Source of the DNA: a virus
IMG/VR virus record: IMGVR_UViG_3300026445_000027
Span: 64,001 to 128,000 of that record
DNA: 64,000 bases
Strand: one strand, 5' to 3'
Both the position numbers and the translations under genes were made by a program. The notes under the pieces were generated by a model that saw only the letters and a list, made by a program, of their open reading frames with translations, was not told the origin of the DNA and did not search any database. Shown here piece by piece: positions 1-64,000 of this stretch (position 1 is its first letter; the number at the start of each line of letters is the position of its first letter).

Positions 1-346
1 TAGTGATCTTGACCTCGTGAGCATCAGACCGTGAGAACTGTTGGAGGATCTTGCGGATCAACACATCGTTATCAGCGAAAGCCTTAGACAACAAGTTACC
101 AGCCCCACCTAGTACGTTGGCAAAGGCACTAACGGTTTTACCGCCTACCCAACCAACAGTAGTAAGTAGACCACCACCCAAACTACCCATGCCATTTACC
201 AGGGTCCCCAATACTTCTGTCAGAGCCTCATTACCGGTTACTGCTTCGTGGACAGCCACGTGTAGCTTTTGCAGACCGTTATTGAACTCTAGCAGCTCCA
301 AATGGGTTTCCATGCCCTGGATGTAAAGTTGCTTTAACTCACTCAT
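1..346 (-). CDS. Partial virion head/inner-body protein (3' end outside window)
   Basis: ATG at 346 with GGAGG RBS at 351-355; open to the window edge (MSELKQLYIQGMETHLE...TGNEAL); G-x-E maturation-type motifs; not in the ORF track. Confidence 0.7.
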   Translation of the reverse strand, partial: MSELKQLYIQGMETHLELLEFNNGLQKLHVAVHEAVTGNEALTEVLGTLVNGMGSLGGGLLTTVGWVGGKTVSAFANVLGGAGNLLSKAFADNDVLIRKILQQFSRSDAHEVKIT

Positions 347-354
347 GTAACCTC

Positions 355-1662
355 CTAGTCGGAAAGGTTAGCGGTGATGGAAGTGTTGCAGATTTCGATG
401 AGTCCGTTGAACACCAGGACCAGGTAGTTGTTTACCGCCGCACGGTTAGTGAGCAGGTCTACTTGGTTCTTACGTACCAGCGAGGCAAATGCGGTCTGTA
501 CCTTGTCTTTCATTTCGTCAGACATCGGCGACTCGTAGATACCCCGCATGACGTCGTTGAACTCCGAGTCATCCACTTTGTAGCGGTCGATCAGGTCAGC
601 AGCTTTACGCCAGCTAACCAAAGTACCGCGCAGGGATTTGACCAGACTGCGAATAGTGTCACTCGACAGGGTCTTGATCTCGGTGCCGATTTTCGGGTAT
701 TCAACTGGAGAACTGTTGAAGAACTCCACACCATCCAGGTCGATCAATGCATGGACGTAGCCCACCACCTGTTCCACGTTAGTGGGGTTGGTGTTCTTAC
801 GTTCATTACGCTTGTCCAAGAAGTAAGCACCGCCCATCAACTCGACGGACTGCTTAGCCACCACGTTACCAGTGGTGAACTCCTTATTGGGATACGAGCA
901 CTCTTTGAAGCGATTCGACGGCACAGCTTTAGGCAGCAAGAGGAAACGCTGCACAGCCTGGTCATCGTTGTCGTCAGCAAAGCCACCGAAATAGCGCACA
1001 GTGTTGTTCAACGCCGTGTTGCTAGCCAGGTAGTAGTTGTTGCTCAGCGCATTGATAGTCGCATTCAGCTTGGTGACACTACCGATCCAGTCCTCGTTTA
1101 CCTTACCGCCAATCTTGAACAGATTGAACAGGCGGGTGCCCAGGAGGATGGTGTCAGTACCAGCCTTAAACGTACCGGCGGACTCGACGTCTTTTTCCAG
1201 CAGGTCCAGCAAAGCATTCAGGGAGTCTACCGACTGAGTAAACAGCAGGTAAGACTCCTGGAAGCCAATACTGATGTGCGCAGTGATTTCCTTAGCCTTA
1301 CGGTAGAAGTCACCCAGGAACGATTCACAGCCCTGCATACGCGTTTTACGGAATACCGCTGGCGACAGACTGCGACCAAGGCATTCGAAGCCCTGGACGT
1401 CTCCCAGATCGTCTGCGGGGATGTCTACATCGGACCGGGTCAGCTGGTTGTCGATTTGCTTGGCCAGGGTAAGGTTAATACCGTGGTCATTCAACGACAC
1501 CAATACCTTCTTGGCTACTGTTACCCGGTCTTTGTCTCCATCCAGCTTTTCTTGCAGCTGCTGGAGTTGGGCAGTGTCCTTGGCTTTCTCTACTAACTCA
1601 GCAGATTTAACCGTGGAGATCACCGCCATTTCAGCAGCTAGTTGCAGATCACTGTTCGACAT
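355..1662 (-). CDS. Virion head/inner-body protein (phiKZ gp92/93-region family)
   Basis: 435 aa; helical N-terminal propeptide-like region followed by GFE/GCE motifs; lies in the head-protein operon. Confidence 0.6.
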   Translation of the reverse strand: MSNSDLQLAAEMAVISTVKSAELVEKAKDTAQLQQLQEKLDGDKDRVTVAKKVLVSLNDHGINLTLAKQIDNQLTRSDVDIPADDLGDVQGFECLGRSLSPAVFRKTRMQGCESFLGDFYRKAKEITAHISIGFQESYLLFTQSVDSLNALLDLLEKDVESAGTFKAGTDTILLGTRLFNLFKIGGKVNEDWIGSVTKLNATINALSNNYYLASNTALNNTVRYFGGFADDNDDQAVQRFLLLPKAVPSNRFKECSYPNKEFTTGNVVAKQSVELMGGAYFLDKRNERKNTNPTNVEQVVGYVHALIDLDGVEFFNSSPVEYPKIGTEIKTLSSDTIRSLVKSLRGTLVSWRKAADLIDRYKVDDSEFNDVMRGIYESPMSDEMKDKVQTAFASLVRKNQVDLLTNRAAVNNYLVLVFNGLIEICNTSITANLSD

Positions 1663-2161
1663 AGTAGGTGCCTCCGCCCAAGAGCAGGAAGATCCTGGCT
1701 ACTTCCAAGGTACCGACACCTGCCATCAAGCGGTAGAGGTCGAAGTGGTACAGTTGCAGGCCTTGCTTGATCAGTGGGTCGATCGAGCTGCTGCCGTGAC
1801 TGGTGGTAACGTAAACAGCGTCGTGGTAATGGTTGGCATTACGCAGCCGTTCTTCGTGCATGGTGATCGCTGTACGCAGAGACATGTGCCCGATCTTACC
1901 GTTGAGGTAGTTCAGGATATCCCGCACCAGGCCAGACAATGGACCTTCAGCGTTAACACGCATCCAGTCAGCAAAGTCATCACCAGTCAGACGACGTACC
2001 GCGCGAATAACTTCGATCGCAGTGTAGCCTTTCAGCAGCACGTTGAAATCGACGTAAGCATCACGACGCAAGGCCACGAAATTACGGAAGAGACCTGTGG
2101 CTTCCGCATCTGTAACCTGGTCGTTGAAGAACCCGTTGGTTCCCATACGGAAGCTGGTCAT
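1649..2161 (-). CDS. Hypothetical phage protein
   Basis: 170 aa, coupled or overlapping with both neighbours. Confidence 0.65.
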   Translation of the reverse strand: MTSFRMGTNGFFNDQVTDAEATGLFRNFVALRRDAYVDFNVLLKGYTAIEVIRAVRRLTGDDFADWMRVNAEGPLSGLVRDILNYLNGKIGHMSLRTAITMHEERLRNANHYHDAVYVTTSHGSSSIDPLIKQGLQLYHFDLYRLMAGVGTLEVARIFLLLGGGTYYVEQ

Positions 2162-3048
2162 CAGTCGTAACTCCGGATGATTTGCTCGATGGCGTGTTCG
2201 TTCTTGATGATTTTCTCTTGATAGATCTCAATGGTGCGATCGATCTGAGGATCATTGGTGCCATCACGCCGGTTGATAGCCTGGGAGATTTTCATGGCGT
2301 GCTGTTGGTTTTTAGCACGCATGTTGTCGATCCGAGCCAGGTTGATGTTTTTCATACCCAGGCCGATCCAGAACAGTGGGTTCAGGTTGTGGATACCAAA
2401 ACCTTTACCGACCATATCGGTGGCGCTCTTACCGGTGGTGGACTCGAGCACGTCGATCGACACTTCGGAGATCTCTGCGTCTGGAACTTTCTCCAGGGTG
2501 GAGATCATCATCTTGCTGCCTTTCAGGAGCTCGACGGTGAAGTGCTTGTAGAACTCCTGGGTGCCGTTCAACCATTTCTGGTCGTGGCCGCTCAGGTACT
2601 TGGCTGGGTCTACCTTGTTCAGCTGAATGGTCAGCAGGACATCGAGGATCTTGCTGGTGTACTCACCCCAGAAATAGAAGTGTTCTACCAGGTTGAGGAT
2701 GTTAGCCTGCTTGAGGGTAACCAGCTTGCCATCCCACACCTTGGTGTTGTAATGACGAACCATTTTCTCAACCGCCATCACCCCGATCTTGATAGCCGAC
2801 AGACCGAACTCCAGGTTGTGCAGGAACGATGAACCACGGAAACCCTTGTCCTGGGTGTAGCGGTGGATAGCCTTGGTCAGGTACCACTCGTCGGCGATAC
2901 CGTTGATCACGCCATCCATGTTGTTGGCTTTGAGCTGGTCGATGTTGCCGAGCAGATCGTTTACGCTTACGCTGATAGCGGCCAGCAGACCGTACAGTTC
3001 CGACTCGGTGAAGGTTTTCACCTTACCAGTGTAAGACAGAATATCCAT
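2161..3048 (-). CDS. Virion structural protein (phiKZ gp90-like by synteny)
   Basis: 295 aa, helical, coupled to neighbours. Confidence 0.6.
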   Translation of the reverse strand: MDILSYTGKVKTFTESELYGLLAAISVSVNDLLGNIDQLKANNMDGVINGIADEWYLTKAIHRYTQDKGFRGSSFLHNLEFGLSAIKIGVMAVEKMVRHYNTKVWDGKLVTLKQANILNLVEHFYFWGEYTSKILDVLLTIQLNKVDPAKYLSGHDQKWLNGTQEFYKHFTVELLKGSKMMISTLEKVPDAEISEVSIDVLESTTGKSATDMVGKGFGIHNLNPLFWIGLGMKNINLARIDNMRAKNQQHAMKISQAINRRDGTNDPQIDRTIEIYQEKIIKNEHAIEQIIRSYD

Positions 3049-4157
3049 TACATACCCCCGTTCAGCAGCTTGACGAGATCAGCGAAGCTGCTCGAGCCCA
3101 TATCTTTTTTGCTCTTCAGCGCGATGTCCTTGCGGGTGTAAACCTCAGGACGCGACTGACCGTGCGTGTAGAAAGTGAAAATGCCGCGGTCTTCGTTGCA
3201 CACTACGATGGTGTTGGCTTTGACGGCCTTGAAGATTTCATTACGCGAGTTCGCATCGGAGAACCGGCGACCAATGGACAGTTCCAGTTGGTTGGCAGTG
3301 TCCTGCGAGAAAATGAACGAGTTGGCCAACGAGTTAACCGAGATCACACCGGTACGCACGGCTTCCATACGGTTGCCTGCTTCGTTTTTCATGGCCTCGC
3401 GGTAATACCCGGACATGTCCTCGTTCTTGATCTTGAAGCGCTCTTTGATAATGTCCTTACCAGAGAGCAGATCAGGAATGGTGATCTCCTTGGTTTCTAC
3501 CATGGTGAAGCGACCCCAGAAGGAATCGTCATTTTTGGCAGAGGAGAAAATACGAGTCAGGTCACTGGAGTTCACCGGTACCGGGATCTGACGGAAGGTC
3601 AGTGGGAACTCGATGTCCTTACCACTAGCGGTAGGCAGGGTAGCGATTACCGTACGACCAACAGCCAGCGGAGTGTACTCACTCAGGTCGGGCATGTTCT
3701 TACCGTTGACCGAGATAGTAGGAACGAAGTTTTTCTCTTCCTCTTCCTTCTGCTCTTTGGTCTTGATATTTTTGTCGTACGCTTCAATACCGGCCAATGC
3801 CATGAGACCAGCACGCTTAGGGTTTACCGAACCGATGAGGTTGGAAACCTTGACACCCATGGCTACCGAAGACTCCAGCGACAGGTGGGTCAGGGTAGCG
3901 ACGATGTCGCGCAGGTTAACGATCTGGATGAGATCGTTCATGTATTCTTGGTGGATGCTAGCGGCCTCAATTACCACCATAGGGGCGATAATTGCACGGT
4001 TTGCGCTCTCGTGTACCGAGCGCGTACTTACCACATTGTATGCTTGTCTGGCTTGACCAGTAGCCTCTACTACGGCCCCGATATCTTTGTTGTCGGGGTA
4101 GATTCTGGAAGCCAGGCCCAGAAACATCGATCCCAGGTTCAACGCTGCGGAGATCAT
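3048..4157 (-). CDS. Virion structural/inner head protein (phiKZ gp89-like by synteny)
   Basis: 369 aa; GAGG RBS; AGIE motif. Confidence 0.6.
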   Translation of the reverse strand: MISAALNLGSMFLGLASRIYPDNKDIGAVVEATGQARQAYNVVSTRSVHESANRAIIAPMVVIEAASIHQEYMNDLIQIVNLRDIVATLTHLSLESSVAMGVKVSNLIGSVNPKRAGLMALAGIEAYDKNIKTKEQKEEEEKNFVPTISVNGKNMPDLSEYTPLAVGRTVIATLPTASGKDIEFPLTFRQIPVPVNSSDLTRIFSSAKNDDSFWGRFTMVETKEITIPDLLSGKDIIKERFKIKNEDMSGYYREAMKNEAGNRMEAVRTGVISVNSLANSFIFSQDTANQLELSIGRRFSDANSRNEIFKAVKANTIVVCNEDRGIFTFYTHGQSRPEVYTRKDIALKSKKDMGSSSFADLVKLLNGGM

Positions 4158-4189
4158 TGGGTTTACCTCTATTTTTAAGAGAATCGTTT

Positions 4190-5257
4190 ATGGCAGATAA
4201 TCCAACGAGTGGTTGGTTTGACGGAACACCAGGTAACGCAAAACCTGCCAGTAATTTAACTCCACAGTCTTTCGAAGACTACATGGACTTTGCACTGCGA
4301 GAGAACGGAGGGCCTGGTTATCGGTCAGTCCTCGTTAACTTGTTGCGCGGAGCTAGGATTTTGGGCCCTGGGAACCAACAGGCCCCCATCCCCGACGACA
4401 CCATAGGATTAGTCTTCATGAACCGTCCGTGCTTGAATTTATCGGACAGTAACATCGAAGAACACCCGCAATTACTGTCTTATATCAGCCCGCCACAAAA
4501 CAGTCTCAACTCGTACATTAAAGGCTTGTTGGATCCTAACTGGGCTAAGGGCAACAGTGGTCTGGTGGAGTGGCTTGACCCACTTTATCCATGGATCGCT
4601 CCAGTTAGTAATTTGGTTAAAGTGTGCAGTGGCTTCCCAGACGTTAGTCTTAACGTAGCTCGTAGCACGCCAGGTATTCGTAAAGAGGTCTACCAATACG
4701 TCGACGGCATCTTAGCTGTCAACGGTGACTTCGATATGTCGTTGTCGTTCTATCCATTAAAGCATAACCTGCTGGCTACTATCTTCGATGTGTGGAACCA
4801 CTACATTGATGGTGTGTCTACAGGTGACACTGGGATGGAGCCTTACTCGGAAGCACTGATTCAGAACTACCGAGATTACGACTGTACTATCTTTACCGTT
4901 ATCATGAATAAAAACATGCGTAACGTTGAGGGCATTTATAACAACTTCTATTGCTGGCCTAACACTTTCCCGAGTGGGGCATTCAGTGCGGTAGACCGTA
5001 CCCAAGACACCTTGCGTGGTCAGGGGCAGGACGAACTCGAGATCCGGTTCCCTAGTGTTGGGTTCCGGTATAACAACCTTAAAGTAGTGGACCGGTTCAA
5101 CCGTATTACTCTGGCGTTCAATCCTAACATGAGTCCCGACCTGCGGGAGCAGAACTACAAGAAGTTAGATGTGGCCGAGTACTTTGCGGGCGGTTACCAC
5201 GCCTATCCATGGATCAACCCACTGAACATGGAAATGGAATACTGGAGCGCTAAATAA
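4190..5257 (+). CDS. Virion structural protein, probably baseplate/tube-like
   Basis: Start reassigned to ATG 4190 (MADNP); coupled (TAATG) to the 978-aa gene. Confidence 0.55.
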   Translation: MADNPTSGWFDGTPGNAKPASNLTPQSFEDYMDFALRENGGPGYRSVLVNLLRGARILGPGNQQAPIPDDTIGLVFMNRPCLNLSDSNIEEHPQLLSYISPPQNSLNSYIKGLLDPNWAKGNSGLVEWLDPLYPWIAPVSNLVKVCSGFPDVSLNVARSTPGIRKEVYQYVDGILAVNGDFDMSLSFYPLKHNLLATIFDVWNHYIDGVSTGDTGMEPYSEALIQNYRDYDCTIFTVIMNKNMRNVEGIYNNFYCWPNTFPSGAFSAVDRTQDTLRGQGQDELEIRFPSVGFRYNNLKVVDRFNRITLAFNPNMSPDLREQNYKKLDVAEYFAGGYHAYPWINPLNMEMEYWSAK

Positions 5258-8193
5258 TGCCGATCACCCAAGACCAGTTAACCGCGTTAGCGGATAACCC
5301 CGAACGTGGTATTGACATCCTGATCAACGATGTCGAGAACAACTTCTTTAACAAGCGTGTCCAGCTGAACAGCAAGACCCACCCGGCTATTCTGGCATAC
5401 GACTTGATCCTCGGTACCACCCACGGTGTGCTGAACCGTATCGACGATTCGATCAGCAAGTCTTTCCCCGACCATGCGCGGAATATCTCCGAGCTGGCCA
5501 AGCACATGGGTGACGAGGAAAAGATTGGTCTGTTTGGTATGCCTAGTAGTTGTACGCTGCTACTGGGTATTCAGATTGATGCCTTTAATAAGCTAGCAAA
5601 AGAAGAAACCGTAACGGTAGGGAAAATCACCAACAAGTACCGTGTGCTGTTGTTCCCAAAAGACACCGAGGTTTACTTCAACGGTATTCCTTTTGCTATC
5701 GAGAACGGTATCGAGATTCGTTTCCGTGACTCGTCAGGCTACCAGGTGGTTTACGACGAGAAGGTCCCTAACCCACAAGCGCCTGTTCAACAGAATATCT
5801 TGCAACGGGATTTCAAGACCGAGAACGGTGTTAACTTCCTGACTATCCAAGTGCCTGCTCGTCAGCTGGCTTGTAACCCAACTGAAGGTCTGACCTCCAA
5901 CGCCTCGTCTGGTTGCCGTGGGCAGATCACCTACTCCGATAACTTGTATAACGTACGTGCGTTTATCCAACGTGCCAACAGTAACGTTAAGCAAGAGATC
6001 AAGGTAGTGTTCGACCAAGACGTGTTCGACCAGAACAGTATCACGCTGGCGTTGAACATTGACACTACTAATAAGACCTTCAACTACGAGATCCCGGACG
6101 TTTACATCCAGGATGGTAGTGGTGTTGGTACTATCAGTATTTACACTTACACCACGCTGGGGGAACTGAACAAAGACTACCGCTCGATCCCATTGAAGGA
6201 AGTCAAGGTTAACTACCAAGACTACCGTTATGGCGCTGGTCGTCTGGGCGAGTACTCGGAAGGTATCCGTAACTCTGGTGCGATTGCCTGGGGTGCAATG
6301 ACTCCTACCCGCGGTGGTACTACACCTCCTCCATTCCTGGAGATCAAGCGTAGTTTCCTGTTGGGTCGCCGCCTGCGTACGTTGCCGATCACCAACAATA
6401 ACCTGGAAGGTACCGTAGAAGCTTCTGGCTATAACTCGGTTAAGGTAATCGACTACCTCACCGGTCGTCAGTACTCGATTACTAAAGAGTTGCCTATCCA
6501 GGAGAACAAAAGTTTCTACAGTGCCATGTCTTGCTTTGTTGGTAGCCACTTGGCTTCGGCTAACCAACTGGTGAACAGTGGTGTGGTACTGGACAACGGT
6601 AAGCGTATCACCATTCCACACAACGTGCTGTTTGACGTGACCGACTACACTACACAGCTGGTAACCAGTGTGGTCAAGAACCGTTACCTGGGTCTTACCA
6701 ACGAGGAACTGGTAGAACTCATTGCTAACCGTACGTTGGTGTACACCCCGTTCTACTACGTGATGGACCTTACCAACAACCAAGCGGTGCTGCGTACTTA
6801 CCACCTGGATGAACCAAAGCTTAACTACCAGACCTTCGTATCTGAGAACGAAGCGTTGGGTATCGAGGTCGGTGTAGGTTCTATTGATATCGAACACCAG
6901 GATGATGGCTACCTCATTACCCTGGTTACTCAGTCCAGTCAGTCGTACAAACAACTGGAGAACGACTCGGTCGGAATCCAGCTGTGCACGAATATCACTG
7001 ACTCGATCTCGTTGGCTAGTGTGCGTGGTACATTCTTCGGGTTGAATGAGAACGACGAACGTATTTGGCAATTCAAGCTGGATACCAACTACGACGTTGA
7101 TGTTAACGACGTAATCTATTTCACCAACCTGTGGATGTTTGGTCAGAAGCAGTACAGTGTAGGTACTCCACTGGATCTGAACATGTCGTTCATTTTCACA
7201 ATGGATGGCGACCCTGCTAGTACTGACACGCCTAGCGACCGAAAAATCGAACAGCCAATGTTTGAAGACCTGCAGCTGGCTATCATTGAGACCTCCTACT
7301 CGGTAACCCTGGGTAAACGTTTGGGTAACCTGTACAGCCGTATCCGGCCACTGGTTGGTGAGGGTCAGTACAAACGCTATGAGACCGATATCCCACAGCG
7401 TTATGAAGTCGATGAGCTTAAGCGCGACCCAGAAACTGGTAACTTGGTGTTTGACTCCCAGGGCAAAGTGATTATCCTGCATCGTGCAGGTGACATCGAA
7501 TACGCTCCTAACGGTCAGCCACGTCTGAAGTACCTGAAGAACGATATCGTCATGGACGAGAACGGTAACCCAGTTCCACTGGCTCCTCGTGATCTCCTAT
7601 ACCACTTCGACTTCATTGGTTTCGATGGTGCTTACTACTTCAGTCGTGATGATTACGATAAGGAGTTCGCCCAAGAGACCAAGGACCACTTCATCAACGT
7701 CATTAACGTCGACATGCAGTATTTCGACACACTGATGTTGGACCGTACCGGCCTGTTCTATCAACCACGTAGCAAGATCGGATCGCAGGAGGTCGTTGTT
7801 AACAGTAACTACCAGATGGCGCTCAAGCAAGACCTTAGCTTCGTGTTGGTGTACTACCTTTCGGAGACTGGCTACAAGAACCAGAACCTCAAAGAGTCCT
7901 TACTGGCTGCAAGCCCGCGCTTGATTAACCAGACACTTGCTGGGGCTACTCAGATCTCGACTGCTGAGCTTACTACTATTCTGTTGGCGGATGCGCCAGA
8001 AGACGTACGTGGTCTCAAACTGTCGGCACTGGCTGGTGACTCCACGATTGACATCATCAGTAACGAAGACGCGCTTACCGGTTTCGGTGTGCGTAAAGTC
8101 TTGCGTCTTACTAGTGACCAGTTGATCTCGGTACAAGAAGCGGTAGATGTAACGTTCATGCCTCACGACGTAAATATGGTAACAATCAAATAG
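5257..8193 (+). CDS. Large virion protein, putative baseplate wedge (T4 gp6-like)
   Basis: 978 aa, beta-rich; GGTTPPPFLEIKR resembles the GG-x(n)-E-I-R/K segment of gp6/J wedge proteins (inference). Confidence 0.5.
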   Translation: MPITQDQLTALADNPERGIDILINDVENNFFNKRVQLNSKTHPAILAYDLILGTTHGVLNRIDDSISKSFPDHARNISELAKHMGDEEKIGLFGMPSSCTLLLGIQIDAFNKLAKEETVTVGKITNKYRVLLFPKDTEVYFNGIPFAIENGIEIRFRDSSGYQVVYDEKVPNPQAPVQQNILQRDFKTENGVNFLTIQVPARQLACNPTEGLTSNASSGCRGQITYSDNLYNVRAFIQRANSNVKQEIKVVFDQDVFDQNSITLALNIDTTNKTFNYEIPDVYIQDGSGVGTISIYTYTTLGELNKDYRSIPLKEVKVNYQDYRYGAGRLGEYSEGIRNSGAIAWGAMTPTRGGTTPPPFLEIKRSFLLGRRLRTLPITNNNLEGTVEASGYNSVKVIDYLTGRQYSITKELPIQENKSFYSAMSCFVGSHLASANQLVNSGVVLDNGKRITIPHNVLFDVTDYTTQLVTSVVKNRYLGLTNEELVELIANRTLVYTPFYYVMDLTNNQAVLRTYHLDEPKLNYQTFVSENEALGIEVGVGSIDIEHQDDGYLITLVTQSSQSYKQLENDSVGIQLCTNITDSISLASVRGTFFGLNENDERIWQFKLDTNYDVDVNDVIYFTNLWMFGQKQYSVGTPLDLNMSFIFTMDGDPASTDTPSDRKIEQPMFEDLQLAIIETSYSVTLGKRLGNLYSRIRPLVGEGQYKRYETDIPQRYEVDELKRDPETGNLVFDSQGKVIILHRAGDIEYAPNGQPRLKYLKNDIVMDENGNPVPLAPRDLLYHFDFIGFDGAYYFSRDDYDKEFAQETKDHFINVINVDMQYFDTLMLDRTGLFYQPRSKIGSQEVVVNSNYQMALKQDLSFVLVYYLSETGYKNQNLKESLLAASPRLINQTLAGATQISTAELTTILLADAPEDVRGLKLSALAGDSTIDIISNEDALTGFGVRKVLRLTSDQLISVQEAVDVTFMPHDVNMVTIK

Positions 8194-8202
8194 CAACCCC
8201 TA

Positions 8203-8234
8203 CTACCCCTACTCCCGCAAGGGAGTAGGGGTAG
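8203..8234. terminator. 14-bp hairpin between convergent genes
   Basis: ctacccctactccc-GCAA-gggagtaggggtag. Confidence 0.75.
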
Positions 8235-8241
8235 GTAAGGA

Positions 8242-8985
8242 TTACATTTCCAACACGATTTCCAGCTTGACTACGAGCTCGTTCAAATACTCAGCAAACA
8301 GCTGGGTAATGTTAAGCTCTGCCAGGTAACGGTCAGCTTCCCACTTCACGCCGTGCAGACTGGTGTAGTCATCGGTGTAATGCACGTCCTTGTTGCGACG
8401 TTCCAGGAAGCGATTATGAGCTGCTTTGAGATCGGTATCGAACTCAGTCAGCATCAGGTAGTCGCCGTCTTCAATACACTGGGAATTGACAATGTAGTCT
8501 TTCCAGGTAGGGGTCTCGGCTACTTCTTCAACACTAAGCTCGAACGAGCAATACTTAACGCCTTCAATGTAAGTGAGTACGTTTTTACGGAACTCATTCA
8601 CAGCATCCAGACCGATTGGGTCATTGATGTCGAATTGGTTAAGCTTGGCCAACACCACGCCTACGGTGCGCTCGATATACTCGTGCGCTTCCAGTACGTA
8701 CTCCACAGCGGGTTTCATATCGCCGAGCAGGTTAGCCACTGCATAAGGCGGCAGCGGTGCGTACATGATGGTGTTGGAGTTCTCGCGGGGGAAGTTAACT
8801 ACCAGGCGCGCCAGTAACTTCTTGGCATCGCTAGACTCGCCCCAGATGGTCTTGATAATGGTGCGAGCAATGGGCATGCTTACACCACGGCCTAACTCTT
8901 CTTTGATCATGCCCATTGATTCTTGAGCTTCACGAATACGAGTGTCGGCAATACCTTTCTTGGTACTCAAGGTATCCCAGATCAT
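8242..8985 (-). CDS. Hypothetical/virion protein
   Basis: Likely ATG 8985 overlapping the upstream stop (ATGA). Confidence 0.65.
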   Translation of the reverse strand: MIWDTLSTKKGIADTRIREAQESMGMIKEELGRGVSMPIARTIIKTIWGESSDAKKLLARLVVNFPRENSNTIMYAPLPPYAVANLLGDMKPAVEYVLEAHEYIERTVGVVLAKLNQFDINDPIGLDAVNEFRKNVLTYIEGVKYCSFELSVEEVAETPTWKDYIVNSQCIEDGDYLMLTEFDTDLKAAHNRFLERRNKDVHYTDDYTSLHGVKWEADRYLAELNITQLFAEYLNELVVKLEIVLEM

Positions 8986-10529
8986 GCTTTTCTCCATCCG
9001 ACCTGACGGGCGAAGTTGTTGTAGGTTTCTTTGAGTTCCTTCAGGTTGGGCTCAATCACTGCATGCAGTGTACCGCTAGCCCGTTCCATGAAGGTTTTAG
9101 CATCCGCATCCTTGATAAACATCAAAGGCTGTGGACGACCCTTCTTATCCAGCAACGGCTTGTGCCCGTGTGCCTTGGCATCAGCAACTGCGGCCATCAT
9201 GATGTCCAGGTCACCGATTACCCCACCCATGTAGTAAGCATAGGTACGGTTGTGCCATTCCACCAGGTTGATGATCTGCTTCTGCACCACGTTCAGCGAC
9301 TGCGACACACTGTAGCAGAACTGGGTAAAGTTCCGCACTTCCATGGTCATACGCTGGTACTCAGCAGTAAGCTGGTGCTGCTTAGGCAGTTTGGTGTAAC
9401 CGTAGAAACTGTTCATGTCTTCGATTTTGTCTGCATCAGACTTGTCGATCAACTCACCCAGTTCTTTCCAATTGATACCGCTGAGGTCCAACTGTTTGTC
9501 GGAGATCTCTTGGTAGCGCTTGTTGAGTGCCTGGATGTTAACGAACAGTTGTGGGATATCCTGCGGAGCCAACTGAATGGTTTGCGTGTGGATATCCTGC
9601 TTGAGCTTAGCACGGACTTTGTCAAACCCTTCGGTCAGTTCTTCATTAGTGAAGCTGACTTTGTAGAGTTCTTCGTAGACCTTACCGACTACGACAGTAA
9701 TAGGCTGGACGTCCAGGCTAGCCTTGACTTCCTCGATGCCTTTAACTACACGCACGGCTTCAGGGGAATCCCCCATGCTCAGTTGCTCACCACGGCTACG
9801 ACGCGCCACAAACTGTTTGTGCTCTTCTTTCAAGGTCTTCTTGAATCGACGAGCAGCCTGGTCGGCTTTGTTGCTAGCCTGATTCAGTTTGGACACGGCA
9901 TCCTTGAGCAAAGGCAGTGCGGTGTGCAGGCCCTTGATCGAGTCCATATCCTTTTCCATTTTGGATTTAAGGATGTGGAGCTGGGTGACCGGAGACTTGC
10001 CTGGAGCCATCTCGCCCAGATAAGCCTCTACGTTGTACGTAGCCGCAGGGAAGCCCAGACCTTTGAGAGTCTCAGCAAACTGTTGTTTCAGATCATCCAA
10101 GGAGTCATCGATCTCCTTATTGATACGCGCAGACTTACGGAAACCGAAGAAGGTCTTGACGATGTCCACTACCCAGTCAATAGCCATACGGATATAACGG
10201 ATAACAGCTGCAACACCTTCCTTGAATTTCTCAGCTACGTAGCCAAAGAACCCTTCTGCACCGGTACGAGCGTTACGCTCCGATGGGAAAGGATCATAGC
10301 GGTTAGCACCATCGAGGTCTAACTGCTTAGCGATATCGCGGGACAACTTACCCATAGACAACTGCTCGAAGCCCTGCATCATTACAGTGCCTTCTTGCTG
10401 GTTGGTCTCTTTGAAGTATTCGTCCAGGTCGACTCGCTGTTTACCCGAACCTGGCTGATATGAATCAGTGGGGCTCGAGTTACCTACCTGCTTGTAGGAA
10501 TCGATTTGTTCCCCAGCTTCATCACTCAT
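8982..10529 (-). CDS. Virion head protein
   Basis: 515 aa; acidic N-terminus then GFE and TGAEGFF motifs; coiled-coil rich. Confidence 0.6.
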   Translation of the reverse strand: MSDEAGEQIDSYKQVGNSSPTDSYQPGSGKQRVDLDEYFKETNQQEGTVMMQGFEQLSMGKLSRDIAKQLDLDGANRYDPFPSERNARTGAEGFFGYVAEKFKEGVAAVIRYIRMAIDWVVDIVKTFFGFRKSARINKEIDDSLDDLKQQFAETLKGLGFPAATYNVEAYLGEMAPGKSPVTQLHILKSKMEKDMDSIKGLHTALPLLKDAVSKLNQASNKADQAARRFKKTLKEEHKQFVARRSRGEQLSMGDSPEAVRVVKGIEEVKASLDVQPITVVVGKVYEELYKVSFTNEELTEGFDKVRAKLKQDIHTQTIQLAPQDIPQLFVNIQALNKRYQEISDKQLDLSGINWKELGELIDKSDADKIEDMNSFYGYTKLPKQHQLTAEYQRMTMEVRNFTQFCYSVSQSLNVVQKQIINLVEWHNRTYAYYMGGVIGDLDIMMAAVADAKAHGHKPLLDKKGRPQPLMFIKDADAKTFMERASGTLHAVIEPNLKELKETYNNFARQVGWRKA

Positions 10530-10932
10530 TGCCGTGCTCCAGTTCTTTGGACAGGTACTGTACCAGTTCGTTGAAACCAGGTGCTTCGGCGACGTTCACT
10601 TCCAAGCCTTCTTCTTGCGGCCAGGTATTGAACTGCTTGGCGCAAGGCAGAGTACCCGAAGTAGCCAGGGCGCCAGCAATCAGGTTGGTACGGCTGAACA
10701 CCGAGTTGTGGATGTAGGGAGCGTTAACTGGCGACACGCGGTTCCAGCATTCCAGCTGCTTCCACAGCTTGGCTTTGAACGCTTCTACGTTATGACCTGG
10801 GTGGCTGTAGTTGACCATCAGCGCTGCGCGGATGTAAGCCTCGTTGAGCAGGTGGGACTGCTCCATTGGGCAGAGCACACCTTTCTCGGTCAGGAAGTTC
10901 TTGATAGGCAATACGTGGACGAGATGCGACAT
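10522..10932 (-). CDS. Hypothetical/virion protein
   Basis: 136 aa, AGGAG RBS. Confidence 0.65.
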   Translation of the reverse strand: MSHLVHVLPIKNFLTEKGVLCPMEQSHLLNEAYIRAALMVNYSHPGHNVEAFKAKLWKQLECWNRVSPVNAPYIHNSVFSRTNLIAGALATSGTLPCAKQFNTWPQEEGLEVNVAEAPGFNELVQYLSKELEHGNE

Positions 10933-10944
10933 AGGGTTAACTCC

Positions 10945-12306
10945 TTATGCGAGGGTTTTTAGACGCTCAGCGAAGACCGTCATTTCGTTATTGACAAGTG
11001 CTTGAGTAAAGTGCTCGTGTTCGGACTTCTTGAAATCAGAACCTTTCAGCAACCAGCCAAGCATGCGCTTAAGGGCAGTACCCTCGTACCATGGCTTGAT
11101 GGTCTTGTTGATCTCGAGGAGTTTCTCGATATCTTTGAGCAATTCGGCTTTATCGGCAACTGGCATTTCTACTTCTTTCAGCTTGGCGATCAATTGTCGC
11201 ACAGCGTCTTCGAAGCGACGATGGTTGGAGTTGTACACCCCATGGAAGCCAGGCATGAAATACCCGATAACCGTGGCTACCAGGAAAATAAGCAACCCAC
11301 CTGCTGCCAGTACACTGAGTGGCACACCGGCCAATGCTAAGGTCAGCAGAGACCCGGCAAACAGCATAGCACTGATCAGGGTATAGACAATGCCGAACAT
11401 CATTGCGTTCATCACAGTCATGATGCAACCGTGGTCTACCAATGCGCCGATTGCTGCTACTACAGCCTTACCGCAACCCATACGGATGGCATAGACGTCA
11501 GCGATGACCTCACTAGACATCTCTTCTACACCGAGCGACAATGCCCGGGAGGTATTACGTTGCGCTACCAGCTTGTTGAAGAACAACAGCATAGCAGCGT
11601 CGCTTTCGTCTTGAGCGATCTCCTGGAGTTCTTGCTGCTTAGGTGCAGGTAGCTCCAGGAGCTGCGCTGTGTCTTTCAGCACAGTAATACGTTCTTCACG
11701 AGACTGACCCCCACGATAGTGGTTCAGTGCAGCACGAGCGATAACGTTGTCTGCGGCCATGGTAGCCATCAGCGCACAACCACCGTAGCAGTGACCCATC
11801 TCGTGTGTGATAGCACCGCTCAGTACTTCGTGCATCGGCACTTCGTACTTTTCGATTTTATCACTAGGGAAAGTTAGCTTGAGGTTGACGTTAATTTTCA
11901 TGGTAATAGGCAGGTCCTGGAAACTACCAGTGACCCGACCAGTACGGAAATCAACACCACCTTCAAAGACTTTCTCTTTGTTCTTTACGAACCACTTGTA
12001 AAGAGTGGTTTCCGCAGGCTTTAGGAACTCGTCCAGCCCTTTGGAGTTGAGTACGTGTTTGGGAGAAAAGTAGCCGACGTTGACCGAGAGGTTGCCATCT
12101 TCCACGAGTTCTATCTTGATATTACGAAAACCAATATACTCTTTGATAATGTCTTTGATGCCTTGGTAAGCATCCTTGGACAAAACCAGTTGCCCGTTTA
12201 TCATCTCTGCCAAATGGCTAGATAATTTTCTGTGAAAATCATCGCTTTGAAAATCGATGAATTCCAGACCTCCCCGTTGCATGGTCAGGAACGACATGGA
12301 AAGCAT
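10945..12306 (-). CDS. Zn-metallopeptidase-like virion protein with membrane segments
   Basis: HEMGH (HExxH) plus downstream EVIAD (ExxAD); about 50-residue hydrophobic stretch; start reassigned to 12306. Confidence 0.65.
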   Translation of the reverse strand: MLSMSFLTMQRGGLEFIDFQSDDFHRKLSSHLAEMINGQLVLSKDAYQGIKDIIKEYIGFRNIKIELVEDGNLSVNVGYFSPKHVLNSKGLDEFLKPAETTLYKWFVKNKEKVFEGGVDFRTGRVTGSFQDLPITMKINVNLKLTFPSDKIEKYEVPMHEVLSGAITHEMGHCYGGCALMATMAADNVIARAALNHYRGGQSREERITVLKDTAQLLELPAPKQQELQEIAQDESDAAMLLFFNKLVAQRNTSRALSLGVEEMSSEVIADVYAIRMGCGKAVVAAIGALVDHGCIMTVMNAMMFGIVYTLISAMLFAGSLLTLALAGVPLSVLAAGGLLIFLVATVIGYFMPGFHGVYNSNHRRFEDAVRQLIAKLKEVEMPVADKAELLKDIEKLLEINKTIKPWYEGTALKRMLGWLLKGSDFKKSEHEHFTQALVNNEMTVFAERLKTLA

Positions 12307-12380
12307 GGCTACCACCCCTATATTTTTAACTGAGTCGCTATGGATATAGCGCAAAATCGGCATAAAATGCAGGCCAAATA

Positions 12381-14183
12381 ATGACCACTACGAATTCACC
12401 AATTGTAGCTAGAGTTTGTAAAAGTGCTGGCTATAGTCTGCATCAAAGCGACCGTAGTCAAGACTTGTTGTGTGCAAAGATCACCAACATCCACGAAGAC
12501 GGTAGCCGTACCAATTCTTTCATTGCAATCAAGAACTACAAACAACCGTTCTGGATTGTAAAAGATGTACACCGTAAGTTCGAGCAACACAAGGATTACA
12601 TCAAAGAAACAATGGTTCGCGAGTACCGGTCACCACGGTGCCGTATCCCGTTTGAGGTCAAGAAACAGCTTTATGGAGCGGCAGACTATAAAGCTAGTAT
12701 GCGTGATGTTAAGTCTGAACAGTTTGTATTTGGTTTAGACCAGACCCCGCCAGTACACTTCAAGCGTCGGTTCTTTGAGAAATACGGGGAGATCCAAGAG
12801 AAAGAACCTTACACCTTAGCAGCGTTCGACGTCGAAGCCGACATGGATAAGCCGGACCAGCCGATTATCTGTGCTTCGGTCACCATGAAGGACAAGGCAT
12901 ATTTCGCTGGGGTGCGTAGCTGGTATAAAGAGGATAGTGATGAGACTATTCTCAGTAAACTTAAAGCGGCTGAAGACAAGTACGTTAAGGAACACGTTGA
13001 GCGTCGTAAGTGCAAGATTGTTTACGAACTGTTCGACACACCTGGTCAAGTAGTAGCGGCTTGTATCGGTAAGTTCCACGAGTGGGAACCAGACTGGGTA
13101 GCTAGCTGGAACGCAGCTTACGATATGGAAGCTTGCGAGAAGGCGCTTATCAAGGAAGGGTACAACCTAGCCGATATCTACTGCGACCCACGTGTACCTA
13201 AAGAGTTCCGCTCGTACGAGTACAACCCTGGTCGTACCCACAAGGTTAAAGAGAACGGTGATCGCACACCACTCGAGCCACAAGAGAAATTCCCAAGTGT
13301 CAGATGTCAGGCTACTTGGAAGTGGGCAGATGCCATGTCGGTATACGCCATTAAACGCTTCCCGTTCGGTAAGTTGGAATCGTACTCACTGGAAGCGATT
13401 GCTACTCGTGAGGAAGTGCCTGGTAAACTGTACACCGAGGAAGGCCGCGGGTGGGGTAACGGATCGCCACAGTGGCACCGGAACATGCAGCGTCAGCAGA
13501 AGTACCTGTACTCGATCTACAACATTGCCGATAACTGGCCGATTGAAGAGATCAACGAGAAGACGTTCGACTTCACACTGTCGTTACCGATGCTGTTAAG
13601 GTACTCTGAGTACTTCAACTTTGTGTCACAACCGACACTGATCTCGGATACCTTGTCGTTCGTGGCTAAAGAGCACGGTTATGTATGGGGTAGTACACCA
13701 CCTCGTCGTGATGACTTCTTTACTTCGCGTCTGCCTACACTGGGTGACTGGATTGCTCTGCTTGACACCGAGAAAAACTCGAGTCAGGGTAGCTTCCTGT
13801 TTGCTGGTCTGGAAGACGTACAGTCTCAAGGTCGTGCTGCTACATCTGACTTGGACGTGGAGGGTGCATACCCAACTGGTACACTGACTGGTAACGTGTC
13901 TAACACTACTACCATGATGGAAGTATATCGTATCCAAGGTGCTGACTCGATGCAGCTGCGTGAGATTGCTGTTAACTACGCAAGTAGTCCAGCGGCTAAC
14001 GCAATCAGTCTGGCTAACAAACTGTATGGCTTCCCACGTATCTCCGAACTCAAAGATGTGTTCGAGCGTTGCCTGGGTGAGCGCGGTATGGAAGCACAGC
14101 TGTACACGCTGCAGAATGCTAAACCGAAACCTGCTCCTGTTGTTGACGAAACCCTTAACCCAGACCTGCCAATGGCAGCATAA
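12381..14183 (+). CDS. Family-B DNA polymerase N-terminal/3'-5' exonuclease subunit (phiKZ gp82-like)
   Basis: Exo I FDVEAD, Exo II WNAAYD, Exo III YNIAD; motif-A-like DVEGAYP near the C-terminus. Confidence 0.75.
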   Translation: MTTTNSPIVARVCKSAGYSLHQSDRSQDLLCAKITNIHEDGSRTNSFIAIKNYKQPFWIVKDVHRKFEQHKDYIKETMVREYRSPRCRIPFEVKKQLYGAADYKASMRDVKSEQFVFGLDQTPPVHFKRRFFEKYGEIQEKEPYTLAAFDVEADMDKPDQPIICASVTMKDKAYFAGVRSWYKEDSDETILSKLKAAEDKYVKEHVERRKCKIVYELFDTPGQVVAACIGKFHEWEPDWVASWNAAYDMEACEKALIKEGYNLADIYCDPRVPKEFRSYEYNPGRTHKVKENGDRTPLEPQEKFPSVRCQATWKWADAMSVYAIKRFPFGKLESYSLEAIATREEVPGKLYTEEGRGWGNGSPQWHRNMQRQQKYLYSIYNIADNWPIEEINEKTFDFTLSLPMLLRYSEYFNFVSQPTLISDTLSFVAKEHGYVWGSTPPRRDDFFTSRLPTLGDWIALLDTEKNSSQGSFLFAGLEDVQSQGRAATSDLDVEGAYPTGTLTGNVSNTTTMMEVYRIQGADSMQLREIAVNYASSPAANAISLANKLYGFPRISELKDVFERCLGERGMEAQLYTLQNAKPKPAPVVDETLNPDLPMAA

Positions 14184-14192
14184 CAGACATAA

Positions 14193-14226
14193 CCCTACCC
14201 TAGCCCTTAGCGGGGCTAGGGTAGGG
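14193..14226. terminator. 14-bp hairpin between convergent genes
   Basis: ccctaccctagccc-ttagcg-gggctagggtaggg. Confidence 0.75.
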
Positions 14227-14239
14227 ACTATGCACGCAA

Positions 14240-15325
14240 TTAGATCGCGTAGATCTTGATCAGTGCCACGTGTGCTGCACGCAGACGCACGTTGGAGATC
14301 TCGATCAGCTTGGCTACTTTGATAGCCTGGTTCATTACCACACGCAGAGTGCCCAACAGCAACTTGAGACGCTCTTTGTCTTTACCTTCTTTGGCTTCCT
14401 TCATTTGCTTCTCAGTATCGTTGAAGATCGACTGCATCTTCGACTTCTTCTGATTGAAGGATTCACCCAGGGTTTTCATCGCATCGACGTTGGCCTGGAT
14501 AGCACGGCCGAAGGCTACTACTTTGCCTACAGTGTCCAGCTCCATTGCTTTATCAAGCATGGGGATGAAGGTGCGGTCTTTGACGATAACCTTGTTTACT
14601 TCAGCTTCGATATCGATCAATACATCCACAGCAGCATGGTTGGATTGCATGAGACGATCGTTGGCTTCAGAGTACTTGCGGTTTTTCTCGTCGGTAACGA
14701 TCTTGTTGAAACCGTTTTTGGCGGTAACAGCAGCTTTGATCGCCTCGGCGGCCTTGAGTTTGGCTTTCTTGTTAAGCTTGTGGATCTTTTTCAGAGCCAC
14801 CTTAACAGCCGCTTTGACTTCCTGAGGTGTGCGCGCAGCACGGAGCTCATCTGCCAGGGCCTGGTCACCGTTTTCCGCTGCGACGCTAGCCATGGCACTG
14901 GCTTGCTTCTTGGCGTCCTCGTCAGACTGGGTCCCGTTCTCGGCAGCAGTAGCGTCCTTGTTCTGCTCGTCGATCTCTTTCTTGGTCTTATCCGCTTCCT
15001 CAGCGTTGTCACGACCAAAGAAGAAACCCCACACCGACTTGAACATGTCGCACAGCCATTTCCAGGCAGCAGCAAAGCCGTTGCCAATGGCAGAGAACAC
15101 ACCACCTTCTTCGTTACCGGCCAGCTGGCTGTGACTGATCACACCGTTGGCGAACAGCACGCCAGCAAAGTAACGCTGGTTAGCAGTAAGGCTGATGGAC
15201 TCACCGCCAGCCACTGCATCCATTTGATCCACGGAGTCTTCCAGGGCATCCAACATTACGTTGACTTCTGGGAGGTCCGGTACAGCTTGTACGTAGTCCG
15301 TACTGTACTCGTCGGTGTTATCCAT
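14240..15325 (-). CDS. Internal head protein-like
   Basis: 361 aa; acidic propeptide, AGNEEG motif, amphipathic WKWLCDMFKSVWGFF helix, Lys/Ala-rich helices. Confidence 0.6.
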   Translation of the reverse strand: MDNTDEYSTDYVQAVPDLPEVNVMLDALEDSVDQMDAVAGGESISLTANQRYFAGVLFANGVISHSQLAGNEEGGVFSAIGNGFAAAWKWLCDMFKSVWGFFFGRDNAEEADKTKKEIDEQNKDATAAENGTQSDEDAKKQASAMASVAAENGDQALADELRAARTPQEVKAAVKVALKKIHKLNKKAKLKAAEAIKAAVTAKNGFNKIVTDEKNRKYSEANDRLMQSNHAAVDVLIDIEAEVNKVIVKDRTFIPMLDKAMELDTVGKVVAFGRAIQANVDAMKTLGESFNQKKSKMQSIFNDTEKQMKEAKEGKDKERLKLLLGTLRVVMNQAIKVAKLIEISNVRLRAAHVALIKIYAI

Positions 15326-15333
15326 GACGGTCC

Positions 15334-16116
15334 TTAGCGAGCCGCTACCAGTGTGTTGAAATACATGGTAACGTTTTGTTTACCGACTTCACGGAGATCT
15401 GCGATCACGGTAGCGATATCAGTTTGCTGACGCAGCCGCGCGCGGTTGGTCCAGTTCACTGCGATCTTGGTGAGGAAGGTCACGTAATCGGTGTAACGGT
15501 TGATGGACTGCTGGGAGTAGTGCCCCTGCAGGTTCTTGAGGAAGCGCAGCGCTTCGCCGGAACGGAACAGTTCCTTGTTGTCCACAATCATGCGGATCAG
15601 GGCATCTGTAACGATCTTGAATTTCTCGAAGTCCAGGCTGGTGGACTCACCGACGGTTTCGATGAAGCTCACTTGTTCCAGACGCTGTTCTTCGATACTG
15701 GCAAAGCCCACTTCACCTTTCAGGTGGCGCAGGTGCTTCTCGATGCGACGCAGCATGATGTTGGTAACAGCGCTGCCGCCATCTGCTACCATTTCAGGAC
15801 CAGGCACGACGTTTGGTACTTCGTCCAGGCTAGCTTCGCCCTTTTCCACTTCCAGGCTTACGTCGGGACCTGGTGCTGGTTCGGTGGGTTCGGTTGGATC
15901 TGGAGTAACTGGTTGTTCGGTCACTGGGCCTACCTCGTCGATTACTGGGGGAGTCCAGTCCGGTTCTGGTTCTGGTTCGGGCTCAACTGCGTCGATCGGA
16001 GTGATCGGTTCGCCTTTGAGGATTACATCACCTTCTTTTGGAGCTGCGGTTGCTGCTGCCACAGCAGCGGCCACTGCGGTAGTAGTAGCGGTAGGAGTCT
16101 TATCTTCCTTTGCCAT
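15334..16116 (-). CDS. Hypothetical protein with Pro/Glu/Thr low-complexity N-terminus
   Basis: Start reassigned to ATG 16116 (GAGG RBS); PEPEPEP and PTEPTEP repeats. Confidence 0.65.
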   Translation of the reverse strand: MAKEDKTPTATTTAVAAAVAAATAAPKEGDVILKGEPITPIDAVEPEPEPEPDWTPPVIDEVGPVTEQPVTPDPTEPTEPAPGPDVSLEVEKGEASLDEVPNVVPGPEMVADGGSAVTNIMLRRIEKHLRHLKGEVGFASIEEQRLEQVSFIETVGESTSLDFEKFKIVTDALIRMIVDNKELFRSGEALRFLKNLQGHYSQQSINRYTDYVTFLTKIAVNWTNRARLRQQTDIATVIADLREVGKQNVTMYFNTLVAAR

Positions 16117-16166
16117 GTCACAAACCTCTATTTCGAAATAGAATAAGCTGTTGCTGATCAGCATAA

Positions 16167-16200
16167 AATACCCCCTAGCCCGTTAAGGCTAGGGGGTATT
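16167..16200. terminator. 14-bp intergenic hairpin
   Basis: aataccccctagcc-cgttaa-ggctagggggtatt. Confidence 0.7.
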
Positions 16201-16205
16201 AAACG

Positions 16206-16673
16206 CTAACGGGGTTTTACTAATCGTGGATCAAAGCCAGCTTTACGGAGATCTTCCTGTTGCTCTTTCGGTAACCCTTGTCGCTGTTCTTCTGCTTTAC
16301 GACGGGCTTCTTCAGCCTTATCGCGTTTGTTGAGGCCTTTACTAACAGCCTCTAGAAACTCATCCACTACAGCAGACGGCATTTCCAGGTAGTCCTTAGG
16401 AGTCATTAACTCACCTAGCTTATGGTATCCGAAGTACTCACCTACCTGTTCCGTCGACCATGGGTGGAAGAAAGCGTTCTCAGCAGGGTTGTAGGCGATC
16501 GAGGAGTAAGGTGTACGTGTTTTAGGATCATAGCGCTCGAAGTTGATGTCTACCATCATTTTCTCATTGAGCAGCAAGGTCTCCGGTAGCATCTGTTTGA
16601 CAGACTTGCCCAACAGGCTACGAGTGATACCTTCATGAACCGTATTAAACGTTACCTTACCCCCCGGTCCCAC
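16206..16673 (-). CDS. Downstream (-1 frame) ORF of a probable frameshift pair
   Basis: GTG start with poorly spaced RBS; the frame is open back to the T7 run at 16754-16760. Confidence 0.6.
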   Translation of the reverse strand: MGPGGKVTFNTVHEGITRSLLGKSVKQMLPETLLLNEKMMVDINFERYDPKTRTPYSSIAYNPAENAFFHPWSTEQVGEYFGYHKLGELMTPKDYLEMPSAVVDEFLEAVSKGLNKRDKAEEARRKAEEQRQGLPKEQQEDLRKAGFDPRLVKPR

Positions 16674-16678
16674 TTTAC

Positions 16679-18370
16679 CTATTCGGAGAGGGCTTCTGCC
16701 CGTACGTCGTGGTTTTCCGCGGCGCTCTGAATCATCAGCAACTGGATGTGGGTAAAAAAAGCCATGATCGGATCGATCGGGGTGTAGCCCAGCTTACGCA
16801 GCTTGATGTTGTCCGGATCTTCCAGATGACCTTGGTTGGTCTTGCACTTCGGACAGTCGAAGTTCTGCAGGCCGACGAAGGTCTTCGACAGGAACGGTAC
16901 CTTGTTGATGATATCTCGGGTCAGCGCACGGTTGAGCCATGGGCTGTCCTTGATAACCTCCAATAGGCCGCCGTTGAAGTCGTTCATGTCTTTGGCATTC
17001 TGCCGATCCAGGATGTGGTCCTTGTCATCGGAGTCAGGTGCTGCCACAGCCACGAACTTCGAGATCCAGTGGATGTATTCGGTGGCGCCCAGGTCAGTGT
17101 ACAGCATATTGCGCTGGGTGTCGTACTCTTCCGGATCGATGATGCTGGTACGCAGTTCAGCCAGCTTAGGCGAGATCCGACCGGCGTAGTAGTCGAAGGT
17201 CATGAACGCATCGGCCAACGACGGCGAAGCCAGCTCCAGGTACAGCGACTGGTCTTCGTTGTACACCTTGTTGGTGTCCAAGCCGAAGTGTGCGGCATTG
17301 ATCAGCGCCAGGGTTTCTTCGCTGGTGTAGGTGACCTTATGGTTGAAGAGGTTGGCGTAGATAGCAGCCTCTTCATCCGTGGTGTGGTAGTCACGGTGGT
17401 GTACCAGGAGTTCAGGGTCTACCAGCTGGAAGTCCTTCCAATCGCAACCAGGCTTGGAGCAGATCAGTTGCATGCCAACACCTTTGCTGGTGTAAGCGCG
17501 CAGCAGAGCCATGGTCAGTGCATCGATATCCGACCAACGAATGATCGAGGCCAGCTGACGGTAGTCACCGATGTCGCTGATACTGGAATAGGTCAGACGC
17601 TCGGCAATGAAGTTCCAGATAACGCGAGCAGCAGCCACACGGGCCAGTACTACGCTATTGTTGTTCACTTGACGCACGTAGCCTTTGATCGACGCTTTGA
17701 TGTCGTTGATCAGCTGACCCATGTCCATCTTGGACGGACGAGCCATTACCAGCTTGGTGAACGAGTTGCGCAGCTCGATGTCGAACATCAAGCGGCCGTC
17801 TTCGGCCTTCAGGGAACGACGACGCATGATCTCAGAGTCTTTCAGACCCTTACCGCCGTTACCAGGCTTACGACCGGAGATATCTGGAGTTACCAGACCG
17901 CCACGGTCGGAGACGTTGGAGATTCCGAGTTCACGGATCGCATTGGACCGACTACGGACGTCGTCCAGGTATTCGGTGTAGAACGCCACCATGCGCTGTG
18001 CTTTGTCTTCGGCTTCTTCCAGAGTCAGGTCTGGATAGTTGTCTTCGACGAAGCGAGCCCAGTCTTGGTTCTGCTTTTCAGCAGCCAGGGCATAACGTTG
18101 TGGGTCTTCCTGCGCATAGCGCTCGACGGTAAGCTTCTGGATGTACGGAGACATCAGCTTAGCATCGTGGTCACGGCTTTCTTTACTGTTTCCAAGAAAT
18201 ACCGTGATGAAGCCCTGTGCCCGCTCGTCTTCAGTAAGCTGACGGATAAAGCTGTTCTTTGGCTCTACCCGGGTATTCATGGTGGTGTTGCCAGCCTCGT
18301 GCACCTGGCTATAGCTAGCCTTCGGGCGCTCTGGTACTGGTTGTCCTTCGTTCAGTTCGTCATTAGACAT
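16679..18370 (-). CDS. Putative tail/baseplate-hub assembly chaperone with Zn ribbon
   Basis: 563 aa; CSKPGC...CPKC; DPIMAFF encoded over a slippery T7 run. Confidence 0.5.
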   Translation of the reverse strand: MSNDELNEGQPVPERPKASYSQVHEAGNTTMNTRVEPKNSFIRQLTEDERAQGFITVFLGNSKESRDHDAKLMSPYIQKLTVERYAQEDPQRYALAAEKQNQDWARFVEDNYPDLTLEEAEDKAQRMVAFYTEYLDDVRSRSNAIRELGISNVSDRGGLVTPDISGRKPGNGGKGLKDSEIMRRRSLKAEDGRLMFDIELRNSFTKLVMARPSKMDMGQLINDIKASIKGYVRQVNNNSVVLARVAAARVIWNFIAERLTYSSISDIGDYRQLASIIRWSDIDALTMALLRAYTSKGVGMQLICSKPGCDWKDFQLVDPELLVHHRDYHTTDEEAAIYANLFNHKVTYTSEETLALINAAHFGLDTNKVYNEDQSLYLELASPSLADAFMTFDYYAGRISPKLAELRTSIIDPEEYDTQRNMLYTDLGATEYIHWISKFVAVAAPDSDDKDHILDRQNAKDMNDFNGGLLEVIKDSPWLNRALTRDIINKVPFLSKTFVGLQNFDCPKCKTNQGHLEDPDNIKLRKLGYTPIDPIMAFFTHIQLLMIQSAAENHDVRAEALSE

Positions 18371-18381
18371 AAAACAAACCC

Positions 18382-19149
18382 TTAGTTGATATCTTTGATC
18401 ACGCGAGGCTCGTCACCCATCGGGGTGAGTTCAGCCATGGAGATGTCACCAGCTTCGATGAACTCGGCGGGAAGGTCGTCTTCTTCATCGGCAGGCGACT
18501 CAGGTACTTCTACCTGGGCGATAGTACGATACAGGTGTTGAATACGGGCGATACGCTGGTCGTGCAACTCGAACGCGTAGTTCATGTCGGTAGTACCAGG
18601 TTCTTTGTGTTCTTTGGTGTACTCTTCGATCATTGCCTGGTTAGGCTTCAGCAGTTCTTCGAATACCGGACGGGCGTGGAAGTGCATGCACTCGGTCACG
18701 TTGTCGAACAGGTGGACGTAGATCTCGACGAAGTCGTCCATGGTCTGGCCTTCATCCATCAGGATGCGGATCGCAGTCATGTCTTCGGCGATTTGCACGA
18801 TCAGACGGTCGAAGTTGTCTACCAGTTCCTGAATAGCTGGCGTGAACTCGATCTTGCCCTCGTTCTTGAGGATCTCGGCAACTTCCACAGCGGAGTGGAT
18901 AGGTGCGAACATTTCCACGATGCCCAGGATCTGTTTAGTGACCTCCAGGTTATCCGGCAGTTTCTTGCCTTGCTTCTTGTCGACCAGAAGATCCTTGTAC
19001 TTTCCGACGGTAGCCATGATACCCTTGCTGGCCAGTTCGAACTGGAGCTTGGAATTGGAAACCCGACGGACTTCAGTCTTCTTGCCACCTTTACGCTTCT
19101 TAGCGCGTTGTTGACGTTTTGCTGCCATGGCTTGATTTTTAGTGCCCAT
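18382..19149 (-). CDS. Hypothetical protein with basic N-terminal arm and acidic tail
   Basis: 255 aa; AKRQQRAKKRKGGKK. Confidence 0.7.
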   Translation of the reverse strand: MGTKNQAMAAKRQQRAKKRKGGKKTEVRRVSNSKLQFELASKGIMATVGKYKDLLVDKKQGKKLPDNLEVTKQILGIVEMFAPIHSAVEVAEILKNEGKIEFTPAIQELVDNFDRLIVQIAEDMTAIRILMDEGQTMDDFVEIYVHLFDNVTECMHFHARPVFEELLKPNQAMIEEYTKEHKEPGTTDMNYAFELHDQRIARIQHLYRTIAQVEVPESPADEEDDLPAEFIEAGDISMAELTPMGDEPRVIKDIN

Positions 19150-19187
19150 GAATGCTATGTTCCCTTTGACCTGGTCGTGGAGTTTAT

Positions 19188-20144
19188 ATGTTAATCAATG
19201 CTGAAGAAGCCATTTTGCTAGCTGACGATGAAGACCTAGCGGCAAATGTCATCGGCGGCCCATGGTTGCTGTTTAAGCAAACCATCCCTGAGGCACAGGC
19301 TAAAATATTGGTCAATGCGTTTAATTTAATTCTGCTGACTGATGGCGCGACCAGTGAACCCGAAGAGATCGATGAAGACTCGATCATGGGACGTACCGGA
19401 TCACTCCTACCAGTCATGGTGCAGAACCTGTTAGTGGATGAGGCGGTGTCCACCCCTAACAAGAAAGCGCATATGTACGAGTTCATGATTGACAATACAA
19501 TGTCTTTATTACAAGGCATTGGTATCACCCTAGATGAGAAGTACACCACAGCAGAAATGCTGCCGTTCATCTGTAAGATAGGGTACTTCTTCTATGAGAT
19601 GCAGGGCTACCAAGACCTGATTGGTTTAGCTTCTTCGTTGGAGTCATATGACGTAGCCCCAGTAGATCGTTTCCTGCTGGTGATGCAACGTTATTTGGGT
19701 GAAGAAACCGACATGACCAACTACGAACTACTGGTGTCGGACGTCTCGGAAGTAACACTCAAAGCTATCAAAGACGGGTTGGAAGGTGACGACCCATCAG
19801 TAGGGCTCCCAGAGTCTCTGATCAAGCGTGTGAAGGCGAACATCCCTTCACTCGAAGGTACGATAGCCTACACGCACATTCGCTCCAATGGGCAGCTTGG
19901 GGGCTCTGTAGAGAGCTTCTTGAACTTCTTCCAACAAGAGCTTCGTCCACTGGTAGATAACCTTACTGGTGACAACGTCTTGCCATACCTCAAAGAACTG
20001 ATTGGTTTCTATCTGATCAGTGAGGTTAATGACCACGCCATCCGTAACCACCTGAACAAGGCAGTGTATGATCTGGTGGATGACATGGTTATTCTTAACA
20101 AGGCAGAAGCACTGATCAATAAGCTGGTACTCGCTAATGACTAA
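19188..20144 (+). CDS. Conserved protein upstream of the vRNAP subunit (phiKZ gp79-like by synteny)
   Basis: 318 aa, GGAG RBS, overlaps the next gene. Confidence 0.55.
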   Translation: MLINAEEAILLADDEDLAANVIGGPWLLFKQTIPEAQAKILVNAFNLILLTDGATSEPEEIDEDSIMGRTGSLLPVMVQNLLVDEAVSTPNKKAHMYEFMIDNTMSLLQGIGITLDEKYTTAEMLPFICKIGYFFYEMQGYQDLIGLASSLESYDVAPVDRFLLVMQRYLGEETDMTNYELLVSDVSEVTLKAIKDGLEGDDPSVGLPESLIKRVKANIPSLEGTIAYTHIRSNGQLGGSVESFLNFFQQELRPLVDNLTGDNVLPYLKELIGFYLISEVNDHAIRNHLNKAVYDLVDDMVILNKAEALINKLVLAND

Positions 20145-21432
20145 ATTAGAATTCCTAAAGATCTGGTTAGCTAACCAGGGCTATGCTGAGAAGGCTGCTG
20201 TACAGTCAGTGATCTCGATTCAGTTCGAAGACGAGGACTCTGCTGGTGCTTTCCGTAAAGTCCCTTGGGCTGTCTGGGTTGAAGGCGGTGTGTATAAATG
20301 CCACATTGATGGTTCGGATGTAACCATTGATGGTAAGGTAGATCGTCCGTTGTTTGTTAACGACGATTACATCGATCTGCCTGGCGACTTCCATCCGGTA
20401 CTACGTGGAGCTAAGACCGACACTACCTTCGGTCTGTTGCTGTTCAACATCATCCTGTTCTGGGAAGTGTTCGGTACCAAGGTGCCTTACGTTAACGAGG
20501 AGTTTACTCCTAAGCTTATCCAAGGGTTTTTGTCTGACCTGATGGTAGACAACCCCAAGGAAGGTGAGCAGGTGCCTGAGGGTAAAGCCTCGGTAGATGA
20601 CTGCATGAAGTTTACCCGCCACTGTAACTTCCTGGAAGGTCTGGGTACCTACTTCGTGAGGCCTGGTGGGATTGAGATGCTCACCATCAGTCCTGCTATC
20701 CTCAAGCGTAAAGACGAGCTGATGGCTAAGCTGAAAGCCGACGGCAAAATGAACGACCCAGTAGCTGTAACTAAGGCTATTGATGAGCTCGTCAAAATGG
20801 ACCGTGAGGAGATCATGAACGGTCCTGGGGCTACGTTTATCATTAACGATGGCTTCATCAGTAACGCCCGTAAACGTATGTTCATCGCCTTTGGTATTGA
20901 ACCTAAAGGTGACGGTTGGGTGTTCCTCAACATGTCCCTGGATGAGGGCATGGATCCAGATGAGATCGTGGCGTATATCAACACAGCTATTGCTGGTTCG
21001 TATAGCCGTTCGAAATCTACTGGTGAAGGCGGTGCACAGGTTAAAGAGGTACTGAAACTCGTAGGTCGCCGTAAGGTAGATCTGGCTGACTGCGGCACTA
21101 CTGTTGGTGAGCCAATCCAGATGCATGAACTTACTGCTCAGAAATGGGCTGGTAGCTTCTACATTGTTAATGGTAAGACCGAACAGTTAACCAAAGAGGT
21201 GGCACTGGCTAGCTTCGGCAAACGTCTGGTTATTCGTACCCCTAATGGTTGCCGTAACCCTGAGGGTAACTACTGCGCTACTTGCTGTGGTACTGGCTTG
21301 GGTAAACTGGCCACTCGTCTGTCTGCTGAGGTCGTACGTATCCCTACCAACATGATGCTGGGGCGCATGAAAGCTGCTCACGTGGCTGGTGGTAAGACTA
21401 CTCGGCTAAACCTGGCTACTGCGATCAAATAA
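20137..21432 (+). CDS. Virion RNA polymerase beta'-like subunit (phiKZ gp80-like)
   Basis: Bridge-helix-like SRSKSTGEGG, DCGT, and C...CATCCG Zn site of the beta' C-terminal region. Confidence 0.75.
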   Translation: MTKLEFLKIWLANQGYAEKAAVQSVISIQFEDEDSAGAFRKVPWAVWVEGGVYKCHIDGSDVTIDGKVDRPLFVNDDYIDLPGDFHPVLRGAKTDTTFGLLLFNIILFWEVFGTKVPYVNEEFTPKLIQGFLSDLMVDNPKEGEQVPEGKASVDDCMKFTRHCNFLEGLGTYFVRPGGIEMLTISPAILKRKDELMAKLKADGKMNDPVAVTKAIDELVKMDREEIMNGPGATFIINDGFISNARKRMFIAFGIEPKGDGWVFLNMSLDEGMDPDEIVAYINTAIAGSYSRSKSTGEGGAQVKEVLKLVGRRKVDLADCGTTVGEPIQMHELTAQKWAGSFYIVNGKTEQLTKEVALASFGKRLVIRTPNGCRNPEGNYCATCCGTGLGKLATRLSAEVVRIPTNMMLGRMKAAHVAGGKTTRLNLATAIK

Positions 21433-21449
21433 CAAAAAATAAACCTTAC

Positions 21450-21481
21450 CTACTCCTAGTCCCTTGCGGGACTAGGAGTAG
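21450..21481 (-). terminator. 14-bp hairpin with minus-strand U-tract
   Basis: ctactcctagtccc-ttgc-gggactaggagtag preceded by aaaaaataaa. Confidence 0.75.
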
Positions 21482-21489
21482 TGCAGGAA

Positions 21490-22092
21490 TTAACTACGCT
21501 GATTGAACAAAGCGTTCTGGAACGACAGCTTGCTCGGGTCAAACAATGCCTTGAGTTCTGCAACTCCAGGATCTTGGTCAAATATCAAATCAGCCAAACT
21601 GACTGGTCTGGTATCTGGGATGTCCTTAGGCATAACACAAAACGCGATACGGTCAGGCAAATGGAGTGCATTAAAACGGAACCCCTTTGCTATCTGTGGA
21701 TCTTGGAATACTTCATCCAGCGAATGAATCTCACCAGGATCGTTAAACTCTTCAATGGAGATAATCGCGATACCTAGTTTGTCTGCGATCTGTTCGTGGG
21801 CGTCGGAGTTGAACCCGTACTCTTTCTCGTCGAGGAAGATCCCACATTCTTCATTGAGTTGCTTATTGATATCCAGCAGATAATCAATGGACAAATCATA
21901 CTGACAGACGTCATCGGGTTGTTCGAGGTCACAATCATCCATGGTCTCGAACGTACCTATTTTGCCTACCCGCAAGACTGACAGTATGGAATAGATCGCC
22001 TCCAACACCAGGAAGCCCATAAAGGACTCACTGGCATCGGAATAGAGCTCGTCCCTAGTCTCTGGATCCAGGCGTATTATGAAGTTGTGCAT
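21490..22092 (-). CDS. Acidic hypothetical protein
   Basis: 200 aa, operonic. Confidence 0.6.
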   Translation of the reverse strand: MHNFIIRLDPETRDELYSDASESFMGFLVLEAIYSILSVLRVGKIGTFETMDDCDLEQPDDVCQYDLSIDYLLDINKQLNEECGIFLDEKEYGFNSDAHEQIADKLGIAIISIEEFNDPGEIHSLDEVFQDPQIAKGFRFNALHLPDRIAFCVMPKDIPDTRPVSLADLIFDQDPGVAELKALFDPSKLSFQNALFNQRS

Positions 22093-22095
22093 TCA

Positions 22096-22500
22096 TCATG
22101 ATCCTTCACTCAATGTGATGATCAGTTGCAGACCCATGTTGGTCAGACCATTGATCGTGAACGGTTTACCCTTGTACGGCACCAGGGTGTGCAAAGCTTC
22201 CTGGAACTTAGGGGTCTGTTCATACATGGCAAACGAGTTGTACAACTCTTGGGCTTCCAGCGAGTAGAAGTTGTTGAGCTGGTCAACAGTCTGCATGGTG
22301 ATCGGTGGAGTGATATACTGCTCTACCAGGGTACGTGCGATGTTGTCAAACGGAATCCCGGTCATCATGGAGCGCACACGGTGCTCCAAGAGTTTCTGGA
22401 CGAGGAAATAGTTGCGGAGTTCCTCGATACCTGGAGTGGCAATGAACAGGGTACCGTATTCCGGAATAATGGAGCGGGCGATAGGGCTGGTGGTGGTCAT
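22096..22500 (-). CDS. Hypothetical protein
   Basis: 134 aa, GAGG RBS, ATGA coupling. Confidence 0.65.
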   Translation of the reverse strand: MTTTSPIARSIIPEYGTLFIATPGIEELRNYFLVQKLLEHRVRSMMTGIPFDNIARTLVEQYITPPITMQTVDQLNNFYSLEAQELYNSFAMYEQTPKFQEALHTLVPYKGKPFTINGLTNMGLQLIITLSEGS

Positions 22501-22967
22501 GCTTGTAATCCTCGGATAGCCACGGCAATGTGGGTTGCGTGTATTTGAACAGTGACACTCTTTATGACAACTGCTTCATATAGAGCGTCGATAGCCTCCC
22601 TGTTTAACGTCACTACTTCCTCAAAGAACGTCCCGATAGCCTCACAGAGTAAAGCTATCGTTCGATCAGGATCGTGTTGGTACCGTTCCAGATCTGCACG
22701 CCCGGCGCTGCCCATAATGAAGGGCATTTGTTCTAGCTCGTAGATGTAATCCTTGAGCTTGGTGTAATACCAGGTATCGTCATTGGCTTCATCCGGATCA
22801 GCGTAAGCTAATATGAACGACTCCAGACTGTCCGTGAGTGTTTGTAATACAAGGTCGCTATAACCGCTTAATCCTTCCGGCGTTGGCAGGATAAGGCTAA
22901 ACGACCCTTCTGGATTTAGTAGACTAGGCATGATCAACCTATTCTTTTTCCATTGTTCGTCGCTCAT
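22497..22967 (-). CDS. Hypothetical protein
   Basis: 156 aa, operonic after the helicase. Confidence 0.65.
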   Translation of the reverse strand: MSDEQWKKNRLIMPSLLNPEGSFSLILPTPEGLSGYSDLVLQTLTDSLESFILAYADPDEANDDTWYYTKLKDYIYELEQMPFIMGSAGRADLERYQHDPDRTIALLCEAIGTFFEEVVTLNREAIDALYEAVVIKSVTVQIHATHIAVAIRGLQA

Positions 22968-22997
22968 GACAGAGCCTTAATAAGGTACAACGCGCTA

Positions 22998-24533
22998 CTA
23001 TTGCAGCGCGAGACCCGATGTAATTGTTTTCCACGACTTCTGCTTGGGAGCAAAAGCCAGCTTACGTTTATGGTAGCAATCGCCATGCTTAGCGATATCC
23101 ACACATACGGGGAATATGAAACGTGGAGTGATCCGACCACCGAACTTACCTAACAGGTTACGCAGGCGGCCAATCATTTGTTTGTTACGTTGTATAGAGA
23201 ACACAGTGTGGAAAGATATACAAGTAATAGCACCAGGGATATCTTTACCAGTACCGCAACTACCTGGAGTGGTTACCAGGTTCTCGTGCTCTAAATACTT
23301 CTTAGGTGTTTTCTTGTCCAGGGTACCCAAGAACGTATCAAAGTCTGCACCAGGATACTTTTCCCTGAACTTTTCCTTCATTACTAAGCACATCTCGATC
23401 AGAGTAAAGAAGAAGATACATTTAGTTCCCTCCTCCTTAGCGTCGAGGTAGTAGCGTTGATAAATGTCATCTGCCAACTGGAAGTAGAAGTCTGTTGCCT
23501 CCTTACTTCGCAAGATGGACTTTTCCAATGCAATGTCGTTGTAAGTACCGCCCTGCATTGTCTGGATTTTGTACTTACGTATATCCATTTGGTAGAGATA
23601 CGCAAAGATGTCGATGTAGTTCTCAGGCTCTGCCTCTTTAAGCCTGGTCTCTTTAGGCGCCATCGCCTGATACATTTTGTTGAGGAACGGATCGTCCCCT
23701 TTCATAGTAGCAGACAGCATGAACGTCTTGGCCACGTTGCCGTAGAACATCGACAATGTAACTTCGTGGAACGACTCGTGTGCTTCGTCGATAATACGCA
23801 ACCCAGGGTTGATATTAGCGATGATCTCGTCCAGGCAAGGTAAGTTACCATTCTTGCGACGGGAACGCATATACGTGCTTATACGAGTCGTAGGGAGGAT
23901 AATGATCTTAGGATCGATCTTACCTTCCTTACAGAGCTCACCCAACCTAGGCAGGTCAGTGTACTCCCAAACCAATACATCTTTCGGCGAGATATTGAAC
24001 ATCTCTGCCAAGTCTTTCTGCCAGATGGGAATGTAACGTGGTTGGATAGTAATGATCGTCCGCTTCTGCATCAACATCATGCAGTACAGAGCCATGTACG
24101 TCTTACCTAGACCCGTGGAGGCTTCGTTTACTTTGAGGGCCCCAGGACCCATTTTGTATTCGATCCACTCCTTCTGGTTTTCGCGTGGTGTGTTGTATTT
24201 CTCCTTAATACTAAATTCAGCATGCGCTCCTTCAATGACTGGTTCGTCTTTGACTTGGATACGAGCACGGTTGAAGCCCTGCGACGCAGCTAAGCGTAAC
24301 AGGGGCTCCAATACCGACTTAGGCATGCGGTACTCAGAACGGTCATTGCTAGTGCGGGCAAACACATGTGTGGGCACCCAGCGTTTCTTGCGTGTACCAG
24401 GGATTGGTTCTTGACCGTACTTCGTTAACTCCATTTTGCAGTACTTACGCAGTACTAAGTTCTCGAAACCATCTCCGAAATCAAATATGCGTATGTAGTT
24501 ATTAGCGACGCTTATCGTAGCAACGGAACGCAT
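22998..24533 (-). CDS. SF2 (UvsW-like) helicase (phiKZ gp75-like)
   Basis: ASTGLGKT, DEAH, SAT and QMIGRLR motifs. Confidence 0.85.
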   Translation of the reverse strand: MRSVATISVANNYIRIFDFGDGFENLVLRKYCKMELTKYGQEPIPGTRKKRWVPTHVFARTSNDRSEYRMPKSVLEPLLRLAASQGFNRARIQVKDEPVIEGAHAEFSIKEKYNTPRENQKEWIEYKMGPGALKVNEASTGLGKTYMALYCMMLMQKRTIITIQPRYIPIWQKDLAEMFNISPKDVLVWEYTDLPRLGELCKEGKIDPKIIILPTTRISTYMRSRRKNGNLPCLDEIIANINPGLRIIDEAHESFHEVTLSMFYGNVAKTFMLSATMKGDDPFLNKMYQAMAPKETRLKEAEPENYIDIFAYLYQMDIRKYKIQTMQGGTYNDIALEKSILRSKEATDFYFQLADDIYQRYYLDAKEEGTKCIFFFTLIEMCLVMKEKFREKYPGADFDTFLGTLDKKTPKKYLEHENLVTTPGSCGTGKDIPGAITCISFHTVFSIQRNKQMIGRLRNLLGKFGGRITPRFIFPVCVDIAKHGDCYHKRKLAFAPKQKSWKTITSGLALQ

Positions 24534-24550
24534 CTAATACCTCTAATACG

Positions 24551-24576
24551 GTAGGGGAGGGGTGACCCTCCCTTAC
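24551..24576. terminator. Intergenic hairpin
   Basis: gtaggggaggg-gtga-ccctcccttac. Confidence 0.5.
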
Positions 24577-24589
24577 GGGAGGTACCCTT

Positions 24590-26602
24590 TTACGACACCG
24601 CGTGTTGGAAGTAGGTCTCCAGCGGACTTGGTTGCCTGTCTTTAACCAGGAAGGTTTTGATGTTGGACAATACCCCTTGTTGGCCTTCCGCGATCATCAG
24701 ACCGCCTGCGCCTCGGTTCTTGACACACACCATAAAGTTCTCAAAGTACTTAGGACCACTACCCAAGGCTAACTTATACGACAAGTTAGCAGGGTCTTTA
24801 CACAGCAACGATGCGAGCATAGACTCCGCATGTACGATGTTGATACCCTTGGTTTCTTGGTTGATCAGGGTCCAGAATTCACCGAGTACCTCGCCAAAGA
24901 TCTTCGGTGTAACTGGTTGTGACTTCCAGGCACTGTTACGTTTATTGAACGTCATGAAGTTCTCTACACGCCCACGGTGGGCATCCAGGGATTCACGAGT
25001 AAACGGCAGTACAAAGATTGCGTCTTCCCAGTTCCAGTCTTTGAGGTCCACTGCGATATGCTTCTTGTCCATGATCTCCCAGCCTTTCTCCAAGAGGTAC
25101 TGGAGGAAGCCCAAAGAGAACCTGGATGTACGCGACGCTACCGAGGTTTGCGCCGAGTGCTGCTGAATGGTCTTACCACCGACCATCACGTCTTCGATCT
25201 CATACTGGAAGGTTACGTCAGTCAAGTACGGAAGTTTATCCATACTGACCTCATCCAATACGTCCAGCGACCGTAGGTCAGACAGATCCCGTTGGATCGA
25301 CGACTTCAGGATCAGACGAGTACCGTCAACACACATCTCTGGCTTCAAGAAGATCTCGTTGCCGTTCGAGGTAAAGATCTGACGGTCACGTGCTGCCACA
25401 TCAAAGCGACGGGTTACAGCGTTACGGATAAAGTGCTTGGTCGACAGCATTTTCTGACCAAGCGGGTTACAGATGGTAGTTGCAGCGAACATACCAATGT
25501 TGGCATCACGTCGCATCATTGCGTTGTAAGGGATCGAAGCTTTCATGGCTCCGTAGCACTTACCACACACCATACCGTCTTGACCGGCGTTACAGAATGC
25601 AATACTGCGGAATGCAACTGTCTCACCAGCCTTGATTTTCTTGACGGTCTTGTGGTCGATCAGCTCCAGTGTGCCGTCATCCAACATCCGGTGCTTACCG
25701 AGCAACGCTACAGCCATCTCGGTTGTAGACACACGGATCTCTGCCAGGTCTTGCGACCCACAGTCATACGTGTGCAGGATACCTTGCAGTACCGCTGTTG
25801 CCAGGTGAGTCTTACGGTGGAACCACTCGGAGTCTTTCAGGCCACGACCGTTAGAGATCAACGACATGCCCGAGGACTTACCGTCACCAAGCACGTCTAC
25901 CTGGTTAGTGATGCCTTCCCCGTAGTTGGAGTAGATGACGTTAGGCAGGATGACGTTGGGTAGGTCAAATACCGCACCACGTGCAATCGCCAGCTGATAA
26001 GCCTGGTTGATCGACACCCCACCGGTACGCGCCATCAGCGCCACGATATTTTCTTTCAGCGAGTCGTCGTTCCGTACGTAATGACTGAACAGTTCCTCGC
26101 CTTCGTCCACTGTTACTTCATTCGCGTGGACTTTCCGACGAATCTCACAAATACCTGGGTTAAGCATGAACTCATCAACAGACTCTGCCGTCGCAGAGAT
26201 AATCGACCGTTCCGACATCACGGTGATCATGTTGTTGAGCTTAGCTTGCCACGAGTGGATCAACCGCTTGATTGCATCCATCTCGAGTGGATCATCGATC
26301 AATGGACCGATAATACCCAGGATATGATCCAGAGGGATTTTCAACACCTTGTCATTATAGACAATGTTGCGGTGCTTCTCCTCACGAATCGACGGGATCA
26401 GTTCGTCGACTGTGTAAGGAATCTCTGGATACCGACGGTGGACGTTCATCCCTTGCCACGACAGCATCATTGCATATGCGTCGGACTTTACCGTTTTGCC
26501 ATTGTCATCAGTTACATCGATAGCTTTACGGTGATTCCTGAAACGAAGTACATCCATCTCAGTAAGGTTGGCGAAATCCCGTAGATTAACATGCATTCCC
26601 AT
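24590..26602 (-). CDS. Non-virion RNAP beta'-like C-terminal subunit (gp74-like)
   Basis: Bridge helix KDSEWFHRK, DCGS, VCGKCYG Zn site, trigger loop LGQKMLSTKH. Confidence 0.85.
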   Translation of the reverse strand: MGMHVNLRDFANLTEMDVLRFRNHRKAIDVTDDNGKTVKSDAYAMMLSWQGMNVHRRYPEIPYTVDELIPSIREEKHRNIVYNDKVLKIPLDHILGIIGPLIDDPLEMDAIKRLIHSWQAKLNNMITVMSERSIISATAESVDEFMLNPGICEIRRKVHANEVTVDEGEELFSHYVRNDDSLKENIVALMARTGGVSINQAYQLAIARGAVFDLPNVILPNVIYSNYGEGITNQVDVLGDGKSSGMSLISNGRGLKDSEWFHRKTHLATAVLQGILHTYDCGSQDLAEIRVSTTEMAVALLGKHRMLDDGTLELIDHKTVKKIKAGETVAFRSIAFCNAGQDGMVCGKCYGAMKASIPYNAMMRRDANIGMFAATTICNPLGQKMLSTKHFIRNAVTRRFDVAARDRQIFTSNGNEIFLKPEMCVDGTRLILKSSIQRDLSDLRSLDVLDEVSMDKLPYLTDVTFQYEIEDVMVGGKTIQQHSAQTSVASRTSRFSLGFLQYLLEKGWEIMDKKHIAVDLKDWNWEDAIFVLPFTRESLDAHRGRVENFMTFNKRNSAWKSQPVTPKIFGEVLGEFWTLINQETKGINIVHAESMLASLLCKDPANLSYKLALGSGPKYFENFMVCVKNRGAGGLMIAEGQQGVLSNIKTFLVKDRQPSPLETYFQHAVS

Positions 26603-26613
26603 ACGGGGGCTCC

Positions 26614-28821
26614 TTAAGTGTTAGGTTGTTCGTCGGCACGTTGGAGCATTTCTTCCAGTACCTGATCCTTGATCATGTTACTCGCATTAACGTCGAAGAC
26701 ATCCAGCGAACGGTCAGAAGCCAGTTCTTCACGCAGTGCATAACCAGAGTCAGACATCATACTCGCTGACATCTGTACCGCCACGTTCATATCGTACTCA
26801 TCCGGCTTGACGATGTAATCAATGTCAAACGGATCATCTGCCCGCAAGATACGACGGGTAGCACGAGTACGCAACTCCGGAGAGTTTGCCAACGCCAGGT
26901 TCTTGTTGATCTCTTGCGGACCAGACTGGCTGTTGGTCAGACGCGCTTCGGTTTCACCTTTGTTACGGTTCGGCTTGTTCTGCAGGATATCCGAATACTT
27001 GTGCATGTCATTCGGCTTAGTCGGCATACCGTAGATGTTCGACAACGGTAGAGACTGTGCAGACATATCAGTACCAAACTTATCCAGCAACATGAAGTGC
27101 TGGTTGGTAATGAGTACCGGTTGGTCAGACATCACTTCCTCATTGAGTGAGTCTGTAAAGATAATGCGTTCTGGTTTGTAGCTATATACCTCGCGCAATG
27201 CGCGGATGATCGCTACGCCATACAGTTTAGTGTCGGATACTACTTCAACACTGATCTGTGTCTTGCAGACGTGGTCAACGAACTCTTCGATGACCGCCGG
27301 GTCAATGATTGCATCCCGTACCAGGTCCCCGAACTCTGGGAAACCTGTGTCGAAGAACTCTTGCAGCTTGAGGAATGCTTCGCCGTAGTTACCAACTTTA
27401 CGCAGCTTGATGACATCTTGCTGCAGGCGCATGCTGATAAAGTTGACCGACTGCTCCAGCAACATCGAGAAAATCTGACGACGGAATGCTGGGATGTTGT
27501 TTACCACGATGTCGGCAATGGTCCCGTCTGCATAACGAGGCGCCATATGACGTGGGATGATCCGAACGATTACCCCTTTGTCACCGTTCATACCGGTCAT
27601 CTTGAACTTGACACGACCTGGAACCATTTCACGCAAGGTGATGTTGATATTCCAGTCTTTCAGTTTAACGCGCTTGTACCCACGGAACAGTGGGTTGATT
27701 TTACCCATGACACTACGGGTATAGTTGGCAAATGCAAAGCGCACGAAAGTGTCAAGTGTGTTGGACACCGGAATGTCTACACCGGCGTTAGTCGACAGCT
27801 TATTATGGTACCAACGGATTACCGCGTTCCACATGTCGTTCTGACGGCGCTCATACCGATCCAACTGTTTGGTATGAGTCTGCTCGATGTAATCAGTAGA
27901 CCGATTGTTACTACGGTCTTTCATACGCTCACTGATTACTTCTACCGCCATTACTTCCGAGTTAATCGGTGCGCGGAACAGAACGTCGTGGTTAAGGTCT
28001 GGCGTACGCAGTGCCTTCTTGGTCAACGTGGTAAGTGCGGTCTTGCTATTGCGCTTACGGAAGCCCATCACGATGCCGTCAGGACGGATACGCTCACCAG
28101 ACTCTGGCAGCACCTTCGGGTTCTCGTCAGTACCGTTCAACAGCAGCGGTACGTACTCGTCCTCATTATAACTGAAGCCACGAGTGTGCTTGAACATGCA
28201 CTTGAGCTTTTCAGTTGCAGCCCAGTCGGTGATCGCAATACCGTCCTCCTCGTTGTAGTGGAAGCTACCAGCACAAACCTTGAGGTTCATACCGAACATC
28301 CACTCACCGGTCTTACTGACCCGAGGTGACTGACCGAAAATAGTACCCTTGGCAAATCGTGCACCTTTCTCGATCCGTGCCATTACCGCTGGATCGTAAA
28401 CGTACTCGAAGCCGATATAAGTGTTCTGTGTGTTGTACTTAGGCAACTCCAGAATGTCATAAGCGTTAAGCTCATCGTTCTTAAACAGCAACCACATCGA
28501 ACTCCACTTGTCAGTGATCTCCCCACCTGGGTTAGGACTATGTACGTAGAAAACTTCTTCTACGATCATGTTAGATGGCGCTTCAATGCGACGAGCGCCT
28601 TCCGAGTAATTGTACTCAGCCCCCGAAATCAGTGCGCGCTCACTACGACCGTTGGTATCCACCGACTTCGGAATCATGTTACCGACCATGTACATACGAG
28701 TCGGAGAAGATACCCACGGGAACACTACCAGGTTAATACCAACCCCTTGTAACTCGGGGATCATTTCGTTTTCACGCCAAAGGTATTGATACTTAGCCTG
28801 GCTTAGATCTATCTTACCCAT
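26614..28821 (-). CDS. Non-virion RNAP beta-like C-terminal subunit (gp71-73-like)
   Basis: YNEEDG and KMTGMNGDKGVI (equivalent to GDK..GRHGNKGV). Confidence 0.85.
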   Translation of the reverse strand: MGKIDLSQAKYQYLWRENEMIPELQGVGINLVVFPWVSSPTRMYMVGNMIPKSVDTNGRSERALISGAEYNYSEGARRIEAPSNMIVEEVFYVHSPNPGGEITDKWSSMWLLFKNDELNAYDILELPKYNTQNTYIGFEYVYDPAVMARIEKGARFAKGTIFGQSPRVSKTGEWMFGMNLKVCAGSFHYNEEDGIAITDWAATEKLKCMFKHTRGFSYNEDEYVPLLLNGTDENPKVLPESGERIRPDGIVMGFRKRNSKTALTTLTKKALRTPDLNHDVLFRAPINSEVMAVEVISERMKDRSNNRSTDYIEQTHTKQLDRYERRQNDMWNAVIRWYHNKLSTNAGVDIPVSNTLDTFVRFAFANYTRSVMGKINPLFRGYKRVKLKDWNINITLREMVPGRVKFKMTGMNGDKGVIVRIIPRHMAPRYADGTIADIVVNNIPAFRRQIFSMLLEQSVNFISMRLQQDVIKLRKVGNYGEAFLKLQEFFDTGFPEFGDLVRDAIIDPAVIEEFVDHVCKTQISVEVVSDTKLYGVAIIRALREVYSYKPERIIFTDSLNEEVMSDQPVLITNQHFMLLDKFGTDMSAQSLPLSNIYGMPTKPNDMHKYSDILQNKPNRNKGETEARLTNSQSGPQEINKNLALANSPELRTRATRRILRADDPFDIDYIVKPDEYDMNVAVQMSASMMSDSGYALREELASDRSLDVFDVNASNMIKDQVLEEMLQRADEQPNT

Positions 28822-28857
28822 CAGTTTACTCCAATTACTATTACCATCTACATTCAG

Positions 28858-28874
28858 ATGATATAGGTTCGAGA
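28858..28874 (-). promoter_or_regulatory. Putative early (vRNAP) promoter
   Basis: TCTCGAACCTATATCAT, a variant of the TATATTAC-type motif. Confidence 0.5.
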
Positions 28875-28909
28875 TTATTTATCACCCCTTCGCACAAGAG
28901 GTATGTTCC

Positions 28910-29239
28910 ATGCCCATTGGTGGTCTTAACGTTAACGCAACCAAGGATATCTTTTACACCGACAGATACAAAATCATGGTGCGTTCCTTGAAAGAAGTCT
29001 TGCTAAAACAAGCACAGGCTTTACCAATCCCCAACCCGAATGATCGTTATGCATATCGGTATGACTTTTATCGACTGCTACGTGAACTCGGGGTTGAATC
29101 CCATCTGCATTGGACCGTCGCGTTCCTAAACGACGTGACCGACCCATTTGCTGATAATAGTAAAAAGATAGAAATACTGAACATCAATGAATCAGTAATT
29201 CTCTCCGCAATATCCCGAAGTAATACGCGTCGAGGTTAA
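28910..29239 (+). CDS. Small LysM-like/T4 gp53-like baseplate protein
   Basis: YRYDFYRLL...HWTVAFLNDVTDP pattern; GAGG RBS. Confidence 0.5.
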   Translation: MPIGGLNVNATKDIFYTDRYKIMVRSLKEVLLKQAQALPIPNPNDRYAYRYDFYRLLRELGVESHLHWTVAFLNDVTDPFADNSKKIEILNINESVILSAISRSNTRRG

Positions 29240-29253
29240 AAAATAACTGTAAG

Positions 29254-29285
29254 CTAGTACCTCCGGCGTTAGCCGGAGGTACTAG
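29254..29285. terminator. 14-bp hairpin between convergent genes
   Basis: ctagtacctccggc-gtta-gccggaggtactag. Confidence 0.75.
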
Positions 29286-29298
29286 TATTACGGGGCTT

Positions 29299-30786
29299 TT
29301 ACCAGGTGAAGTTAGCGTTGTTGTTATCTACGACAACGCTCGACTGACCGGCAGTTGTTGCTACAGTTGGAACCTGGATACCAGACATTGCTGCCAGCGC
29401 CGGGTTCATCTGCATCATGGCCAGCATAGCTGGGTTCATCATTGCAGACATCGGGTTACCCAGTGCTGCCAACGCGCCCATGCCTGGAGTAGGCATGCCC
29501 GGAATACCGCCCGGGAAGGCACCTTGGTTTTCCACACGCTGCAAGAACGTACCAGACTTGGTGCAGTAGTAGATCACTGCTGCGTTGGTCAGGGTGTTGA
29601 TTGCATGGTGGATCACTTGGTTGGAACCGAAGTCGATCTCGTATTTCAGCCAACGGTCACCACTCGCCATTGGTGGCGGAGTTACGTTGAATCCAGCGAG
29701 CACAGTACCAGCCATTGGCTGAGCGATCTGCGATTGCTGGATCAGCTGCGCTTGTTGGTTTTGTGGCAGTACCGCTACCTGTTGACCAGCACCAGAAGAG
29801 TTCACCGACAGAATACCACCGAGAGCACCCAGGTTCGAGTTAGCAGCAGACTCGTCTTGGGTGTTGTTGGTGTTGTAATCCATCGCCGGTACTTGTCGAT
29901 AGATGTCAGGCAGCTCTTCCAGTTGTTCGGTCCAGCTGAGATCGATCGCGTAGATGCCGAGCTTGTTGAAGTCCGCGCGGAACAAGTTCTGGATGCGGTT
30001 CATCTGTTCGGCTACTTGCTCGTAGCAACCACAGAAGGCAATCAGACGCGAAGCTACCGAAGTAGTGGACTCGCTGCTGATGCTATCAGGATCTACCACA
30101 CCAGGGATGATCGAACGGAACAGATGCGCCATCAGCTTGAGCGCTGCACGCGAGATCGAACGACCATTGAGCTCTACAGACTGGTTATCGGATTCACCTT
30201 CCGACTGTGCCAGACGCTTGACGATCTCGTTGTAGATCGGGAACGACGGTTTGGCCTTGTAGTACACGCGCTCGCCGCTACCGCTGGACGACCGACCCTG
30301 AGCACGCGACACCTTGATGTGGATGAAACGGTTGTCGTGGCCCTTGTCATCAACTTCCACCTGGAAGCGTTCCATCAGATCCTTGATCTCTTGGATCACG
30401 GTCTTCTTGACACCGCGCAGTGGCTCGATGATATCCAGGGTGTTCTGTTTCCAGCTGGATTTCTCTTTACCAGTACCAGCGACACCCAACAGTACGATCG
30501 GGTATTTCTTGAACAGTTCCAGCAGGTGGATCACTGCCATACGACGAATGATCTTGAAGACTTCAGTCTCCTTGCTGACGATGTTCTCACACGCTGGGTG
30601 GAAGAACACTTTGTCCATGGTGTCCTTGGAGTCCAGGACTTCCGACACCGGCAGGTAAACGGACATGTCATCGATCTTAACGTCGATTTCCTTATCACCC
30701 AGCTTAAGCACAATACGACTGTCAGGCTTGATGACACAGCCCCACGAGCACAGCATTGCTTTATACAGTTTGTTCAGATCGTTCAT
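29299..30786 (-). CDS. Conserved nucleus-block protein (phiKZ gp70-like) with low-complexity tail
   Basis: 495 aa; syntenic position; Q/M/P/G-rich C-terminus. Confidence 0.6.
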   Translation of the reverse strand: MNDLNKLYKAMLCSWGCVIKPDSRIVLKLGDKEIDVKIDDMSVYLPVSEVLDSKDTMDKVFFHPACENIVSKETEVFKIIRRMAVIHLLELFKKYPIVLLGVAGTGKEKSSWKQNTLDIIEPLRGVKKTVIQEIKDLMERFQVEVDDKGHDNRFIHIKVSRAQGRSSSGSGERVYYKAKPSFPIYNEIVKRLAQSEGESDNQSVELNGRSISRAALKLMAHLFRSIIPGVVDPDSISSESTTSVASRLIAFCGCYEQVAEQMNRIQNLFRADFNKLGIYAIDLSWTEQLEELPDIYRQVPAMDYNTNNTQDESAANSNLGALGGILSVNSSGAGQQVAVLPQNQQAQLIQQSQIAQPMAGTVLAGFNVTPPPMASGDRWLKYEIDFGSNQVIHHAINTLTNAAVIYYCTKSGTFLQRVENQGAFPGGIPGMPTPGMGALAALGNPMSAMMNPAMLAMMQMNPALAAMSGIQVPTVATTAGQSSVVVDNNNANFTW

Positions 30787-30799
30787 ATTGGTCTCTCGC

Positions 30800-32245
30800 T
30801 TACTTCTGCTCGATGAAGTATTCGCGCAGGTTATTCAGGAAATTGACGGACTCGGTTACACCGTTTTCGTTACTGGCGATGTTGGTGCTGGTACGAGCCA
30901 AGTAATACGTAGCATTCACGTAGCGCTCTTTAGCTTCGGTTTCACCATTGAAGTACACTTCGACGGAGGTTTCACCGAACAGCGAGCAGTTAACTACGAT
31001 GTTAACCACGGTGCACAGGTGTGCGTAGGCGTTGTTGTACTTGGTGTAGAACTTGTCTTTGAACAGCTGCTTGAAGCGTTCCAGACGGTTGATAGAGTTC
31101 TGATCTTGGTCGGTGATAGACATCCACTCACCAACTACCATTTCCACACCACCGTTGTCACTGAGCCCGCCGAACTCGTGTACGTTGTTGGATGCTGCAA
31201 ACACGATGTGAGTCAGACCAGTACGGATCAACAGGTCGGTAGTCAGCATAGCGATCTCTTGTGCCGTGGTTTCGACCATATTGGACGCACCATAAGCACT
31301 GGAGTTAGCTATCTCATCACGCATCGGGAACCGCGCTTCGTCCAGCATGCTCAAGTCGAGCACGTCCGGCAGGGCAGGGAACACGTCACAGATCTCACCC
31401 AAGGTATAACCCTGGAAACCATTCCAGCTGTAATGGCCAGCACCAATTGCCATTGCCTTGAAGAACGGGTTCTGCGAGATAATCGTTTCCTTCATGCTGC
31501 TGCTGTACAGGCTACCAGCAACCGAGTCCTGCAACGACATGTTGAAGTCTTGGTCATGCAGCACGTTACCAGCAATTTTCAGCAACTGCTTGGCATGGAA
31601 CGTGGAGTCCAGGTTCTGCGTCTTGGATACCAGGGTATGCTTGCCGAGGCTAGCGCCAACGTTACCGTGGTAGTGATCCTGACGGTTCTCCTGCTCAGTG
31701 GACATGTAACCCAATACTTCGTTGGCCATGTCCTCAGGACGTACGGCGCGGAGCTGACGCTGTTGAGTAGGGTCACCCAACAGGAACTGGTCAGAAGCAC
31801 TTACTGCTTGCTTGACCATCGGCATGCCGTCGTACAGATTGGTGATCGACTCTTTGGCTACAGTGTAGCTACGGATTGGTACCAGCATAGTAGCTGGGTC
31901 AATACCACCATCTTCCATCAGACCGCCGCCTGCGCAGTAGAAGAGTACGGTCAGTTCCTCCTCTTTCAGCGCGTCCATCATTACCGAGAACTTGAGCATC
32001 GCCAGACCACAACGTTGGTTGTAAGTCTCTTCGATGTTTACCTGACCGCGTGGGTTGACAGTGAGACCACCAGACTGACCGGCGATGTTGTTGAGCATGG
32101 ACTCGACGATACCGCCTTGTGCTGTGGCCATCAGCATTTGGTCGATGTTTTGCGATTCCAGGTTAAGCTTATTGTGGCGGTGTACGTGCGGATGCACCGG
32201 GTTGCCCATGCCGATACGCGCCATGGTCATCATAATGTCTGCCAT
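30800..32245 (-). CDS. picA: Phage-nucleus protein import factor PicA/Imp1 (gp69-like)
   Basis: 481 aa, directly after the gp68-like gene; assigned mainly by synteny and size. Confidence 0.6.
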   Translation of the reverse strand: MADIMMTMARIGMGNPVHPHVHRHNKLNLESQNIDQMLMATAQGGIVESMLNNIAGQSGGLTVNPRGQVNIEETYNQRCGLAMLKFSVMMDALKEEELTVLFYCAGGGLMEDGGIDPATMLVPIRSYTVAKESITNLYDGMPMVKQAVSASDQFLLGDPTQQRQLRAVRPEDMANEVLGYMSTEQENRQDHYHGNVGASLGKHTLVSKTQNLDSTFHAKQLLKIAGNVLHDQDFNMSLQDSVAGSLYSSSMKETIISQNPFFKAMAIGAGHYSWNGFQGYTLGEICDVFPALPDVLDLSMLDEARFPMRDEIANSSAYGASNMVETTAQEIAMLTTDLLIRTGLTHIVFAASNNVHEFGGLSDNGGVEMVVGEWMSITDQDQNSINRLERFKQLFKDKFYTKYNNAYAHLCTVVNIVVNCSLFGETSVEVYFNGETEAKERYVNATYYLARTSTNIASNENGVTESVNFLNNLREYFIEQK

Positions 32246-32267
32246 TTCTAACCCCTTACTACTTTAA

Positions 32268-33824
32268 TTAACTATTTACTTGTTTGACCAGAGCCATGAA
32301 TTCATTCCGGATATCGTTCTCGATATCGATTGGGAACAAATCACCAGCGGAGACTCGATCGTAGATTACCAGGTCATCCAGTACCCCGTACTCGAGGTTG
32401 GACTGCCAGGTGCCATTACCAAACTGAGTAAGGAAGTCATCTGCGGCTAACAGTGCTTCATTATAACCTCGGTTCTCACTATTGCGTGACTGTACGTCAC
32501 AAATCGATGCCAAATAGTTCTTGTCATCGTCGCTCAGCTTAAGCCCCTCGGCCAAACTGCGCACGCCATTCGGATCGTGGATTGCACCCAAGACCGATGG
32601 TAGGTACTTATATCCTTGTTCGCTCAGTTTAACTTGAGCGAGGGCGATAGCGGCCATCAACTGTGTATAGTTACAAGCTTCCCAGATGAACGAACTAACT
32701 ACGTTCATATAAACCAGTTCCAGCAGTCGCAGGATATGGTTGTGGGTATCGAAGTCCCAGTTGATCGGCAGGTTGTCATAAACCTTCTCGACTAACTGTT
32801 CGTTCTTGATCTCCAATGCAATGCACTGGTATTTGAACCGATCTTTGTAACGTGGTGCATCGGTTTCGTCGAACAAGCCAAAGCTAAAGAACTCTGCTTC
32901 GGATTCCTGGTCGGACTCTTTGACGTCTTCGGTGATACCGTATTTGTCAAAGTTAGAACGCTTGTCTTCCTCGTCTACTCCTGGACGGTCTTCCTTGGGT
33001 TTGAATGTGGCGCTGGTCTCATGCTGCTTAACCGCACCGTTGATACTGTTGGCGATGTTCTTGTCGTATTCGGTTTCAGGGATTACCGCACAGCACAGTC
33101 GATTGAAGATTGCGCTATACAGTACCTTGTCGATGAAAGTGTCGCCACTACCACCGCCGTCGATCTGCGTAGGTACGTCACGCTTGTTGAACGAGAACTG
33201 GAAGTAACTGTTGAGTTTCTCCCAACCAGGCATTTGTGTGATCTGCAAGTTGTCCTTGAGCAACTCGCCTGCTACGATCTCACTGAACCCTGCGCCCATC
33301 CGGCCTTCGAAGCGTTGCAGCACACCAAAGATGATCGGATATACACAACGTACTACGAACAGGAATTTCACCATGTTGACGTAGTCGATGTCAGTGATCG
33401 TCGTCTGAGCTGGGTAATCACCCTTGCTAGCTGCCTCACTCAGGTTCTTTGGAATCTTGAGGTACTTGGAGTTCTCGATGAACGCGCAGTACTTCTTGAT
33501 ATTGATCAGATCCCACACACCGTCACAGATTGGCTTGAGCCTGGCGATCTCGGTATTGTAGTCGAGGAACTTGCCGTGCTCTACGATTGAGTGCGCCCGA
33601 TCGAAAAGTTTGAACAATTCGATTTTCTGTTCAGTGGTCAGTACCGCATCAACGTACTCGTTCATGCAACTGAACAAATTGTTCTCGACGTCAGACTTGT
33701 CCTTGAGTACTTTCTCCAACTGTACCTTAGCACGTCCATGGAACTTTAACGTTTGTTCATTAAGAGATACTTCGATCGCCTTAATGCCCTTTTTACCCGT
33801 ACGCTTGATGTCAATAGAGAACAT
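32268..33824 (-). CDS. nvRNAP sigma-like specificity subunit (gp68-like)
   Basis: About 520 aa, helical; syntenic between the ChmC-like and PicA-like genes; start reassigned to ATG 33824. Confidence 0.65.
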   Translation of the reverse strand: MFSIDIKRTGKKGIKAIEVSLNEQTLKFHGRAKVQLEKVLKDKSDVENNLFSCMNEYVDAVLTTEQKIELFKLFDRAHSIVEHGKFLDYNTEIARLKPICDGVWDLINIKKYCAFIENSKYLKIPKNLSEAASKGDYPAQTTITDIDYVNMVKFLFVVRCVYPIIFGVLQRFEGRMGAGFSEIVAGELLKDNLQITQMPGWEKLNSYFQFSFNKRDVPTQIDGGGSGDTFIDKVLYSAIFNRLCCAVIPETEYDKNIANSINGAVKQHETSATFKPKEDRPGVDEEDKRSNFDKYGITEDVKESDQESEAEFFSFGLFDETDAPRYKDRFKYQCIALEIKNEQLVEKVYDNLPINWDFDTHNHILRLLELVYMNVVSSFIWEACNYTQLMAAIALAQVKLSEQGYKYLPSVLGAIHDPNGVRSLAEGLKLSDDDKNYLASICDVQSRNSENRGYNEALLAADDFLTQFGNGTWQSNLEYGVLDDLVIYDRVSAGDLFPIDIENDIRNEFMALVKQVNS

Positions 33825-33855
33825 ATTTTTAATACCTTGGCTACTCACTACCCTG

Positions 33856-33872
33856 ATAATTTAGGTCTGAAA
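33856..33872 (-). promoter_or_regulatory. Putative early promoter
   Basis: TTTCAGACCTAAATTAT. Confidence 0.45.
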
Positions 33873-33894
33873 TTATCTTAGACAGCTATAATTT

Positions 33895-33925
33895 AAACCT
33901 AGGAGGGGATCACCCTCCTAGGTTT
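33895..33925. terminator. 13-bp hairpin after chmC
   Basis: aaacctaggaggg-gatca-ccctcctaggttt. Confidence 0.7.
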
Positions 33926-33951
33926 TGTAGTCCATTACAGTTAATCAGTCC

Positions 33952-34713
33952 TTAGAACGGAATGTCATCTTCGAAGTCGTCGAAGTTGCTGTTCGACTGG
34001 TTCGGGTTACCGCCGCCATTGCCACCCTGTTGAGTGCCCTGACGGTAGCCACCACCACCACCGCTACCGCCGCCGTTGAAGTCACCCTTCGGCTTCGGTG
34101 GCTCCCAACCATCACGTTCCATGCGGTCCAGGACTTCCTTGTGGAAGTTGACCCACGAACGGGTGTACATGCGCGACATGAAGCCGCTATCTTCCACGAT
34201 CTCGCCGGCGTCGTTGCGTACCATGACCACCGAGGAGTTCGGGCCTTTGAAGCGGGTCTTGACTTTGTAGTCGCCTTTGGTGTAGACCAGGTTGATCACA
34301 CCTTTCTCGTCACGCGAGATCGAGAACATGACCTTGGTGATCGGTTGTTCCGACAGACGCGACTGACCGCCGACACGAACGAAGTCGTGCTTCTTAACGT
34401 AGAACTGACGAGCCGGGAACTCGATCGACATGTTCGAAGCTTCCAGCAGAGCTTCGAAGAGAATGTTGCGGTCGTAGCCGGACATCTCCACTTCTTTGTG
34501 CGGAGATTTCGCACCTTCTTTGAAAATGCCGTCGGAGATCTTCAGAACGATCTTGCCGGCGTTGGTAACTTCCCACATGAACTGTGCAGGGTACTTGCCA
34601 CCTTCCAGCGGTGCATCCGTTGCAGGGTGAGGCTGACGCCAGTCGTTCAGGAAGCTCTTCTTGCGAGGAGTGCCTTGTGGACGACCGCCATTGTTGTTTT
34701 GCTGGTAGCTCAT
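33952..34713 (-). CDS. chmC: ChmC-like nucleic-acid-binding protein (gp67-like)
   Basis: 253 aa; folded core with G/N/Q-rich disordered tails; immediately upstream of the gp68-like gene. Confidence 0.65.
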   Translation of the reverse strand: MSYQQNNNGGRPQGTPRKKSFLNDWRQPHPATDAPLEGGKYPAQFMWEVTNAGKIVLKISDGIFKEGAKSPHKEVEMSGYDRNILFEALLEASNMSIEFPARQFYVKKHDFVRVGGQSRLSEQPITKVMFSISRDEKGVINLVYTKGDYKVKTRFKGPNSSVVMVRNDAGEIVEDSGFMSRMYTRSWVNFHKEVLDRMERDGWEPPKPKGDFNGGGSGGGGGYRQGTQQGGNGGGNPNQSNSNFDDFEDDIPF

Positions 34714-34776
34714 TATTAAATCCTTGAAAAAATGGATACGCCTGGTATAGATTGGATCTACGGTGAGATTACATTG

Positions 34777-35061
34777 CTACTTAGCTTTGTACTCAGGCAT
34801 GGGTTTACCGGTGAAGTGGTTCTCAATGGCTTCTTCCAACCACTGTCTATGTCCAGACTCACCGTGTGCGATTTTGCTAAACAATTCGGGGATCAGTTTG
34901 ATCACCTCTGCGGCCAGCCGGAAATCCCCAGTGGGGATGTCATGACCTTCAGCCGTATTGGTCATATCTTCCAAACCCACACCTAACGCGTGTAGCTTCT
35001 CTTTAAGAGTTGCGTTATCTGCCGGTGGGTACAGGCACTTGCCTTGGAAGTCAAGAGTCAT
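34777..35061 (-). CDS. Small accessory protein
   Basis: 94 aa, AGGAG RBS. Confidence 0.65.
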   Translation of the reverse strand: MTLDFQGKCLYPPADNATLKEKLHALGVGLEDMTNTAEGHDIPTGDFRLAAEVIKLIPELFSKIAHGESGHRQWLEEAIENHFTGKPMPEYKAK

Positions 35062-35070
35062 AAAGGCTCC

Positions 35071-35868
35071 TTAAAGCATGGAGATCAATCCAGCCCGCTC
35101 TACCCCTTGGGGTAGGTTCATGATTGTAGACCGAACCCGAGCGGTACTAGTAGCTGTTGTCCAGTTGGATTCATCGGCGATGCGTTTTACTACCTCGCGG
35201 ATCCCAGCGATACTAGCTTGGAAGTCCGTAGACTTATCACCAAATACCTGAATAGTAAGCCTGTTCAACGGAATGTTGTACAGTTTACTACCGCCTGTCA
35301 GTTTTGTGTTCCAATCAGGATAAGCCTTCAACACCCCCGTATAAGACTCTAATAGTTTTAGCCGCGTAGTGCCATTGGTTTCGCACAGATCCACTGGGTG
35401 GTGTGTCAATACAATACCGTTACCACTAAACACTGGCATACCTACGTCGGTTTCTACTATAAGCTTTTGGTATTTCTCAAAGACCCGATCACACGTGGCT
35501 TTGATTGTCTTTGCAATGGCCTGCTGTTTAGCAGTCCCCTTAGTATGATCTTTGATATCAGCCTTAGGGTACTTACTAGACAGGCTCTTGTAAGACGGGT
35601 AATAGATGACAAACTTCACGGGTTTGCCATTACGATGAGTTTCAACGTATTTGGCTAAGTAGGCAATATCTTCTGCTACTTCCTTAGCCAACACGCTTGG
35701 ATCATGATACTCGGAGTCTTCCTTTGTGTAGGACTCTTGAGCATTGCGCACCAAAGTACGCAGATTGAACAGGATAGAGTCGGTGTTTTTAAGCACCGAC
35801 AAAGCCCCTTGTTCCAATGCCAAGGATGTCCCTACCGAGATTCCTAATGTACCGACGGTACGGCTCAT
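35071..35868 (-). CDS. Divergent PIN/FEN-like 5' nuclease-fold protein
   Basis: LFNLRTL, LTHHPVDL, LLESYTG and VFGD pattern. Confidence 0.45.
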   Translation of the reverse strand: MSRTVGTLGISVGTSLALEQGALSVLKNTDSILFNLRTLVRNAQESYTKEDSEYHDPSVLAKEVAEDIAYLAKYVETHRNGKPVKFVIYYPSYKSLSSKYPKADIKDHTKGTAKQQAIAKTIKATCDRVFEKYQKLIVETDVGMPVFSGNGIVLTHHPVDLCETNGTTRLKLLESYTGVLKAYPDWNTKLTGGSKLYNIPLNRLTIQVFGDKSTDFQASIAGIREVVKRIADESNWTTATSTARVRSTIMNLPQGVERAGLISML

Positions 35869-36992
35869 GAGAATTCCTCCAGTACGGCCATTGCTTCGGC
35901 GTTTGATATGTTGTGTTTGGCCAAGTTGTCTTTGAACGACTGATCAGCTGCCAGTGACTTAGGCAGCGACTCTTTGGTCAACGATGTACCAGTGTAAACC
36001 TTGGTGGTAAACAGGTCCTCGTCAATCAACTCATCGTCATTCTTTTCGTTCTTAGCCTTGATGTGGAAGTACGGGTACTCTTTACTGAGCATGCTGATTA
36101 CAGGGTTGACCACCATTGCGCTACCACCCATAACCCGGATCTGGGAGTGGTGTGGTAACTTGCGCTTCTGGATGAAATCGTGCAGGTCTGTAATCAGGTC
36201 GCCAGCGGTGATATCAGGTGACACTTCCATGGTGAGGTAGGGTAAGGCACCTTTATTCTCCCAGAAATTGATATCACACTTACCGGCTTTCAAATCGAAG
36301 TCCACAACCAATCCACCCTTAGGGTGTTCTTCGCCATGCCCACCACGGTCGAAGGAGCCAGACGTCGCTAGCTTACCTCTACGGACGGGGGTGTGGATAT
36401 GGCCAGCCAGGATGCAGTACCGAGTAATGGACTCCCAGCGTTCTAGGTTGTGGCACTTGTGTCGCATTTTGGCAACTAACTGGAACTCAAATGCACCGTG
36501 GAAGTGGATTTGGTCCACCATATCTAGACCGGCGTCTTGCAGTACCTTTAAAGCAAGGTCCCAGACCTCATCAGGAGTTAAGGCTCCCATGTTGTCTGGA
36601 ACGTACATCACTGTCAGACCATCGAGGTGTTCGTAGGTAACGATACTCAGAGTATCGATATAACGCACATCTAGGCCCGGTGGAGCGAGATTAAGGAAAT
36701 GTCGTGGCTGACACCAGTCGTGCGACGAAGTCCCTTCTAACCACACCACAGTGGCTTTAGGATTAACCTTATAAAGATGATGCAGGAAATCCTTAGCCCA
36801 ATCGAATACCACATGGGTATCTTGGTGCGGTAACTCTACCATGCGTTCAAAGAAATCACCACCGAAGGTGATCATGTCCACTTTAGCAAGGTCATGATCT
36901 TTACGCAGAAACGTAGTGAGGTTATTCAGTACGTGTGTGGTCGGCGTATTTTGGTGGAAGGTGTGGTGATCACTGCTCCATAACAAACGCAT
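35865..36992 (-). CDS. SbcD/Mre11-like metallophosphoesterase nuclease
   Basis: SDHH, GGDFF, GTSSHD and GHIH motifs. Confidence 0.8.
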   Translation of the reverse strand: MRLLWSSDHHTFHQNTPTTHVLNNLTTFLRKDHDLAKVDMITFGGDFFERMVELPHQDTHVVFDWAKDFLHHLYKVNPKATVVWLEGTSSHDWCQPRHFLNLAPPGLDVRYIDTLSIVTYEHLDGLTVMYVPDNMGALTPDEVWDLALKVLQDAGLDMVDQIHFHGAFEFQLVAKMRHKCHNLERWESITRYCILAGHIHTPVRRGKLATSGSFDRGGHGEEHPKGGLVVDFDLKAGKCDINFWENKGALPYLTMEVSPDITAGDLITDLHDFIQKRKLPHHSQIRVMGGSAMVVNPVISMLSKEYPYFHIKAKNEKNDDELIDEDLFTTKVYTGTSLTKESLPKSLAADQSFKDNLAKHNISNAEAMAVLEEFS

Positions 36993-37009
36993 TGTAGTTC
37001 CTTATTTAC

Positions 37010-37792
37010 TTAGCACTCCAGCGGGTCGTAATCTTGTTGCGCACCGGGAGTATCATTTACTTTGGTTTCGGATTTAGCCGCACCAGTGCCGAAGTCGATA
37101 TTCCACTGCTCTTTAACCAGCTTGTTGATGAACTCTTTGTCCTCGTTGGACACGTGCTCATTACGGAAAGCAGCATAAAGAATAGGACGAGCACGGGTCA
37201 GCAGCGACTCATCGATCTGTTCGTTGTGAATGTTGTCACGGATGAACCAGATCTGACCTTCTACGTCCGGGATGATGTTGTTTTTGGCGTAGTACCAGTC
37301 AGACACCATGTCGGTGATAGTCCGTGGCTTAACGTTAGCCAGGGAGTTCTCGGAGAGTTCTGCCAACTGCGCCGAAGCCATCGGGTCAGCCGAACGTTGC
37401 GAGTCAGCCGAGATCTGTTTGATCGCCTGCTCGATGTGACGGAACATGCGGTACTGCTCAGGGCCCAAGTTGTTGGAAACCAGCGGGGGAATGATCAGCA
37501 TTGGTTTGTTGTCTTTGTCGATGATCATCACCGATTGCAGACCGTCAGCCGACAGGTCCAGCCACTCTTGGGTGTTGAAGTAGTTGCGACCGTTACGACG
37601 ACCCAGAGCAAACTGGATCAGCCACTTGGCCTTGAACTCGTCTTCGTCCATGACCGTGGAGACGTTGAAGGGCACGGTCTCACCTTTGGCGGTCATCATG
37701 CGCTTGCCGTCTACTTCGGATACGGTGTAATCTTTCAGCCACCCGAAGGACTCTTCGATGATGCGCTGTTTGGTGGTCATTGGTTGAGTCAT
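37010..37792 (-). CDS. Conserved hypothetical protein
   Basis: 260 aa, coupled to the upstream gene. Confidence 0.7.
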   Translation of the reverse strand: MTQPMTTKQRIIEESFGWLKDYTVSEVDGKRMMTAKGETVPFNVSTVMDEDEFKAKWLIQFALGRRNGRNYFNTQEWLDLSADGLQSVMIIDKDNKPMLIIPPLVSNNLGPEQYRMFRHIEQAIKQISADSQRSADPMASAQLAELSENSLANVKPRTITDMVSDWYYAKNNIIPDVEGQIWFIRDNIHNEQIDESLLTRARPILYAAFRNEHVSNEDKEFINKLVKEQWNIDFGTGAAKSETKVNDTPGAQQDYDPLEC

Positions 37793-38196
37793 CGTGCTAA
37801 TCTCTCTTCGTCAAGGATGCGGTATTGTTCACCGGTTTTCTCAATGGTGCGCCCTAAATCATAGACCTTGCCGTCAACAAATACTCTTATGTCCAACTGG
37901 ACAGTGTACAGTGACCTGGACTCTCTGATGTACTTGTAGGTCACAGTTACCTCAGACCCTGGGAACATCTCGTCCATGTAGCTCTTGAGCTCCTGGTTGG
38001 CTTTCTCAACCAGTTTCTCTGGGGTGTTACCGTATTTCATGAACAGGTAAAAGAAACTTGGCACCTGTCCGATTACTTTACCCTGGTTACGGCGACTCTC
38101 TAACCAGTAGGTAAAATGTTTGGCTAACGCAGTCTCTACCGACTGGGTTTCCCAACCAACACTGGAATCCATCGAACCTAAACAAAAAGTAGACAT
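37789..38196 (-). CDS. Small conserved protein, possible T4 gp25-like fold
   Basis: Start reassigned to ATG 38196 because the longer ORF crosses a terminator; helix followed by a three-strand C-terminus. Confidence 0.5.
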   Translation of the reverse strand: MSTFCLGSMDSSVGWETQSVETALAKHFTYWLESRRNQGKVIGQVPSFFYLFMKYGNTPEKLVEKANQELKSYMDEMFPGSEVTVTYKYIRESRSLYTVQLDIRVFVDGKVYDLGRTIEKTGEQYRILDEERLAR

Positions 38197-38230
38197 TACG
38201 CTATACCCGCTAGTGGTTATCGTAAAATCG

Positions 38231-38276
38231 AAAAAAAAATAAACAGTTGGGCTAAGGGGTGTTGCCACCCCCTAGC
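38231..38276 (-). terminator. Intrinsic terminator
   Basis: Hairpin at 38251-38276 followed on the minus strand by a T-rich tract ending in T9. Confidence 0.65.
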
Positions 38277-38284
38277 TTTACAAC

Positions 38285-38902
38285 TTACTGCTCGCTAACT
38301 ACGTCGTCGTCTTCCGACTTAACATTGAACAACCCTTGCGCACGATGGTAGTCAGTTGCCTTCCAGGTGCGGTGGATCGAGTCGAGGTCACTGAACGACA
38401 CCTGAGTACCACCAGTGTCGAAGAAGTGACTGTGCGACAACGTGTGTTTGCCGTCTACTGTTTGCAAGTCCAGGATCCCGTGCATCGCTTTACGATAGAA
38501 CGGGTTGGCAATACCCACACCTTTACAAGTGGCATGAGTGTCTGTCAGACCTTCGATCAACCCATCCAGCTTAGCCTGCATGTGAAGCGGGTTAGCCATG
38601 ATGTAGTTGGCCATCAGTCCCTGAGCTGACATGATGTCGTTTGCGTAACCAATGAAACCGATGTCGAAACGACCAATGTGGGCACGCCCACCCTGCGATA
38701 GCAAGCGACGACCGAATTCCCAGGCACGCGAGTTCAGGAAGTTATTGAAACCATCCAGAATCTTCGTAGCCTGTCCGGCCAGCCAGCCACCAGCAGCTTG
38801 TACAGCGGCGACATTTTGGTTGACGTAAGCAGCATTCTGCGCAATCTGCTGATCGGTAAAGCTACCCGACATCGCATATGCAAATGCATGAGCGCTGTTC
38901 AT
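38285..38902 (-). CDS. Conserved hypothetical protein after the nvRNAP catalytic subunit
   Basis: 205 aa, GGAG RBS. Confidence 0.7.
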   Translation of the reverse strand: MNSAHAFAYAMSGSFTDQQIAQNAAYVNQNVAAVQAAGGWLAGQATKILDGFNNFLNSRAWEFGRRLLSQGGRAHIGRFDIGFIGYANDIMSAQGLMANYIMANPLHMQAKLDGLIEGLTDTHATCKGVGIANPFYRKAMHGILDLQTVDGKHTLSHSHFFDTGGTQVSFSDLDSIHRTWKATDYHRAQGLFNVKSEDDDVVSEQ

Positions 38903-38925
38903 TGCCTAAGCCTCCCTAGTACGGA

Positions 38926-40548
38926 TTAATCAATAATGGCATGCGTATGCATCAGTGTGTTCAAGTTCATCAGGTTGGTAGCCGTTTGCGAGGCATAGTC
39001 ACCTACCTTGAACGGATTGTTCCGATCCAACGTCTGGTGATGACCCCAACCACCATACGCTTTTGCTTTGGATTCGTTATCCACCAATACAACCGCATAG
39101 ATTTGGTCACCATCGAAGTCGGCGTTCTGGATCTTAACACCCAAGATTGGGAGTTTGAACGATTCGTCTTCGAGGTCCCGGTTTACCCCAAACTTAAAGG
39201 TACGGCAACTCAGGTATTCGATCGATGGATTTCGACCTGCCTGAATCAAGCACTTGTTGTTCTCTTCCATGTCGCGGAAGAACTCATCAATCAACGGATC
39301 GATATGATAAGCCGCCTGCTTAATGCGGGCCAGTGCTTGATACGGGGTGTGACCACGACGGTACAGATAGTTCTTGATGTGGATTTCCAACATCGAGATT
39401 GCCATTTTCCACGGCACTATCAGCAAGTCAGGATCAATTACACCAGTTTGCGACGTAATAATAGACCGGCCAGTGAAAGGAACCGATCCAGACGCGCAGT
39501 GTTTCCGGTTTAAGCCATGTTTCTCAAACAGCCCTTTCGGGTTGTTCGTCGACCGGTACTGCTCGGACAACATTACCAGAGTCTTGCCTACCGTCTCGGC
39601 GTTCTTCTGGAGTTCCGCTTCGGTCAGCTGATGGCAGATGTTGGACTTGAGAGAGTCCACCAACGTGACATACATAGCCGCCGTGATTGGCTGATACGAA
39701 TACGAGAACGTATCTTTACCAGATTTCTCCAGGATGGTGCTGTAGCGGTTTGGCACTTTCATGTAATACGGGAAGGCAATGTCTTTATTGCGCTCCCACA
39801 CTTCCATGTAAGCAGGACCCTCTTTGGTATCCTTGAAATACTTACGACCCGGGCCTATCAGGATGTACTCCATCAAGGCATCAGCATTACGGTAGAACGT
39901 GTTGATGTTGAACTCGGAAATACCCAAGGTTTCGAACATGTTGCGCAGAACGATACCGGTCGTGTTGCGGTTCTTGTCGACTTCTCGACGGTAATCCTTA
40001 TCTAGGAAATACCACGGCACACAGACTTTAGGGCTACCTATTGCGATGTTGCTGAAAAACGTTGCCAGAAACCCGAGGTTGACGAAACGGTCTACCCCTT
40101 CTGGTGCTTTCAGCCAGAGTTTGGTTTTATCTCCTTTATTAAGGAATTTCTCTGGTGGATCACCACATCGATCACAGATCTGCGGGCGGTCTTCGCGCAA
40201 GCGGAAGTTACCACGCAAATGTCCACACGAACACTTGGCAATAGTTTCGAAGCTATTACCACTGAACTCCATGCGGGTTAAACGTCCCAGGGTTTCCCGG
40301 TGTTCTTCCAGCTTGAGGTCCAGGTCATTCAGGTAGATCGGCCGCAGCTTGCTGGTGTCGTGCAGGTAGTCGTAGTTCTCGAAGTCCGGATAAAGGGGCT
40401 TGGAGTACCGCGGGTCATCCGTTACGATCCCACCGAAGGGAGCAGCAAACTTATTAAAGAAAGGCATCGGATCGATGCGTTCTTCACTGTAACTTGTCAG
40501 TAACGCAATGGCTTTGGCGTTTGACTCATTAATAGCAGGTAGTTCCAT
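38926..40548 (-). CDS. Non-virion RNAP beta' N-terminal catalytic subunit (gp55-like)
   Basis: NADFDGD, CSCG..CDRC Zn finger, GRSII, RNPSI. Confidence 0.9.
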   Translation of the reverse strand: MELPAINESNAKAIALLTSYSEERIDPMPFFNKFAAPFGGIVTDDPRYSKPLYPDFENYDYLHDTSKLRPIYLNDLDLKLEEHRETLGRLTRMEFSGNSFETIAKCSCGHLRGNFRLREDRPQICDRCGDPPEKFLNKGDKTKLWLKAPEGVDRFVNLGFLATFFSNIAIGSPKVCVPWYFLDKDYRREVDKNRNTTGIVLRNMFETLGISEFNINTFYRNADALMEYILIGPGRKYFKDTKEGPAYMEVWERNKDIAFPYYMKVPNRYSTILEKSGKDTFSYSYQPITAAMYVTLVDSLKSNICHQLTEAELQKNAETVGKTLVMLSEQYRSTNNPKGLFEKHGLNRKHCASGSVPFTGRSIITSQTGVIDPDLLIVPWKMAISMLEIHIKNYLYRRGHTPYQALARIKQAAYHIDPLIDEFFRDMEENNKCLIQAGRNPSIEYLSCRTFKFGVNRDLEDESFKLPILGVKIQNADFDGDQIYAVVLVDNESKAKAYGGWGHHQTLDRNNPFKVGDYASQTATNLMNLNTLMHTHAIID

Positions 40549-40574
40549 GGCGAACCCCTAAAAACTAAAAAGCA

Positions 40575-40616
40575 GAATAGAGGCTAGGGAGGCGCGAACC
40601 CCCCTAGCCTTTATTC
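40575..40616 (-). terminator. Hairpin after chimallin
   Basis: gaatagaggctagggagg...cccccctagcctttattc with an upstream A-run. Confidence 0.65.
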
Positions 40617-40636
40617 AGTTAAAGGCCAAAACCTTA

Positions 40637-42697
40637 TTAGTACAGCGGGGTGAAGAAGTTCACCGACTGACCGGCTTGGACGATCGGGCTGTTGCTACCA
40701 GCAGCCACAGTAGTAGCCAGGCCGATACCAGGCGCGAACGCCAGGCGGTTGGTCTGGAAGCTACCCAGGTTGTTGGCGGCGTTCAGGTTGCCGATACCGT
40801 TCATCGCTTCGGCCATGGCAGCCATGAAGTCCGGAGCGAAGATCGCCGAGTTGCCGAAGGCGTTGATGTGGTTGTGACCGTCGAACAGCGAGGACGATTG
40901 CTCGATCCGCAGTTTCTGCGAACGTTGCTTGAAGTCTTCCTGCTGTGCGTTGCCGTAGACCAGACCCAGGTAGTTCTCGATCGACGCTTTCGCGGCAGCC
41001 GAGTTGCCAGGCTTGGCGTTGCAGATGAACATTTCGTCCACTTCTTGGGTGTTGATGTGACGCTCGCGGTCGTCCTTGCCACCAGGGGTAACGGCCAGAC
41101 CGTTGACAACGATGGAGTTGGACTGGATCAGGATCGGCTTGGTTTGAGCCGGGAACCAGCCGCGATCGGCTGCACGGTTCTTCGCGATGACTTCCGAGAA
41201 GCGCTTGTTGGTCATCGAGTCGATCAGTGCCACAACAACCTTGACAGCCTTGGCGTTGTCCGAACCCACCAGCTTGCGCATGAAGTTGATGATCGGAGCA
41301 TCCGGACCGTTCGAGATCAGGTTGATCTTGAACACCGCGTGGGCCGCCACGTTCTGACGGATCCAGTTGGTGACGAAGTCGGTGTCGTTGATGTTCTTCT
41401 CGTTCAGCGGCGGACGGATCTGAGGGTTCAGGATCTGCGCTGCGCCAGGCATGTTCTGCACCATCATCTGGATCCGGGTCTCCAGACCGGCCAGCGAACC
41501 ACGACCACCTACGTGTTGCTTACGCAGTGCGTCGGCGAAGACGTACTGGTTGTTGGTGGTCATCAGCGCGAACAGGCCGAAGAAGAACGGATACAGACCG
41601 CCGTTACCACGCATCATTTCACCGGCAGTGACGGTGTCGATGGTGATTTCCGGCTGCAGCGGACGGTAGGCACCTGGCCAGATGTTCTGACCCAGAGCGA
41701 ACACGCTGGAACCCATGAAGCTTTGCAGGGCCTGCATGTAGTCGTTGCTTTGAGCGCGGGCCATCATGCGAGCAGCGTATTCTTCGTACGCGGTACCGAT
41801 CAGCGACACGGTTGCGGTAACACGAGCGATCTCGCGGGTGTTGACCGGGTTGTACTGCTGGGTGTTGTTGCCGTTGGCGTTCATGGTAGTCACGATGACT
41901 TCCATGTTGGCTGGCGACAGGGTCTTGCCGTCGGTCAGACGTTCCTGGATGGCTTGTACGCGAGCTTCCGCAGTACGGTCTTTGCCGTAAGGGGAATCAG
42001 GTTCCAGCCATGGGGACGGAATGTCCATGCCCATTTCGACGATTTTCTCAGCACCGTATACCAGCAGGGCCTTCTCCCACTGACGGGCCAGGTACATGGC
42101 CAGGTAGTGCGGTTGGTCCTTGGTTTCGCCGGCTTGTGGATGCTTGAGCATTTCCATGTCGACAACCACCAGGTTGACGATTTCAACGGCGTTGGCGCCC
42201 TTGGTCTTGGCGGCCGAGTCGTAGTGCTCTTTCAGGCGATCAACGAACTGCTTGTTGATCTGTGCCGAAGGAGTGATCGGAATCGAAACGCGTTGCTGCT
42301 GGCCGGCGGCGACGTTGATGGTGATGTGCTCGGTACCGATCGAGTTGTCACGGTCCGAGAACAGCGCCGCCATGATGTACATCACACCTTCGATGACGGT
42401 GTAGAAGCCCAGGCCTGGCAGTTGTGCCGAGATGTTGGTGGTCAGGTGTTCGATGGTTGGTACGATCTGACGTTGCTTGGCGTCAGTGGTGGAAGTGTTA
42501 ATGTTCTTGTAGATGTGGTCGGTCAGGACCTCATATACTTCGGTAACGATCTTGAGGTTCCGGGTGTCCGAAACCAGGGAGTTCATACCGAAGAGTTGAG
42601 CCAGAAGACCGCTCGCATTGTTGGACGGGCCCGATGGCTTGCTACCACCGTTGTTGTCGGCCCAGCCACCGTATTCGTTTTCTTTATCAAGAGCCAT
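40637..42697 (-). CDS. chmA: Chimallin (phage nuclear shell protein)
   Basis: 686 aa; flexible N- and C-terminal segments ending FFTPLY; high-expression codon bias; directly upstream of the gp55-like gene. Confidence 0.75.
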   Translation of the reverse strand: MALDKENEYGGWADNNGGSKPSGPSNNASGLLAQLFGMNSLVSDTRNLKIVTEVYEVLTDHIYKNINTSTTDAKQRQIVPTIEHLTTNISAQLPGLGFYTVIEGVMYIMAALFSDRDNSIGTEHITINVAAGQQQRVSIPITPSAQINKQFVDRLKEHYDSAAKTKGANAVEIVNLVVVDMEMLKHPQAGETKDQPHYLAMYLARQWEKALLVYGAEKIVEMGMDIPSPWLEPDSPYGKDRTAEARVQAIQERLTDGKTLSPANMEVIVTTMNANGNNTQQYNPVNTREIARVTATVSLIGTAYEEYAARMMARAQSNDYMQALQSFMGSSVFALGQNIWPGAYRPLQPEITIDTVTAGEMMRGNGGLYPFFFGLFALMTTNNQYVFADALRKQHVGGRGSLAGLETRIQMMVQNMPGAAQILNPQIRPPLNEKNINDTDFVTNWIRQNVAAHAVFKINLISNGPDAPIINFMRKLVGSDNAKAVKVVVALIDSMTNKRFSEVIAKNRAADRGWFPAQTKPILIQSNSIVVNGLAVTPGGKDDRERHINTQEVDEMFICNAKPGNSAAAKASIENYLGLVYGNAQQEDFKQRSQKLRIEQSSSLFDGHNHINAFGNSAIFAPDFMAAMAEAMNGIGNLNAANNLGSFQTNRLAFAPGIGLATTVAAGSNSPIVQAGQSVNFFTPLY

Positions 42698-42778
42698 GGA
42701 AGTTTTTCCTTTTACTATCTTCGAAGATTTGCTAGCGGTTATATCACATAAAGATAATCTTTACTGTGATTCATTGTA

Positions 42779-42795
42779 GTAATACAGGTTTGAAA
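42779..42795 (-). promoter_or_regulatory. Putative early promoter of chmA
   Basis: TTTCAAACCTGTATTAC. Confidence 0.55.
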
Positions 42796-42934
42796 TATTC
42801 TTGGCCTAAGCAAATGCTATAGGTTTAGACACCAAACTATATCACCAAATTTCCAAACTGCGTGGGGGTCCCTCCTGGAGTTTCCTCCAGGAGTACTTTC
42901 CTATATAATGGAAACACACTGAGATTATACCTAC

Positions 42935-44029
42935 ATGCAAACTCTAACGTTTCCGACTGCAGGTAGTTACATTTACCCAATGAAGCATTACCCTGGGATG
43001 AACAACCTGCGCAGGGTTACTACTTTCAATGAGCGTGCGTTCCGTGGTTACGTTGATCAGAACCCGTTCAACCTGGAGAACCAACACTTGTTGGTGGGGA
43101 TCCTCCAGCAGCTGGCAATCGATCCTGAGTGGGATCTAGACTACGTTGTCAGCTATACGCGGTTCCGTTCTAATAGCTTAGCAACCGTGTTTAAAATTAA
43201 TTCCATCAGTGGTGTAGGCGAACCTATAAAGGACGGCCTGTACCGTGAGGGTACCACTGAGCTGTGGGGTTTACTGGAACACGATAAGGTTTATCCGCAG
43301 ACTATCCGTTTGGAAGACCTGCGACCTGTCGTTCCAGTTTACACCAATATACTGAAACGTGGGTATAAACTTACTGTTGAGCGATCACTCAATCCCACCC
43401 ATCGTGGTTTTGATATGGCCGTCATTGGGTTGAACCTGGTAGAGCTAGCCATTGGCTGGTGGCTGTACATGCGGGAAGACCGTGATCGTGACACGGGGAT
43501 CCATGCGTACCTGTGTAAGTATCCTCTTTATTACGCGCAACTGATGCACAACCAGGGGTTAACGGTAAACTATCTGTACGAGTTCTTTGTCCGTGGGGTT
43601 CCTTTAAAGGACTTGTGGGAGATGGAGCAAGTCAAGTTTACTACGCTGGGTGAGGAGAAGCTATATAAAGAGTATTTCAGTTTCCGAGTGGATTTCCTGA
43701 CTAGCCGTAAGCTGGTGGATATCGGTCATCTGGTAGCCAGTGTGGATAACATATACCATCCGAATTACTTCAACTATGAGGACGGTGGACGCAATAAGTT
43801 GTTATCCCAAACCCGCTGGTTATGGGAACCTAACTCGATCAGGTGGTACAGTATTTACTTTGCCATCTGTAACGCTCTAGGGCATCCTGTGGGCGATGTT
43901 AAGGCTCGATTGAAGCGTACCCTACCGATTGTGCACGAAGGCTTCAATAAGTGCCCTTCCACCTTATGTAGGGAAAGTTTCAAAAGGGAATCCTTGGAAC
44001 TGCACCGCTTAATACTAAAAAACAAATAA
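42935..44029 (+). CDS. Conserved protein divergent from chimallin (probably virion)
   Basis: 364 aa; syntenic position. Confidence 0.6.
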   Translation: MQTLTFPTAGSYIYPMKHYPGMNNLRRVTTFNERAFRGYVDQNPFNLENQHLLVGILQQLAIDPEWDLDYVVSYTRFRSNSLATVFKINSISGVGEPIKDGLYREGTTELWGLLEHDKVYPQTIRLEDLRPVVPVYTNILKRGYKLTVERSLNPTHRGFDMAVIGLNLVELAIGWWLYMREDRDRDTGIHAYLCKYPLYYAQLMHNQGLTVNYLYEFFVRGVPLKDLWEMEQVKFTTLGEEKLYKEYFSFRVDFLTSRKLVDIGHLVASVDNIYHPNYFNYEDGGRNKLLSQTRWLWEPNSIRWYSIYFAICNALGHPVGDVKARLKRTLPIVHEGFNKCPSTLCRESFKRESLELHRLILKNK

Positions 44030-44041
44030 AAAGTTGTTTAA

Positions 44042-44083
44042 TATAACCTACCCTAGCCCCGTCAAGGGCTAGGGTAGGTTATA
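44042..44083. terminator. 18-bp hairpin between convergent genes
   Basis: tataacctaccctagccc-cgtcaa-gggctagggtaggttata. Confidence 0.8.
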
Positions 44084-44091
44084 CCAATTAT

Positions 44092-44295
44092 TCATGCTGC
44101 TACCTTCACAACAGTGCTCAGAGCATTGATCTTTGCAGTCAACTTGTTCATCTCTTTGCACAGCAACCGGTACTCTTTATCCAAGCATACACCTGGACCT
44201 TCTTCCCGGAACCAAGCACTACGTTTAGCATTCAGTGCTTCGCGTTCTTTGATCAGGTTAGCAACAGTGTTTACTTCAAAGTCGAAAATGGACAT
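44092..44295 (-). CDS. Small early protein
   Basis: 67 aa, AGGAG RBS, own promoter-like motif at 44356-44372. Confidence 0.65.
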   Translation of the reverse strand: MSIFDFEVNTVANLIKEREALNAKRSAWFREEGPGVCLDKEYRLLCKEMNKLTAKINALSTVVKVAA

Positions 44296-44390
44296 GGTGA
44301 ACTCCTAGGGTGTTAGTGTAGTGAACCAAATGGTTTACTGACCTTATACACCCTAGTTATATAGACCCAAGACTCCCTAGAAGTTAAACC

Positions 44391-44729
44391 CTAGTAAGTT
44401 CCATCCGACCGGGCCGAACGCTTGTCCTCGAGCATACTCCAATAACGTTCTGGAGTTACCACAATAACTGCACCTAATTTACCGTTTATGAGTTTGAGGA
44501 ATTCCTCGATGTCCTCTTCTCTCTTAAAGTAAAGTTGGTGATCTTGATCACATTCGTAGTACTCCAAGTAAGTTTCCTTGGTTACCTCAAAACCGTATTC
44601 AAGCTTCTCTGCGGAGGGATCAAGAAAATATTCGTTGAGGGCGTCTTCATAATTGAAAGCGCCTTCAGCAGCGAACTCTAGTCCAGACCCCTTATGTTTG
44701 TAGTACGCCAGCGATGGATCAATGTTCAT
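44391..44729 (-). CDS. Accessory acidic protein
   Basis: ATG 44729 overlapping the polymerase stop region; AT-richer than neighbours. Confidence 0.6.
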   Translation of the reverse strand: MNIDPSLAYYKHKGSGLEFAAEGAFNYEDALNEYFLDPSAEKLEYGFEVTKETYLEYYECDQDHQLYFKREEDIEEFLKLINGKLGAVIVVTPERYWSMLEDKRSARSDGTY

Positions 44730-46824
44730 CGGACACCAGTCGTGTAGCTTTGCTGTTAAGGAAGTACAATCCGAGCGACTCAAGGATTGCGTAAATGGAT
44801 TTAAAGTTCTGCTGGATCAACAGACGCGAGTCCACGATAGGTAGTAGCTCTTTCGGTATGCCGCCCATCTCATCGATCATGTCTACTGGGATATAAACCG
44901 ATGTCAACTTAGGACGGGTTTCGATGTAAGCATGGAAGTTCTCTCCCCACACTTTGTCTTCTACCGAATCGAAATACTGTCGCATCTTAGACTTGTTGTG
45001 CAACGCCAAGTTGACCTTGTAAGCCCGGTATGGCAGTTCTGGTGCTTTGCCGTACTTAGGCGCAAACACACTCTCCCACAACTCGTGGTAGTAGTAGATG
45101 CTCGACTCTGGGTTAGAGTAAGCATTCTCAGCTTTGATACCGTTCTTAGTCAGCCAGGTGTAACCACCCTCGTCAATATCTTGGAACAGGGCACGTTCAA
45201 TGTCAGCGATCTCAGCCAACAGTTCAGCAGCATCCAACTGCTTCTTGTTGTAGATAGCATCGAGCACTTTACGCATAAGCGTGTTGGTGAACTCACGTAC
45301 CTTAAGTGCGATCTTAACCCCACGCAAGTGCACGCCTTTGAGCTCTAACTTAGGTTTGGGGTGCAAGATACCTTCCAGCATCAACTGCATTGCATAGTAG
45401 TGCTTGGACATGGAGGTCGTCACGTACGAACTGAACAAGTACTCGTTTTTCATGTTCAATCGGTACATGTACCGATTAGACACGTTCATGTTCTTACTGA
45501 GACGTGCGTGCTGGTCTACTGCGATGCAACGGATGAAATACGTCAGTGCGGCGTTGAAGCAGATACCACCCTGCTCGTCTTCTACGTAGTCGTCGATAAT
45601 CATGTCTACCGAGTAGATCATCGAGTCAGTGTCAGACGTCAGTACGTTCTCACGCACCAGCTCTTTCGCACTGAACACACCACTTGGTGGAATGTCTGCA
45701 CGGAAGAATGCGTTAATGAATGTACTCCACTTCTCTTCCAACGACAAGTGGTGGGTGTTGAGGAACGTCATCTGCTTGCTGTCGGGTTTCTTACCCAACT
45801 TGGTAATACAGAGGATCTCGTAGTCCGAGTTAGCCGGCTTGACACCAGTAGACGGATCGTAGTCCTCTGGCATCTCTGGCAGAGCACACCAATCGTTGAA
45901 GAACCGTTGCATCAGTTCCCGGTTGGTAGTGTACAGACCACGCAAGTCCATGGTGCACAGCAGGATGGTCAGCTCCAGTGGGCTCAGACCTTCCAAGAAC
46001 AACTGGATAGCACCCAAACGAGTCGGGTTCTTCCAGTAGTAACGAGCGCAACGACGAACCATGTCCATGACTTGGTCGACTGTCGCATAATTCATTGAGT
46101 ACTCGTTGATCACACGATGGATCAACTTACGGTCAGCAAACGCCAAAGTACTGAGGAACAGTTCCATTGTTGCGTCGAAGCTAACCAACAAACGGTTACC
46201 GGTAATCAGACGCTCGTTCAGCAAGTTAGCGGTCGAGGTTACAGTCCGGCAAGTACTGGTCAGAGTAGTGTGACCAGATTTGTTGTACAGCGGAGTACCA
46301 GACGAAGACATACCACCCGACTGGGCGTTGTTGAAAATCTTCAGTGCGTTCTGGATCTCGTCGAATGCTTTTGCTGCTTCTTGGTCGTTAACGCCAAGTG
46401 CTTCTTTTTTCTTACCCTTGTACAGACGACGGAATTCAATAAAGGTGTCTGTACCAATGGCGTTTACCGATTGTTCATCATCGGTGTGCTTGTACGCTAC
46501 AAAGGACGGGCTGAGGATCCAGTTATTATGTTCTACTGTCTGGAAGAACTCACTTGCTGGCATGACCGTCGGAACACGATCACCATACTTATTCTTTTTG
46601 AATACACCGAACTTGACTTCCTTGAAGCCGTTCTCGTTCGGGATAAAGACTTTCTCACATAACTCGAGTACTACGTTGTAATCGTACCCGTAAAGCACGC
46701 TAAGGTACATCGCAGCCTGAATGTGATACGACTTGATGATATCACGATTAGGCTTGTACTGCTCAGCCATGAAGGGGTTCTTCACTTCCTTGGCTGGTTT
46801 TAGGTTAGTTACTTGAGCAGTCAT
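44719..46824 (-). CDS. Family-B DNA polymerase palm/thumb subunit (gp50-like)
   Basis: Motif B KIFNNAQSG, motif C SDTDS, KHY, LKGV. Confidence 0.85.
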   Translation of the reverse strand: MTAQVTNLKPAKEVKNPFMAEQYKPNRDIIKSYHIQAAMYLSVLYGYDYNVVLELCEKVFIPNENGFKEVKFGVFKKNKYGDRVPTVMPASEFFQTVEHNNWILSPSFVAYKHTDDEQSVNAIGTDTFIEFRRLYKGKKKEALGVNDQEAAKAFDEIQNALKIFNNAQSGGMSSSGTPLYNKSGHTTLTSTCRTVTSTANLLNERLITGNRLLVSFDATMELFLSTLAFADRKLIHRVINEYSMNYATVDQVMDMVRRCARYYWKNPTRLGAIQLFLEGLSPLELTILLCTMDLRGLYTTNRELMQRFFNDWCALPEMPEDYDPSTGVKPANSDYEILCITKLGKKPDSKQMTFLNTHHLSLEEKWSTFINAFFRADIPPSGVFSAKELVRENVLTSDTDSMIYSVDMIIDDYVEDEQGGICFNAALTYFIRCIAVDQHARLSKNMNVSNRYMYRLNMKNEYLFSSYVTTSMSKHYYAMQLMLEGILHPKPKLELKGVHLRGVKIALKVREFTNTLMRKVLDAIYNKKQLDAAELLAEIADIERALFQDIDEGGYTWLTKNGIKAENAYSNPESSIYYYHELWESVFAPKYGKAPELPYRAYKVNLALHNKSKMRQYFDSVEDKVWGENFHAYIETRPKLTSVYIPVDMIDEMGGIPKELLPIVDSRLLIQQNFKSIYAILESLGLYFLNSKATRLVSDEH

Positions 46825-46860
46825 AAGCGACCTGTTTATGCAATCTAAAAATTAAAGACA

Positions 46861-46912
46861 CAAAAAATAAAAAGGTGGCACCAAGTCCCCTAACTTAATA
46901 GGAGACTTGGTG
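46861..46912 (-). terminator. Intrinsic terminator
   Basis: Hairpin at 46879-46912 plus T-tract on the minus strand. Confidence 0.7.
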
Positions 46913-46921
46913 TTAACTTAA

Positions 46922-47335
46922 CTACTCGTTGGTAAACTTGTTGCTGGTGTAGTTGGCCCCCAGGCTGGTCATGAAGGTCTTCAATGGGGCTTCCCAGGAC
47001 TCTTGCCAGTTGGTGATGTTCACCACGTTGCGCATGGACTGCACGAACTGGAAGGTGGCATCCTTGATCCAAGGAATACCAATCACCTCAGGACGACCAT
47101 CGGCATTGGCCACTACGATGTAACCGTAAGCGGTTGGGTCGTCGATGTTGTTGACTTTGTTCTGGAAATAAGGGTAAAGCATGCGATGCTTCACATTCAA
47201 TTCCGGATCCAGTGAGCGAGCGACGTTGTAGGTTAACTCACCGTCTACCCGCACACCTTGTTTGCCATCACCGATTAAACCGTTGCGCTCGAACTGGAAA
47301 CTTACTACGTCTCCCTTTTTGGGATTGATTGCCAT
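46922..47335 (-). CDS. Conserved small beta-barrel protein (gp49-like)
   Basis: 137 aa, GGAGG RBS. Confidence 0.65.
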   Translation of the reverse strand: MAINPKKGDVVSFQFERNGLIGDGKQGVRVDGELTYNVARSLDPELNVKHRMLYPYFQNKVNNIDDPTAYGYIVVANADGRPEVIGIPWIKDATFQFVQSMRNVVNITNWQESWEAPLKTFMTSLGANYTSNKFTNE

Positions 47336-47655
47336 GGTGTCCTCCGTTGGACCACAATTAACACTAGTGGTATCATCAAAGGATGGCCATCGAAGGTTAC
47401 AACCCGTCCGGGGGTAGACGTGACTACGTAATCAACTACGCTTTCGTCTTCCAGGTCCTCAATCATAATGTCAATCAAACACTGGTCTGCCGCAGTGTCT
47501 GGGTCGTCGCAGGTCATCATTAATTCGACTTCCCGCGCCAGGTAGCTTTGCAGATTATCAAACTCAAAGAACGTTTGATCGTCCGCTACTTCTGGTAATG
47601 ACGCCAGGTAATTGAGCAGCGCATCGTAATCAATGTCTAGGATACGCTTGTACAT
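47305..47655 (-). CDS. Small acidic protein
   Basis: 116 aa, operonic. Confidence 0.6.
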   Translation of the reverse strand: MYKRILDIDYDALLNYLASLPEVADDQTFFEFDNLQSYLAREVELMMTCDDPDTAADQCLIDIMIEDLEDESVVDYVVTSTPGRVVTFDGHPLMIPLVLIVVQRRTPWQSIPKRET

Positions 47656-47660
47656 GAGAA

Positions 47661-47984
47661 CTATTCCAAGTAGTAGAAAGTAAACACCACCGTCTTGCCA
47701 TTAACGGTGAAGTTCTCCAAGTATACGCTGGTATGATCCGTTACTGCTGCCTGGATAGACTCCATGGTGCGGAAGAAGTCTGTTTGCAGGATTTGTTGGC
47801 ACTCAGGGATCGGGTGGCTAAAGCCCTGGGTATTAGTCGGGATCATGTTCATCAGGGTAATGTCTACACCCTGGATCGAGAACAGGTTCTTGTACGCACC
47901 GAGCATTTCGTGGACGTCGGTGTTAGGTGGCAGTTGCACCACGTAGGTAAAGACCTGCTTTTGTTTTGCTTGCTCAGTCATCAA
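47661..47984 (-). CDS. Small protein
   Basis: 107 aa, operonic. Confidence 0.6.
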   Translation of the reverse strand: MMTEQAKQKQVFTYVVQLPPNTDVHEMLGAYKNLFSIQGVDITLMNMIPTNTQGFSHPIPECQQILQTDFFRTMESIQAAVTDHTSVYLENFTVNGKTVVFTFYYLE

Positions 47985-48306
47985 AAAGCTCCAGATAAAT
48001 TACGTGATCTTTAATGCTGAAAGACGAAAGGGTTGCGTCTTTGATAGCACTATGTACCAGAATACCAATTTGTACCAAGTGCGGGATTACTTCCAGCAGT
48101 AGGAGCTGGAACACCGCTGGATCTAGTTTCAGCAACTCGATGGTATCTTTGGTCAGGTCTTCTTGTATGTCTGGCTCGTTTGCCAACCAGATCTGCACCA
48201 GGAAGTTTAACAGGGTGTCGATCTCGGCGACACCCAAACCATGGTTGGTGAAAATGTCTTTTACCATCCCCAGAGGAACGGTTACTACTTTAGTCTTGGG
48301 TTCCAA
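47974..48306 (-). CDS. Small protein
   Basis: 110 aa, TTG start with GGAGGAG RBS. Confidence 0.6.
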   Translation of the reverse strand: MEPKTKVVTVPLGMVKDIFTNHGLGVAEIDTLLNFLVQIWLANEPDIQEDLTKDTIELLKLDPAVFQLLLLEVIPHLVQIGILVHSAIKDATLSSFSIKDHVIYLELFDD

Positions 48307-48757
48307 AGCAAAACTCCTCCAATGGTGATAGCTCGGATGGTATTAAAAAATCTCGTTCATCTATTGCTACCAAGATGTTCATATTGGGCATTAGCTTATA
48401 GCCGCACTTATAATCCAGCACAGACTTAGGTGTTAGATCAATTACCTGTCGATAGATGTGTGCGGCACCATCCTGGATGATATCTTTAATGTCATCCTCT
48501 AACAGGTTCTTGCGACAGATAATCTGGTCGTAGTGCTGTTCGTCAAACCGCACCCCACCAGGGTAACCTTCAAATGCAGCTTCGATGCTTGCTTCCCACA
48601 AACCTTTGGCTAGATCAGGCCAGCGTTTAGGTGGTAGGTTACCCACGATAATTCTGGATGTTTCTTCGCTGATCTTTTCGTACAAACTCTGCGCGTCGAT
48701 TTGATGAAAGCGGAGGGATTGACTGAGCCCTAGCACCATCAGATTTATTGAACTCAT
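48290..48757 (-). CDS. Small protein
   Basis: 155 aa; overlaps the upstream ORF by about 100 nt, start uncertain. Confidence 0.55.
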   Translation of the reverse strand: MSSINLMVLGLSQSLRFHQIDAQSLYEKISEETSRIIVGNLPPKRWPDLAKGLWEASIEAAFEGYPGGVRFDEQHYDQIICRKNLLEDDIKDIIQDGAAHIYRQVIDLTPKSVLDYKCGYKLMPNMNILVAIDERDFLIPSELSPLEEFCFGTQD

Positions 48758-49196
48758 TGATATCGTCCATACTTGGTGTGTCAGTTACCACATCCATGAT
48801 ATCTTCTTCTTCCCGCACTGGAGGAGTGATGTTCCACCCTAGTCGCTCTGCGGTAGCTTCCAGATCCATCACGATAACGGCTGTAGTATATACCACGCCG
48901 ATTACCGAGTAATCCACTTTAACCACCAATCGTGGATCCCAGCCATTACCACGAATCATGCGCTGGATCATTGCTACATACGACGAGAACACTTTATCTG
49001 GTACGGACATACCATAAGTGTCAGCAAAGTCTTCGATATCTTCGGCGATTTTGTTTTTACGCTTACCGCTAGATTCGTTAATGTATTCCACTGCAGCCGT
49101 TACTAACGCTCTGGCAATCTCCAGTCTGACCATCAAGGTAGTGTCGGCTTCCAAGATGAAGTCATTGGCTAATGCCATTATGTCGATCTTAACCAC
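48639..49196 (-). CDS. Hypothetical protein
   Basis: 185 aa, GAGG RBS. Confidence 0.6.
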   Translation of the reverse strand: MVKIDIMALANDFILEADTTLMVRLEIARALVTAAVEYINESSGKRKNKIAEDIEDFADTYGMSVPDKVFSSYVAMIQRMIRGNGWDPRLVVKVDYSVIGVVYTTAVIVMDLEATAERLGWNITPPVREEEDIMDVVTDTPSMDDINEFNKSDGARAQSIPPLSSNRRAEFVRKDQRRNIQNYRG

Positions 49197-49208
49197 AGGG
49201 TACCTCGG

Positions 49209-49505
49209 TTAATATTCCAGTGTTATTAATAGAAAAGCGTTGGCTTTACCATAGGCGCTAATATTGACGTAAGCATCACGAGGTACACCCGCTATCTTTT
49301 CCAATATCCCTTCCCGTAGCCCCTCGAAGTCATGCCCATGCATGCGATGGTAAATACGTTGCTCGTTAAATTCAGTAAACCCTTCATCCATCAAAACGGA
49401 AATAACGTCTGTAACGTCTATTTTGCGTTCTAAGAGCTTTTTGCCGTCGCCGATAGGACGGCCAAGGGTAAACCGTTCAAGGTTAATAGAGAAGCTTCTA
49501 GACAC
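49209..49505 (-). CDS. Small protein
   Basis: 98 aa, GTG start. Confidence 0.6.
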   Translation of the reverse strand: MSRSFSINLERFTLGRPIGDGKKLLERKIDVTDVISVLMDEGFTEFNEQRIYHRMHGHDFEGLREGILEKIAGVPRDAYVNISAYGKANAFLLITLEY

Positions 49506-49573
49506 CTTTACGACCCCTCTCGTTAAACATAGTATCGCATATATATGGTCAACCAGTTAAAAACAACTATAAC

Positions 49574-49607
49574 CCTAAGGGTAGGAGCATTAGCTCCTAC
49601 CCTTAGG
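49574..49607. terminator. 15-bp hairpin after phuZ
   Basis: cctaagggtaggagc-atta-gctcctacccttagg. Confidence 0.75.
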
Positions 49608-49619
49608 TTACATCATAGC

Positions 49620-50615
49620 TTACAGCAAGACGCCGTTGGAATCAGCACCGACGGACATGTCTTTCTGTTGTACGTAGACGCCCTGGTTGGTGGACTTGAC
49701 CTTGGTCAGTTTTTCCAGTTGTTGCTCCAGGTCGGCTACGGATTCACCGTGGTCCAGCAGCATGTGCAGCTGGGTGGTGTCGGCTGGGGTTTGGATGCCC
49801 TTGCCGAAGATGCCGGTGGAACGGATCACAGTGCCGGAGAAAGCAGCAGTGATGTTCTCGGACTTGTCGAACAGGCTGACGGTAGCTACCGGGATTGGGC
49901 CCTTGTAGTTTTCCGGGTTGTCGTAGAAGCTGATGCGCGACAGTGCTGGTGGAACGCCGTAGTGCTTGGAGTAGTCCAGCACGTTGAGCAGGTCTTGGAA
50001 GTCTTGCTCTTCGTTGTCACCGTTGGCGAACAGCGAGAACAGCGAGATCTTCTGAACGACGTCGCGGTCGACTTGGCCGCGGGTCTTACCTGGCTCGTTG
50101 CGGAACTCCATGTAGTTGATCGGAGCGTTGAGCTGGTTCGGTTGGGTTTGAATCGCCATCGACTGCAGAGTCTTGATGGAGTTTTCCATTTCGACCTGGG
50201 AGGTGTGGTCGGTGATGATCGCCAGTACTGCCGAGTGGCCGTTCTGTTTCAGCCAGCGGATCACCAGGGTAGCCAGCAGGGCACCAGAACCACCAGCGCC
50301 GGAGCAGGCAACGATGTTGAACACGCCTGGGGTGTACTTGTTCATGGTGCGGTCAACGAACGGTACAGCCTCGGCGTAGTTGGTAGCTTTGACCTTACCG
50401 GAACCGTTGGCGAGCTTCTTCGGATCACCGCTCAGTGGGACGCGTTCCAGCGGGATGCCCAGTTCTTCTGGCAGGCGGTTGTTACCGGAGGCGTCGAGTG
50501 CCAGGTAAGTTGCCTTGGCCACCTTGTCCGAGTAGGTGCTGGCTTTCAACAGCTTAGCGATGTTGATACCGGCGCCGCCGCAGACGATGATGTTCAGCTC
50601 TGGTTTAGTCGACAT
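49620..50615 (-). CDS. phuZ: PhuZ phage tubulin
   Basis: CGGAGINI, GSGK, SGAGGSG tubulin signature, acidic/hydrophobic C-terminal tail. Confidence 0.9.
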   Translation of the reverse strand: MSTKPELNIIVCGGAGINIAKLLKASTYSDKVAKATYLALDASGNNRLPEELGIPLERVPLSGDPKKLANGSGKVKATNYAEAVPFVDRTMNKYTPGVFNIVACSGAGGSGALLATLVIRWLKQNGHSAVLAIITDHTSQVEMENSIKTLQSMAIQTQPNQLNAPINYMEFRNEPGKTRGQVDRDVVQKISLFSLFANGDNEEQDFQDLLNVLDYSKHYGVPPALSRISFYDNPENYKGPIPVATVSLFDKSENITAAFSGTVIRSTGIFGKGIQTPADTTQLHMLLDHGESVADLEQQLEKLTKVKSTNQGVYVQQKDMSVGADSNGVLL

Positions 50616-50690
50616 AAATTACTCTCTTTACCAAGTGGAAGTGTATTGCGAAATCATTTATGTAAAAGATCTGTAGATCCATACACGTAG

Positions 50691-50708
50691 GTAATATAGG
50701 CTTGTAAA
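50691..50708 (-). promoter_or_regulatory. Early promoter of phuZ
   Basis: TTTACAAGCCTATATTAC, with an exact TATATTAC core. Confidence 0.65.
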
Positions 50709-50899
50709 TTTATTACCCTACATAAAAAGGTTATCCAGTATAAATGCAAAAAAGAAAAGCATTACCTACCAGTACCTAAACCACATGGGCAAGGACTGGT
50801 AGGCTAAGCTTAACTACACTGGGATGCTATCAACTAACTAGGTCGAACCCTACAACGACCAGGTATGTGATTGAGCAATACAATATAAAGTGCAGTTAC

Positions 50900-51225
50900 A
50901 AAAAATAAAGTATAACCCCACCCAATACCCCTAGACCAGGCGACAGTGTCGGCTAGGATCAGGGCATTGAGCAGGGGGAGGTTTTCTTTGGTTGCCTCAA
51001 CAGCACAACCCAACCAGCGAATAACTAGGCAGACGATTACTGGTTGTTGCCTTAGGACCTCCTAACCTTTGGCAGGGGCAGGGGCTACAGCATGGGTCGA
51101 AGATACAAAGGAAGAGTGACGTACCAATTGAGAGGCACACCGGCCAGCAAACCTGACAACGGGTACATCACTCTGACTAGGCAAGCGAGGGCAAGCTTAG
51201 TCTACACGGCCGCTAGGTCCATGTT
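50900..51225 (-). ncRNA. Putative multi-hairpin RNA 3' of tRNA-Gln, ending in a terminator
   Basis: No credible ORF; 13-bp stem AGAGTGATGTACC/GGTACGTCACTCT and others; terminal hairpin plus TTTATTTTTT. Confidence 0.45.
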
Positions 51226-51302
51226 TGGAAGAGGTAGATGGATTCGAACCATCGCATGACAGGATCAAAACCTGTTGCCTTACCGGGCTTGGCTATACCT
51301 CT
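51226..51302 (-). tRNA. tRNA-Gln(UUG)
   Basis: AGAGGTA/TACCTCT acceptor, ACAGG-TT TTG AT-CCTGT anticodon arm, TTCGAAT T-loop, encoded CCA. Confidence 0.9.
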
Positions 51303-51307
51303 GTAAC

Positions 51308-51402
51308 TGGGGTGGTCTACGGGCTTTTACCGTACGTCGTGAGTAACAGGCCGGCCTCCAGACCTGTAACGGCTTTCTCAAAGTGGACCTTGGGAGAACA
51401 CC
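51308..51402 (-). ncRNA. tRNA-flanked structured RNA, copy 1
   Basis: GGTGTTC/GACCACC closing stem plus CCA; TACGG-TAAAAGC-CCGTA arm. Confidence 0.55.
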
Positions 51403-51409
51403 TTTGATT

Positions 51410-51485
51410 TGGCTCCACGTCCTGGATTCGAACCAGGGACCAACAGATTAACAGTCTGCTGCTCTACCGACTGAGCTAACGTGGA
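51410..51485 (-). tRNA. tRNA-Asn(GUU)
   Basis: Canonical 76-nt cloverleaf, CT GTT AA loop, CCA. Confidence 0.95.
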
Positions 51486-51497
51486 AGAAATATTGAC

Positions 51498-51609
51498 GGT
51501 CCATTCGGGCTTTTACCGCACTTACTCATGAGCTTGCGGCTCAAGGGGGCCCGACCGTCCGGGCGCCGAGTGCTTTCTTTACCTACCAGGGTTCCTTGAT
51601 CAATGGTCC
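51498..51609 (-). ncRNA. Structured RNA, copy 2 of the same motif
   Basis: CCATT/AATGG closing stem; AGAAAGC and CGGTAAAAGCCCG shared with copy 1. Confidence 0.5.
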
Positions 51610-51626
51610 TTTGTAGGTTAATATGT

Positions 51627-51758
51627 TGTTCGACCTGGTAAGGGGGAAGGGAGGCTCGTTTTATCCCCCGACTTGGACCCATGCACCGTATGGACTACTG
51701 GGCGGCTCCTTTTAGTGTAGCCCGGCTGTACCCTACCGTCTTTCCACCAGATCAAACA
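51627..51758 (-). ncRNA. Putative structured RNA closed by a 13-bp helix
   Basis: TGTTTGATCTGGT/ACCAGGTCGAACA, with G-U pairs on the minus strand only. Confidence 0.45.
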
Positions 51759-51774
51759 AACTCTTGAATAAAGT

Positions 51775-52063
51775 ATCCGTTCGCCACACCCGCGCTATTC
51801 GCATTCCGCAAGCGCGTCATGTACTTACATTCCCGTTGCCACGGATCACAGCAAAGCGCTCAGCGCGCTAGCACGGGAAAGAGTCCCCCTAGGACTTCTT
51901 GTGTGGGCTGCTTGCGCAATGCAAAGCCGCCCTGCGAGCCAACCTGACCGTCGGCTAAATGCCAGCAACAAGGTACCGTGACGAACCTTGTTGCCGGACT
52001 AGGTGTGTGTTCCTCAGCGCCCTTCGCCGCCCACAGCGCACCACCTTTGCTGAGGGACACACA
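51775..52063 (-). ncRNA. Putative hairpin-array RNA
   Basis: Consecutive long stems, e.g. TGTGTGTcCCTCAGC/GCTGAGGaACACACA and CCGGCAACAAGGT/ACCTTGTTGCTGG. Confidence 0.45.
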
Positions 52064-52065
52064 TT

Positions 52066-52205
52066 TGGTAGAGAGTACACGATTCGAACGTGTGGGCCCA
52101 TAAGTGTCGTTGGCCGACACCCTGAGCACATCCGGTTTCATGTAAGGCCGCCCTAGGGTACGCCCACAATCCTCCAGACTCCTTAAACCACTCGGACAAC
52201 TCTCT
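52066..52205 (-). ncRNA. 140-nt enlarged tRNA-like RNA
   Basis: Perfect acceptor stem, D-arm, T-arm and A-CCA end; about 85-nt central domain with no canonical anticodon arm. Confidence 0.75.
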
Positions 52206-52229
52206 GTTAACTTTGTATAACATAGGAAA

Positions 52230-52375
52230 TCGGGACGGATCCCAGGGTAGAGCCCTGGTCTTACGCCGTAAGTATACGACGCATTCTGGATCGCCCTCCG
52301 TCTTGAGGCTTTTCTTCCCTAAGTCTAGCCAACCCTGACGGCCGTTAGGCTAGAGAGTTAACCGCGACCCGGGTT
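52230..52375 (-). ncRNA. Putative structured RNA between tRNA-Leu and the tRNA mimic
   Basis: Stems GGTCGC/GCGATC, TCTAGCC/GGCTAGA, GCGTCGTA/TACGGCGT, CCAGGG/CCCTGG. Confidence 0.4.
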
Positions 52376-52385
52376 TATCCAAATA

Positions 52386-52471
52386 TGGTGCGAGAGACGG
52401 GCATCGAACCCGTATGGCCAGAAGCCGACAGATTTTAAGTCTGTTGTGTATACCAATTCCACCACACTCGC
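52386..52471 (-). tRNA. tRNA-Leu(UAA)
   Basis: 86 nt, long variable arm, CT TAA AA loop, A73, CCA; one U-U mismatch in the acceptor stem. Confidence 0.9.
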
Positions 52472-52884
52472 AGAACACACCGTTACATATCATAACCATG
52501 TGTAGTAAAAAGATAAGAGGAACTGCTCCAGATTGCGACATCCTTCACAATCCCTCTGTCACCTAGACCTCGGTAATAGTGTTAACCCTTTTACCGCCGT
52601 AAAGGCCCGCCTCATCAAACTCTCTGCTCACAACCATGCTGCCGGCCAGATCGAAATCCCAGGGCGGTCAGCACAGAAGAAGCCCAGTAGGAAAGTTTGG
52701 GTGACTTAGTGGGTTTGACGTTCCACTCATAGGTTCTGCTCAGAAAAGCTTGTCATCGCGATTCGTTGCATCATACAACCACCGGCTCCACCTTAAGGTT
52801 CCGGCTGATCTCCTCAATGGGAGAATTCGGTTTAGGCGTTAACAATCACACCTGTTGTATATAATGGATTATTGCAGTAACAAA

Positions 52885-54075
52885 TTAACCAATCGGACTA
52901 CCAGTGGCAGACTGCATGCCGTTTACTGGGGCCTCACCAGCTCTTATGATCAAATCACCTTTGGACTCAACGATGTATTTATTGGCTTCTTTGAAAGTGT
53001 TGCCCAGGTAGTAGAGACCGGTGCCGTTATAGCCGATGCCGTAGTACTGCATTTCACACTGATCGCTAGACTCAGCAGAGATCATTGCTGTAAGGTGTTC
53101 TTGTGTGATAGCTGAACTAACGTTTTCAACATAGACGGGGTTGGCGTGCTCACTGAACTCAGCAATGAAATTATCATCTACCAAAACAACCAACGTCGAC
53201 AGGCCGTTGATAAGCCACTTGCGATGCGACAGGATGATTACTTTACCTGGGTAGCGATTACCAGTTTTGGTGATCTCTTCACGAATAAGGTTTTTGGTAG
53301 TTTTGCTGAAATTGCCGAAAACTGTGTTATAGTACTTGAGCTGATCCGGGTCATCCAGTACAAAAGGGCGTTTGACGCTAGGGATATCTTCTTCTGGTCC
53401 TGGGTCCCTTGCAGGCTTAGCATTAGCCTTAACATAGTTAGCTTCCAACATCGCCAGTTTGCTTTCTGGTATCAGCCCACCTTCGCGAAGCTCTTTGATC
53501 ATTTCCTTTGTGGCGTAAACGTTGTATTGCTGAATACGTTTGGCGGTTAACGAGTAAGCGTCGAAGAAGCTACCGTCCAGGTACGCACCAACGTTACCAT
53601 GGAAATTAGCCAGGATGGTACCGGAGTCGTACTCTTCTTCTGACTCAGCCACGCCACCTGGGGCCAGGCCTGCTTTAGCCAATGCTTCGCGCAGGTTAGG
53701 GTTAGCACTGAACATAATCTCACGTGCCATTGCCGCGATGCGAACTGGATCAGCGCCGTTCAGCAATGCGGGCAGATCAAAATCTACCGCACCTGGGTCG
53801 TCAGTGAGGGACTCTTTGTAGAGACCACCCATACCAGGGTACTCGAGGTCTTTCTCCGTGATCTTGGAGATAGTGTCCCCGGATGCGTTCATGATGTAAA
53901 CGTTGCCAGTGATCGGATAAGACCGATTCTTACCTGGCAGTGCATGTTGGATTACCAGCCCGTGGTTTCCATTTGGTGGGGTACCTAAGTTGACTTTGAT
54001 GTCAACCGGTTCTTCTACAACCAGCATGCGGAAACTCTTGTTGTCGCGGTCCATCATTTTGATAATGAGGTTCAT
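52885..54075 (-). CDS. Paralogue-array protein D (shared N-terminal domain)
   Basis: 396 aa; YPITGNVYIMNASGDTISKI. Confidence 0.7.
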   Translation of the reverse strand: MNLIIKMMDRDNKSFRMLVVEEPVDIKVNLGTPPNGNHGLVIQHALPGKNRSYPITGNVYIMNASGDTISKITEKDLEYPGMGGLYKESLTDDPGAVDFDLPALLNGADPVRIAAMAREIMFSANPNLREALAKAGLAPGGVAESEEEYDSGTILANFHGNVGAYLDGSFFDAYSLTAKRIQQYNVYATKEMIKELREGGLIPESKLAMLEANYVKANAKPARDPGPEEDIPSVKRPFVLDDPDQLKYYNTVFGNFSKTTKNLIREEITKTGNRYPGKVIILSHRKWLINGLSTLVVLVDDNFIAEFSEHANPVYVENVSSAITQEHLTAMISAESSDQCEMQYYGIGYNGTGLYYLGNTFKEANKYIVESKGDLIIRAGEAPVNGMQSATGSPIG

Positions 54076-54184
54076 GTAAACTACTCGTATTAGTTAGTGG
54101 TTTGTCTTACTGGTATTGCGTACGTGCTATGTTGCCTAAGGTCAGAGCCGCCCCTGACCTTAGTATTGTTTTGCTCGGTGTAAA

Positions 54185-55027
54185 TTAACTAAAGGTAACC
54201 GGTCGGATATCAAAAACTTCATTATCCAAATTGACGGTAAAGGCTTGTTTGTTAAGAAGGCTGTCGACTCTCCAGCCTTTGTCTGGAATATACTCAAGCC
54301 CATGGGACTCTTTTTCTTTGGCCGAAAGTGTATCGACTGTACGGCACCCTAGTTCAGTAACTACGATATGCGGCTGAGATGCACACTCCATGATACCTAA
54401 CGTTTTGTCAAAATGAGGATTTACATACAAAATCCATGGTCCATTAGGTGGCAAATCTATCATCCACTGGAACATTTGGGTAAATGGATCAACATGATCT
54501 GCGCTAATCAATTCGTTCAACTGATCAAGGCTGTTGCTAGGGAGGAATTGCAATTTACCAAGACCCAAGTAAAGAGTCGGTGAAGCTGCACGTAAATCTT
54601 TAGCACTATTCCAAACGGTAGCTGGATCACTCCCCTGGACACTCCCACCTGGATTCAATGGAGGGAACTGCTTAGGTATCTCACTACGCTTATTCAACTC
54701 TTCCCAGTCAATGGGGCGGTCGCCACTCATTGCTTCCCGGATAGGTTGTAATACTGCTTCGGTCTGTTCTTCAATACGCACCGGAGCCATAAGCTTTTCA
54801 TAGCTTACTTCACTTAACACCAACCCGTCAGGATTCATGATGGTGACGTCACCAGTTACCGGAATGACTTCAGAACGGAAGTCACCAAAACCCTCGACTA
54901 CCACCAATGGGGTATTAGACTTGGTCGCAGCAAATACAGTCACACGACCAGCATGTAGCACAGGGATCAAATGGAACCCGACTTTATCCGAGTGCATTAC
55001 CTTGATAATAGTTACTGGTTTAATCAT
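54185..55027 (-). CDS. Paralogue-array protein C
   Basis: 280 aa; IPVTGDVTIMNPDGLVLSEV. Confidence 0.7.
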   Translation of the reverse strand: MIKPVTIIKVMHSDKVGFHLIPVLHAGRVTVFAATKSNTPLVVVEGFGDFRSEVIPVTGDVTIMNPDGLVLSEVSYEKLMAPVRIEEQTEAVLQPIREAMSGDRPIDWEELNKRSEIPKQFPPLNPGGSVQGSDPATVWNSAKDLRAASPTLYLGLGKLQFLPSNSLDQLNELISADHVDPFTQMFQWMIDLPPNGPWILYVNPHFDKTLGIMECASQPHIVVTELGCRTVDTLSAKEKESHGLEYIPDKGWRVDSLLNKQAFTVNLDNEVFDIRPVTFS

Positions 55028-55641
55028 TACGCGGGCTCCCCTATCAATTTCTTAGCTTCTTCTTCAGACAAGTTAAATGTAAAACCGAAATTAGTTGCTA
55101 CTGGTTCGCGAGTCTTTCTGTTCACCCCGATAAATGAGTAAGCTAACTCCGGAGTGGATGGGTCGATAAAGATTTCGTGGTCATGGCACGATGCGTAGAA
55201 AGCCTGATCGGATCCTAGGAGCACTATTGGACTTTCTTCACCCATGTGCGGCTTGGGGATAAATACCGAAATAGGGTTTCCGCAGTAGAGGGTGGCGCGG
55301 GTTCTTACTTTCCAGATGCCATTTGTAGAGACAGTCAGTCGTTTTTCCAACAGCTCCATCCAGAACTCTTTGCTTCCTGGTGCGGTGGGAGTGGGAGGGT
55401 ACACCAGATCGGAAAGTTTCACTAACTGGATCAAGGCACCTGTGTGAGACTTGATCTCTACGTCACCACGCAGTTGGTAAACGGCGGTATTTTCCTCCAA
55501 CACCCCGTCTATTTCAACAACCCCTTTCTGGATAGTCAAGGTAGCATGACCTCGGCCAAACTTCATGACCTCTTGACTACCCACTTGGAGGACAGTACCT
55601 ACTGAACCATAGCTAGTAAACAACGTTACGATAAGACTCAT
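55027..55641 (-). CDS. Paralogue-array protein B
   Basis: 204 aa; YQLRGDVEIKSHTGALIQLV. Confidence 0.7.
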   Translation of the reverse strand: MSLIVTLFTSYGSVGTVLQVGSQEVMKFGRGHATLTIQKGVVEIDGVLEENTAVYQLRGDVEIKSHTGALIQLVKLSDLVYPPTPTAPGSKEFWMELLEKRLTVSTNGIWKVRTRATLYCGNPISVFIPKPHMGEESPIVLLGSDQAFYASCHDHEIFIDPSTPELAYSFIGVNRKTREPVATNFGFTFNLSEEEAKKLIGEPA

Positions 55642-55892
55642 GACGCGCCCTCTACACTATAGGCCGTGACAGTTTGGATTACTTCACCGTTTGCATTACA
55701 GATCTCCACTTCCCCATCAAAGCCGTAGGCGGTAATGCTGTTACTAGATCCATTAACTGAAGGGATACGTACATGTGGATCGGAATTGGTGTACCGACCG
55801 AATTCAATACGCTCGCCAACTTTAACCGTCAGTACGTTTTTCACAACGCCTTTGCTGTTCTTAACGATTACCAACATTGCCAACTGACTCAT
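55638..55892 (-). CDS. Paralogue-array protein A (domain only, 84 aa)
   Basis: Start reassigned to ATG 55892 (GGAG RBS); YGFDGEVEICNANGEVIQTV. Confidence 0.7.
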   Translation of the reverse strand: MSQLAMLVIVKNSKGVVKNVLTVKVGERIEFGRYTNSDPHVRIPSVNGSSNSITAYGFDGEVEICNANGEVIQTVTAYSVEGAS

Positions 55893-55924
55893 ACTTACTC
55901 CAATTATTAAAATGCGTGTATAAA

Positions 55925-55951
55925 CCCTACCTAGCTTATAGCTAGGTAGGG
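55925..55951. terminator. 12-bp hairpin after the protease gene
   Basis: ccctacctagct-tat-agctaggtaggg. Confidence 0.6.
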
Positions 55952-55957
55952 GTACCA

Positions 55958-56608
55958 TTAAACGGCTTCTACTACGATCGGGTCTTCGACTTCTGGCTTC
56001 GGATGGGTGGAAGCTTCACCAGGAGTAGTCTCCGGCTTAACCGCTTCATCCTTGGCGTCCTTCGGATCTTTGATCACCAGGTGGGCAGGCCGTACCGATT
56101 TCACTTCTGGTACTGGCGGGAACACGAATACGTCCACGTCACCACCGGACATCACATCCAGCTTACAGGCAGTTTTAACCGCCTTAGCCGCATTCTGCCC
56201 CACGCACATAGCAGCCAGTGCAAAACGGCTACCGCTACCGCTGGAGTATGGAACGTTTACCGGCAGCAGGAACTGCTCTTCACCACGCTTCTCTTTGTTG
56301 GCGTAGATGCTCCAGGCCAGTACCTCGTGGCGCTCAGTAATGAGGATCGCCTCGAAGTCCAGTTCCTCGTCGTGCGTTACCCGTGTACGGTAGTCGATAC
56401 CCTTACGCAGGTACTCCTTGATGTACTCGATGGCATGTGCCTGGCCACACACGCCGAATGCGATGATGCGTACGCCAGCTGCTTCCCAGTACTCGGTAGC
56501 TGCGTCTGGCTTGTGGATCTTCTTGAAGTTACCTGGCATGGCCATCCAGCCTTTAGTAGCCTGACCATCACTTGCCATCATTCCGTCGCTAACTGCGATA
56601 GTAGTCAT
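55958..56608 (-). CDS. HslV/proteasome-beta-like Ntn protease
   Basis: N-terminal (M)TTIA nucleophile, ASDGQAT, KKI, GSGSRFA, D..SGG. Confidence 0.8.
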   Translation of the reverse strand: MTTIAVSDGMMASDGQATKGWMAMPGNFKKIHKPDAATEYWEAAGVRIIAFGVCGQAHAIEYIKEYLRKGIDYRTRVTHDEELDFEAILITERHEVLAWSIYANKEKRGEEQFLLPVNVPYSSGSGSRFALAAMCVGQNAAKAVKTACKLDVMSGGDVDVFVFPPVPEVKSVRPAHLVIKDPKDAKDEAVKPETTPGEASTHPKPEVEDPIVVEAV

Positions 56609-56716
56609 TTACTATAAACCCCTTAGGTACCAAATAATGATCGTCTGCCTAACTAACCAGTAGTAAGCAATAACATAACACTCTAGCAAATAAATAATCC
56701 GGTGTTACTCATACTG

Positions 56717-56733
56717 GTAATGTAGGTTTAAGT
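56717..56733 (-). promoter_or_regulatory. Putative early promoter of the protease gene
   Basis: ACTTAAACCTACATTAC. Confidence 0.5.
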
Positions 56734-56779
56734 ATTTCTTAGGTAATGCAAATATAACCCTTACCCTACCCTCCCTAAG

Positions 56780-57030
56780 GAAGATAGAAGTATAATAATT
56801 AATATATATTTTTCTAATTTTTGACACATTCTATGTCTATTTAAATTTAGTAATATAGTAAAGGGGGCTGCGCCCCCTTTACTAGTCATCTATGCTAAAG
56901 CATAAAGGCTATGAGTCTCGTCATCTACTAACGTAGATTCCTCGGCCTAAGCATCCTCCCCGGTAAGGCTATTCACTCCGTTCCGTTCGCCGAAGGCTCA
57001 CTTCACTACGTTCATAACCTTACCACCCCT
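56780..57030. other. AT-rich tract plus hairpin cluster, candidate origin or ssDNA signal
   Basis: Very AT-rich 56790-56860 next to several hairpins with cGNAg loops. Confidence 0.35.
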
Positions 57031-57127
57031 CCTTCAAAAATCTGAAATGAGAAAGTGGCAATTAACATAACATACAAACCAGATAAAAATTAAGAGATGC
57101 TATAGACCTACTTAGAGGTAAACAGAC

Positions 57128-57976
57128 ATGAACGCGGTTCAATATGCAATCAATCGATTACACGGAAGTGACATCGATGAGTATTTGCTCAAGCTAGCCT
57201 TTGAGCAAAATCCAAATACCAACTGGTCAGGTAACTGGTACAACACTGTTAATGCCACTACGATAGACCAAGGGGTACTGGAGAAAGTAATCCACCGTAC
57301 GGTATTGCCAGCCTGTAATGCACGGGGTGGTAAGACTGAGTACATCGATATCTCTAGCAGCCGTATCCGTGATTTAGGTAATGGTTGTATTGAGGTCAAC
57401 GTGCCAGACATTATCACCGGTGGTCGGAAGATCATTAGTGTGGCTGAAGTCTACTTGGGTTCCATGACCTCTGCTTCTGGTATGCTGGGTATCGGTATCA
57501 ACGATAACGCACTGTGTGGCCAGGGTGCTATCAGTGACATGACGCAGTCGCTGTTGGACTCGATTACCCCTAGTCGTATGTTCCCGGTTACCTTTACCAA
57601 CATCCACATGACTGGTAACAACAGTTTCGTGATCTTTGGTATGAACTCCGGTACGTTCTCCATGTCAGCCAAAATGACCTTGGAGTACGATGAAGGGTTG
57701 TCCAGTATCAGCTCACGGCACCACGAGCTGTTTGCAGACCTCGTAGAGCTCGCTGTGAAGGCTTATATTTACCGTACCTGCCGTAGACCTACCAGTGACG
57801 CTGTAAAGCGCGCAGGGGTCGCCCTGGACGATATCAAAGACGATATCGCTAACTATCGCTCGGCATGGGATGACTATAAGGAAATGGTCAAGACCACTTG
57901 GACCAATGCCATGGCTTGGAGTGATCGTCTGACTGTACACGAGACTATCAAGTCGGCGATCCCTAGACGAATGTAA
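57128..57976 (+). CDS. Conserved protein, probably virion (neck-like, uncertain)
   Basis: 282 aa, GAGG RBS. Confidence 0.6.
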   Translation: MNAVQYAINRLHGSDIDEYLLKLAFEQNPNTNWSGNWYNTVNATTIDQGVLEKVIHRTVLPACNARGGKTEYIDISSSRIRDLGNGCIEVNVPDIITGGRKIISVAEVYLGSMTSASGMLGIGINDNALCGQGAISDMTQSLLDSITPSRMFPVTFTNIHMTGNNSFVIFGMNSGTFSMSAKMTLEYDEGLSSISSRHHELFADLVELAVKAYIYRTCRRPTSDAVKRAGVALDDIKDDIANYRSAWDDYKEMVKTTWTNAMAWSDRLTVHETIKSAIPRRM

Positions 57977-57985
57977 GGTAACCCT

Positions 57986-59311
57986 ATGACAGCTTTTGTC
58001 CCCTTCAGTTGGTTCGAGCCGCTATCGGAACACGGTATCGGTTGTATTGCTGGGATGGAGGAACTCTTTAGTGATATTAACTACAAGAGTGACCAAGCCA
58101 TCCTGGCCGTGTGTAACAAGTTTGGTGAGTACCTAGACATCACCCCACAATGGGCTATGTCACTGCGACGCTATGTTTATGGTTTCACCACCCGTACAGT
58201 GGGCATGGTCAACTATCTGGACTTCTTCGGTAGCCCTTACCTGGGACTCCAGAAAATTACCTTTACCACTGGGGACCGTAACTTATGGTTCAGCGAGATC
58301 TTCGACGTCGACGAAGAAGAACTCAAAGAGAACCTGCACGAAGTCAAGTCCATTCAGAAAGAGTGGAACGTAGTAGGGGATGTGTTCAACATGACCATCC
58401 CTTATCTGCTGTACCGCACGTACCACTCCAAGCTAGACCCCAAGACGAAACACCAAGCAATGGTGGATATCGTCTGCATGTATCACTACAAGTGCTTCAC
58501 CAGCATCATTCACAACGACTACCCTTACCAAGCACGTAAGGAAGTGGTCCTGGAAACCTACAATCGCTTGTCGAAGAAATACGACATCAAGCAGTACGGT
58601 AGCTGGCGTGCACTGATTGAAGCCCGAGCGAACTTCATCCTGGATCCCAAGACTGGCATCCACTTCGATGCGTTCACCAAAATGGACGACGATAAAAAGA
58701 TCGTCTACATGGTCGGGGATATCCAAAACCGGTTCCGCCGGGTAATCAACGATATCAACAAGGTATTCCACGAAGTAAAGAACAAGACCAACATCGTCTC
58801 CATTGAAGGAGCAAAGGTAAACCTCCAGGACGAGATTACCATCAAGTCGGTGTCCAAGGAAGTTACCCAGAACAACTTGTATATTGACCGGATCCTCACA
58901 GAGGAAACGTCGTTTTACAAGCCCGAGCTGGTTAACTATGCCTCCTCCGTTTTGGAGCACCCCAATACCGAGAAACTCGCTTACTTGGTACAGCAGTTAC
59001 CTGGGGCCTACAAGAACCCCAAAGACAAACATGCTAAGGTGTTTGTCGATGCCGTAATCGAACACATGTGGGAATACCTGCACTCGAACGGCATCAAGAA
59101 GACCAACGTGTCGGAAGTCCTTGTTAGACTGCGTGGTGCATATGGGGCACCCAAGTCCAACAACAACACCGTTAAGGTGGTACGCCAGGAAGGGGAAGAA
59201 GTCGTCCGTAAACTGACGGGTATCAAAACCCCGATGGCGGTACAATCCTTGCGTGCTGGACTCAGTCTGTACATCGTTATCCGAATCCTTTCCAAAGACC
59301 TCTACGACTAA
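57986..59311 (+). CDS. Conserved protein, probably a processed head protein
   Basis: 441 aa; N-terminal AGMEE motif. Confidence 0.6.
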   Translation: MTAFVPFSWFEPLSEHGIGCIAGMEELFSDINYKSDQAILAVCNKFGEYLDITPQWAMSLRRYVYGFTTRTVGMVNYLDFFGSPYLGLQKITFTTGDRNLWFSEIFDVDEEELKENLHEVKSIQKEWNVVGDVFNMTIPYLLYRTYHSKLDPKTKHQAMVDIVCMYHYKCFTSIIHNDYPYQARKEVVLETYNRLSKKYDIKQYGSWRALIEARANFILDPKTGIHFDAFTKMDDDKKIVYMVGDIQNRFRRVINDINKVFHEVKNKTNIVSIEGAKVNLQDEITIKSVSKEVTQNNLYIDRILTEETSFYKPELVNYASSVLEHPNTEKLAYLVQQLPGAYKNPKDKHAKVFVDAVIEHMWEYLHSNGIKKTNVSEVLVRLRGAYGAPKSNNNTVKVVRQEGEEVVRKLTGIKTPMAVQSLRAGLSLYIVIRILSKDLYD

Positions 59312-59320
59312 GGTAAGACC

Positions 59321-59614
59321 ATGACCATCGCCAACGCTAAAATCGAACGCTACAACGAAACCCACATCCTGGGTGTAGCGGAGTTGACCCACTCGAAAGG
59401 CACCGAAGAAGTGCGCTTTGTAGCACCGAAGCCAGTGGAAGGTTTCGACCCGCACGGCAGCCCAGAGCTCGATGCCAGTGCGCGTTATTTCTCCAGCCCA
59501 ATGATCGCGCATACCAACTTCGACGACTTGTCGAATAACGTAGTGCTCACCCCAGCGTTCATCGGTCGCGACCTGGGTGCCATGCAAGCCCATCTGGTCA
59601 AGAACTTTAAGTAA
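59321..59614 (+). CDS. Small hypothetical protein
   Basis: 97 aa, AAGGT RBS. Confidence 0.65.
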   Translation: MTIANAKIERYNETHILGVAELTHSKGTEEVRFVAPKPVEGFDPHGSPELDASARYFSSPMIAHTNFDDLSNNVVLTPAFIGRDLGAMQAHLVKNFK

Positions 59615-59621
59615 GCGATCA

Positions 59622-59656
59622 TATACCCTCCTGGCCGTCAAGGCCAGGAGGGTATA
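59622..59656. terminator. 15-bp hairpin between convergent genes
   Basis: tataccctcctggcc-gtcaa-ggccaggagggtata. Confidence 0.75.
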
Positions 59657-59660
59657 GCCC

Positions 59661-62600
59661 TTATGCTGCAAGTTTACGTTCAAGCATCCGTTTAGCGCGT
59701 TCGATCTTGGCCCCTTCAAGCAGGCTGTCGACAGTAAGCAGCTTCGCGGTTTCTGCTGGGAGCAACTTAGTTAACTTACGGATCTCAGCTTCCAGACGCA
59801 ATGCCAGGATGTTGTCATTGGTTTTCAGCAGTTCTTCAGTAAGCCCGTTGATTTTCAACCTAATGTTGTCAAAGAACGCCACAATACTCGGGTCCATCTT
59901 GGTCTCTTCTTTCTGCTTACCTACGTCCAGTAGGTTTTGCGTGTCAGTAAGAGCCAGTGCAGGCATGATCCCGTAGTACGGTTTGTTACCACCCAACTTG
60001 ATGAACCAGTACGTCAGCAACCAAGCAATTACCAAGTCATCGTGTTGCTTAGAGTCGTGGTCAATGCGATCGCCCTTAGTCCGCAGGTTGATCAACTCAT
60101 CAGCCAGTTTGTCGTAAGCAATGCCATACCCCGTTACAGCAACTGCTTCCTGAATCAAACCATACAGCACCTTACGCGACGACGCCGAAGTGTTGAAGCC
60201 GAACAAGTGTTTGTATTTCAGGTAGAAGTTTTTGTCCCGGTACGAGAACTTGGTGTTCTGCACTGCTTCCAGTTCCTTGGAGTGCAATGCGGGTTCGTGG
60301 TAGACCTGGTTGAATATCCGCTGGAATGGGTCCATCCCTTTGGACGGCAGCAGGATAAGTAAGCTGTCGATCATGTGGTGAGCATAGTTACGCTCGATTA
60401 CCAGCACACTGTTCTGCAACACTTGCAGCATGTCCACGATAATCGCTGTAACGTCGTCCAGCATAGCCAGTGGGTAACGACCTACCCCAACGACCTTGCC
60501 GGTCTTCATCGAGCGGATAATCAGTGTACAGGCGTCCTTGTTGATGGCCGACGACGTATCCACCCCAATGATGAAGTGGTCGTTGTGTTCCTTCTTGGAC
60601 ATTTCCATCAACTGCTCTTGCGTAACAAAGAAGTCTACGAACAGACCACTGTCACGGTATTCCTTACTCCAGAGTTTCTCCCGCTTAACGTTGTTGATGG
60701 CTTCACGAGTCAAGTCATCGAACAGCCGGTTCTCACCGTCCTCCACCCACATTAACAACAAGTCGATCTTGGCCTTAGCAAGACTGAGGTTGAGCTCGTC
60801 GATTGTCCGTTTGACCCAGTCTTTGTTTTTACCCAACTGCATGTAGTTGTAAACCATGGACACCGACGGTGCGGTAGTCTTAGTTGGGCTAGCACGAATC
60901 AAGCGGTCTTTGAGGTGGGACTCACTGTACGAGTCAAAGAACTTCTCACGCCACTCGGTAGCAGACATTAACTTCTCGAACATGAATGCACCACTTGGAT
61001 GCAGGGTCGTGTTCGGAGTAGTGATATATCCAATACCGTATGGCTGGCCGTTCTCCCGACACAGTTCCATCTCAGTAAGTGCAGATGGCATCGCGCCGTT
61101 GATGATCGCCTCAATCCAGGAGATATACCCTGGTTCATCGAGGAACGTGGTGCCTACCGTTAAACCACGACCAACGTCACCCGCGGCATCCTGGCCGATC
61201 TGTGGAACGTTAATCGTTAGTACGTTTACCTTGTCCTCACCAAACGCCCGGTAAGTTAAGTAGGTACCTGCGTCTTTGTCCTTGTACGTCGAGTTAACCA
61301 GGTAGTTCGGAATACAACTCCGCATCCGTTTAACTGCGTCAATGAACTGCGCACGGTTATCCGACTTCAGCGTAATCACATGGGTCTTGTAGCCACGACC
61401 GTTGATATACGTTAACCAGAAGTTAATGACCTGGACCGACACCGTGTTGTGGGTGACGATAAAGTCATCGGTGATATACAGGTGCTGTTCGTTATCCACC
61501 TCAATGCAGGTACACTCTTGATCACCACTAAATTCAATCTTGGTGATGAAAAGCTGGTTGGGTACGTTAGGTTCTTCAGCCTCGTTGAACTTGTAGTACT
61601 TGCAACCTTCTGGCAGAGTGATTACCACACCTTCATCAGTGGCGGTAGCAGTACCACCGAGTCCCCGTGCCAGATATTGGAGTTGATTTACGATTACCCG
61701 GTTAGAGGTCTTATACAGCAAACCCTTTGGGGTAGGGTGGGCTAGATCCAGAAACGCGTGTAACACGTCACTGCGGTCCTCTATACAGCCTTCCAGGTAG
61801 TCCTGTGGCAGACCCTGTGCGTGAGTGATGCTCAGGTCGTTATCATTGGACATGCGCAGGTAGGCACTGTCACCTTGGATCACCAGTTTCAGGTGTTTAG
61901 GCAACTTGTTGCTCAGGTACCAAGTAGCTTTCTGACTGATCTTACCCAGATGGATTAACTTACCATCGTTAGGCGCAGCAAACAGCAGACCCATCACATA
62001 AGGACGGATCATACGTTTCTTTTTGGGTGGTCCTTCTTCAGGCTCGATCAGCGGTAGTTCAATCTTGATACCTTTATTGATACGTCGTTTAATCTGGGAC
62101 GTGGTGTACTCATCCCAGATAGGGTCTACGTTGACCTTACGGTTATGGTCGCCAACCGACCACAGGTGTTCTGCCCCAGCTTCCGTGGTACGTCCATCCG
62201 AGCAGGTAACCAAGTAGGTACGTTTCTTACCTTGTGGGTGTACACCAATGACCGTGGTCTCGTTACCATAGCGGTCAATGATCTCATCACCAACCCGCAG
62301 GTCACCGATATTAACCCAATGGTCTTGCGGACGACCGTAAGCATTTTCTTTACGCTTCTTACGGACTTTCTTGGTATTCGGTTGGTACTTGCCCTGCTGA
62401 CGGGGCATGATCATGTAACTAGTAATGTGGTTCAGGTAGTTCCAGATAAAACTGATGTTACCCCGGTTAGCCTGGAAATAACGATCCGCCCGTACCTTAC
62501 AGACTTCACGTAGGAAATACCAGAAGTTAGCCCGGCACTCCTCCATGATCCACTGACGTTGTTCGTTAGTGAGATCCTCGGCATAAGGGTCCACACCACG

Positions 62601-62930
62601 CAACATTGGGTTGTTCAATTGCAGACAGAAGAAATAGTTCTTGATACCTTGCCGTTTGAAAATCTCGGCAGTACGCAGGAAACTATGGTTCTTAGTCTTG
62701 TTGTCAGGGATTGCACCGTAACGAGGAAAGTCCTTGAGGAACCTCACCGTCTTAATACTGTGCAGACTGTCCTCGTTGAAATGAGCCATTAAGGTCTCAT
62801 CATCAGTACGTGAGTGGCTGTCGATCCGTTTGGCCTGATCGTCGATCAGTTCCTTAGGTAATGTGTGAGCACCCAGGTATTCCTGCAGCTTCTTAGCTGA
62901 CTCGAGGAGCTTGGAATAATCAGAAGACAC
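59661..62930 (-). CDS. terL: Terminase large subunit (intein-containing)
   Basis: Walker A PRQQGK|T split by the intein, Walker B FLDE, TTPN, nuclease GVD...ERN...HDD. Confidence 0.9.
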   Translation of the reverse strand: MSSDYSKLLESAKKLQEYLGAHTLPKELIDDQAKRIDSHSRTDDETLMAHFNEDSLHSIKTVRFLKDFPRYGAIPDNKTKNHSFLRTAEIFKRQGIKNYFFCLQLNNPMLRGVDPYAEDLTNEQRQWIMEECRANFWYFLREVCKVRADRYFQANRGNISFIWNYLNHITSYMIMPRQQGKYQPNTKKVRKKRKENAYGRPQDHWVNIGDLRVGDEIIDRYGNETTVIGVHPQGKKRTYLVTCSDGRTTEAGAEHLWSVGDHNRKVNVDPIWDEYTTSQIKRRINKGIKIELPLIEPEEGPPKKKRMIRPYVMGLLFAAPNDGKLIHLGKISQKATWYLSNKLPKHLKLVIQGDSAYLRMSNDNDLSITHAQGLPQDYLEGCIEDRSDVLHAFLDLAHPTPKGLLYKTSNRVIVNQLQYLARGLGGTATATDEGVVITLPEGCKYYKFNEAEEPNVPNQLFITKIEFSGDQECTCIEVDNEQHLYITDDFIVTHNTVSVQVINFWLTYINGRGYKTHVITLKSDNRAQFIDAVKRMRSCIPNYLVNSTYKDKDAGTYLTYRAFGEDKVNVLTINVPQIGQDAAGDVGRGLTVGTTFLDEPGYISWIEAIINGAMPSALTEMELCRENGQPYGIGYITTPNTTLHPSGAFMFEKLMSATEWREKFFDSYSESHLKDRLIRASPTKTTAPSVSMVYNYMQLGKNKDWVKRTIDELNLSLAKAKIDLLLMWVEDGENRLFDDLTREAINNVKREKLWSKEYRDSGLFVDFFVTQEQLMEMSKKEHNDHFIIGVDTSSAINKDACTLIIRSMKTGKVVGVGRYPLAMLDDVTAIIVDMLQVLQNSVLVIERNYAHHMIDSLLILLPSKGMDPFQRIFNQVYHEPALHSKELEAVQNTKFSYRDKNFYLKYKHLFGFNTSASSRKVLYGLIQEAVAVTGYGIAYDKLADELINLRTKGDRIDHDSKQHDDLVIAWLLTYWFIKLGGNKPYYGIMPALALTDTQNLLDVGKQKEETKMDPSIVAFFDNIRLKINGLTEELLKTNDNILALRLEAEIRKLTKLLPAETAKLLTVDSLLEGAKIERAKRMLERKLAA
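61446..62387 (-). mobile_element. Class-3 intein (314 aa) with degenerate LAGLIDADG endonuclease
   Basis: Starts YQP, block B EHLW, block F CTCIEV, block G VTHN followed by +1 Thr. Confidence 0.85.
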
Positions 62931-62958
62931 TATAAATCCCCCAAGCGGTTTAAAGGAG

Positions 62959-62988
62959 CTAACCTACCGGCTTACGCCGGTAGGTTAG
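62959..62988. terminator. 13-bp intergenic hairpin
   Basis: ctaacctaccggc-ttac-gccggtaggttag. Confidence 0.65.
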
Positions 62989-63002
62989 TAATCACGTAGT
63001 AT

Positions 63003-64000
63003 TTACGCAGTGACGCTGACACCAGTGTTAGCCAATTGGATTTCGTTACCAGCTGAATCCCGTTTGACCCACACCACGAACCAGGTCTTGCCAGTCTGTA
63101 CCGAGATCGGTAGTGCCAAGTCCTTGTTCCAGTCAGACAGTGGGTACATCCACTTACGCCCGTCTTCGTGCATCAAGTAGAAGTGGGTAGGTGTAGGTGC
63201 CTTGTCTTCGTTGAACGAGTCGAAGCTTGGGTAGATACCCCAGTACAGCAGGTTCAGCCAAGCAGACTGCGAAGCCATGGCGTTGGTCAAGCTAACTTTG
63301 GTGTTGGCACCATCGTTGACTTTGATTTTCAGTTCAGCACCCTGGTAGGTCGGTTTGTCGAAGACGAAGCTAACCTCGAACTTACGACCAGCCGTATTGA
63401 GATCGCGCAACAAGGTGATCTCGGTATACTGAATGAACGTTACGGATTCGTAATCAATCGACACATCACGCAGGTTGATGTTGAAAATCATCGACTGTGC
63501 TACGCCGTAAGTAGACGGACGCCATGCCGGGGACTGACTGTTGATCTTGACTTTTGCCGACACGTCAACAAAGGTCTTACGGTCGAGGTCATACAGGAAG
63601 TGCTGCAGACGGTAACCGTTGATCGTCGAATCCCACTGTGGGTAGGTGAACAGACGTGGGCTGTACGCACCTTCCTTGGCCGCTGCTTCGAACGTGTAGA
63701 TAGCCCGCTCGAATTCAGGGTTACCGGGACGGGCAACGTAGAACTGCTCGTTAGCCGCCAGCTTGTACACCAGTACCACTTGCGAAGTCTGACCTGGGTA
63801 GCTAGGGCGGTGTTCCTGCAAGCCCTCGATAGAGAACTTGGTACCGTTGACTGCCAACGGACCAGAGCTGCTACCGTCGCTGTACAGTACTTCCGCACGC
63901 AACTCCAAGGATAGCAAGTTGACGTTGATCGGCACCATAACCTTATCAGGGTTGTTGGCGTTGCTGAACCATGGTGTAAGCAGACGAATCGAGTCGATGT
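63003..64000 (-). CDS. Partial virion structural protein upstream of terL (5' end outside window)
   Basis: Frame stays open beyond 63938 to the window end; beta-rich. Confidence 0.7.
   Translation of the reverse strand, partial: IDSIRLLTPWFSNANNPDKVMVPINVNLLSLELRAEVLYSDGSSSGPLAVNGTKFSIEGLQEHRPSYPGQTSQVVLVYKLAANEQFYVARPGNPEFERAIYTFEAAAKEGAYSPRLFTYPQWDSTINGYRLQHFLYDLDRKTFVDVSAKVKINSQSPAWRPSTYGVAQSMIFNINLRDVSIDYESVTFIQYTEITLLRDLNTAGRKFEVSFVFDKPTYQGAELKIKVNDGANTKVSLTNAMASQSAWLNLLYWGIYPSFDSFNEDKAPTPTHFYLMHEDGRKWMYPLSDWNKDLALPISVQTGKTWFVVWVKRDSAGNEIQLANTGVSVTA

Follow-up and report, generated by a model that had tools for sequence, protein, structure and literature searches.

The Four-Gene Array and Its Genome Context

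The window, a stretch of viral DNA of 64,000 nucleotides that was analysed as a whole, carries four genes, here called A to D, all on the minus strand and in head-to-tail order. Gene A (55638..55892) encodes 84 aa, which consist of the N-terminal domain (N-domain) alone and belong to an A-type subfamily with orthologues of 85-88 aa. Gene B (55027..55641) encodes 204 aa, with the N-domain at residues 1-80, then the linker PTPTAPG and about 115 aa of C-terminal sequence. Gene C (54185..55027) encodes 280 aa, in which the N-domain is followed by a helix at residues 76-100, a disordered linker, and an alpha/beta module referred to as Y. Gene D (52885..54075), the longest at 396 aa, combines the N-domain with a region at residues 81-228 and a C-terminal module at residues 224-374. 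The sequence-only reading had described the four as tandem genes with a common N-terminus; all four frames were recovered at these positions, and the peptides it quoted are present in the translations.

By their coordinates, the stop of A overlaps the start of B by 4 nt and the stop of B overlaps the start of C by 1 nt, an arrangement that fits co-expression. Genes C and D are separated by a gap of 109 nt, inside which lies a G+C-rich, 10-bp hairpin (54136..54163, assigned to no strand). In the interval from the HslV stop codon to the start codon of gene A, an inverted repeat with a stem of about 11 bp (55915..55953, likewise without strand) can be read; on the minus strand, TTTAT comes after it. 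For gene A, the 84-aa form is favoured over a 106-aa open reading frame; the counterpart in L003, a close relative, is 84 aa, the 85-88-aa orthologues begin at equivalent residues, and GGAG lies eight bases upstream of this start. Compared with L003, dN/dS is 0.09-0.30 across A, B, C, and D, and 0.14 for gene A, so that the four are genuine coding genes, and they are under purifying selection.

The array lies between an HslV-family peptidase gene (55958..56608, minus strand), which is directly upstream, co-oriented, and forms a conserved left border, and a 2-kb tRNA/RNA island, which is directly downstream and itself upstream of phuZ. The window also holds genes for the RNA polymerase beta subunit (38926-40548), chimallin (40637-42697), and PhuZ (49620-50615). 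With chimallin, PhuZ, and multisubunit RNA polymerase genes on its contig, the source phage is a chimallivirus, and the genes around the array (HslV, tRNAs, PhuZ, and DNA polymerase) are non-structural. An equal layout of HslV, array, tRNA island, and PhuZ is present in G001, a complete 229-kb phage in which N-domain genes are confined to the array, with none elsewhere in the genome. The synteny of the array is thus conserved, and no further copy of the N-domain was found in the 142.8-kb record of the window phage outside the four genes. The word TATATTAC is a predicted phiKZ-type promoter word (PMC7058600, Table 2). It was considered as a promoter at sites upstream of HslV and PhuZ and was set aside, its two matches in 64 kb being not above chance; no copy of it occurs within the array.

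The Shared N-Terminal Domain

A shared N-terminal domain of 75 residues had been proposed from the letters alone; its presence in all four genes is confirmed, with a size of 80 residues. It covers residues 1-81 of B (55399..55641, minus strand), residues 1-80 of C (54788..55027, minus strand), where seven beta strands are predicted with pLDDT above 90, and residues 1-80 of D (53836..54075, minus strand). The motif that had been aligned by eye is also upheld, as G-x-V-x-I-x(4)-G is invariant across the four-way alignment. Pairwise BLASTP is significant for C and D (E 9e-6), marginal for B and D (E 0.012), and gives no match for A and B. The decisive evidence came from leave-one-out HMMs, in which three N-domains were used for training and the fourth was sought among 461 window frames. 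The omitted domain was always the top non-training match (E 1.2e-5, 5.7e-5, 3.1e-4, and 1.4e-4), with the next-ranked frame at E of at least 0.27. These ranks and E-values place the similarity far beyond chance for all four; judged by sequence comparison, the N-domains of A to D are homologous.

A Family of Nucleus-Forming Jumbo Phages

When 1.84 billion proteins were searched with a profile, only 32 representatives came back, ranging from 84 to 667 aa. In 31 of these 32, a profile match spanning the domain places it at residues 1 to about 83; in P0035, the best profile stretch covers the second half of the domain only, yet the alignment covers the whole of it. Pfam gave no match in any of the 35 proteins scanned, and single-sequence scans of A to D against Pfam, PHROGs, and NCBIfam gave nothing usable; the best PHROG hmmscan hit, for D, was at E 0.066 and fell short of the threshold, with nothing for A, B, or C. 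Among 50,697 phage records, megablast of the region and tblastn of D gave no match, and a literature search found no paper on the N-domain family.

The N-domain HMMs do match proteins of cultured phages, namely gp34 of Pseudomonas phage 201phi2-1 (E 2e-9 and 3.5e-20), gp196 of Erwinia phage Ea35-70 (E 4e-8), and gp97 of Pseudomonas phage EL (E 6e-6). The top Foldseek match against BFVD was a 201phi2-1 protein, B3FK09 (228 aa, E 1.6e-4), of the same length and phage as gp34. Both gp34 (E 9e-13) and gp196 (1.7e-8) match phrog_10337, a group of unknown function, and gp196 also matches phrog_10807; the link of the array to phrog_10337 is indirect and runs through these two proteins, themselves matched by the window-derived HMMs. 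Like the window phage, 201phi2-1, EL, and Ea35-70 encode chimallin along with the same N-domain, and gp196 of Ea35-70 likewise has tRNA-Asn and PhuZ downstream of it. However, the cultured phages carry a single copy where the window phage has an array of four, and their members form a fifth subfamily in the tree, apart from A to D. Genes A to D each represent a subfamily of their own and have orthologues in other phages; these four subfamilies, like the four-gene array, occur only in uncultured jumbo phages from soil and compost. The best explanation is that A to D are an old set of paralogs within a hitherto undescribed family of proteins from nucleus-forming jumbo phages.

Linkers and C-Terminal Modules

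The Pro-rich linkers noticed earlier are visible in the translations, at residues 80-88 of B, 116-127 of C, and about 221-233 of D. The Pro/Gly-rich linker of C (residues 120-146; 54590..54670, minus strand) is predicted to be disordered, with pLDDT below 50, and contains SVQGSDP, which the alignment keeps as [SA][IV]QG.[ED]. among C-type relatives. It is followed by module Y (residues 157-280; 54188..54559, minus strand), modelled as alpha/beta with pLDDT above 90 over most of its length.

Module Y is also found in the representatives P0007, P0008, P0010, P0012, and P0014-16; P0007 amounts to C with an extra 115-aa module, X, and P0009 and P0013 contain X without Y. The C-terminal region of B (about 115 aa) has a detected relative in P0033 only. 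In D, region 81-228 is common to D-type relatives and module 224-374 recurs in P0022. Weak relations link X and Y (hhalign probability 50%, E 1.6e-4), Y and the C-terminus of P0026 (hhalign probability 80%), X and P0011, and P0011 and P0026, and these pairs only. A single origin for every C-terminal module was considered and rejected, the C-terminal parts of B and D being unrelated to the rest. The proposal of a constant module with variable cargo holds, as the N-terminal domain is fixed and the C-termini are inserted, lost, or swapped among relatives. From these sequence relations, the modules have been shuffled among relatives; they have no Pfam, NCBIfam, or PHROG annotation.

Predicted Fold and Self-Association

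The AlphaFold model of C, built with an alignment, reached pLDDT 84.3 (37 without the alignment) and consists of a compact seven-strand beta domain, a helix, the disordered linker, and a second folded module. With this model, the best PDB Foldseek match was the epsilon subunit of ATP synthase (E 0.066), and VIA fold searches gave a best Z of 4.9 in the wide search and 4.7 in a second look, with none above noise. Neither D nor the N-domain of C had a usable match in the ESM Atlas. The lists of fold matches were filled by the N-domain, so that the C-terminal modules were barely tested by them. The N-domain is thus predicted to be a seven-strand beta fold with no convincing relative in the PDB. 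As a general caution, structure predictors readily pair the edges of beta-sandwiches.

The complex prediction covered the homo-oligomer of A in three copies, and its result fits the earlier idea of an oligomer as such. The copies are arranged head to tail, with ipSAE of 0.79, 0.79, and 0.75 against 0.00 for the best control, partner pLDDT of at least 88, and contact agreement across runs of at least 93%. In the calibration of the tool, 20 of 30 solved homo-pairs and 1 of 23 single chains attained this ipSAE mark, counts that are only a rough guide here, since the trimer run used its own alignment and three copies where the calibration had two. The predicted interface is asymmetric, with residues 16-22 of one copy against residues 23-32 of the next; copies 1 and 2 have no mutual contact, and the whole forms an open head-to-tail arc. 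An arc of this kind points to a ring or filament of more than three subunits. Head-to-tail self-association of the N-domain is, on these models, the most likely behaviour, and strand 2 of one subunit would pair with strand 3 of the next.

A Tentative Model: A Self-Associating Handle for Variable Modules

The reading we tentatively prefer, at a probability of roughly 0.45, is that the N-domain self-associates into a scaffold to which variable modules are tethered. The N-domain would serve as a common assembly handle for A to D, with A supplying cargo-free subunits, and B, C, and D displaying differing, evolutionarily shuffled C-terminal modules through flexible Pro/Gly-rich linkers. The fold and the self-association are predicted; mixed assemblies of A to D, a location outside the virion, and a role in host interaction are what we infer from the remaining evidence. 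The four would probably be non-virion accessory proteins of the infected cell, whose C-terminal modules may bind or act on variable targets. A more specific form, in which a mixed ring or filament acts in infected cells as a multivalent scaffold, with A for spacing and B to D as effector modules, perhaps at the nuclear shell or on products of the RNA island, is rather unlikely, although it would, if true, give nucleus-forming phages a self-assembling structure not known before. The single copy in cultured chimalliviruses means that a mixed scaffold cannot be the general mode of the family.

Nucleus-forming jumbo phages are a major model in phage cell biology, yet functions have been assigned to only a minority of their accessory genes. 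The array offers a compact, testable family, in which a single domain occurs in five or more subfamilies and is joined to cargo modules that have been shuffled. With members in the cultivable phages 201phi2-1 (gp34), EL (gp97), and Ea35-70 (gp196), self-assembly and cellular location are directly testable. Should the domain polymerise and display variable modules, it would amount to an intracellular scaffold of a new kind, built by the phage; should it not polymerise, the array would still illustrate cleanly how domains are shuffled in a variable island next to conserved core genes.

Alternative Explanations

The features that favour a handle, namely a domain that is always N-terminal and cargo that is shuffled, would also be expected if the N-domain docked one common phage or host hub (for example, the nuclear shell, the ribosome, or an RNA polymerase), to which each paralog, acting on its own, delivers a different module. 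The single-copy state in cultured phages speaks for docking as well, since there the domain must function without paralog partners. Nevertheless, the free-standing 84-aa protein, which several phages have kept, would act as a cargo-free competitor, and the strong predicted self-interface would be superfluous; docking is considered somewhat unlikely. Another setting for tandem genes with a common N-domain is known from multi-tailspike phages, an architecture that the array recalls. A to D could be virion proteins, anchored to the particle by the N-domain in the manner of a podovirus tailspike head-binding domain or a capsid-targeting sequence, with C-termini that serve as interchangeable fibre tips or as cargo for injection. 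The P22/Sf6 tailspike N-terminal domain does recur among the weak fold matches (1lkt_A at Z 3.7, rmsd 3.7 over 59 residues, as well as 8tvr, 7sg7, and 2vnl; other P22/Sf6 chains at Z 2.9-3.3, with Foldseek E from 0.15 to 0.56), but a Z below 4 is within the noise of the tool. Against a virion role stand the modest size of the C-terminal parts (115-320 aa), a predicted oligomer that stays an open head-to-tail arc and does not close into a trimer, and the position of the array among HslV, tRNAs, PhuZ, and DNA polymerase. Moreover, in a single record for 201phi2-1, gp34 has no virion mass-spectrometry note, whereas its neighbours gp27-32 carry one. Taken together, a virion role appears quite improbable.

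The neighbours of the array suggest two further roles. The proteins may be substrate adaptors or regulators of the adjacent HslV-like peptidase in a module of targeted proteolysis, as the array is directly downstream of it and co-oriented in two divergent phages, the window phage and G001. This association is not kept elsewhere: 201phi2-1 has gp34 and no HslV match, phiKZ has an HslV-like gene and no N-domain match, Ea35-70 and EL have both genes at distances of about 113 kb and about 85 kb, respectively, and in EL and FishSpeaker HslV abuts PhuZ with no array between. This pattern makes a shared insertion site in one clade the best explanation of the adjacency, and an HslV partnership is judged highly unlikely. 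The adaptor function suggested in the sequence-only reading finds no direct support; its only obvious client, the neighbouring HslV, does not co-occur with the N-domain family in the cultured phages. The 2-kb tRNA/RNA island adjoining the array downstream would suit a ring-forming, RNA-binding domain like TRAP (MtrB). TRAP forms rings of 11 or 12 subunits, and the Lys and Arg of its KVRG motif contact RNA. Both TRAP and the N-domain are small, all-beta, about 75 residues long, and seven-stranded, with edge-strand contacts that are predicted for the N-domain to be head-to-tail, of the kind that builds rings; the four-sequence profile also matched four TRAP chains, colinear and nearly full length. 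Yet the PDB profile E-values (0.23-0.35) are not significant, hhalign of a nine-sequence profile with the TRAP segment gave a probability of 4.4%, and on these two values a relation to TRAP was rejected. Single-sequence hmmscan found no Pfam TrpBP match at E <= 1, TRAP is missing from every fold-search list, and the Lys and Arg of KVRG are not conserved, the aligned residues being P-V-T in C, P-I-T in D, Q-L-R in B, and G-F-D in A, with Arg in B only. A TRAP-like action on the island is scarcely credible.

Comparison with Other Modular Systems

Constant handles joined to varied partners are known from the internal proteins of T4, which share a capsid-targeting sequence, from multi-tailspike sets, and from polymorphic toxins. 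The array is like these systems in its tandem paralogs, constant N-terminus, linkers, and exchanged C-termini, but has no sequence relation or convincing fold relation to them and shows no sign of virion packaging or toxicity. Its handle is a folded beta domain of 80 aa that is predicted to self-associate, whereas the handle of the T4 type is a short, cleaved signal.

The Phage and Its Four Homologous Genes

The IMG/VR virus record is 142,778 bp long and is estimated to be 60% complete, the window being its bases 64001-128000. Matches to PHROG families place on the minus strand the genes of a multisubunit RNA polymerase beta subunit (38926-40548), the nuclear shell protein chimallin (40637-42697), a DNA polymerase (44719-46824), the tubulin PhuZ (49620-50615), an HslV-family peptidase (55958-56608), and the large terminase (59661-62930). 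This gene set marks the uncultured virus as a nucleus-forming jumbo phage. Even the closest phages in culture are only distantly related, with PhuZ sharing 39-41% identity with the proteins of Shewanella phage FishSpeaker, Erwinia phage Joad, and Pseudomonas phage EL, and HslV about 40% with its EL counterpart. One relative protein is labeled "compost metagenome" at NCBI.

Four tandem genes are present on the minus strand as the sequence-only reading had described: A (55638-55892, 84 aa), B (55027-55641, 204 aa), C (54185-55027, 280 aa), and D (52885-54075, 396 aa). At the A/B junction stop and start overlap by 4 nt, and at the B/C junction by 1 nt; the 109-nt gap between C and D contains a 10-bp hairpin. 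The start giving A its 84 aa agrees with the ORF in the closely related contig L003 and with orthologues of 85-88 aa. Against this contig, which is 94-98% identical, the genes show dN/dS values of 0.09-0.30.

That reading had also assigned all four genes a common 75-aa N-terminal domain, here called the N-domain. Pairwise BLASTP was significant for C-D alone (E 9e-6), was marginal for B-D (E 0.012), and gave A-B no support; therefore, a leave-one-out test was run, in which an HMM from three domains was searched against every stop-to-stop frame of 50 aa or more in the window, 461 in all. Every left-out domain was recovered directly after the training sequences (A 1.2e-5, B 5.7e-5, C 3.1e-4, D 1.4e-4), the next-best frame having an E-value of 0.27 or worse. 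The G-x-V-x-I-x(4)-G motif likewise holds, lying among the five invariant columns in the four-way alignment of the first ~80 residues. By sequence comparison, A-D are thus homologous in the N-domain, and no fifth copy was found in the whole 142.8-kb record.

An Uncharacterised Family with Variable C-Termini

Searching 1.84 billion cluster representatives with a profile (cut-off E <= 0.001) yielded 32 proteins of 84 to 667 aa. The match spans the N-domain, residues 1 to ~83, in 31 of them; in P0035 the best profile stretch is only the second half, and the multiple alignment covers the whole domain. The HMM search across phages that had been proposed as a check, run here on cultured phage genomes, found three members, namely 201phi2-1 gp34 (228 aa), EL gp97 (98 aa), and Ea35-70 gp196 (379 aa), with no match in the phiKZ, Goslar, OBP, Joad, or FishSpeaker genomes. 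A Pfam scan of 35 proteins (E <= 0.01) gave no match save one stray, while gp34 and gp196 belong to PHROG 10337, which D approaches at only E 0.066. The family is uncharacterised, having no Pfam model and, as its sole family assignment, this PHROG of unknown function; a literature search found no paper on it. The N-domain tree groups A-type (standalone), B-type, C-type (support 96/87), D-type (98/94), and gp34/gp97/gp196 proteins. Since the subfamilies separate, A-D are old paralogs with orthologues in other phages rather than recent duplicates.

The cargo is variable as claimed, with an all-vs-all BLASTP of the regions past residue 78 revealing a mosaic. In the relative P0007, whose layout otherwise corresponds to that of C, a 115-aa module, X, is inserted ahead of C's own module Y (residues 157-280). 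P0009 and P0013 carry X without Y, P0010 and P0012 carry both, and different modules occur in P0011 and P0026. A distant relationship among X, Y, and these P0011 and P0026 modules is suggested by profile comparison (the best pairs reach a probability of 50-80%), in which the C-terminal regions of B and D are unrelated to any of them. Residues 81-228 of D are common to most D-type proteins, and its last module (224-374) is shared with P0022 only. An alignment of C-type proteins shows the motif [SA][IV]QG.[ED]. kept within the otherwise variable, disordered linker (SVQGSDP in C; linker at residues 120-146, 54590-54670, minus strand); the motif could be a protease site or docking peptide. The C-terminal end of A, YSVEGAS, resembles this motif.

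Predicted Fold and Self-Association

C, the only one of the four proteins folded with an alignment (AlphaFold2, 20 rows), gave a model of mean pLDDT 84.3. It comprises seven strands (residues 6-74, pLDDT above 90), a helix (76-100), a disordered stretch (120-146), and an alpha/beta module (157-280, pLDDT above 90 over most of its length). Fold searches of this model against the PDB returned nothing convincing (Foldseek best E 0.066; VIA-align best Z 4.9 in a wide search and 4.7 in a second look), and barely covered the C-terminal modules. Among predicted viral structures, the top match was an uncharacterised 228-aa protein of 201phi2-1 (E 1.6e-4), the same length as gp34, followed by uncharacterised Phabio, MadMel, and Goslar proteins and, from unrelated phages, several proteins of 70-90 aa.

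Three copies of A were submitted to complex prediction with a 32-row alignment, giving ipSAE values of 0.79, 0.79, and 0.75, whereas each of three controls, in which the partners were unrelated, scored 0.00; the partner pLDDT reached at least 88, and contact agreement between runs was at least 93%. In the calibration of the prediction tool, the mark was reached by 20 of 30 solved homo-pairs and 1 of 23 single chains, counts that hold only roughly here because a custom alignment and three copies were used. Neighboring copies are predicted to meet head-to-tail, through residues 16-22 of one and 23-32 of the next, and the outer two copies do not touch; this geometry would imply an assembly of more than three subunits, either a ring or a filament. 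The prediction, made for the A homo-oligomer, supports but does not show self-association of the N-domain.

Possible Roles of the N-Domain

We tentatively favor, at a probability of roughly 45%, an N-domain that self-associates and serves as a handle for tethering shuffled modules, in which A would be the cargo-free subunit. The proteins are probably non-virion accessories, because in the 201phi2-1 record gp27-32 carry a mass-spectrometry flag as virion proteins and gp34 does not. Joining a fixed N-terminal handle to exchangeable C-termini is an already familiar design principle. The N-domain might instead dock each paralog, as a monomer, separately onto one shared partner, which we regard as unlikely. 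A virion anchor is an improbable role, its sole basis being tailspike-domain fold matches with Z below 4.

That A-D serve as HslV adaptors is a little more doubtful still, being weakened by gene distributions: 201phi2-1 has gp34 and lacks HslV, the two genes lie far apart in both Ea35-70 and EL, and phiKZ carries HslV with no N-domain match. It is scarcely credible that the N-domain is a TRAP-like RNA binder; matches to TRAP are colinear, though at E 0.23-0.35, the hhalign probability is 4.4%, and the RNA-contact residues of TRAP are not conserved in A-D.

Genomic Context of the Array

The HslV gene and phuZ are immediate neighbors in EL and FishSpeaker; here the two are separated by A-D and a 2.1-kb island between D and phuZ (50700-52880), which holds tRNA-Gln, tRNA-Asn, and tRNA-Leu and no convincing protein gene. 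The same gene order recurs in G001, a complete 229-kb IMG/VR phage, though its D-type protein is only ~25% identical. Its locus, L026, runs from terminase, phrog_3179, and HslV through N-domain genes of 80 and 239 aa, a phrog_839 gene, and N-domain genes of 82 and 586 aa to tRNA-Asp, tRNA-Trp, tRNA-Asn, PhuZ, and DNA polymerase, with no N-domain genes elsewhere in the genome. Ea35-70 gp196 likewise lies upstream of tRNA-Asn and PhuZ, and tRNA-Asn holds the same position in related phages. As these layouts agree, the array is a conserved clade feature that occupies a variable position within a conserved core block. The phrog_839 gene within the G001 array (8129-8629 of L026, plus strand) encodes 166 aa of unknown function without an N-domain.

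The word TATATTAC is a predicted phiKZ-type promoter (PMC7058600, Table 2). One copy lies at 56850-56857 (minus strand), just past a G+C hairpin and ~240 nt upstream of the HslV gene; the other is contained in TTTACAAGCCTATATTACCTACGTG (50691-50708, minus strand) and precedes phuZ by 76 nt, and this longer stretch resembles the extended 201phi2-1 consensus (PMC7058600, Table 2). Two matches in 64 kb are no excess over chance. Antisense to phuZ, a 381-aa ORF (49545-50690, plus strand) with a low-complexity, Val/Gly/Leu-rich translation is almost certainly not a gene.

The large terminase has 1089 aa, with terminase PHROG matches confined to residues 9-333 and overlapping DnaC-like and primase-like matches at 202-333; its length is normal for the clade, as the EL and G001 homologues are equally long. 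The HslV-family peptidase starts M-TTIAV, and would therefore expose an N-terminal Thr once Met is removed; it ends in an acidic, Pro/Lys-rich tail of ~45 residues past the PHROG match.
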